NCBI GenBank assembly: GCA_038217285.1
Contig: JBBQPO010000028.1
Coordinates: 1 to 32,658 of the forward strand
DNA length: 32,658 nucleotides
From: Chthonomonadales bacterium
Lineage (GTDB): Bacteria > Armatimonadota > Chthonomonadetes > Chthonomonadales > Chthonomonadaceae
Direction of reading: 5' to 3'
A model generated the notes under the pieces. The model was not told where the DNA came from and did not search any database. It saw only the letters and a list, made by a program, of their open reading frames with translations. The first letter of the stretch is position 1, and each line of letters begins with the position of its first letter. Below, in pieces: positions 1 to 32,658 of this stretch. The position numbers and the translations under genes were made by a program.

Positions 1-408
1 TGCGCTCCACATGTCTCGCAGTACGCTGCCCTGGAAGCGCTGGACAACGCCGAGCCCGATGTCGAGGCGATGGTCAGTGAATACGACCGGCGACGGCGCC
101 TCTTCGTGAACGGCCTCAACGAGATCGGCCTGGACTGCTACGAGCCGCGTGGCGCCTTCTACGCCTTTCCCTCGATTCGGCGCACCGGGCTGAGTTCGGA
201 AGAGTTCGCAGAGCGTCTGCTCATGGAAGAACGCGTTGCGGTGGTGCCGGGACCGGCATTTGGACCGTCGGGGGAGGGCCACGTGCGCTGCTCTTATGCC
301 ACGGCCCTGCCGCTCCTGGAGCAAGCGTTGGAACGAATGGGGCGTTTCGTGCGTCGTATGACCCAGACAAGCACGGAAGCCGATGCAGTGGCCGGTACGC
401 GCAGGTGA
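1..408 (+). CDS. PLP-dependent aminotransferase class I/II, C-terminal part (5' truncated by window)
   Basis: Frame is open from position 1 (CAPHVSQYAALEAL...). It contains PRGAFYAF, VAVVPGPAFG and GEGHVRCSYA, typical C-terminal motifs of aspartate/class I-II aminotransferases. Confidence 0.9.
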   Translation, partial: CAPHVSQYAALEALDNAEPDVEAMVSEYDRRRRLFVNGLNEIGLDCYEPRGAFYAFPSIRRTGLSSEEFAERLLMEERVAVVPGPAFGPSGEGHVRCSYATALPLLEQALERMGRFVRRMTQTSTEADAVAGTRR

Positions 409-1046
409 GAGTCGGCGCGGCTCAGCCGCTGGTTCTGCTGTTCTCGCTGCTCGGCGCAGGCGTTCTCGCAGGCCCCGGACGCGCGGATCGCGTGGTGCTC
501 GCACCGTCTGCGGAGACGCTTCTCCCCAATACGGCCAGGATACAGTTTCTCCTGGGCGCGAAGCCGGAAGAGGCCAATCGGCTCTGGCTGAACTACGGGT
601 CGCCGGGCGGTATCGAGTTGGAGATGGAACGTCTCGAACTTCATACCGAAGCGAAGAAACGGTATTCGTTCAACATCGAGTATCCGATCCTACCGGATTT
701 TGGCGCGGCGCCGGCCATCGCGGTCGGGGTGCGCGACCTGACGGGGACGGGCATCGAACATGGAGCGTTCTATGCGACCGTCACCCACTCATTTCCGCTT
801 TCGGAGCGGGTTTATAAGCTGATGCGATCTTTCAAAGCGAGCGGCGGGCTTGGGACGGGACGTATTGGCGGGCCGTTCGCGGGGTTCGAAGCGCGATTCG
901 GAACCGACCTGGGCGTTCATGCCGAGATCTATCGACATCGACCGAATGTCGGGGTCTCTCTGCGGATGGCACGCCATCTGCAGGCCAATGCCTTCAGCCT
1001 CGACGGCTCCGTCTACTACGGATTGTCCTATTCGATCACGCACTAA
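405..1046 (+). CDS. Hypothetical exported protein, probably beta-strand rich (outer-membrane barrel-like)
   Basis: GTGA overlap with the upstream stop; signal-peptide-like N-terminus ending GRA-D; alternating hydrophobic strands; C-terminal VYYGLSY. Confidence 0.65.
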   Translation: MRVGAAQPLVLLFSLLGAGVLAGPGRADRVVLAPSAETLLPNTARIQFLLGAKPEEANRLWLNYGSPGGIELEMERLELHTEAKKRYSFNIEYPILPDFGAAPAIAVGVRDLTGTGIEHGAFYATVTHSFPLSERVYKLMRSFKASGGLGTGRIGGPFAGFEARFGTDLGVHAEIYRHRPNVGVSLRMARHLQANAFSLDGSVYYGLSYSITH

Positions 1047-1088
1047 GATCGGTTGCATCCGAAAAATCTAAAACATACGGAACGAACT

Positions 1089-2270
1089 ATGTCCTCTTCC
1101 AACAGCGAAAATCGGCGTGTGGTGCTCATCAAGAGCCTGCACACGAACAACAGGTTCTACGCGCTCGTAGAACCGGATCGCGGTATACGCAATGCCGATG
1201 CGATTGAAAATATTCCGCCCGATCTTCTTCTCGGGATCGCCTATCCCTGTCTGGAAGACGGCCTGAACGATTTCGCTGTCATCCGCACCACATTCGAAAC
1301 CCTCGACCTCTTTCCCGACGACGATCCCATTCGCGAAGAGATGATGGAGATCGTCAACGATGCCCGTGGCAATCTGCTGCGTCGCCTGCACGAGCTTCAC
1401 GACAAGATCGCGTCGAGCCGCGCTCATTTTCTCGGCACCGACTACGATGAGTTCAAATCCTATGCGATGAACCTTGTTCACCGCGGCTATCCGCGTCGTA
1501 ACCTCGACAACATGATGAAGCTGAACGTGTTCAGTTCCGTCGCCGACGCGGAGGGGCACGACGCCAACAGCGACCTGAACTATTTTTTCGAGTTTCAATA
1601 CACCGATGGCGAGGCCCTTGCGGCGATTCCGGCCCGACAGTTCATCGTCGGGCTTTTCGCCGAAGTGATCCGCAGCGTCCAGGACGACACGAACTATACG
1701 GGCAAATACCCGTTCGATAAGAATGTGTTCCAGAAGTTCATCGCGGTCATGTTTGTCAACTACGCGACCACCAACCCGATGTTCTATGGGATCAACAAGG
1801 GCGATTACGGTGTCTCCAGCGACAAGAATATGGACGAGACCCCGCTCTACAAGGCGATCCGCAAAGAGCTGCTGGAGATCGAAGCGCTTCTCCAGGAAGA
1901 GGCCAACCCCTTTTCCGGCGCTCCGGTCGTCGCCACGCCCGACCAGACGATGGGAATGCCCGACTTTGCCAGTGCGACGCCCTTGCCGATCGGTGAGGTG
2001 CCCGATCCCCTGGCCGAGAGTACGACCTTGCATGGCCGCGTGTCGTTCGAGCAGGCCGGAGCAATGCTCCCCCACGAGCTGATCAACGAAGAGGTGCTGC
2101 TGGGCCCGATCACGTCGCTCTGCTCCGCCGCCCAACTGCTGATGCGCAAAAACGACCCGGAGACCCAGCGCTTCGCCCGCGTTATTCTGGCCGACGCCTC
2201 GAAACTGGTGGATGAGCTGAAACGGCTTGGAATCGTGTCGCCTCTGGCGAATGATCCCGGATCTTGTTGA
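1089..2270 (+). CDS. Hypothetical protein with degenerate HisKA/DHp-like C-terminal helices
   Basis: Long ORF with host-like GC-ending codons; ATG 1089 preferred over TTG 1053; C-terminal HELINEEVLLGPITSLCSAAQLL...DPETQRFARVILADASKL; followed by a terminator. Confidence 0.8.
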   Translation: MSSSNSENRRVVLIKSLHTNNRFYALVEPDRGIRNADAIENIPPDLLLGIAYPCLEDGLNDFAVIRTTFETLDLFPDDDPIREEMMEIVNDARGNLLRRLHELHDKIASSRAHFLGTDYDEFKSYAMNLVHRGYPRRNLDNMMKLNVFSSVADAEGHDANSDLNYFFEFQYTDGEALAAIPARQFIVGLFAEVIRSVQDDTNYTGKYPFDKNVFQKFIAVMFVNYATTNPMFYGINKGDYGVSSDKNMDETPLYKAIRKELLEIEALLQEEANPFSGAPVVATPDQTMGMPDFASATPLPIGEVPDPLAESTTLHGRVSFEQAGAMLPHELINEEVLLGPITSLCSAAQLLMRKNDPETQRFARVILADASKLVDELKRLGIVSPLANDPGSC

Positions 2271-2297
2271 TCTCGAAAATACGCAGGATGCGCACAG

Positions 2298-2326
2298 AGG
2301 GAAAAGTCACGTACTTTTCCCTTTTT
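2298..2326 (+). terminator. Rho-independent terminator
   Basis: Perfect 10-bp stem AGGGAAAAGT-cacgt-ACTTTTCCCT followed by a T run, 27 nt after the stop at 2270. Confidence 0.75.
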
Positions 2327-2373
2327 CATGTGGCGACCAGGGAAAGAGGCGCGGCAGGGCTTTGATGCAACGC

Positions 2374-2403
2374 TTGACAAAGCTTGCAGACAGAAGCTAA
2401 AAT
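2374..2403 (+). promoter_or_regulatory. Sigma70-type promoter candidate upstream of the hopanoid cluster
   Basis: TTGACA (2374-2379), 18-nt spacer, TAAAAT (2398-2403) in an intergenic region after a terminator. Confidence 0.6.
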
Positions 2404-2795
2404 AATCCATCTTCTCTCTGGCAATTGAGGCGATGGTGAGCCGCGCCACGACGCGTACAGGGCACTCATTCGATACGGCAGGACGCTGAAAGACGCGCTG
2501 CAGCAGACAATGGGATGTGCCGGTGCAGAGTGTGGCTCGTTTTTTACGTGGCGGATGCCGCCGCCTCGCCTACGCTGACCTGCCTGTCGATCCATGCTCC
2601 GGATCTCTGCCCGGCCGGTATCTACCATCAGACAGGCTCTCTCGGCATGACTGCACAAAATAGTTTTTCTCTGTGCAGCGGCGCATTGTTGTGTTTCCGG
2701 AACCAATCCCTGAACAACCAGGTTCGTGATAGTATGGAAAATCAGGACGGAGTTCGGAGACTCAACGGCCCGAAAACCCTTCGGACGGTGAATCG

Positions 2796-4865
2796 TTGAA
2801 GACGCGCGTAGAACTTACACAACCAACTATCATAGATCAGGCTGTCATCACCGCTCCGCAGGTGACTCTGCGGAGTTCCCGCTATGGGGGTTCTCTCAGC
2901 TCCGTGCGTACCGCGATCCGTTCGGCCCAGCGCTATCTGCTGGATCGGCAGGAGCCGGACGGCTACTGGGTGGGGGAGCTGGAGGGGGACACCATTCTGG
3001 AGAGCGAGTATATCTTGCTGCTCCAGTTTCTGGGCAGACGCGATCTGGTCAAATTCCGCAAGCTAGCCGTCTACATTCGGCGTGGACAGCATCCGGATGG
3101 CTACTGGTCGATCTATCCCGGCGGGCCCTCCGACGTCAGCGCCTCGGTGAAAGCTTACTTCGCCTGTAAGCTGGCCGGCTATTCGGGGAACGAACCGTTC
3201 ATGCGCAGGGCGCGGCGCGCCATTCTGGAGCAGGGCGGCGTCACCCACTGCAACACCTTCACCAAACTCTACCTCTCCATGTTCGGGCAGTACGACTGGC
3301 AGGGTGTGCCCACCATCCCTCCGGAAGCCGTGCTAATGCCGAAATGGTTCTACTTCAACATCTACAATATGTCGTCCTGGTCGCGCGCCATCCTGGTGCC
3401 GCTGGCCGTGATGAACGCCACCCGACCGCAGCGCCCCATCCCCGATAACGCGCACATCGATGAGCTATTCGTGGACGGGCGCGACCGCAAGCGCATGCGC
3501 CTGATGTGGGACAAGAAGCCGATCACCTGGCGCAATGTCTTTCTGGTGATCGACAAGCTGCTCAAGCTCTACGATGCCAGCCCCGTCAAGCCGTTCCGTA
3601 AACTGGCCCTGGAGCGCTCCCTGCGCTGGCTGCTGGAGCGTGAAGAGAACAGCGGCGGCCTGGGCGCCATCTTCCCCGCGATGACCCACGCCATCATGGC
3701 CTACAAATGTATGGGCCTGCCCGACAATCATCCCGCGATCTGCCGGGAGTTGGCAGAGCTGGCCGCCTTTGAGATCGAAGAGGGCGACACCATCCGAATG
3801 CAGCCCTGCGTCTCACCCATCTGGGACACCGCTCTCGTCATCAACTCGCTGATAGACAGCGGCTGGCCCGCCGACAGCGACGCGGTTCGCCAGGCGGCGG
3901 AGTGGCTGCTCTCCAAGCAGACCACGAAAAAGGGCGACTGGGCGGTGAAAGTGCCGAATGTGGAGCCTGGCGGATGGTACTTCGAGATGGAGAACGAGTA
4001 CTACCCCGATGTGGACGACACGATCATGGTGCTGATGGGCCTCTATAAAGCCTACTGCCCCGGCGGGGAGCACTGGACGGAGGCGCCTGAGCATGTCCGC
4101 ACGTCGATGCGGAAGGGCTTGGACTGGGTGTTCGCCATGCAAAACAAAGACGGCGGCTGGGGCAGCTTCGATAAGGATAACAATAAGACGCTGTTCCAGT
4201 ATGTGCCCTATGCCGACCACAACGCCATGCTCGACCCCTCCTCCGCCGACATCACGGCGCGTACCCTGGAGATGTGCTCTTATTTCAGCATCGGCAAGAG
4301 CGACCCTCGTGTGCGTCGAGCCATCGCCTACCTCTATCGGGAGCAGGAAGAGGACGGCTCCTGGTTCGGACGGTGGGGCGTCAACTATCTGTACGGAACC
4401 TGGCAGGTGCTGCGCGGTCTGGCCTGCATCGGCGAGGATATGAAGTGTCCGCGCATTCAGCGCGCCGCGCGCTGGCTGCACTCTGTGCAGAACGAGGACG
4501 GCGGCTGGGGAGAGACGTGCGCCTCCTATGTACCGGACCATCCGAAAGCCGACGGTCCCTCTACGCCCTCACAGACGGCCTGGGCCCTGATGGGGCTGTT
4601 CAACGCAGGCGACCTCGACAGCCCCTTTGTGAAGCGGGGAGTCGACTACCTGATCAACGGTCAGGACGCGAACGGGACCTGGGAAGAGGAGTGGTTCACC
4701 GGTACGGGCTTTCCGCGCGTCTTCTACCTGCGTTACCACTACTATAAACACTACTTCCCACTCTGGGCGCTGGCGCAGTATCACACCTTCACGACCGGCG
4801 AGCCGCCCGACACGAAGACGGAAGAACTCGCTGCCAGCGGACGCTTCGCCAACCTGGAAGTCTAA
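2796..4865 (+). CDS. shc: Squalene-hopene cyclase
   Basis: YPDVDDT (DxDD) catalytic motif; several QW-type repeats (QEPDGYW, QNKDGGW, QNEDGGW, QDANGTW); GTGFPRVFYLRY; SPIWDT. Exact start uncertain (TTG). Confidence 0.97.
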   Translation: MKTRVELTQPTIIDQAVITAPQVTLRSSRYGGSLSSVRTAIRSAQRYLLDRQEPDGYWVGELEGDTILESEYILLLQFLGRRDLVKFRKLAVYIRRGQHPDGYWSIYPGGPSDVSASVKAYFACKLAGYSGNEPFMRRARRAILEQGGVTHCNTFTKLYLSMFGQYDWQGVPTIPPEAVLMPKWFYFNIYNMSSWSRAILVPLAVMNATRPQRPIPDNAHIDELFVDGRDRKRMRLMWDKKPITWRNVFLVIDKLLKLYDASPVKPFRKLALERSLRWLLEREENSGGLGAIFPAMTHAIMAYKCMGLPDNHPAICRELAELAAFEIEEGDTIRMQPCVSPIWDTALVINSLIDSGWPADSDAVRQAAEWLLSKQTTKKGDWAVKVPNVEPGGWYFEMENEYYPDVDDTIMVLMGLYKAYCPGGEHWTEAPEHVRTSMRKGLDWVFAMQNKDGGWGSFDKDNNKTLFQYVPYADHNAMLDPSSADITARTLEMCSYFSIGKSDPRVRRAIAYLYREQEEDGSWFGRWGVNYLYGTWQVLRGLACIGEDMKCPRIQRAARWLHSVQNEDGGWGETCASYVPDHPKADGPSTPSQTAWALMGLFNAGDLDSPFVKRGVDYLINGQDANGTWEEEWFTGTGFPRVFYLRYHYYKHYFPLWALAQYHTFTTGEPPDTKTEELAASGRFANLEV

Positions 4866-4907
4866 GGCGGCCCTGTAGTCGGGTATACTCTTCGCGTTGA
4901 TGACGAT

Positions 4908-6056
4908 TTGCGGAGGAGAGAGACGACGGACGACGCAAGCGTACCGCAGGGGCCGACCGGAACACTCGAAGACCTGACCAGGCGCGGTCAGGACAACAAT
5001 TTCGATAGCCTGCGCCTGTTCTGGGCCGTGCTGGTGTTGTTCTCGCACTGTTTCGCATTGCCGCAGGGCGGCAATGCGAATGAACCGCTGGCCGTACTGA
5101 CCAACGCGCAGACGACGTTCGGCAGCCTGGCGGTAGACGCCTTCTTTGTCATCAGCGGGTTTCTGATCGCGCAGAGCTGGCTTCGCAGTCAGGGGCAGGC
5201 CGACTATCTGCGCAAGCGTGTGCGGCGCATCTATCCGGGCTTTCTCGTCGCAGCCCTGTTTTGTGTAGGGATCGTGGGGCCTCTGGCCTCCGATTCGGTA
5301 ACGGTGTATCTGCGGGCGTTCCATCCGATGCTGTTGGTACGGTTCGTCTGGAGCGTTCTGACGTTGAGCCAGTTGGCGCTCCCGCCGGTTTTTATGCATC
5401 TGCCCTCTCACGGCGAGGTCAACGGCTCCCTCTGGACGATCCGCTACGAGTTCTGGTGTTACTTGCTCTTGGCCGCGCTCGGGGGGCTGGGACTACTGCG
5501 GCGGCGCGGAGCGGTGGCGGGCCTGTTTTTTGCTGTCCTGCTGCTCCATACGGCGCAGGAGTGGTTTTATCCGGGCATCGGGCAGGGCAACGATGCCTAC
5601 AAAGTGGGCCTGATGCACGGCCTGGAGCTTCCGCTGCTCGGTAACCTGGACCGTTGGCCGCGTCTGCTGGCCTTCTTTCTGGCCGGAACCGTCTGTTATC
5701 TCTACCGAGAGCGCCTTCCGCGTTCCCCGCGACTGGCGGTGGCGTCTGTGCTTCTGCTCGCGCTCTGCGTCCGCTGGGGCCTGAACGCAATGCTGCCGCT
5801 CTGCGGAACCTACCTGCTGCTCTACGCCGCCGGCAGCCCGATCCACTTTGGCAAAGCGCTCACGCAGCGCGCCGACCTGTCTTATGGCATCTATCTCTAT
5901 GCCTATCCTGTGCAGCAGTTACTGATCCAGTTCCTGGGGGTGCAGATCAACCCGTTCGTGCTGTTCGTCCTGGCGGTTCCGACCGTCGCCGCCCTGGCAT
6001 GGCTGAGTTGGAAGCTGGTGGAACAGCCGGTCCTGCACCGCAAGAAGCAGACCTGA
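4908..6056 (+). CDS. Acyltransferase family 3 (OafA/YrhL-like) membrane O-acyltransferase
   Basis: NNFDSLRL...SH, AVDAFFVISGFLI, RVRRIYP, NGSLWTIRYE, DLSYGIYLYAYP and SWKLVEQP motifs; many TM helices. Start codon uncertain. Confidence 0.92.
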   Translation: MRRRETTDDASVPQGPTGTLEDLTRRGQDNNFDSLRLFWAVLVLFSHCFALPQGGNANEPLAVLTNAQTTFGSLAVDAFFVISGFLIAQSWLRSQGQADYLRKRVRRIYPGFLVAALFCVGIVGPLASDSVTVYLRAFHPMLLVRFVWSVLTLSQLALPPVFMHLPSHGEVNGSLWTIRYEFWCYLLLAALGGLGLLRRRGAVAGLFFAVLLLHTAQEWFYPGIGQGNDAYKVGLMHGLELPLLGNLDRWPRLLAFFLAGTVCYLYRERLPRSPRLAVASVLLLALCVRWGLNAMLPLCGTYLLLYAAGSPIHFGKALTQRADLSYGIYLYAYPVQQLLIQFLGVQINPFVLFVLAVPTVAALAWLSWKLVEQPVLHRKKQT

Positions 6057-6115
6057 CGACCTATCCGGGCTACGGCCCTTTCGTTTGCAGTGACAGAGAA
6101 GGAGTTACTATCGCG

Positions 6116-7120
6116 ATGCGTTACCCTATCGGTTTCACGATGGCACAGGCCAAATATCGGCATAAAATGGAGCGAAGCGGGCAGAAACGGTATCCGGGCG
6201 TCGTCATGCTCGAACCGCTCTATACCTGCAACCTGGCCTGCCTCGGCTGTTCCATCGAGCGGCACACCGGCAAACTCAAGGACCGCATGTCGCTGGAAAC
6301 CTGCTTCAAAGCAGTGGAAGACTGCGGCGCGCCGATCGTAAACATCTGCGGGGGCGAGCCGACCCTCTATCCGGAACTGCCGCAACTGATCTCCGGCCTC
6401 ACCGATCGCGGCAAGTATATCATTCTCTGCACCAACGCCCTGAAACTGGAAGAGAAAATCCTGAATGTCATTCCGCCGAGCGACAACCTTTTCCTGATGA
6501 TCCACCTCGACGGAATGCGCGAGACTCACGACTATGTCTGCAACCGCAAAGGCGTTTTCGATCACGCGGTCGAAATGATTAAAAAGGCCCGCGACCTCGG
6601 TTTCCTCACCTTCATCAACACCACCGTCTTCAAGGAGACCTCTGTGGAAGAGGTCGAGGATATGTGCAAGCTCGTCAACGAACTGCGCGCCAATGGCATC
6701 CTGATCTCCCCCGGCTACGAGTACGAAAGCGTTCAGAGCGACGTATTCCTGTCGAAAGAGCAGATCCACGAGAAGTTCAAGGCCATTCGTGAGTTCGCGC
6801 CAAAGTACAAGGTCAACGCCACCCCGATGTTCTTGGAGTTCGCGGCCGGCATGCGCGAACTGCCCTGCGCCCCCTGGTCTACGGTCAACTACACGCCGAA
6901 GGGCTGGAAGGCTCCCTGTTACCTTGTCGAAGGAGAGGGCTACTACGACGATTGGCAGACCTTCTGGAACGATACCAACTGGGAGTACTGGGAATCGCGC
7001 CTCGATGCCCGCTGCCAGAACTGCAAGATGCACAGCGGCTTCGAGCATAGCGCCGTCGAAGAGTCCATGAAGACGGTCAAGGGCACCCTCCAACTCGCCG
7101 CCTGGACCTTATCGAAATAA
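6116..7120 (+). CDS. hpnH: Adenosyl-hopene transferase, radical SAM protein HpnH
   Basis: MLEPLYTCNLACLGC (CxxxCxxC), GGEP, and C-terminal RCQNCKMHSGFE. AAGGAG RBS precedes ATG 6116, so the 5654 start in the ORF track is an over-extension. Lies in the shc cluster. Confidence 0.92.
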   Translation: MRYPIGFTMAQAKYRHKMERSGQKRYPGVVMLEPLYTCNLACLGCSIERHTGKLKDRMSLETCFKAVEDCGAPIVNICGGEPTLYPELPQLISGLTDRGKYIILCTNALKLEEKILNVIPPSDNLFLMIHLDGMRETHDYVCNRKGVFDHAVEMIKKARDLGFLTFINTTVFKETSVEEVEDMCKLVNELRANGILISPGYEYESVQSDVFLSKEQIHEKFKAIREFAPKYKVNATPMFLEFAAGMRELPCAPWSTVNYTPKGWKAPCYLVEGEGYYDDWQTFWNDTNWEYWESRLDARCQNCKMHSGFEHSAVEESMKTVKGTLQLAAWTLSK

Positions 7121-7142
7121 CGACAAACGTCAGGAATCCGCT

Positions 7143-8153
7143 ATGGTCGCGCTCGTAACAGGCAGTACGGGATTTGTAGGCAGCCATGTCGCGCGACTGC
7201 TGGTGGAGCGGGGGGATCGGGCGCGCCTCCTCGTGCGCAAGAGCAGTCGGATGGACAATCTGGCGGCGCTGGATGCCCGACTGGCCGAACGATTTGTCGG
7301 GGATCTGTCCGATCCGGCCTCCCTGCGCGAAGCGGTGCGTGGCTGCGAGAGCCTCTACCATGTCGCGGCGGACTATCGGCTCTGGGCCAGAGATCCGCAG
7401 GAGCTCTATCGGGCCAATGTCGAAGGCAGTCGCCAGTTGATGGCGGCCGCGCGCGAAGAGGGTATGACGCGCATCGTCTACTGCAGCACGGTCGGCGCGC
7501 TCGGTATTCCGCACGATGGCTCCCCGGGCGATGAAGAGACGCCCGTGGCCGAATCCGACATGATCGGGCACTACAAACGCTCCAAGTTTCAGGCGGAGCG
7601 CGTCGTGCAGCAGTTCGCGCAGGACGGTCTGCCGGTCGTCATCGTCAACCCGAGTACACCGGTCGGGGAGCAGGATCTGAAGCCGACTCCGACAGGCCAG
7701 ATCATCGTCGATTTTCTGAATAGACGCCTTCCCGCCTACATCGATACCGGGCTGAATCTGGTGGATGTGCGCGATGTGGCGGCGGGAATGCTGCTGGCGG
7801 CGGAACATGGGGTTCCCGGCCAACGTTATATACTTGGGAACGAAAATTTAACCCTGAAACAGATGCTGGACCTTTTGGCCGAGATCACCGGCCTGTCCGC
7901 GCCGAAGGTGCAGATGCCTTATGGCGTGGCCTGGCTGGCGGTCGGGTTGGAAAATCTGGTGGTCAGCGGACTGCTGCACCGTCCTCCCGCGCACCCGTTC
8001 GAGGGCGTGAAGATGGCGCGGCATAAGATGTTTTTCGATCCGGCCAAAGCGGTGCGGGAACTGGGACTGCCGCAATCGCCTGTGCGCGCGGCGCTGGGCC
8101 GTGCGGTAGACTGGTTTCGAGCCAATGGTTATGTTGTCACCCGCGAACGGTAG
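7143..8153 (+). CDS. hpnA: Hopanoid-associated NAD-dependent epimerase/dehydratase HpnA
   Basis: VTGSTGFVG Rossmann motif, HVAADYRLW, YKRSK (YxxxK), PSTPVG.DLKPTPTG, DTGLNLVDV; cluster context. Confidence 0.92.
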   Translation: MVALVTGSTGFVGSHVARLLVERGDRARLLVRKSSRMDNLAALDARLAERFVGDLSDPASLREAVRGCESLYHVAADYRLWARDPQELYRANVEGSRQLMAAAREEGMTRIVYCSTVGALGIPHDGSPGDEETPVAESDMIGHYKRSKFQAERVVQQFAQDGLPVVIVNPSTPVGEQDLKPTPTGQIIVDFLNRRLPAYIDTGLNLVDVRDVAAGMLLAAEHGVPGQRYILGNENLTLKQMLDLLAEITGLSAPKVQMPYGVAWLAVGLENLVVSGLLHRPPAHPFEGVKMARHKMFFDPAKAVRELGLPQSPVRAALGRAVDWFRANGYVVTRER

Positions 8154-8198
8154 GTGGCGAGCGGGCGAAACGGCGGCGACGCCGGAGGAGAGATCAAT

Positions 8199-9098
8199 TT
8201 GGAACGCATATCCAAACGTAAAATAATTATGGCCAAAGAGGTCGGGTTCTGTTTCGGCGTCAAGCGCGCCATCAACCTGACCAAACAGGCCCTTAATGAG
8301 CGCGGTGATGTCTTTATTCTCGGCGATCTCGTGCATAACAAGCGTGTTACCGATGAGCTGGAGGGCAAGGGCCTGCGCAAAGTCGAGGACTATCAGGACC
8401 AGAAAGGCACCATGGTCATCCGCGCCCACGGTCTGCCGAAGGCCAAGATTCAAGAGGCGAAGGACCAGGGCCTGGAGGTCGTAGACGCGACCTGCCCCAT
8501 CGTACTGCGGGCGCAGGAGGCGGCGCAGACGCTGGAGCGCGACGGGTATCAGGTGGTCATCATCGGGGATCGCAACCATGCCGAGATCAAAGGTATCCTG
8601 GGCGCGCTGGAGCAGCCGGCACTGGTCGTCGATAACATCGAGGAACTGCACGAGGCGAAGGCGAACTATACGCTGATGCGCAAAGTCGGCGTCATCTTCC
8701 AGACGACGCATGCGCTGGAGCTCTGCAATCAGATCGTCAACGAGATGCTGATGATGTGCAAAGAGATCCGCATCATCAACACCATCTGCCGTCCGGTGCA
8801 GAATCGTCAGGACGATGCGGTCGAGCTGGCCTCCAAGGTGCAGTTGATGGTCGTGGTCGGCTCACGGACCAGTGCGAATACCGTGGAACTCGCCGCCCTC
8901 TGCCGCAACTACAACAAGAACACGGTGCAGGTTCAGAACGCCGACGAGTTGGACTACAGTATCTTCCGTGACTGCGATATCGTCGGACTGGCCTCGGGGC
9001 TTTCGACGCCGGAAGATCTGGTAGAAGCGGTGCGCCAGAAAATTCTGTTCTATGACGCCGAGCCAGTCGCCGCTGAACCCGCGCTGGCAACGGCATAA
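8199..9098 (+). CDS. ispH: 4-hydroxy-3-methylbut-2-enyl diphosphate reductase
   Basis: GFCFGVKRA, LVHN, IRAHG, DATCP, HAE, QTT, NTIC, SANT and SGLSTP; three Fe-S cysteines present. GGAGGAG RBS 8 nt before TTG 8199 (ATG 8229 is an alternative). Confidence 0.95.
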   Translation: MERISKRKIIMAKEVGFCFGVKRAINLTKQALNERGDVFILGDLVHNKRVTDELEGKGLRKVEDYQDQKGTMVIRAHGLPKAKIQEAKDQGLEVVDATCPIVLRAQEAAQTLERDGYQVVIIGDRNHAEIKGILGALEQPALVVDNIEELHEAKANYTLMRKVGVIFQTTHALELCNQIVNEMLMMCKEIRIINTICRPVQNRQDDAVELASKVQLMVVVGSRTSANTVELAALCRNYNKNTVQVQNADELDYSIFRDCDIVGLASGLSTPEDLVEAVRQKILFYDAEPVAAEPALATA

Positions 9099-9112
9099 GG
9101 ACGCCTGCCGCC

Positions 9113-9829
9113 ATGTCTGGCGCAGTCTCTCGGTTCTCGCGCACCTACGTGTTGTTTGCGCTGCCGGAAGAGGCTGCGCCGTTTTTGCGTCGTATGGCGG
9201 TCGTTCCGGCCTTACGCCACCGGTGTGAGGTCCAGGTTTCCGGGGTCGGAGCGGAGAAGGCGGCCCGAGAGACGACGCAGATACTGGCGGAGGGCGGGGT
9301 AAAGTGTCTGATCGTCTGCGGCTTCGGCGGTGGGTTGACCGAACAGATAACACCGGGATGTCTGATCGTCGCAGAGCGTGTCCTCGACGCCACGGGGGAG
9401 GCCTCCGCATCGCCAACCGTTTATCGACCGGATAGAGCGATGCGAGAGTTGGCGGACGGGCGCTGCGGCGATCTGGTGACGGTAGGGAACGTGCTGACGA
9501 CCCCGGCCGAGAAGCGCGCCCTGCATGTCCAGACAGAGGCCGACATGGTGGACATGGAGACAGTGGGCGCAGTGGCGGTAGCGGAGCAGGCGGGGGTGCC
9601 CTGGCTCGCCGTGCGGGCCGCCACAGACTCCGTAGACGCAGACCTCCCCTTCGATTTCAACACGCTGACCGATGCCGAAGGCAATGTAGACCGCCGACGG
9701 GTCATCGGGGCCACGCTGGCGCAGCCCTGGAAAATACCGGCGTTGATTCGGCTTGGCAGTCACTCCGCCCTGGCCGCCAAAAACCTTGCGCGTTTCCTCG
9801 AAACCTATCTGCAACGGTTGCCGGACTGA
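9113..9829 (+). CDS. hpnG: Nucleoside phosphorylase/MTAN-fold protein, HpnG-like hopanoid-associated phosphorylase
   Basis: FALPEEA, SGVG, GFGGGL, VDMET, VRAATD of the PNP/UDP_1 family; located with shc and hpnH. Confidence 0.75.
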   Translation: MSGAVSRFSRTYVLFALPEEAAPFLRRMAVVPALRHRCEVQVSGVGAEKAARETTQILAEGGVKCLIVCGFGGGLTEQITPGCLIVAERVLDATGEASASPTVYRPDRAMRELADGRCGDLVTVGNVLTTPAEKRALHVQTEADMVDMETVGAVAVAEQAGVPWLAVRAATDSVDADLPFDFNTLTDAEGNVDRRRVIGATLAQPWKIPALIRLGSHSALAAKNLARFLETYLQRLPD

Positions 9830-9832
9830 ACT

Positions 9833-11125
9833 ATGCACCAGAAACCAGAACGTCCTATCATTTTTATCTGCCTGCTGGTACTGTTCTCGCGTTCGGGAGG
9901 AGCGCAGGAGCTGACGTTGGCGGGGAGCGTGGCGTCGGCGTTGCGGCAGAGTCCGCAGGTGCGCCTCGCGAAAGCCGTGCGGGAGGCGGCCCTGGTGGAA
10001 GCCGAGCGCGGCAAACCGGTGGCGCGGCCCACCGTAGAGGCGCGTGCTGCCGGGACTTTGCAGGGGCCACGTGCGACTTTTCCACGCCCGGACGGCTCGC
10101 CTGCGACCGTTCTACCGGAGGAGGTAGGGCGGCTCGACCTGATCGTGGAGCAGCCTGTCTACCGTGCCGGTCAGCGCGCCGCCCGGGATCGGTACGGGGC
10201 CGCACAGGGCGAAGCGGAGTGGGAGTATCGGCGGGCGCTCTCGGCGGTGGCGCTGGCGGCCCGAAAGGCCTATATCGATGTGTTAAGGGCTGATGCTGGC
10301 GTCCGCGTAGCGCAGGACGGTCTGGAGGCGGCACAGCGGTATCAGGAGCTGGTGGCGCGGCAGATCGCGGCAGGGCTCGCGAAGCCGGTCGATGCCGGCA
10401 CGGCGGCGGGGCAGGCGGCAGAGGCACAGGGCGGCGTGACGCAGGCGACGAGCGCGCTCAAGCTGGCACGCATGAGTTTCAATCGCGTGTTAGGACGCGC
10501 GCTGACTGTCGAAGTTGTGCTGGAGCCTCTGCCGCCGGACCCGGCGAAAGCGCCGGATAGCCCGGAGGCGGCGATTGCGGCGGCCTGGCAGCATCGCCCG
10601 GAACTGCGCCTGCTGGAAGAGAACCTGCGGGGCGCACAAGCGGGCATCTCTCTGGCGAAGGCGCAGACACAGCCAGCGCTAAATCTGCGCGGCCAGATCA
10701 GCGAACAGACGCCGAGTGCCTTTGTACGTGAACACTATGCCGCTGCGACTCTGGAACTGCGCTGGTCCCTTCTGGACGGCGGCAAGGCGCGCCTGGACAC
10801 TCAGGAAGCCAGGGCACAAGCGAGCCGGATAGGGGCGCTGCGCGAGGATGCACGACAGGGCATCGCGCTCGAAGTGACGCAGTTCTGGCAGCAGAGGCGG
10901 GACGCGCAGGAGAAGATCGGCCTCACCCGTACGCAGCGGGAAGGTCTGGAGGCGACGGTGGCGGTGGCGGAGAAGGCCTACGAGGTGGGACGCGGGACGG
11001 CTATCGAGGTGCAGGCCGCGCAGCGGGAAGTACGCAGCGCCCGTGCCCGCGAGGTGCAGGCTCTCTACGACCTGCATGCCTCCTCCGCAGATTTCGCACA
11101 CGCGCAGGGTGAGGACGTGCCATGA
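9833..11125 (+). CDS. TolC-family outer-membrane efflux protein
   Basis: Signal peptide; LTLAGSVASAL..SP start; duplicated helical/beta repeats; HRPEL; AEKAYEVG; followed by an MFP. Confidence 0.9.
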   Translation: MHQKPERPIIFICLLVLFSRSGGAQELTLAGSVASALRQSPQVRLAKAVREAALVEAERGKPVARPTVEARAAGTLQGPRATFPRPDGSPATVLPEEVGRLDLIVEQPVYRAGQRAARDRYGAAQGEAEWEYRRALSAVALAARKAYIDVLRADAGVRVAQDGLEAAQRYQELVARQIAAGLAKPVDAGTAAGQAAEAQGGVTQATSALKLARMSFNRVLGRALTVEVVLEPLPPDPAKAPDSPEAAIAAAWQHRPELRLLEENLRGAQAGISLAKAQTQPALNLRGQISEQTPSAFVREHYAAATLELRWSLLDGGKARLDTQEARAQASRIGALREDARQGIALEVTQFWQQRRDAQEKIGLTRTQREGLEATVAVAEKAYEVGRGTAIEVQAAQREVRSARAREVQALYDLHASSADFAHAQGEDVP

Positions 11126-12408
11126 CCGGCGGGCAAGCGCGACTTCTGGGCGGCGCGGCGGTTCTCGTCGTCGTCGGTGCAGCGGCGTGGATGCTGCGTC
11201 CTCATGAGTCGCCCTCTCTGCCGCCCCCAGGCGTGGGCGCCTCGCCACAGCCACCGACCAAGATCCATACGAACGCCGCCTCGGAGCTGGTGCCTGCTGC
11301 GCCTGCCACTCTGTCGCTGCTCGGCAGTGTGCAGTCCGAGGCGCAGAGCACACTTTCGGTGCGGATGCCGGGACGGATCGTGGCCGTTGGCGCGCGGGAA
11401 GGGGATACGGTTCACGCCGGACAGGTGCTCGTCTCCCTCGACGATACCGATGTGCGCCGGCAGATACAGCAGGCGGAAGCGGGCGTATTGGCGGCTCAGG
11501 CGCAGATAGATCGGGCTGAAAAAGGAGTCGCTGCGCAGCAGGGCAAAGCCGACGGCGAGGTGCTGACGGCGCACTCTGCCCTGGAAACCGCGCAGGGACA
11601 TCAAAAGCAGGCGGCGGCAGGCGTGGAGACGGCGCGGAGCGAACAGCAGGCGGATGTGAAACTGGCCCAGGACGGCGTCAACAAGGCGGAACAGGCGCTG
11701 GCTCAGGCCCATCAGACCCTGGCCTCCCTGGAAGAACTGAACAAGATCGGCGGCGTGGCGCGCAACGATCTGGACGGAGCACGGCGGCAGGTGAAGGTCG
11801 CCGAATCGGACCTTGCCACCGCGAATACACAGTTGCGGCGCGCGAACGCCACCGACGCGACGACCGGAACGCCGGTGCGTGTGGCGGCGGTGCAACGCGA
11901 TCTCGTGGCAGCGCGGCAGGGCGTTCACGCCGCCAAAGCGGGATTAGCGCTCGCGGAGCAGGGCCGTAAACAGGCGCTGGCCGTGGCGGCCAGCGAGGTC
12001 GGCGCGGTGAAGGCGGCACTGGTGCAGGCGCAGGCCGGCATGGCTACCGCTCAGGCCGGAGAGGCGCAGACTCGGCTTGCAAGCCCCATCGAGGGGGTTG
12101 TCAGCGCCGTGATGGCGCATGTCGGCGACACAGCCCAGCCCGGTATGCCCCTGCTCACGGTCGTATCGCTCTCCGGGCTGCGAGTCGATGCCCTGGTTCC
12201 GGCCCGTCAACTGAGTCTGCTCCACCTTGGACAACAGGCCCATGTCGCCGTAGACACCGATCCGTCCCGCACCTATCCCGCCGCCGTCAGCGAGATCGCC
12301 CGAATCGCGGAGCCGGACGGGCGCACGTTCCATGTGCGCTTCCACCTTTCCTCCCGGAGCGCTCTGCGGCCCGGTCAGACCGCCCGCATTACCTTAGGGA
12401 CGCGTTGA
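11122..12408 (+). CDS. RND efflux periplasmic adaptor (HlyD/MFP family) with a long coiled coil
   Basis: N-terminal TM anchor; lipoyl half-motifs REGDTVHAGQVLVSLD and LASPIEGVV..GDTAQPG; LRPGQTARI; ATGA overlap with the TolC gene. Confidence 0.9.
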   Translation: MTGGQARLLGGAAVLVVVGAAAWMLRPHESPSLPPPGVGASPQPPTKIHTNAASELVPAAPATLSLLGSVQSEAQSTLSVRMPGRIVAVGAREGDTVHAGQVLVSLDDTDVRRQIQQAEAGVLAAQAQIDRAEKGVAAQQGKADGEVLTAHSALETAQGHQKQAAAGVETARSEQQADVKLAQDGVNKAEQALAQAHQTLASLEELNKIGGVARNDLDGARRQVKVAESDLATANTQLRRANATDATTGTPVRVAAVQRDLVAARQGVHAAKAGLALAEQGRKQALAVAASEVGAVKAALVQAQAGMATAQAGEAQTRLASPIEGVVSAVMAHVGDTAQPGMPLLTVVSLSGLRVDALVPARQLSLLHLGQQAHVAVDTDPSRTYPAAVSEIARIAEPDGRTFHVRFHLSSRSALRPGQTARITLGTR

Positions 12409-12428
12409 CGTTCTTCTGACTTGTCGGA

Positions 12429-12456
12429 TTGCCTCTTTCACTTCTCTTGGTATAGC
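12429..12456 (+). promoter_or_regulatory. Promoter candidate for the cassette
   Basis: TTGCCT (12429-12434), 16 nt, then TATAGC (12451-12456) with a TGn extended -10. Confidence 0.4.
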
Positions 12457-12538
12457 CTTAGAGGAGATAGGTAAGCGCTCAGAGAAACACTCCAACAGAA
12501 ATGATTAGTAAGGCTGATGTAGGTAGGATGAGAATCGT

Positions 12539-13114
12539 ATGGATGAGAAAATTCTTGACTTGAGCGCCCAGCTACAGACCTGCAAAACTGAACATGAACA
12601 ACAGGTATTTGAAATTGAGCGGCTGAAGGCAGAGATCGCAGTAATCAAACCTCAACTCGATGCTCTTCTCTCCTCCAACGGAGACGGAGGTAAACTTCAT
12701 GCAGATTACAGGCAACTGAAGGCAGTATTTCATACACATCTCAAGTGGGCTGGATCACGTAAAGAACCGTCCAGTTATCTTCTCTTATTCTATGCGGTCG
12801 AATGCGGCTTGAAATACGTCTACTTGCGCAGAAACCGGATGGCATCCACTCAACAACTTGCAGAAAGCGGCTTGCTGTCGGGTAATGGTCATGATCTGAT
12901 GAAATGGTGTAAGGATCTAAAAATGCCTGCATCACTTGCAGGCGTAACTGTGCACTTTCGTCTGCTGAGCAACACTTCAAAGCAATATAACATAGGTAAG
13001 GCCCATGAAGCGTGGCGCTATGGGGTTCCTATCGAAAAAAGTACCCAGGATACCATCGTGGAGTGGCTCACCGCCGTATCTGATTGGATAAAACTACAGC
13101 CGGAGGCTAAATAA
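12539..13114 (+). CDS. HEPN-like protein with an N-terminal coiled coil
   Basis: LLLFYAVECGLK ... GHDL ... WRYG, matching the HEPN (PF05168-like) pattern AVEKALK/HDL/RY; heptad-like first ~45 aa. Confidence 0.6.
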   Translation: MDEKILDLSAQLQTCKTEHEQQVFEIERLKAEIAVIKPQLDALLSSNGDGGKLHADYRQLKAVFHTHLKWAGSRKEPSSYLLLFYAVECGLKYVYLRRNRMASTQQLAESGLLSGNGHDLMKWCKDLKMPASLAGVTVHFRLLSNTSKQYNIGKAHEAWRYGVPIEKSTQDTIVEWLTAVSDWIKLQPEAK

Positions 13115-13115
13115 G

Positions 13116-15884
13116 TTGCTTTCACCTGATATTCGCCTTTATACATGGATAGACGTGGAAGAAGCTTTATCTCAAACAATCGAGAAGGAAGCTCCCCCTT
13201 CATGGCTGGTTGGAGCGAGTGCGTATTGGGAAGGGCTAACAATAAGTGTTAAGCCGAATTCTGGTTCGCTCCCTCTGGAATGGCTCAACGAGGTATTTGC
13301 GCCACGTTTTGCTCCCGAAAATGCCATTGGCAACTCTGATCCAGCCATCGTTTTAGAGAGCACGGATGGTGCCTCGCGACTGTTACGTGTGTTCGTAGAA
13401 GAAGTTGATGGGGCAACCACGTCTACCCAGTTCATACCTAGCTTCCAAAGACAATCTGAAATAGTGCTAAAGTCTCCCATCCGGTTTCCCGCTCGGCTTT
13501 TGGACTCTCCGCCTGTCATAACTTTTCATTCCTTCAAAGGCGGCGTTGGTCGCACAGCACACGCAATCGCTTTGGCACAAGCCATGGTCAAAAATGGAAA
13601 GAACGTGCTCCTCATAGATGGCGATCTGGAAGCACCAGGTATTAGCTGGTTGCTTCATAGCAGGTTGAAAGACCCACCGGTGTCATTCGCCGATTTCCTG
13701 GCATTGATACATGGTGATACCGATCTGGACTATTCGGGTTCAATTTCATTAGTTTATGACCGTCTGCTCAATGCGGAACTTAATGGTATATATGTTATGC
13801 CTGCATTCCGCACAATTGAGCGGTATGTATCCTTGGAAATTCGTCCAGAACATATCTTGCAGGGATCTAAAGATCCATTTGTTTTGACAAGCCTTTTGTC
13901 AAGACTAGGCAAAAAACTCGGTGTGAGTGCTGTCATTATAGACCTGCGTGCAGGCTTTTCAGAGCTATCTGCGGGGTTGCTGCTTGACCCGCGTAACTAT
14001 CGCATATTAGTCACTACGTTGGGCGGACAATCCATCGCTGGCACTGAGCAGGTCTTGTCACTCTTGGGTCGAACCGAAAAAGCGGCCAAGCAGGCAGATT
14101 CTCAGGAGGAATATCCGCGACCCATCGTTATTTTCAACATGGTTCCGCCTGACCAAGAAAACGGTCGCCTCATCGATTGTCAACAAAAAATTCAAGAAGC
14201 AGCTTCTGCTTTTCTGGACGATAATATTCTGGGCCTTCCCACCGTTACCTCGCAGTTCGACTCCAGCTTGCTCGGCATTCCGCTGGAATGGGAAGATGTC
14301 GTTAATCGTCTCGAGAAGGCAGGCATTGTTGAAACGGCGCAAGAAGTACTTGATCTGTTACCGTGGCCGGAAACCTCCACGTCTTCGATACCTCCCTCAG
14401 TTGTTACTGCCGATGATACATTGACGCGAAGACAAAAGCTGGATGAATTCACGACTAAGCTAGTCGTGGCTGAAACTGGTACAGAGAACGACTTACTGAT
14501 CACATCTTCGCTACAAAATCTCGCGTCTGACAATCGTCGTCAAGTTCCTACTGTCATAGTGGTTGGGGCCAAGGGAGCGGGTAAGACCTATACGTTTATT
14601 CAACTCGTTCGGCTAAAAACGTGGAACGCTTTCGTCCGCAAAGCAGGAAAACCAAGTGCCCATTTGATACGTATTACTGTTCCTCGCTCCGCACTTGAGA
14701 ACAAATCCGAACAACCAGAGACCAGTCACCTAGATGCTGCCTTCGATGCCGTGGTCTTCCCTGTTCTCGCGTCGAGAAATTTAGGGGTGTCAGCTAGCCA
14801 ATTAGTCAAGGAGGGACAAGACGCTGCGCTGTCCAGTCTCGGTTTTGCCACCGCCATGTCCGCGCCTGAAATACACGATGTAATTCGTGAGAGGCTTGGC
14901 CTCAGTCTTCACGAAGGGAATTGGAGACAGATATGGTTGGATATAATCGCTTGGAGTATTGGTTTTCATGTCAAAGAAGAAGGAGCGGGGCTGGGACTGG
15001 CAAAGCACCTACAAGAAACAGGCAAAAAGGTAGTGTGCGTATTTGACGGCCTCGAGGACCTGTTCCCGAACTTTTCCGTTGCGTCGTCACCAGAACAGGT
15101 GGCTCTAAGAGCTCTACTTCAGGAAGTTCCTGACTGGTTGAACCAACAGCCAGGCAAGCCTGTAGGGATAGTGGTGTTCGTCCGTCGGGACATGGTTGCT
15201 ACCACCATAAAACAGAACGTGGCGCAGTTTCTCGCTCGTTATGATGCATACGCGCTTAAGTGGAGTCGAGAAGAAGCACTGCGTCTTGTCGCGTGGACTG
15301 CGGTTAAAGCAGAAGCATTACCTGATGATTCTGTATCTACCGATCTACAAAAGATGGAAGAACCAGAGTTAATAGTGAAGCTTTATCCACTATGGGGGAA
15401 AAAGCTAGGTCGTGAGAACTCGCGGGAAGGGCGTTCTGCTGAGTGGGTGATTGCTGCCTTATCCGATTATAAGGGGCAGATTCAGGCAAGAGACTTAGTA
15501 CGTCTGTTAAGTTTAGCCTCGCGTAAATCCTTAATCGACCAGCAATGGACAGACCGGTTGCTGACACCCAATGCGATTAGAGATTCACTCAATGAATGTA
15601 GTAAGCAGAAGATAGAGGAAATAGAGGCCGAAAATACTCCCCTTAAAACGATATTCGGCAAAATGCGAAAACATAGCGTAGAAAGGCAGATTCCGTTTCG
15701 ACAAGAGGAGATGGAGCTTACGGGCGAGGACATTAAAGCACTCGAAGATAACGGAATACTTCTTCGCGACGTTGACGTTTATTATATGCCTGAGATATTT
15801 CGACGAGGCCTTGATTTTGACCTTAAATCCGGAGTCAGGTCGCGTGTGCTTAGTATGGCCTATAGAGCTACCCGCAGAAAATAG
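13116..15884 (+). CDS. Multidomain NTPase: KGGVGR-variant ParA/MinD domain fused to a second P-loop ATPase (Sll1717-like)
   Basis: VITFHSFKGGVGRT (K at 13536), LLIDGDLEAPG and IIDLRAG in domain 1; VVGAKGAGKT (14565-14588), VCVFDGLED and VFVRRD in domain 2. TTG start 1 nt after the HEPN-like stop. Confidence 0.85.
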   Translation: MLSPDIRLYTWIDVEEALSQTIEKEAPPSWLVGASAYWEGLTISVKPNSGSLPLEWLNEVFAPRFAPENAIGNSDPAIVLESTDGASRLLRVFVEEVDGATTSTQFIPSFQRQSEIVLKSPIRFPARLLDSPPVITFHSFKGGVGRTAHAIALAQAMVKNGKNVLLIDGDLEAPGISWLLHSRLKDPPVSFADFLALIHGDTDLDYSGSISLVYDRLLNAELNGIYVMPAFRTIERYVSLEIRPEHILQGSKDPFVLTSLLSRLGKKLGVSAVIIDLRAGFSELSAGLLLDPRNYRILVTTLGGQSIAGTEQVLSLLGRTEKAAKQADSQEEYPRPIVIFNMVPPDQENGRLIDCQQKIQEAASAFLDDNILGLPTVTSQFDSSLLGIPLEWEDVVNRLEKAGIVETAQEVLDLLPWPETSTSSIPPSVVTADDTLTRRQKLDEFTTKLVVAETGTENDLLITSSLQNLASDNRRQVPTVIVVGAKGAGKTYTFIQLVRLKTWNAFVRKAGKPSAHLIRITVPRSALENKSEQPETSHLDAAFDAVVFPVLASRNLGVSASQLVKEGQDAALSSLGFATAMSAPEIHDVIRERLGLSLHEGNWRQIWLDIIAWSIGFHVKEEGAGLGLAKHLQETGKKVVCVFDGLEDLFPNFSVASSPEQVALRALLQEVPDWLNQQPGKPVGIVVFVRRDMVATTIKQNVAQFLARYDAYALKWSREEALRLVAWTAVKAEALPDDSVSTDLQKMEEPELIVKLYPLWGKKLGRENSREGRSAEWVIAALSDYKGQIQARDLVRLLSLASRKSLIDQQWTDRLLTPNAIRDSLNECSKQKIEEIEAENTPLKTIFGKMRKHSVERQIPFRQEEMELTGEDIKALEDNGILLRDVDVYYMPEIFRRGLDFDLKSGVRSRVLSMAYRATRRK

Positions 15885-15949
15885 TTTGGAGTAATCATAA
15901 ATGGCAGTCATGCGTCGATGGTCGTGACGTCCTCAGGGCGACTATAGTA

Positions 15950-18900
15950 ATGTGGTTCACGCGTCTGGCGATCTCTCGACCCGTCCTCATCTGGATGGCC
16001 CTGGCCGCAATCGCGGTGCTGGGCCTGCGGGCTTACACACGCCTGCCTGCCGAGCTAAACCCCAAGGTCGATATTCCTACCCTGACGGTGACGACCATCT
16101 ATCCCGGCGCGGAACCACCCGAGATCGAGACGCAACTCAGCAAGCCGCTGGAGGATGCCGTCGGAACCGTGCCGGGCGTTCGGAACGTCTACTCCAGTTC
16201 GCAGAGCGGCGTCTCGATCATCAGTATGGACTTCCGGGTCGGAACCGATCTGGACGTGGCGGCGGCGGAGGTGCGGGGGCGCGTGGAGGCGGTGCGCGCG
16301 CAGTTGCCGCCGGAAGCCCGCCCGCCCGTGGTGGCGAAGCTCGACATCAACGCCCTGCCCATTCTCTATCTCGGGCTGGAGTGTCCCTCGCTTACGCTTC
16401 AGCAGTTGCGCGCGCTGGCGGACAACACCCTGCGTCCGCGTCTGGAGCGGGTTTCGGGTGTGGCGACGGTACGCGTGATCGGCGGAGAACAGCGCGAGAT
16501 CCATGTCGCGATAGATGCCCACAGACTGGCGCCGCTGGGGTTGACCATCGCCGACGTCGTGAACTCGATCAAGGCAGGCGGACACGATGTGCCCGGTGGC
16601 GACATCACCCAGGCCCGTAACCAGACCGGGGTGCGGCTGGCCGCCGCCTTCGGCTCCCTCGACTCCATCGCCAATACGCCGCTGATCGCCTCGCAACTGG
16701 CGGCACATGCGGCCGGCACGAGGCCCGGCTCCGATCTGCCTGCGCCGCCGCTGACGGTGGCGGATGTGGCCGACCTCTCCGACGGCAACGCGGAGCGCTC
16801 GGAGATCAATCGCATCGATGGCCATCCCGGTATCAGTCTGGTTCTGACGAAAGCCTCCGACGCCAACACTGTCGCCGTCGTGGAGGAGGCGAACCAGGCG
16901 CTGGAACAGTTGCAGCCCTCCCTTCCCGCCGATCTACGCCGCATCGTCCTGCGTGACGACTCTGTGACCGTGCGCGACGCCCTCCAGGATGTCAACGGCA
17001 GCCTGCTGCTCGGGGCCGTGCTCGCGATGGTCGTGATCCTGTTCTTTCTCCACAACCTGCGCGGCACCCTCATTGTCTCCCTCGCCATTCCCGCCTGTAT
17101 CGTCGCCACCTTTCTGGTGATGTCCGTGGCAGGGTTCACGCTGAACCAGATGACGCTGCTGGCCCTCTCGCTCTCGGTCGGAATTCTTGTAGACGACTCG
17201 ATCGTCGTGCTGGAGAGCATCACGCGGCATCTGAAAAACGGGGAGACACCTCGCGAGGCCGCGTTCAACGGGCGCACCGAGATCGGCTTCGCCGACCTGA
17301 CGACGACTCTGGTCGATGTCGTGGTGTTCGTTCCGATCGCGTTCATGGGCGGTATCGTCGGCGGATTTTTCAAGCAGTTCGGCCTGGTCATCGTCACCGC
17401 CACGCTCTTCTCGCTCGTCGTCTCGTTCTCGCTGACGCCGATGCTGGCCTCCCGCTGGTATCGGGCAGGAGAGGATACGGAGGCGAAACACGGCTTCTTC
17501 GCGCCCTTCGAGCGCTTCTACCAGTGGCTGGAGGCGAACTACCGGCATGTGATCACCTGGGCGCTGCGCCACCGGGGGACGGTAGTGCTGGCCGGTGTGG
17601 CAGGGCTGGCGCTGATCTTCGTCGTCTCCTTCGCCCGGCTCGGCTTCGAGTTCCTGCCGGGAACCGACCAGGGGCAGATCACGGTCGCGCTGGAGATGCC
17701 GCCGGGAACCAGTCTGACCGCGACCGACGCTGTGGCGCGGGAGATGGAACAACTCGTTTTGAAGACGCCCGAGGTGCAGGCAGTCGTGACCAACGTCGGG
17801 CAGATCCTCGGCGGGTTCGGCTCCATTCCCCAGCAGGGCGCGCAGCTCGCGCAGTGCAATGTACGGCTGAACGAGAAGCGCGCGCTGCTCGATCCGATCC
17901 TGCATCCCGGCGGGCTGCCGAACACTCGCCTTCATACCGATATCGAGATCGGGAACGTGCTGCGCCGGACGCTGCTGCCGCTGGCGAGCCGGTCCGGAGG
18001 CCGGATCATCGTCAATCCGGTCAGAACGGTCGAGGGTATCTCGGCGCCGATCGAGATCAATTTGCGCGGCGCGGACATCGACCGCCTCACGCAGTTCGCG
18101 GCGCAGGTGCAGCAGCGGCTCGACACGGTGCCCGGTGTGATCGATCCTACGGTTTCGGCGCAGAGCGGCAAGCCGGAGGTGAGCGTCACGGTAGACCCGC
18201 GCCGCGCGGCCCAGTTCGGCATCCCGACCGGGCAGGCGGGTGAGATTTTGCGCGACTCCCTGGCAGGCAACTCCGACGCCGTCTTCCGGCAGAACGGACA
18301 GGAGTTCCCGATTCGTATTCGGCTTCAGGGCGTTCAGCGGGATGCGCCCGGCGATGTCCAGAACATCGTAGTCGGCGCGGATGCCCAGGGCCAGCCGGTG
18401 ACCCTGGCCGACATCGCGGATATTCGCCTGCATACCGGCCCCGCCAGTATCGAGCGCGAGAATGGGCAGAGGCTGGTGTCGGTAAAGGCGAACCTCTCAC
18501 CGGAAGTTCCGCTCGGCAATGCCCAGCAGACGATCAACGTCCTGCTGAAGGGGATGCCCCACGCGGACATCGACGTCAAGTGGGGCGGCGAGGCGGAGAC
18601 CATGAATGAGAACGCGCCCCTGATGGCGGAGTCCTTGATTCTGGCCGTGGTGCTCGTCTACATCGTCATGGCCTCGCTCTTCAACAGCCTGGGAACGCCC
18701 TTCGTCATCATGTTCACGCTGCCGATGGCGCTGGTCGGCGCGCTCGGCGCGCTGGTTCTGCTGGGCGAAACGATGTCGCTGGTCGCCGCCATCGGTATCG
18801 TCATGCTCGTCGGACTGATGGGCCGCAATGCGATCCTGCTGCTGGACTATACGAACACCCTGCGCGCCCGGGGAGCGACCCGTAACGCCGCCCTTCTGGA

Positions 18901-19159
18901 AGCAGGCGCGACCCGTCTGCGGCCCATCCTGATGACGACTACGGCCACAATTGTCGGCATGCTGCCGGTCGCGCTCCGCATCGGTCGTGCCTCGGAGATC
19001 CGCGCTCCGATGGCGATCGTGGTGATCGGCGGCCTGCTTGTCTCGACGGCGCTGACCCTGATCGTCATTCCGGTCCTCTACACGCTCCTCGACGATGCCC
19101 AGAACCGCTGGAAGTCCCGTCGCGCGTCCCAAAACCCGACAAAAACAGACTCGGACTGA
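15950..19159 (+). CDS. RND efflux permease, AcrB/AcrD/AcrF family
   Basis: 1069 aa; AISRPV, YPGAEP.EIE, GILVDDSIVVLE, TRLRPILMTT, PMAIVVIGGL; RND two-repeat topology. Confidence 0.96.
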   Translation: MWFTRLAISRPVLIWMALAAIAVLGLRAYTRLPAELNPKVDIPTLTVTTIYPGAEPPEIETQLSKPLEDAVGTVPGVRNVYSSSQSGVSIISMDFRVGTDLDVAAAEVRGRVEAVRAQLPPEARPPVVAKLDINALPILYLGLECPSLTLQQLRALADNTLRPRLERVSGVATVRVIGGEQREIHVAIDAHRLAPLGLTIADVVNSIKAGGHDVPGGDITQARNQTGVRLAAAFGSLDSIANTPLIASQLAAHAAGTRPGSDLPAPPLTVADVADLSDGNAERSEINRIDGHPGISLVLTKASDANTVAVVEEANQALEQLQPSLPADLRRIVLRDDSVTVRDALQDVNGSLLLGAVLAMVVILFFLHNLRGTLIVSLAIPACIVATFLVMSVAGFTLNQMTLLALSLSVGILVDDSIVVLESITRHLKNGETPREAAFNGRTEIGFADLTTTLVDVVVFVPIAFMGGIVGGFFKQFGLVIVTATLFSLVVSFSLTPMLASRWYRAGEDTEAKHGFFAPFERFYQWLEANYRHVITWALRHRGTVVLAGVAGLALIFVVSFARLGFEFLPGTDQGQITVALEMPPGTSLTATDAVAREMEQLVLKTPEVQAVVTNVGQILGGFGSIPQQGAQLAQCNVRLNEKRALLDPILHPGGLPNTRLHTDIEIGNVLRRTLLPLASRSGGRIIVNPVRTVEGISAPIEINLRGADIDRLTQFAAQVQQRLDTVPGVIDPTVSAQSGKPEVSVTVDPRRAAQFGIPTGQAGEILRDSLAGNSDAVFRQNGQEFPIRIRLQGVQRDAPGDVQNIVVGADAQGQPVTLADIADIRLHTGPASIERENGQRLVSVKANLSPEVPLGNAQQTINVLLKGMPHADIDVKWGGEAETMNENAPLMAESLILAVVLVYIVMASLFNSLGTPFVIMFTLPMALVGALGALVLLGETMSLVAAIGIVMLVGLMGRNAILLLDYTNTLRARGATRNAALLEAGATRLRPILMTTTATIVGMLPVALRIGRASEIRAPMAIVVIGGLLVSTALTLIVIPVLYTLLDDAQNRWKSRRASQNPTKTDSD

Positions 19160-19230
19160 ATCGCAGCGTCATTTCCTTGCGAAAACGCAAAACAGGCTGT
19201 TCGGCCTACGGGTTTCCGGGTGATTGGCAG

Positions 19231-19236
19231 TATAAT
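19231..19236 (+). promoter_or_regulatory. -10 element candidate for the MFS/cdsA unit
   Basis: Perfect TATAAT in a GC-rich intergenic region; no clear -35. Confidence 0.45.
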
Positions 19237-19244
19237 AAGCCATA

Positions 19245-19374
19245 ACAGCAAGGGAGCGAAGAGGACGGTGTCAGAGCTTTCCGGAAGTGAAATCGGCCTC
19301 GATCCTGATGTCACTCCGTCCAGAGGACGGCCCGCCGAAGGCGCGTAGCGAGGGACAACGTCCCTTGATTCTGT
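19245..19374 (+). ncRNA. Candidate structured cis-regulatory leader RNA (family unassigned)
   Basis: Begins just after TATAAT; closing stem ACAG-CAAGGGA / TCCCTTG-att-CTGT; internal stems with alternative pairings. Confidence 0.35.
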
Positions 19375-19411
19375 AGTGAAAGTTGCCGTTGGCTAAGGAA
19401 ACCTGCGTTTT

Positions 19412-20737
19412 ATGAACCCTATCCCCCTGGAATCGGATCAGAAAGAGGTCGTGAGCGTACCTTATGCCGGGTCGCCGTCCACGCCCGCACCGGAGACCGA
19501 GACACCGCTTTCGACAGGGAAGATGCTGGCCTACAGCCTCGCCAATTTCGGATATGGCGCGTTCTATGCTCTCAATAACGCCGTGATCCCGCTCTATATC
19601 AAGCACTTTACCAACGACGCTCGCCTGCAGGGTCTCATGGGCAGCACACACTCCTTCGAAGGCGCGGTGATTCAGCCTATCGTCGGTTCGGCCAGCGATC
19701 GATTGCGAACTCCGCTCGGGCGCCGTCGTCCTTTCATACTGGTTTTCGCGCCGCTCTCCGCTCTGCTGATTCTGCTCACTCCGGCGGCAGGGCGTCTGGT
19801 TCCACACGCTGCTCTGCCTTTTATCGTGGGCGCGATTTTCCTGTTTACGGTCAGCTTCAACATCGCAGAAGATCCCTACAAGGCCCTTATGCCGGACATC
19901 ACGCCGGAAAAGCAGCGCGGCAAGGTCAGCGCTGTCTCCCAGTTTGTCCTGGTTATCGGTCAGGCGGGACTGTTGCTGTTGCCTCTCAAGATCGAGTTCA
20001 AGTTCACACTGACCGCCATTCTGATGCTCGTCACCACGCTGTTGACCGTCTGGCTGGTGAAGGAGCCCGCGCACCCGCCGACGTCCGAACGTCACACGCC
20101 CCATCTGGTCGCCTTACGGCAGGCATTGGTGGGCCTGCGCACACTGCGGCAGGCAGGCTGGACGCTGGCAGGACTTTTCTTCGCCGGGTTAGGGATCGGC
20201 GCGATTTTACCGTTCCTGACCACCTTCGTAAAAACCATTACGAAATGCACGGACCAGCAGGCGGAGATGATGTTTCTGGTGCTGATGATCAGCACTGCCG
20301 TGACGATACTGCCGTTCGGCTGGCTGACAGACCGCCTGGGACCCAAACGTGTGCTGATGATCGGTATGGCCTTCATTCTGGTGGCGGCTCTGAATGGACT
20401 CTGGGTGGCAACGCTGCCTCAGATCATGGTGGTGCTCTGTCTGGCAGGAATCGGAAATGCGGCGCAGACCGCCTCGGCCTATCCACTCCTGACGAAGGTG
20501 GTGCCGCGTGAAGAGATCGGTTTCTATACCGGGCTGCAGTCCACCGCACTATCCATCGCCACCCCTCTGACGGCGATAATAACGGGAGAACTCGTGAATA
20601 AGGGCGGCTATCGCCTGATCTTCGCCGTCTGCGGGGTGGGGCTGCTGGTCACGCTGTTCTTTCTGACGCGGGTGCATATGGCCACCGCCATCGATGAGAT
20701 CGCGGCGCGCAACCGCGAACAGGGACGGACGGCGTGA
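19412..20737 (+). CDS. MFS transporter (GPH/SLC45, sucrose/maltose transporter-like)
   Basis: QPIVGSASDRLRTPLGRRRPFI, PYKALMPDITP..QRGK, GWLTDRLGPK; about 12 TM segments. Confidence 0.92.
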   Translation: MNPIPLESDQKEVVSVPYAGSPSTPAPETETPLSTGKMLAYSLANFGYGAFYALNNAVIPLYIKHFTNDARLQGLMGSTHSFEGAVIQPIVGSASDRLRTPLGRRRPFILVFAPLSALLILLTPAAGRLVPHAALPFIVGAIFLFTVSFNIAEDPYKALMPDITPEKQRGKVSAVSQFVLVIGQAGLLLLPLKIEFKFTLTAILMLVTTLLTVWLVKEPAHPPTSERHTPHLVALRQALVGLRTLRQAGWTLAGLFFAGLGIGAILPFLTTFVKTITKCTDQQAEMMFLVLMISTAVTILPFGWLTDRLGPKRVLMIGMAFILVAALNGLWVATLPQIMVVLCLAGIGNAAQTASAYPLLTKVVPREEIGFYTGLQSTALSIATPLTAIITGELVNKGGYRLIFAVCGVGLLVTLFFLTRVHMATAIDEIAARNREQGRTA

Positions 20738-20747
20738 GGAGGCTGCC

Positions 20748-21644
20748 ATGCTCACGCGACTGATCAGCGGCCTGATCGGAATAGGGGTGTTTCTGGGCTG
20801 CTGCTTCGGAGGGCTTCTGCCGTTCACCGTGGCCGTGCTGATCGTCACCGCGCTGGGCATTTCCGAGTTTGTGGGCGCGTATGAGCATGCGCCCGTCGCG
20901 GAACCTTTGCCGGGACGAATGGAGTGGGTACGCGAGCGCTTCCGCCGCTGGAACCCGATCCTGGCCTGGGCCGGTCTGGCCATGCCCCTCCTCGCCTATC
21001 TGTTCAGCACCCGTTCCTCCCCGCTCCTGGATTCCTACGCGCTTACGCTCGGAGCCGTGGTGCTGTTGTTTACGGCGCTGGTGGTACGGGCGCTTCGCAC
21101 CGGCAGCGCGCTCGGCAAATGGCAGGTGGCTTACGGCCTCGTCGGCTTTCTCTATATCGGCGGGCTGTTGGAGATCTTCGTGCTGCTGCGCGCCGTTCCG
21201 GGCGTTATTGTGGTGGCAGGTATCGGGGGGGAGGGGGAGCGAGGCGCGTGGCTAATGCTGTTTGTGGCTGTGTGCGTCTGGGCCACCGACACGTTCGCCT
21301 ATTTTGTAGGCCGCTGGTGCGGGCGTCACAAGCTCGCGCCGCAGCTCTCACCGGGGAAGACGGTGGAGGGCTCCATCGGGGGGTTGGTCGGGGCGATTCT
21401 GGTCGGGGCCGCGTTCGGCCACTGGATTCATCTGCCTCTGGTTCACGGTATCGCGGTCGGGGCGCTGGCAGGCGTGATGGGGCAGCTTGGGGATCTGTTC
21501 GAGTCGGCTCTGAAGCGCGAACTGGGCATCAAGGATTTCGGGCGCTTCCTGCCCGGTCATGGCGGCGCGCTCGACCGTTTCGACAGTCTGCTCTTCGTCG
21601 CGCCGCTCGCCTATCTCTACCTGCACTTCGTGGCCGGCATCTAA
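20748..21644 (+). CDS. cdsA: Phosphatidate cytidylyltransferase
   Basis: VWATDTFAYFVG, KLAPQLSPGKTVEG, GDLFESALKR..IKDFG..LPGHGGALDRFDS; GAGGAGG RBS before ATG 20748. Confidence 0.95.
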   Translation: MLTRLISGLIGIGVFLGCCFGGLLPFTVAVLIVTALGISEFVGAYEHAPVAEPLPGRMEWVRERFRRWNPILAWAGLAMPLLAYLFSTRSSPLLDSYALTLGAVVLLFTALVVRALRTGSALGKWQVAYGLVGFLYIGGLLEIFVLLRAVPGVIVVAGIGGEGERGAWLMLFVAVCVWATDTFAYFVGRWCGRHKLAPQLSPGKTVEGSIGGLVGAILVGAAFGHWIHLPLVHGIAVGALAGVMGQLGDLFESALKRELGIKDFGRFLPGHGGALDRFDSLLFVAPLAYLYLHFVAGI

Positions 21645-22162
21645 TCGGGAAGCGCCTCCAGATTGGCGACGATCCGTTCCAGAACGCGATGCATGGCGGC
21701 GAGGTCGGCATCCGGGATGTTGCCGAGCGCGACCTCCTGAAGATCGAGCAGGAGGGCGCGCAGACGGGGTTCGAGATCCCGCCCACCTGGGGTCAGATGC
21801 AGCCGAATCACCCGCCGGTCTTCCGGGGCGCGCACACGGCCGATCAGCTTGCGGCGCTCCAGCTCGTCCACGAGGGGCGTCATGGTCGAGCTCTCCAGAC
21901 CGCAGCGCTTGCCGAGTTCGGACATCGTGAGCCCGTCCTCGTCCCCCAGATGCAGAATCAGCGGCGCCGCGCCGGGGAAAACATCCATGTTCTCCTGGCG
22001 CATACGGTGCAGAGCGTGCTGTCGGAACACCTGCTCCACAGCCTTGAACGACCGATGCAGAGGCGCGTTCCGCAGCGCCGAATTCGGCATACTGGGCTCA
22101 CTTTTGCCGTAGCCTCTCGGTACCGCCGGCGATGTCTCTTCCGGTGTGTCTAGATCGTCCAT
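21641..22162 (-). CDS. MarR-family transcriptional regulator
   Basis: GLTMSELGKRCGLESSTMTPLVDELERRKLIGR...EDRRVIRLHLTPGG winged HTH. Start is 22162 or 22090, not 22444. Confidence 0.9.
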   Translation of the reverse strand: MDDLDTPEETSPAVPRGYGKSEPSMPNSALRNAPLHRSFKAVEQVFRQHALHRMRQENMDVFPGAAPLILHLGDEDGLTMSELGKRCGLESSTMTPLVDELERRKLIGRVRAPEDRRVIRLHLTPGGRDLEPRLRALLLDLQEVALGNIPDADLAAMHRVLERIVANLEALPD

Positions 22163-22407
22163 GAATGTTCGGTTCCGACCTCCGTCACCGCAATCCCCAG
22201 CCCGCGCAGATACTCCATTCCGGCCTCCAGATCGGGCCGCATCCCTTCCATTTCCAGCACCATCATCCCACCGGTATGGGAGTCGATATTGGCGCGGCGG
22301 ATATTGGGGATCAGGCGGAACTCCGTGACCAGATGGTAGATGATCGGCTCTTTGACCTGTTCCAGCGGATAGTCCAGTTGAATACGCAGATGCTCCGTTT
22401 CGGGCAT
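22150..22407 (-). CDS. Stand-alone NIL-domain protein
   Basis: YPLEQVKEPIIYHLVTEFRLIPNIRRANID...GMMVLEMEG...YLRGLGIAV matches the NIL ferredoxin-like fold; AGGAGAG RBS. Confidence 0.85.
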   Translation of the reverse strand: MPETEHLRIQLDYPLEQVKEPIIYHLVTEFRLIPNIRRANIDSHTGGMMVLEMEGMRPDLEAGMEYLRGLGIAVTEVGTEHSWTI

Positions 22408-22419
22408 TGTTTTCTCTCC

Positions 22420-24636
22420 TTATGAGCTTTCGATATGATGCCATACGCGCAGGATTTCGCCCACGCTCCAGGCCTGCGCGATACAGCCGTTGGGCCGCTG
22501 CGGACTGTCGCCATCGTAGATCTCCGCCAGCGATCCGACGCCATAGTCACACATCTGTCCTGCCAGCGGACGCAGGAGAGCCAGGGCAGCCTCACGGTCG
22601 GCAAAGTGCCGGAAGTGGGCTTCGGCGAACGGGCCGAGCAGCCAGGGCCAGGCGGTTCCCTCATGGTAGGCTCCGTCCCGGTGCCAGGAGTCGCCTTCGT
22701 AGCGTGGACGGTAGGCGGGATCCTGCGGAGAGAGGGTGCGCAGACCGAACGGCGTCACGAGTTCCGCCTGCACGACCTCCAGCACGGCGGCGGCCTGACC
22801 GCTTCCAGGAGCTATCGGCGCAAAGGGCAGACTGAGCGCGAAGATCTGGTTGGGTCGAATGGAGGCGTCCGGCATACAGTGGTTCGGGGTGTCCAGCACA
22901 TCGTAGAGGCCGCGCCCGTCGGAACGGGAGAAGCGCGCGACAAAGTTGGCTGTCGCCTCCGTCGCGAGGGTCGCGTAACGGCTCTGTGCGTCCGAACTGC
23001 CGAGCAGACCGGCGAAGTGGGCCATCGTGTGCAGCGTATTGATCCAGAGCGCGTTGATCTCGACCGGCTTGCCGATGCGGGGCGTCACGACCCAGTTGCC
23101 CACACGGGCGTCCATCCAGGTCAACTGCACACCTTCTTGCCCCGCATAGAGCAGGCTATCGTTCGGATCGACATGGATCTGATAGCGCGTTCCGCGCTGA
23201 TGCCACTGCACGATCTCCTCCAGCACCGTCCAGAGGCTGTCGCGGAGCAGGTCAATATCCCCGGTCGTCTGCACATAATGGTAGATCGCGACGACGTACC
23301 AGAGGGTGGCATCGACGGTGTTGTACTCCGGGGTTTCGCCTACATCCGGGAACCGGTTCGGCAGCATCCCCTGATCGACGAAAGCGGCGAAAGAGCGTAG
23401 GATCTCGCGCGCCAGCCTCGTCTGGCCAGTGACAAGACAGAGGCCCGGCAGGGCGATCATCGTGTCGCGTCCCCAGTCACAGAACCAGGGATAGCCCGCG
23501 ATGATCGTGCTGCGTCCGCCCGGAACCTGCACTGAAAACGCGTCGGCGGCCAGCGCAAGACGCGCCCGAAAGGGATCGGGAGAGGCTGAAAGACCGGGCG
23601 CAGAGCCGGCGGAGGCGGCGATCTCCTCCGGCTTACTCTGCGTCGCTATGAGTCCGAGTTGGCGTGCGACGAGAGCGTTCCAGGTCTCTTGCGGCGAACC
23701 CGGCGGCGTCTCGACCGGCTCCAGCGTCTCCAGAGTCGCATCGTTGCCGCCGACTTTGTCAGCGACAATAGGCTCCTTAAGCTCATGGGCCGAGGCGACG
23801 ACGACCAGCGTCTCGCCGACATTCAGGATCGCTCCGATCATGCCGAGGGCGTAGAGGTCTTCCTCGTAGTTCTGCCCGCGCTCCGCTTCCCGGGGGTGGT
23901 GCAGCTTGTAGTACCAGTAGGCTTGCCGGTCGAACGTGGCTCCGGAGAAAGGCGTCCCGTCCTCGTGCACGATGTCGAGATCCAGGCGGGTCGAATGCTG
24001 GGTCACCTGCTGAATATCCGGTAAGGTGATGCGCAGCAGGCCGAGCGGAGCGTTCACTTCTCCGGTCGTCTGAGGCGGGTCCGGGAACCAGAAAAAATCG
24101 GGCACACGCTCATTGGCCTGCATCTCGCTATGATAGTCCTTCCAGGCGAGCAGAGGTACGAGGTGCAGGTGGGCGGTATGACCTTCCGGCGCTTCCAGGA
24201 GACGGTAGGAGATGTAGGTGATGTTGCGGCCCTGCGCCATCCAGACCCGCTTCTCCAGGCGCACCTCTGGCTGCGGTGACCAGACCCAGGTGGGAGCCGG
24301 ATAGGCCGTCCATTCGGTAAGATGTTGATAGCCCTGCGGGTAGGTGACGCCTGCATAGAGGTTCGTGGAGAGGCCGAAGGTGGGAGAGTTGCTCCCGTCT
24401 GGCGCGAGGATCTCCAGCGTCTCTTCGAGTTTCGAGAGCAGCACCGCGCGTCCGACCGGTGGGTTCAGAGCGGCGACCAGAAGCCCATGATAACGCCGGG
24501 TGTTCGCTCCGGCGAGGCTGCTCGAGGCGTAGCCACCGAGCCCGTTCGTCGTAAGCCACTCGCAGCGTGAGGCGGCGGTCAGGTCCGTCAGCACGTCCGC
24601 ATCCAGGCGGAGATTGACAGCATCGGGGAGAGACAT
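22420..24636 (-). CDS. Glycogen debranching enzyme, archaeal type (amylo-alpha-1,6-glucosidase, GDE_N + GDE_C)
   Basis: EWLTTNGLGGYAS, TRRYHGLL, IIAGYPWFCDWGRDTMIALPG, YNTVDATLW, LTWMDA, IRPNQ, YHEGTAWPW, GCIAQAWS. Confidence 0.95.
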   Translation of the reverse strand: MSLPDAVNLRLDADVLTDLTAASRCEWLTTNGLGGYASSSLAGANTRRYHGLLVAALNPPVGRAVLLSKLEETLEILAPDGSNSPTFGLSTNLYAGVTYPQGYQHLTEWTAYPAPTWVWSPQPEVRLEKRVWMAQGRNITYISYRLLEAPEGHTAHLHLVPLLAWKDYHSEMQANERVPDFFWFPDPPQTTGEVNAPLGLLRITLPDIQQVTQHSTRLDLDIVHEDGTPFSGATFDRQAYWYYKLHHPREAERGQNYEEDLYALGMIGAILNVGETLVVVASAHELKEPIVADKVGGNDATLETLEPVETPPGSPQETWNALVARQLGLIATQSKPEEIAASAGSAPGLSASPDPFRARLALAADAFSVQVPGGRSTIIAGYPWFCDWGRDTMIALPGLCLVTGQTRLAREILRSFAAFVDQGMLPNRFPDVGETPEYNTVDATLWYVVAIYHYVQTTGDIDLLRDSLWTVLEEIVQWHQRGTRYQIHVDPNDSLLYAGQEGVQLTWMDARVGNWVVTPRIGKPVEINALWINTLHTMAHFAGLLGSSDAQSRYATLATEATANFVARFSRSDGRGLYDVLDTPNHCMPDASIRPNQIFALSLPFAPIAPGSGQAAAVLEVVQAELVTPFGLRTLSPQDPAYRPRYEGDSWHRDGAYHEGTAWPWLLGPFAEAHFRHFADREAALALLRPLAGQMCDYGVGSLAEIYDGDSPQRPNGCIAQAWSVGEILRVWHHIESS

Positions 24637-24680
24637 GATGTTCAGAAGACCTCGCCGGATTCTAACCGTAAAAGGAATGG

Positions 24681-24717
24681 TCTGTCAGACGGATACAGAT
24701 CGCACCCGTCTGACAGA
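24681..24717 (-). terminator. Hairpin downstream of the cytochrome c gene, probable terminator
   Basis: 12-bp perfect inverted repeat TCTGTCAGACGG (24681-24692) / CCGTCTGACAGA (24706-24717); the U-tract is weak and offset. Confidence 0.5.
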
Positions 24718-24725
24718 GAGATTGG

Positions 24726-25148
24726 CTATTTTTCGGTCTTTGCAGGAGCCTTCTTCAGGCTGACGAGATAGGCCACCAGATTGCTCAGATCCTTGCCTTT
24801 GAGCGTGTCGTAGGCGGGCATGGCGGAGTCAGCTTTATGGGCCTTCGGGTTGACGACCTGAACTTCCATCCATTTGGCTGTATGGCTGGCCTCTGCGCCT
24901 ATGCTGGTGAGGTCGGGACCAGTGGCCCCACCCTTGCCATTGATCATGTGGCATCCGCCGCAGCCGGTCGCCTCGTAGACCTTCGCCCCGGCGGCCAGCA
25001 TGGCCGCTGTGGGTTTGGTGGCCTTGGTCGTTTTGACGGGCGGCTTCTTGTGCTTAGTGTGCTGCCCCGCCAGCGCAACGGTCAGCGGGCCGCCTAATGT
25101 GAGGCCGATCATGAGTAGTGCGACGGCCTTATTCGTTACTTGAGTCAC
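24726..25148 (-). CDS. Exported monoheme cytochrome c
   Basis: CGGCH haem motif, GPDLT, SAMP axial Met; signal peptide; AAGGAG RBS 7 nt before GTG at 25148. Confidence 0.9.
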   Translation of the reverse strand: MTQVTNKAVALLMIGLTLGGPLTVALAGQHTKHKKPPVKTTKATKPTAAMLAAGAKVYEATGCGGCHMINGKGGATGPDLTSIGAEASHTAKWMEVQVVNPKAHKADSAMPAYDTLKGKDLSNLVAYLVSLKKAPAKTEK

Positions 25149-25292
25149 TCGAGAACTCCTTTCCAGTCGATGAAGAGCGCGTAGAGAGATGGTACGCGCC
25201 CCTCCATTCGAGTCAGTCAACGTGAGAACGTTACACTTTCTTCTACGGAGAGGTTGTGTCTGCGTTTACTCCCTGGCTTCTACATTAGAGAA

Positions 25293-25317
25293 GAGAGACG
25301 GAATTTCCTGTCTCTCC
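25293..25317 (-). terminator. Hairpin after the ABC operon, possible terminator
   Basis: GAGAGAC-GGA-att-TCC-t-GTCTCTC imperfect stem ~50 nt after the stop at 25369. Confidence 0.4.
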
Positions 25318-25368
25318 CTCTCCGATTACGCCAATTTGCTACCGTCGTGACCGTTGCACGGTGGGCGC

Positions 25369-27123
25369 TCAGGCGAAGAGGGCTTCGAGAGCGTGGGTCT
25401 GCGCAGATTTGTACTGTTCGTTGTAGAGGTTCTGGTAGACGCCGGGGCGGGCCACGAGCTCCGCGTGGGTTCCGATATCCACGATGCGCCCGGCGTCCAG
25501 CACGACGATACGGTCGGCGTTCATGATCGTGGAAAGTCGGTGGGCGATGACGAAACTGGTGCGGCCGCGCATCAGTCGTTCCAGGGCGGCCTGCACGTTG
25601 GCCTCCGTCTTGCTGTCGAGGGCGGAGGTGGCATCGTCGAGGATCAGGATTTTAGGGTCGGTCAGGGCGGCGCGGGCGATGCTCATACGCTGCTTCTGCC
25701 CAACCGACAGTTTGATCCCGTCCTCGCCGATCTTCGTATCGTAGCCCTGCGGCAGGTTCAGGATAAAATCGTGCAGGTCGGCATATTTCGCCGCTTTCAG
25801 TATCTGAAGGTCGGTGGCATCGTGGAAGCCATAGCGGATGTTTTCGCGCAGCGTGACCGAGAAGAGCAGGCTCTCCTGACTGACGTAGCCCAGCGAACCG
25901 CGCAGCGTCGAGAGCCGTACCTGACGCAGATCGACGCCGTCCAGCAGAATGCACCCGTCGTTCACATCGTAGAACCGCGCTATCAGGTTGACCAGCGTGG
26001 TCTTGCCCGCGCCGGACGGCCCGACAATGGCGATCACTTCGCCCGGGGCCACCCGCAGCGAGATGTCGTGCAGCACCGGATGGTCCGAATCGTAGCCGAA
26101 CGTCACATTCTGAAGCTCGACTCCCCCATGCACCGGGCGCAGGGCGACGGCGTTCGGGGCGTCCGTGATCTCCGGGCGCGTGTCCAGAGTCTCGAACACA
26201 CGCTCCATCGCCGACCCGGTCCATTGCAGGGTGACGTTAAAATCGACGACACGAACGGCAGGATCGTAGAGAGAAGCAATGAGGCCGTTGAACGCCAGCA
26301 GTTCCCCGACCAGCAGGTGCCGGTGCAGGATCAAGACGCCCCCGTACCAGAGCACCATGCCGGTGCCGAAGGCGCGGATGAGTCCGGCGATCGAGGCCAG
26401 TTTGCGGTTCAGCTTCATCTGCTTCATACCGATCACGAAGTTGTCCTGCACAGTCTTAAGGAACTGTTGCGTCTCGTAATCCTCGCGTACAAAGGCCTTG
26501 ACCACCGAGATGCCTGTCAGCTTCTCCTGGAGGACGCCGAGCATGGCATCCCACTTCTCGCGCAGTTCCTCGCTCAACGGGCGGATGTGGCGAATGAACA
26601 GTTTGTAGTTCAGGACGTAGAACGGCACCACGCAGAGCGTCAGCAGCGCCAGGTGCCACTCCATCCGAAACAGGACGAACAGGACAGCGAAGACGCTGAA
26701 CACATCGGCCAGGAAGGTGACGAAGCCACCGGAAACCATCTGCTGAATGAAATCGATGTCGCCCATCAGACGCGCCATGATTTTGCCCGTCTGCCGGGTG
26801 TCGTAGTAGGCCAGGGAGAGCCGGTTCAGGTGGCGGTACGACTGGAAGCGCAGATCGAAGACGATGCGCTGTCCGAGCCAGCCGATCATGAAGTTCAGGG
26901 TAAAGGAGAGAATTCCGCGGAGCGCATAGAGCCCGACAATCGCCGCAAAGACCAGATTCAGGGCGGTATAGTTTTTATGCGGCAGGACATCGTCGATGAC
27001 ATACTGCACGATTTTGGGCATGGCGATGGGCGTCAGGGAGTTGAAAAGCAGCAGAAAGACCGCCAGCGCGACGCGCTTGCGGTAAGGTTTCAGATAGCCC
27101 AGCAGTCTCCTGAAATGTCCCAA
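25369..27123 (-). CDS. ABC exporter half-transporter (TMD+NBD, MsbA/MdlB-like) with a degenerate NBD
   Basis: TM domain; GPSGAGKT; signature LSVGQ; Walker B ILILDD; IAHRLST. Confidence 0.95.
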   Translation of the reverse strand: MGHFRRLLGYLKPYRKRVALAVFLLLFNSLTPIAMPKIVQYVIDDVLPHKNYTALNLVFAAIVGLYALRGILSFTLNFMIGWLGQRIVFDLRFQSYRHLNRLSLAYYDTRQTGKIMARLMGDIDFIQQMVSGGFVTFLADVFSVFAVLFVLFRMEWHLALLTLCVVPFYVLNYKLFIRHIRPLSEELREKWDAMLGVLQEKLTGISVVKAFVREDYETQQFLKTVQDNFVIGMKQMKLNRKLASIAGLIRAFGTGMVLWYGGVLILHRHLLVGELLAFNGLIASLYDPAVRVVDFNVTLQWTGSAMERVFETLDTRPEITDAPNAVALRPVHGGVELQNVTFGYDSDHPVLHDISLRVAPGEVIAIVGPSGAGKTTLVNLIARFYDVNDGCILLDGVDLRQVRLSTLRGSLGYVSQESLLFSVTLRENIRYGFHDATDLQILKAAKYADLHDFILNLPQGYDTKIGEDGIKLSVGQKQRMSIARAALTDPKILILDDATSALDSKTEANVQAALERLMRGRTSFVIAHRLSTIMNADRIVVLDAGRIVDIGTHAELVARPGVYQNLYNEQYKSAQTHALEALFA

Positions 27124-27126
27124 CGT

Positions 27127-28212
27127 CTACTCTCCCTTTGGCGGCAGCACGACGGGCAGGGCTAGCTCTTCGACCTGCCATGTCTCGCGCTCCTGGCTGT
27201 CGGCCAGCGTTCCGGCCCCGTGCACCCAGTAGGCGGCACGCTGTACGAAGGCCTGCGCCCGTTCGCCGAAATAGACGGTATCGAAGTGAAGGTCGGTGTC
27301 GGTATGCTGCACCAGAAGGTCGCCGGGATCGTCTCCGAAAAAGCGCAGTGTGTTGCCGTTCCGGTCGAACTGCACCGCACTCGACAGGTCGCACGGCACC
27401 CAGCCGACGCCTTCGGCCCAGAACTCCGACTTGACGTGCATCTTCATCATCGGCTCCCCAGCGACGGCCGACTTCGCCCAGCGCCCGCACAGCATCCGTG
27501 CCGGAATGCGGTTGGCCCGCAGCGCCGAGACAAGCAGGCCGGAAAAGCCTCCGCAGTCGGTTCTCGGGTCGCCGCAGATCTTCGACGCCTGACGAACCTG
27601 GAACGGACCGGTATAGAGATAGGCAGAGATGTGTTTGATGCCAAGAAAAATGCGTTCCGCAAAATCGATATCGGTTTCGTTCGCGCCGCGCACCAGTCGG
27701 TTCCGGTGGAGCCAGCCGAGAAACGCGGGGTCAGTGAAGTCTTCCGTCGGTGTTTTGGCGAGCGCTAGGCGACGCTCCTCCTCGCCGAGCGGAGCGACTT
27801 TTTCCAAAGGCGCGCCCGGCAGCAGTTTGCGCCGATAGAGGGTCGCTTCGGTGGTCACCTCGACGGTGACACCCTGCCGCTCCTCGGCCTCGCGCGCCGG
27901 CACCCGACTCACCAGGACCGGGCGTCGAAACGGACTCTTCTCGGTGTCCAGATGCCCCTCGTGGTTCATCACGACATGGATGTCCTGCTGACCCGGCAGT
28001 GTCGGCGGCATGGCGGCGAACAGCACCCACTCCTGCGGCGTGAACCTCGGCGTGTGCACCTGAAACGTATAGCTTGCCCGAATATGCCGCGCCGGAGTCG
28101 CTTCGATATGGTAGGCAGACGGCGTGAACCTCTGCTGCGCGCGGGCTGTGCCGCATGTCAGCGCGAGGTTTGCTATCAGAAGGGTGACATACATTCTATT
28201 TATGGCGGTCAT
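27127..28212 (-). CDS. Exported transglutaminase-like domain protein (putative Cys protease)
   Basis: Signal peptide (ARA-Q); DCGGFSGLLVSALRANRIPAR, HVKSEFW and GWVPCD give a Cys-His-Asp triad. Confidence 0.88.
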   Translation of the reverse strand: MTAINRMYVTLLIANLALTCGTARAQQRFTPSAYHIEATPARHIRASYTFQVHTPRFTPQEWVLFAAMPPTLPGQQDIHVVMNHEGHLDTEKSPFRRPVLVSRVPAREAEERQGVTVEVTTEATLYRRKLLPGAPLEKVAPLGEEERRLALAKTPTEDFTDPAFLGWLHRNRLVRGANETDIDFAERIFLGIKHISAYLYTGPFQVRQASKICGDPRTDCGGFSGLLVSALRANRIPARMLCGRWAKSAVAGEPMMKMHVKSEFWAEGVGWVPCDLSSAVQFDRNGNTLRFFGDDPGDLLVQHTDTDLHFDTVYFGERAQAFVQRAAYWVHGAGTLADSQERETWQVEELALPVVLPPKGE

Positions 28213-28238
28213 CTTACCTTAGCCTTTACCTGCCGTCG

Positions 28239-30005
28239 CTAGCTCGTGATGGCGAGGGGCGGAGCGTCGTAGCCTTCCAGGGCGACTTTGAACTGCTGAT
28301 TGTAGAGTCCGGCGTAGATGCCGTCCTGGGCCAGAAGCTCCTCGTGACTGCCCATCTCCTGAATGATGCCTTTGCTCATGACCACGATCTTGTCGGCCTT
28401 CACGATGGTGGAGAGACGGTGTGCGACCACGAAACTGGTGCGGCCCATCATCAGGCGGTCGAGAGCTTCCTGAATCAGGCTTTCGGTCTCGGAGTCGAGC
28501 GAGGAGGTCGCCTCGTCCAGGATCAGAATGCGCGGATCGGAGAGAATGGCGCGGGCAATGGCGAGACGCTGTTTCTCCCCGCCGGAGAGCTTGACGCCCT
28601 GTTCGCCGAGTCGTGTGTCGTAGCCGCGCGGCAGCGCTTCGATAACGTGGGCGATATTGGCGGCGCGGGCGGCCTCCTCTACCTGTGCGTCGGTGGCATT
28701 CAGTTTGCCGTAGCGGATGTTCTCGCGAATGGTCGCGTTGAACAGCACCGTCTCCTGGATCACGACGCCGACCTGCTGCCGGACGCTCTTCAACTGCACA
28801 TCGCGCAGGTCGTGGCCGTCGATCCGCAGGCAGCCGCCGGTCACGTCGTAGTGGCGCTGCAGCAGATTGACCATCGTCGTCTTGCCTGAGCCGGACTGTC
28901 CGACGAAGGCGACCATCTGCCCGGCTTTTACGTCGAGGTTTACGCCTTTGATGACCGGCTGTCCCGGCTCGTATTCGAACCAGACATCCTCGTAGCGCAC
29001 AGCGCCCTGCACCATCGGCAGGGCCAGGGCGTTGGGACGGTCGTTGACAATGGGCTTGGTGTCGAGCGTTTGAAAGATTCGGCCCAGCGCGGTGCTGGTT
29101 CGGGCGATCTGATCGTTCAACTGGATGAGGCGCACCGTGGGCCCGTAGAGATAGCCGCCCAGGAAGCCGTAGAACGCCATGAGGGAGCCCGGCGTCAGGT
29201 GGCCCTGCATGACGAGTCGTCCGCCGTACCAGAGCAGCAGGCCCGTGCCGACCCCGCTGCCGATGAACTCGGCGATGGTCCAGAGGCCGGTGCTGAGCAT
29301 TGTCATGCGGACGTTCAGGCCGAGCAGGTTGCGGGTCTCCCCGACGAACTGCCGGACCTCATACCGCTCTTTCGCGTAGGACTTGACGATCTGCACTCCG
29401 GCCAGCTTTTCCTGCAGGTCGCCATAGATGACTTCCCGCTGCTCGCGCACCTCGTGACTGGTAAATTTGATGCGCCCGATGAAGGTCAGGTAGTTGAGGA
29501 CGTAGATCGGATAGACGATGAGCGCCACCAGGGCCAGGTGCCAGTTGATGAAGAAGATGATGCACATCGCCCCGATCAGCGTGACACTGTCGTTCAGCAC
29601 GTTCACGAAGCCGCCGCCGATCAGTTGGTCGAGTGAGGCGACGTCGTTGGTGATGTTGGACATCAGCTTGCCGGTCTGACTCTTCTCGAAGAAGCCGAGC
29701 GAGAGCGTCTGCATGTGGGCGTAGAGCCTGCGCCGCATCTCGAACTTGAACTTCTGACCGAGCAGAGTGATGGAGTAGGTGAGCCAGTAGCCGAAGAAAG
29801 CGCTGCCCAGCGCCAGGCCGACAATGAGCAGGAAGACGCCCGGCAGATTGACGTGTCTGTGCTGCTGAAGATTGTCCGTGAGGTAGCGCAGGATGAGGGG
29901 CGGCGGCAAGCTCAAGGTCGAGTTGACGAGGGTAAGGAGGGCGATTATAAGGAGAAGCCGCCAGTAGCCACGAACCTCTCGAAGAAAGCGCTTGAAGTTT
30001 TGCAT
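28239..30005 (-). CDS. ABC exporter half-transporter (TMD+NBD, MsbA/MdlA-like)
   Basis: GQSGSGKT, LSGGE, ILILDE, VAHRLST. The start MQNFKRFL at 30005 aligns with the paralogue's MGHFRRLL. Confidence 0.95.
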   Translation of the reverse strand: MQNFKRFLREVRGYWRLLLIIALLTLVNSTLSLPPPLILRYLTDNLQQHRHVNLPGVFLLIVGLALGSAFFGYWLTYSITLLGQKFKFEMRRRLYAHMQTLSLGFFEKSQTGKLMSNITNDVASLDQLIGGGFVNVLNDSVTLIGAMCIIFFINWHLALVALIVYPIYVLNYLTFIGRIKFTSHEVREQREVIYGDLQEKLAGVQIVKSYAKERYEVRQFVGETRNLLGLNVRMTMLSTGLWTIAEFIGSGVGTGLLLWYGGRLVMQGHLTPGSLMAFYGFLGGYLYGPTVRLIQLNDQIARTSTALGRIFQTLDTKPIVNDRPNALALPMVQGAVRYEDVWFEYEPGQPVIKGVNLDVKAGQMVAFVGQSGSGKTTMVNLLQRHYDVTGGCLRIDGHDLRDVQLKSVRQQVGVVIQETVLFNATIRENIRYGKLNATDAQVEEAARAANIAHVIEALPRGYDTRLGEQGVKLSGGEKQRLAIARAILSDPRILILDEATSSLDSETESLIQEALDRLMMGRTSFVVAHRLSTIVKADKIVVMSKGIIQEMGSHEELLAQDGIYAGLYNQQFKVALEGYDAPPLAITS

Positions 30006-30191
30006 CGCGTTGGTTCCCGGGGCAAACTCTGTGTCCGCACCGAGGTGCGAACAACAAAGCCTCTGCGACTTCCCGACATCGGGAACTCCCAAAGGCGATT
30101 CTCTGCCGTTCTTCGGTTAGCAATGCGCTTATGATACCCCAAAACTCGCGAAAACCGTTCCAAACTGCAATATCAGCGCTGTTCTGGGGTC

Positions 30192-30226
30192 AAAAAATTC
30201 CCCACCGGGCTATTGCCGGCGGGGAA
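30192..30226 (-). terminator. Rho-independent terminator
   Basis: On the minus strand: TTCCCCGCCGG-caatagc-CCGGTGGGGAA followed by TTTTTT, 26 nt after the stop at 30253. Confidence 0.85.
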
Positions 30227-30252
30227 GACAGAGAGAATCGGAGTGTTCGCTC

Positions 30253-31713
30253 CTACTGGACGCTGACGATATCCTTCTCCGTGATGGGTTTCTGGTTCAG
30301 GACCTGCTCCCGCGTGATCTTGTAGGTGACGCGGATCATGCGCAGCGGTTGACCGTGATTGGGGAACGGAATAGTCTGACCGTCCCAGACCGGCAGTTTG
30401 CCGCCCTGTCCCTCGATGTAGGTGGTGCCGGCGAGGTCGGGATCGGGGTTCATATAGAGATGGGACTTGTCGACGTCCGTCAATCCCTCCCCGCTCCAGC
30501 CGAAACGGTCCAGCAGATGCGGGGCCGTGTTGCGCGGATTGTAGGAGAGCACGACCCGATAGGTGGGCTGGCTGAAGCTGTACATCTTCGGATCCTTGCT
30601 CATGTCCATTTCACGCTCGAACCGGTTTTTGCGGACCGAGATGCTGTCCATAAGGATCGTCTGCGCGGGATCGACCGAAAAGTCGTTGAGCGTGCGAGTG
30701 ATCTTGTGATCCTGATAATCCCAGTCCGTAATGCGCACATCGATACGGGCGCCGTCCTGGGAGTTGAACTGCCCGCCGATCTTGAACACCCTGGGGCGAA
30801 CGATCTGCACCTCCGGCACAAAGGCGACATCCCACGGACGAGGCGTCTTGTCGGCGCTGCCGGGCGGCGGCTCCAGCACTTCGGGATAGGGCGACGGATT
30901 GACCGAATCGTGCCCTGTGGCACTATAGCGGTTGCGAACGCGCTGCAGGTTCTCGGCGTAGTTTCGACGCTCTGCCTCGTGCAGCGACTTGGTGGAGTAG
31001 TCGTCCGGTTTGCGCTTGAGCATCTCTGCGCTGCGATCCAGCGCCTTCTGCCATTCGATCAGGGCTTCGGGAATGCGGCCCTGTTTTTCGTAGGTGTGCG
31101 CCAGAATATGCAGCGTCTTCAGCGGGGCTCCGTAGGGGAAGTCGTCGCCCTTGCTGTTGGGCTTCGTCTCCACCGTCTTTTTGAAAGCCTCCTCTGCCCC
31201 GATGAAGTCCTTGATCTTGTCGTACCGCTGCCAGCCCAGCTCGAACTTGATATCGGGAATATCCATGTTATTCGCGACGCCTTCTTCCAGCAGACTCTGC
31301 GACGGCGCGACATAGCGGCGGTCGGAGCGCTCACTTGCATCGGTGAAGTTGTAGGCCAGGTGCCACGCGCCGGTGATATAGACGTTGTCGGCGTGGGGAT
31401 CGAGCCAGGTGATCAGACGCACCAGCGGCAGGATTGCGTCGTAGTCGCCGCTGTGGAAGAACTCGTCGCAGCGCACCCAGAGCAGGCCCGCCGCCGCCTG
31501 CCGGAAGCCCAGCAGAGGCAGCAGCAGGAACTCGTTGTTCAGGCCGCCGGCGGCACCGCTAATGCCTATCTCCCCCTCGTGGAACTGTTTTGCGTCGGGA
31601 TCGATCCGGCCCTGCATAAAGGCTGCCAGCACCAGTCCGACCAGAGCGATGGGCAGCATCGTCATGCGCCGCCGCTGGGTATTGGCAGGATATTTTTTCG
31701 TTACGTTAGCCAT
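30253..31713 (-). CDS. Membrane-anchored TPR-like protein (resembles PilG/XapA-type partners of ABC-2 permeases)
   Basis: N-terminal TM; LGFRQAAAGLLWVR...ITWLDPH...VY...AWHLAYN; TPR-like LAHTYEKQGRIPEALIEWQKAL; beta-rich C-terminal domain. Confidence 0.7.
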   Translation of the reverse strand: MANVTKKYPANTQRRRMTMLPIALVGLVLAAFMQGRIDPDAKQFHEGEIGISGAAGGLNNEFLLLPLLGFRQAAAGLLWVRCDEFFHSGDYDAILPLVRLITWLDPHADNVYITGAWHLAYNFTDASERSDRRYVAPSQSLLEEGVANNMDIPDIKFELGWQRYDKIKDFIGAEEAFKKTVETKPNSKGDDFPYGAPLKTLHILAHTYEKQGRIPEALIEWQKALDRSAEMLKRKPDDYSTKSLHEAERRNYAENLQRVRNRYSATGHDSVNPSPYPEVLEPPPGSADKTPRPWDVAFVPEVQIVRPRVFKIGGQFNSQDGARIDVRITDWDYQDHKITRTLNDFSVDPAQTILMDSISVRKNRFEREMDMSKDPKMYSFSQPTYRVVLSYNPRNTAPHLLDRFGWSGEGLTDVDKSHLYMNPDPDLAGTTYIEGQGGKLPVWDGQTIPFPNHGQPLRMIRVTYKITREQVLNQKPITEKDIVSVQ

Positions 31714-31745
31714 GATTGGTTTCAGACTTTCCTCATCCTGGGCGG

Positions 31746-32558
31746 TCAGACTTCGCGGCGGTCGAAGATGATGACCGCAAGAATCAACAGAACCGCCGAG
31801 TAGACGATGGCGTAGACGATGTTGTTGAAGATGAAAACGCGCTCATTGGTGATCTCGGTCGTCGGGCGAATGATGGCGTTTTGAATGTTGAAGTTACCGA
31901 AGTTGGGCAGCATATAGTGAATGATGGTGCCGACGGTACGGGTGAGGCCGTTCCGGCTGGTGGTCAACGATTCGGTCACGCTGCTCAGGTTCCCCACCAT
32001 GAAGATACCGAACGACATGAAGAAGTTCAGCACGGGCGTAGCGAAGGTCGAGAAAAAGATCGTCAGCGCGGCCAGCAGCATCATCTGGAAGAAGGTCAGA
32101 ACGACGCCCTTGACCATCTCCATGGGCACTTTTCCGGAGACAATCCAGCGCAGGAGGCCCTGATCCGGCCCGACCGTGGTGGTCTGGAAGTAGATCAGCG
32201 CCAGGAAAACGGCGCCCATCGCAGCCACACTGAGGAAGACGATGGCGAAGCCGCCCAGGAACTTGCCCAGGACGAACTCGTACCGCTGGACGGGCTTGGA
32301 CAGCACCGTATAGATGGTACGCCGCTCGATCTCGACCGGAATCAGATAGATGCAGGTGACGATGGTGATGAACAGACCCGCCAGCAGAATGACGGCGAGA
32401 CCCAGGCTCCGCATGATGGTCTGGCTCTCCTTGGGCGTCAGGAAGCCGAGGACGGGGCCAAGACCGATGAGGAAAACGGCAACGATCAGAAAGATCCAGA
32501 AAACGCGCCGCCGCAGGGCTTCGCGTACCGTCTGGCGGGCAATCGCTATTGCGACCAT
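31746..32558 (-). CDS. ABC-2 type transporter permease (PilI/XapB/NosY-like)
   Basis: IARQTVREALRRR, EIERRTIYTVLSKPVQRYEFVLGKFLG, LPNFGNFN, terminal FDRREV; about 6 TM. Confidence 0.9.
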   Translation of the reverse strand: MVAIAIARQTVREALRRRVFWIFLIVAVFLIGLGPVLGFLTPKESQTIMRSLGLAVILLAGLFITIVTCIYLIPVEIERRTIYTVLSKPVQRYEFVLGKFLGGFAIVFLSVAAMGAVFLALIYFQTTTVGPDQGLLRWIVSGKVPMEMVKGVVLTFFQMMLLAALTIFFSTFATPVLNFFMSFGIFMVGNLSSVTESLTTSRNGLTRTVGTIIHYMLPNFGNFNIQNAIIRPTTEITNERVFIFNNIVYAIVYSAVLLILAVIIFDRREV

Positions 32559-32605
32559 GATGAAAAGGGCTCCTTATGTGTGCGACCGAAAATTTCGAAA
32601 AGCGG

Positions 32606-32658
32606 CTAAGCCGAAATGGAAGCCTCTTCACGGCGTACCGTTTCGACGAAGACGTCCT
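32606..32658 (-). CDS. C-terminal end of a probable ABC ATP-binding protein (truncated by window)
   Basis: Minus strand reads (E)DVFVETVRREEASISA*, like the 'LEDVF' tail of ABC-2 ATPases; lies directly upstream of the permease. Confidence 0.6.
   Translation of the reverse strand, partial: DVFVETVRREEASISA

Follow-up and report, generated by a model that had tools for sequence, protein, structure and literature searches.

A HEPN-fold gene and a fused NTase-ParA-STAND-like gene form a two-gene candidate defence cassette within an RND efflux operon

Described systems closest to the pair

The architecture named HINPO was introduced in a computational preprint (Li, Burroughs and Aravind, 22 Oct 2026, bioRxiv 10.64898/2026.10.19.760177). 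According to its accessible text, an uncharacterised HEPN gene lies upstream of a ParA gene; this ParA belongs to the ConB2 clade, has arginine in its Walker A and a PG motif after sensor-1, and bears at its N-terminus an inactive Pol-beta nucleotidyltransferase (NTase) domain that evolves rapidly, while an ORC-CDC6/STAND-like NTPase is either downstream or fused. Three genes are the norm for HINPO there, with fusions 'in several cases'. A second point of reference is candidate PDC-M28 of PADLOC; the PDC systems are 145 candidates that, according to the available text on them, were found embedded in BREX, DISARM and type I RM systems (Payne et al., bioRxiv 10.1101/2024.01.29.577857). In the paper texts searched PDC-M28 is not described by name, and KGGVGR and Sll1717 do not occur as terms. 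Two NCBIfam families, NF047398 (KGGVGR-motif variant AAA ATPase) and NF047389 (P-loop ATPase, Sll1717 family), are also relevant, although their names imply no function. Finally, the HEPN-MNT (type VII) toxin-antitoxin pairs, such as SO_3166/SO_3165 (5yep) and 7ae2, likewise place a small HEPN next to a Pol-beta-type NTase fold.

The window analysed here, a stretch of 32,658 nucleotides of contig JBBQPO010000028.1 from a Chthonomonadales bacterium, carries on its + strand gene 1 (12539..13114, 191 aa, ATG start) and gene 2 (13116..15884, 922 aa, TTG start). As far as HINPO is set out in the accessible preprint text, the correspondence is close: gene 1 is upstream and has a HEPN fold, gene 2 has a ParA that is of the same kind as judged by motifs alone, its N-terminal domain is likewise an inactive Pol-beta-type NTase, and the ORC-CDC6/STAND-like NTPase is fused. 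This likeness is one of architecture, and gene 1 is a putative counterpart of the HEPN family called PA-HEPN1 there. Relative to that description, the window HEPN and its closest relatives add an N-terminal coiled coil of ~50 residues, and the gene 1 relatives are mostly of the fused two-gene form, with ParA and STAND in one frame in 65 of 80 loci. With the models of PADLOC-DB v2.0.0, gene 2 matched PDC-M28B at residues 131-370 (2e-19) and PDC-M28C at residues 629-855 (1.5e-12), so that the B and C components are fused in the window. Gene 1 had no match to PDC-M28A at E<=1; 7 of 35 relatives matched that model weakly (best E 0.0032). Some homologues of the pair adjoin DISARM-like genes, which is the way PDC candidates were found.

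A reading made earlier from the sequence alone had presented the pair as a candidate undescribed system, not recognised by it under any name. This claim does not hold: judged from the profile matches of gene 2 and from the HINPO architecture as far as its preprint is accessible, the pair appears to be already catalogued under both headings. The PADLOC comparison that the sequence-only reading had proposed thus identified gene 2, on the B and C models, and placed gene 1 on no model. The window pair adds a new, fused member to a candidate kind already known.

The insert within the efflux operon

An RND efflux operon is interrupted by gene 1 and gene 2, with its membrane-fusion gene on one side of them and its pump gene on the other. 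Upstream on the + strand are an outer-membrane factor (9833-11125; Pfam OEP, 1.7e-37) and a HlyD-type membrane-fusion protein (11122-12408; HlyD_D23, 3.2e-21), and downstream on the same strand is an AcrB-type RND pump gene (15950..19159; ACR_tran, 4.7e-243). The insert comprises the two genes with a left intergenic region (12409..12538) and a right one (15885..15949) that precedes the pump start codon. Between 12501 and 16000 the GC content runs at 0.45-0.50, compared with 0.62-0.71 on either side; similarly, GC3 is 0.46 in gene 1 and 0.45 in gene 2 as against 0.68-0.84 in most neighbouring ORFs. Among four same-genus relatives searched, the same-site insert was present in one (G003) and absent from three (G001, G002 and G004), and three genomes of the genus have 60-78 nt from the membrane-fusion gene to the pump gene. 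The AT-rich insert of the sequence-only reading is thus borne out by GC, GC3 and empty sites alike, and the two-gene cassette is a horizontally acquired insert in the RND operon. A repeat search at the insert ends found no target-site duplication and no terminal inverted repeats, and no integrase or transposase adjoins the pair in the window or in five related loci (L003, L008, L022, L077 and L078).

The two genes are tightly coupled, as had been noted: the junction reads TAA g TTG, with one base between the stop and the start. In contrast, the promoter candidate that had been assigned to the insert was not recovered, a scan for the sigma-70 consensus having yielded nothing on the + strand ahead of gene 1. 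What the left intergenic region does contain is a 40-nt non-coding block (12450-12489) conserved in pairwise alignment with the same-site copy in G003 and absent from the other 86 loci searched. No Rfam family reached its gathering score anywhere in the window. Among indexed sequencing runs, the stretch occurs in one DNA run, which may be its source, and in no RNA run listed. The neighbours in the window are a hopanoid gene cluster and efflux genes and do not make up a defence island; insertion within an efflux operon means that such cassettes settle outside defence islands too.

Domain content of the two proteins

At its N-terminus gene 1 has a long helix or a coiled coil (residues 3-46, 12545-12676, + strand), seen in the alignment and the model, and after it a core (residues 54-191, 12698-13111, + strand) that models as a HEPN fold. 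The AF2 model has a pLDDT of 91.8. When it was compared with 48,161 chains by VIA-align, the five best matches, over residues 53-191, were all HEPN proteins (1ufb, Z 10.1, rmsd 3.2, 109 residues aligned; 2hsb, 9.4; 1wol, 9.4; sacsin HEPN, 9.2; 4nqf, 8.9), where it should be kept in mind that Z <13 for helical bundles can mirror a common arrangement. Lower rows contained AbiA HEPN, HEPN-MNT toxins and Csm6, and HEPN-MNT pairs (Z 6.6-7.2) were among the closest structures. Foldseek, another check that had been proposed, gave weak matches to HEPN in the PDB (E 0.3). Gene 1 itself had no match in Pfam or NCBIfam, Pfam found no HEPN family among 35 relatives (scattered matches only, E>0.007) and no domain in the N-terminal extensions of eight longer family members, and a family profile run against PDB chain sequences returned nothing meaningful (four rows, best E 0.54). 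The HEPN-like character attributed earlier to gene 1 is supported by the VIA-align matches.

Conservation in the gene 1 family was examined in an alignment (A1) of 35 sequences, 21-62% identical to the query. Y85, A86, E88, G90, K92, H118, W159, R160, Y161 and G162 are invariant and H156 is nearly so. These positions fall in the motifs that the sequence-only reading had picked out, namely FYAVECGLK (Y85-K92), GHDL (H118) and WRY, here extended to WRYG (W159-G162); the motifs are present and coincide with the family's invariant positions. Among 230 stored family proteins, 210 carry xExWRYG. Where the penultimate helix begins there is no trace of the canonical HEPN Rx4-6H motif; the helix reads KAHEAWRYG, that is, H156-x3-R160. 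An incidental R-x4-6-H occurs nearby in 71 of 210 members and is not conserved in the family. Because the canonical motif is missing, RNase activity of gene 1 is not assured. By conservation, the polar set E88/K92/H118/H156-x3-R160-Y161 appears to stand in place of Rx4-6H, and a HEPN with a different invariant polar set and without the defining RNase motif could bear on how plastic HEPN chemistry is.

Gene 2 comprises three modules: an inactive NTase, a variant ParA ATPase and a STAND/ORC-like P-loop NTPase. The sequence-only reading had found two different NTPase domains, both of which are confirmed, and had missed the third module, the N-terminal one (residues 7-100, 13134..13415, + strand). 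This module has a Pol-beta-like NTase fold according to its AF2 model (pLDDT 85.6) and VIA-align, where Pol-beta-superfamily NTases, judged from entry titles, made up 32 of the best 50 rows with modest Z values (CdnC 6.1, the best; SAS2 5.8; SAS1 5.6; URT1 5.1). Foldseek against the PDB returned weak, mixed rows (complex I 30-kDa subunit, PolX, Pol lambda). In alignment A2 (69 sequences) the sole invariants of the gene 2 N-terminus are M1, D13 and P108; neither a conserved G[GS] or DxD catalytic pair nor a conserved counterpart of GSx(n)DxD, the active minimal NTase motif of HEPN-MNT, is present. The absence of conserved catalytic carboxylates indicates that the domain is catalytically inactive ('iNTase'). 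A predicted complex of the HEPN core (50-191) with the NTase domain (1-105) scored 0.00 in both runs, which bears neither way on binding.

The second module (residues 132-370, 13509..14225, + strand) is a ParA/MinD-like ATPase by NF047398, PDC-M28B and its motifs. NF047398 matched residues 132-316 with 158.2 bits, above its curated cut-off of 90, and gene 2 is the sole copy above this cut-off in its own genome. PHROGs gave only a match to a ParA-like partition protein. The Walker A motif at residue 141 reads KGGVGRT, with arginine in place of lysine, a replacement with which slow ATP turnover is expected from ParA mutant studies, and DGDLEAPG follows at residue 168. KGGxGR[ST] was found in 72 of 77 gene 2 homologues and DxD..PG in all 60 full-length ones. 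The third module (residues 474-841, 14535..15638, + strand), assigned by NF047389, PDC-M28C and motifs, carries Walker A GAKGAGKT at residue 484 and Walker B FDGLED. Its NF047389 match (residues 474-841, 65.6 bits) is under the curated cut-off of 75. Across 60 homologues Pfam matches were weak (AAA_22 in 43, NACHT in 39 with a best value of 8.6e-7, AAA_16 in 35, nSTAND1 in 26 and ORC-CDC6-like in 3), and a profile of the C-terminal NTPase family found nothing useful among PDB sequences (best, a designed TPR, E 0.0046).

Homologues of both genes are numerous, and they are therefore not chance ORFs. One search matched 97 proteins to gene 1, and its family holds 785 cluster representatives (50% identity) at E<=0.001; the largest of the gene 2-like clusters has 671 members, and protein-atlas clusters of 880-925 aa bear the NF047398/NF047389 names. 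Eighty loci were fetched, three of which had <=378 nt of downstream sequence and were uninformative on pairing. In the remaining 77 the ParA part lies directly downstream of the gene 1 homologue without exception, so the conserved pairing that the sequence-only reading had proposed to look for is there. The pairing spans many phyla, and in 45 of the 77 loci the gene 2 start overlaps the gene 1 stop by 4 nt. Four loci (L003, L008, L077 and L078) keep HEPN and iNTase-ParA and lack the STAND module. In L022 HEPN, ParA and STAND seemed to be fused all three, but this was rejected as a frameshift artefact, because the HEAWRYG stretch there is not read in frame. Enrichment in multicellular bacteria belongs to the HINPO description; by their record titles, many of the related loci come from filamentous cyanobacteria. 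Defence association, also foreseen earlier, was found in part: by raw count, a PADLOC match lies among the four nearest ORFs in 10 of 26 scanned loci, and in the other 16 no defence neighbour was found. Three scanned loci sit directly after genes for a DrmD/DpdE-like helicase and a DrmMI-like methylase. A system type that is common and was singled out by two computational routes independent of each other merits attention, and since the window copy is compact, intact and of two genes it is convenient to clone.

Possible modes of action

Taken as a whole, the locus is probably best explained as a horizontally acquired cassette in which an NTPase sensor and switch gates a HEPN effector. Here, as in the literature, we infer both the defence activity and this gating mechanism. 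Sensing and switching would fall to the gene 2 product: its STAND/ORC-like NTPase would recognise a cue from the invader and oligomerise, its ParA-like domain, with the Walker A arginine, would act as a slow, nucleotide-dependent dimerisation switch, and the dead NTase domain might bind the HEPN protein or else a nucleotide ligand. The effector would be the HEPN protein, which translational coupling presumably keeps at a constant ratio to the gene 2 product; on release or activation it might cut RNA with the rewired E/K/H/H-x3-R/Y active site, and the infected cell would be arrested.

The logic may instead be centred on ParA, which we consider unlikely. In the accessible text of their preprint, Li et al. 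argue for this; in the model they prefer, ParA multimers are the main effector and HEPN serves only as a backup (bioRxiv 10.64898/2026.10.19.760177). Applied to the window pair, the STAND/ORC-like module would sense invader DNA, ParA multimers would coat or trap the invader, and HEPN would be a backup suicide effector or a non-catalytic RNA-binding sensor. The missing Rx4-6H of gene 1 fits such a role, and the four loci that keep HEPN and iNTase-ParA without STAND point to a ParA-centred core. However, gene 1 is kept in every locus, though the search design guarantees that; its six invariant or nearly invariant polar residues suggest an enzyme and not a passive binder; and the lysine-to-arginine change in Walker A speaks against fast ATP turnover.

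It is improbable that the cassette is a toxin-antitoxin or addiction module derived from a HEPN-MNT pair, in which the dead NTase would sequester a HEPN toxin and the cassette would mainly stabilise itself or mobile DNA rather than protect the cell from phage. The best structural neighbours of gene 1 do partner minimal NTases (1ufb, 1wol, 2hsb, 5yep, 7ae2, 8xdj and 1jog), the next encoded domain has a Pol-beta-type NTase fold, and the two genes are translationally coupled. Yet an antitoxin of 922 aa with two NTPase modules far exceeds what a neutraliser needs, the absence of an adjoining integrase or transposase in the window and the five loci named above does not favour mobile DNA, and the HEPN-MNT descent is our own suggestion with no source behind it. 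The window proteins also differ from HEPN-MNT pairs in that the HEPN lacks Rx4-6H and the NTase, without conserved catalytic residues, heads a double NTPase.

A related, speculative idea, which we hold to be doubtful, is that the HEPN gene and the dead NTase head derive from a captured HEPN-MNT toxin-antitoxin pair, the antitoxin having given up catalysis to serve as a tether that keeps the toxin under two NTPase switches and the toxin site having been rebuilt from Rx4-6H to E88/K92/H118/H156-x3-R160/Y161. If true, the family would be a catalytic variant not recognised before within the HEPN superfamily, and a toxin-antitoxin pair would have been the starting point of a sensor-gated immune system. 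Neither the capture nor the rebuilt site is stated in the accessible text of the HINPO preprint.

That the pair is a host accessory of the RND efflux/hopanoid locus, such as a pump regulator or assembly factor, as might be suggested by its place in the operon, on the strand shared with the membrane-fusion gene before it and the pump gene after it and near the hopanoid cluster, is effectively refuted, since it is missing at the site in three of four same-genus relatives searched and has a foreign composition, and since unrelated genes neighbour the 80 related loci.

A gene pair inserted in an efflux operon

Gene 1 (12539..13114, + strand; 191 aa, ATG start) and gene 2 (13116..15884, + strand; 922 aa, TTG start) are separated by one base between stop and start (TAA-g-TTG), confirming the tightly coupled same-strand pair described in the sequence-only reading. 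The AT-rich insert it reported was also borne out: GC content was 0.45–0.50 over 12501–16000 vs 0.62–0.71 in both flanks, and GC3 was 0.46 for gene 1 and 0.45 for gene 2 (most neighbouring ORFs, 0.68–0.84). The remaining observations on the pair were likewise present, except for a promoter candidate of its own, which was not reproduced because scanning for the sigma-70 consensus gave no promoter-like site on the + strand ahead of gene 1.

The pair is preceded by genes for an outer-membrane factor (9833–11125) and, directly before it, a HlyD-type membrane-fusion protein (11122–12408), and is directly followed by an AcrB-type RND pump gene (15950–19159). Immediately upstream of this RND operon is a hopanoid-type cluster (2796–9829) containing genes for a squalene-hopene cyclase, a radical-SAM/DUF3463 protein, an NAD-dependent epimerase, LytB/IspH and a PNP_UDP-family nucleosidase. 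Twenty relatives were searched with the membrane-fusion protein, and the window proteins were placed on the 8 loci returned. In three same-genus genomes (G001, G002 and G004) the gap between fusion-protein and pump genes is 60–78 nt and the insert is absent, as it is from two more distant loci (L087, L088). In the same-genus genome G003, a gene 1 homologue lies at the same site, right after the fusion-protein gene, and the contig ends within the homologue. The empty site in three genomes and the occupied site in G003 demonstrate that the pair is a ~3.5-kb foreign insertion within the operon, present in 2/5 genus members examined. A repeat search found no target-site duplication or terminal repeat at the insert.

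Upstream of gene 1, a 40-nt non-coding block (window 12450–12489; 410–444, – strand, in L082, the G003 locus) is nearly identical in both same-genus copies, within a spacer that has diverged between them, and is absent from the other 86 loci; possible roles are those of a promoter, operator or leader element. In G003, gene 1 carries an apparent frameshift in an A-run (L082 about 170–200, – strand) relative to the metagenomic protein P0003, which could be an assembly error or mark a pseudogene. Elsewhere in the window, strong negative AT skew (–0.33 to –0.40) was seen at 5001–6000 and 21001–21500; a 127-aa ORF that has no Pfam match and a low GC3 (0.42) overlaps the former stretch.

Fold and conserved residues of the gene 1 protein

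Gene 1 had no significant match in Pfam, NCBIfam, PADLOC or PHROGs. A word-indexed search gave 97 relatives, the majority ~135 aa long and equivalent to residues 53–187; three share the full 191–192 aa length (57–63% identity). Searching 1.84 billion cluster representatives with a profile gave 785 matches at E≤0.001, of which 596 reached E≤1e-10. Some family members (P0002–P0004, P0102, P0127, P0142, P0175, P0190, P0200) have N-terminal extensions of 50–170 residues; a Pfam scan of 8 longer members, a set that did not include P0002–P0004, gave no domain in their extensions.

AlphaFold2 gave a confident model (mean pLDDT 91.8), in which a long helix (residues 3–46), predicted for the N-terminal extension of the window protein, precedes a helical core that includes a small hairpin. 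In a VIA-align search against 48,161 PDB representatives, the top five matches were all HEPN proteins: 1ufb (Z 10.1), 2hsb (9.4), 1wol (9.4), the sacsin HEPN domain (9.2) and 4nqf (8.9). The AbiA HEPN domain, HEPN-MNT toxins (with minimal nucleotidyltransferase partners) and Csm6 came next, all spanning residues about 54–191, and Foldseek weakly returned the same families (E 0.3). For helical bundles a VIA-align Z below about 13 may lack specificity, but with matches this consistent the HEPN fold that had been read from motifs is supported.

A 35-sequence alignment has Y85, A86, E88, G90, K92, H118, W159, R160, Y161 and G162 as invariant residues, with H156 near-invariant. The helix at the position of the HEPN-RNase Rx4-6H motif reads KAHEAWRYG, with a histidine four residues before the arginine; the canonical catalytic motif is absent from gene 1 at this helix. 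Any R-x4-6-H occurred nearby in only 71/210 family proteins bearing the WRYG motif, and is therefore not conserved. The invariant polar residue set suggests that the gene 1 protein may be an enzyme.

Modules of the gene 2 protein and conservation of the pairing

Gene 2 was proposed to carry two different NTPase domains, and both were recovered. Residues 132–316 matched NCBIfam NF047398 ('KGGVGR-motif variant AAA ATPase', 158 bits, cut-off 90) as well as Pfam CbiA and AAA_31; the Walker A of this ParA-like module is KGGVGRT, thus with arginine in place of the canonical lysine, and is followed by DGDLEAPG. Residues 474–841 matched NF047389 ('Sll1717 family') at 65.6 bits, below the cut-off of 75, and contain the motifs GAKGAGKT and FDGLED. 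Among 60 homologues this second module gave weak matches to AAA_22 (43), NACHT (39, best 8.6e-7), AAA_16 (35), nSTAND1 (26) and ORC-CDC6-like (3) models.

A third module, residues 1–128, has a model of pLDDT 85.6 in which residues 11–96 form an alpha-beta core. Judged by entry titles, Pol-beta-superfamily nucleotidyltransferases made up 32 of the best 50 VIA-align rows, led by CdnC (Z 6.1), SAS2 (5.8), SAS1 (5.6) and URT1 (5.1), with CD-NTases, OAS2, MenT, CapRel, Pol beta and cGAS further down; the Z values are modest and the Foldseek rows were mixed. In alignment with 68 homologues only M1, D13 and P108 are invariant, so the nucleotidyltransferase catalytic carboxylates are not conserved.

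We used the gene 1 alignment to scan a single genome of each species (176 encoded relatives, 80 loci kept) and assessed pairing by tblastn with gene 2 parts plus frame analysis. The ParA part lies immediately downstream of the gene 1 homologue in 77/80 loci; in the other three, only 8, 151 and 378 nt follow downstream. Judged by record titles, the loci come from cyanobacteria, acidobacteria, proteobacteria, Bacillota, Chloroflexota, Bacteroidota, actinomycetes and further groups. In 45/77 loci the start of gene 2 and the stop of gene 1 overlap by 4 nt. ParA and second NTPase share one frame in 65 loci (full-length fused proteins 784–952 aa, median 913, n = 63 measured) and occupy separate frames in five, some of these loci being clearly disrupted (L002, L015, L044, L056, L066); two further loci are cut by contig ends. 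Five complete ORFs lack the second NTPase. Four of these (L003, L008, L077, L078; about 7350–8780 in each) are short forms, pairing HEPN with a 413–474-aa nucleotidyltransferase-ParA protein without the STAND-like module, followed by unrelated genes (GCS2, SpoU and RsmE-type methylases, Uma2, a caspase fragment); the L078 protein has a weak FitA-like ribbon-helix-helix match at its end. In the fifth (L006 7398–9923, in a Poribacteria genome) a sequence judged by eye to be aminotransferase-like takes the place, in frame, of the STAND-like C-terminus. An apparent 1029-aa HEPN-gene 2 fusion ORF (L022 7025–10114) was rejected, since the ORF covers the HEAWRYG segment in the wrong frame, indicating an indel artefact or pseudogene and no true three-way fusion.

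Relation to a catalogued candidate system

The pair had been put forward as an undescribed system; this did not hold, since gene 2 matches the PADLOC candidate models PDC-M28B (2e-19) and PDC-M28C (1.5e-12) and the architecture is that of HINPO. PDC-M28A gave a weak match in 7/35 gene 1 relatives (best E 0.0032) and none with the window gene 1. The PDC systems are presented as 145 untested candidates derived from genes lying inside BREX, DISARM and type I RM systems (Payne et al., bioRxiv 10.1101/2024.01.29.577857). HINPO, named in a study presented as computational only, is described as a previously uncharacterised HEPN gene upstream of a ConB2-clade ParA, with an ORC-CDC6/STAND-like NTPase downstream or 'in several cases' fused; ConB2 ParA has the Walker A lysine changed to arginine, a PG motif after sensor-1 and an N-terminal, rapidly evolving, inactive Pol-beta nucleotidyltransferase domain (Li, Burroughs and Aravind, bioRxiv 10.64898/2026.10.19.760177). 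The window pair has every testable feature so described, gene 1 being a possible counterpart of the PA-HEPN1 family of that study, and DxD..PG is found in 60/60 gene 2 homologues. Fusion is reported there for several cases, whereas it was found in 65/80 loci here. In the literature searched, 'HINPO' in this sense was used by Li et al. alone, and KGGVGR, PDC-M28 and Sll1717 were not mentioned. We conclude that the pair is a genuine, intact cassette gained by horizontal transfer: no undescribed kind, and a fused, coiled-coil-bearing new member of an already catalogued, experimentally untested candidate system.

Beyond the observed folds, motifs, coupling and conserved pairing, we infer that the large protein would act as sensor and switch and the HEPN protein as executor. 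The STAND/ORC-like module, with intact Walker A and B motifs, is likely the hydrolysing sensor. By analogy with K-to-R mutants of partition ATPases, the arginine P-loop of the ParA module suggests nucleotide-dependent dimerisation with slow turnover. The dead nucleotidyltransferase domain may bind nucleotide, as Li et al. suggest (bioRxiv 10.64898/2026.10.19.760177), or, as we suggest, the HEPN protein itself; in VIA-align, the proteins nearest in structure to gene 1 are HEPN partners of minimal nucleotidyltransferases. The main alternative, favoured by Li et al. (bioRxiv 10.64898/2026.10.19.760177), makes ParA multimers the primary effector and HEPN the backup. The points of interest are the putative, non-canonical active site of the HEPN protein and what the dead nucleotidyltransferase domain does.

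A defence association of the neighbours is suggestive only. At 49 loci with full flanks, the nearest two ORFs to either side were called (194 ORFs), and a PADLOC scan at E≤1e-5 covered 102 of them, from 26 loci. At least one match was found near 10/26 loci and none near 16/26; the window itself, having RND efflux and hopanoid-type genes as neighbours, is no defence island. Matches were to mad3 (L044, L024), PDC-S03 (L001), a PbeA-like helicase (L004) and a type II restriction enzyme (L033), and were weak in L011 and L018. In L023, L027 and L042 (about 100–11000) the cassette directly follows DrmD/DpdE-like helicase and DrmMI-like methylase genes; an HNH nuclease gene comes after it in L023 and L027, and in L027 a HEC-05/GmrSD-like gene as well.
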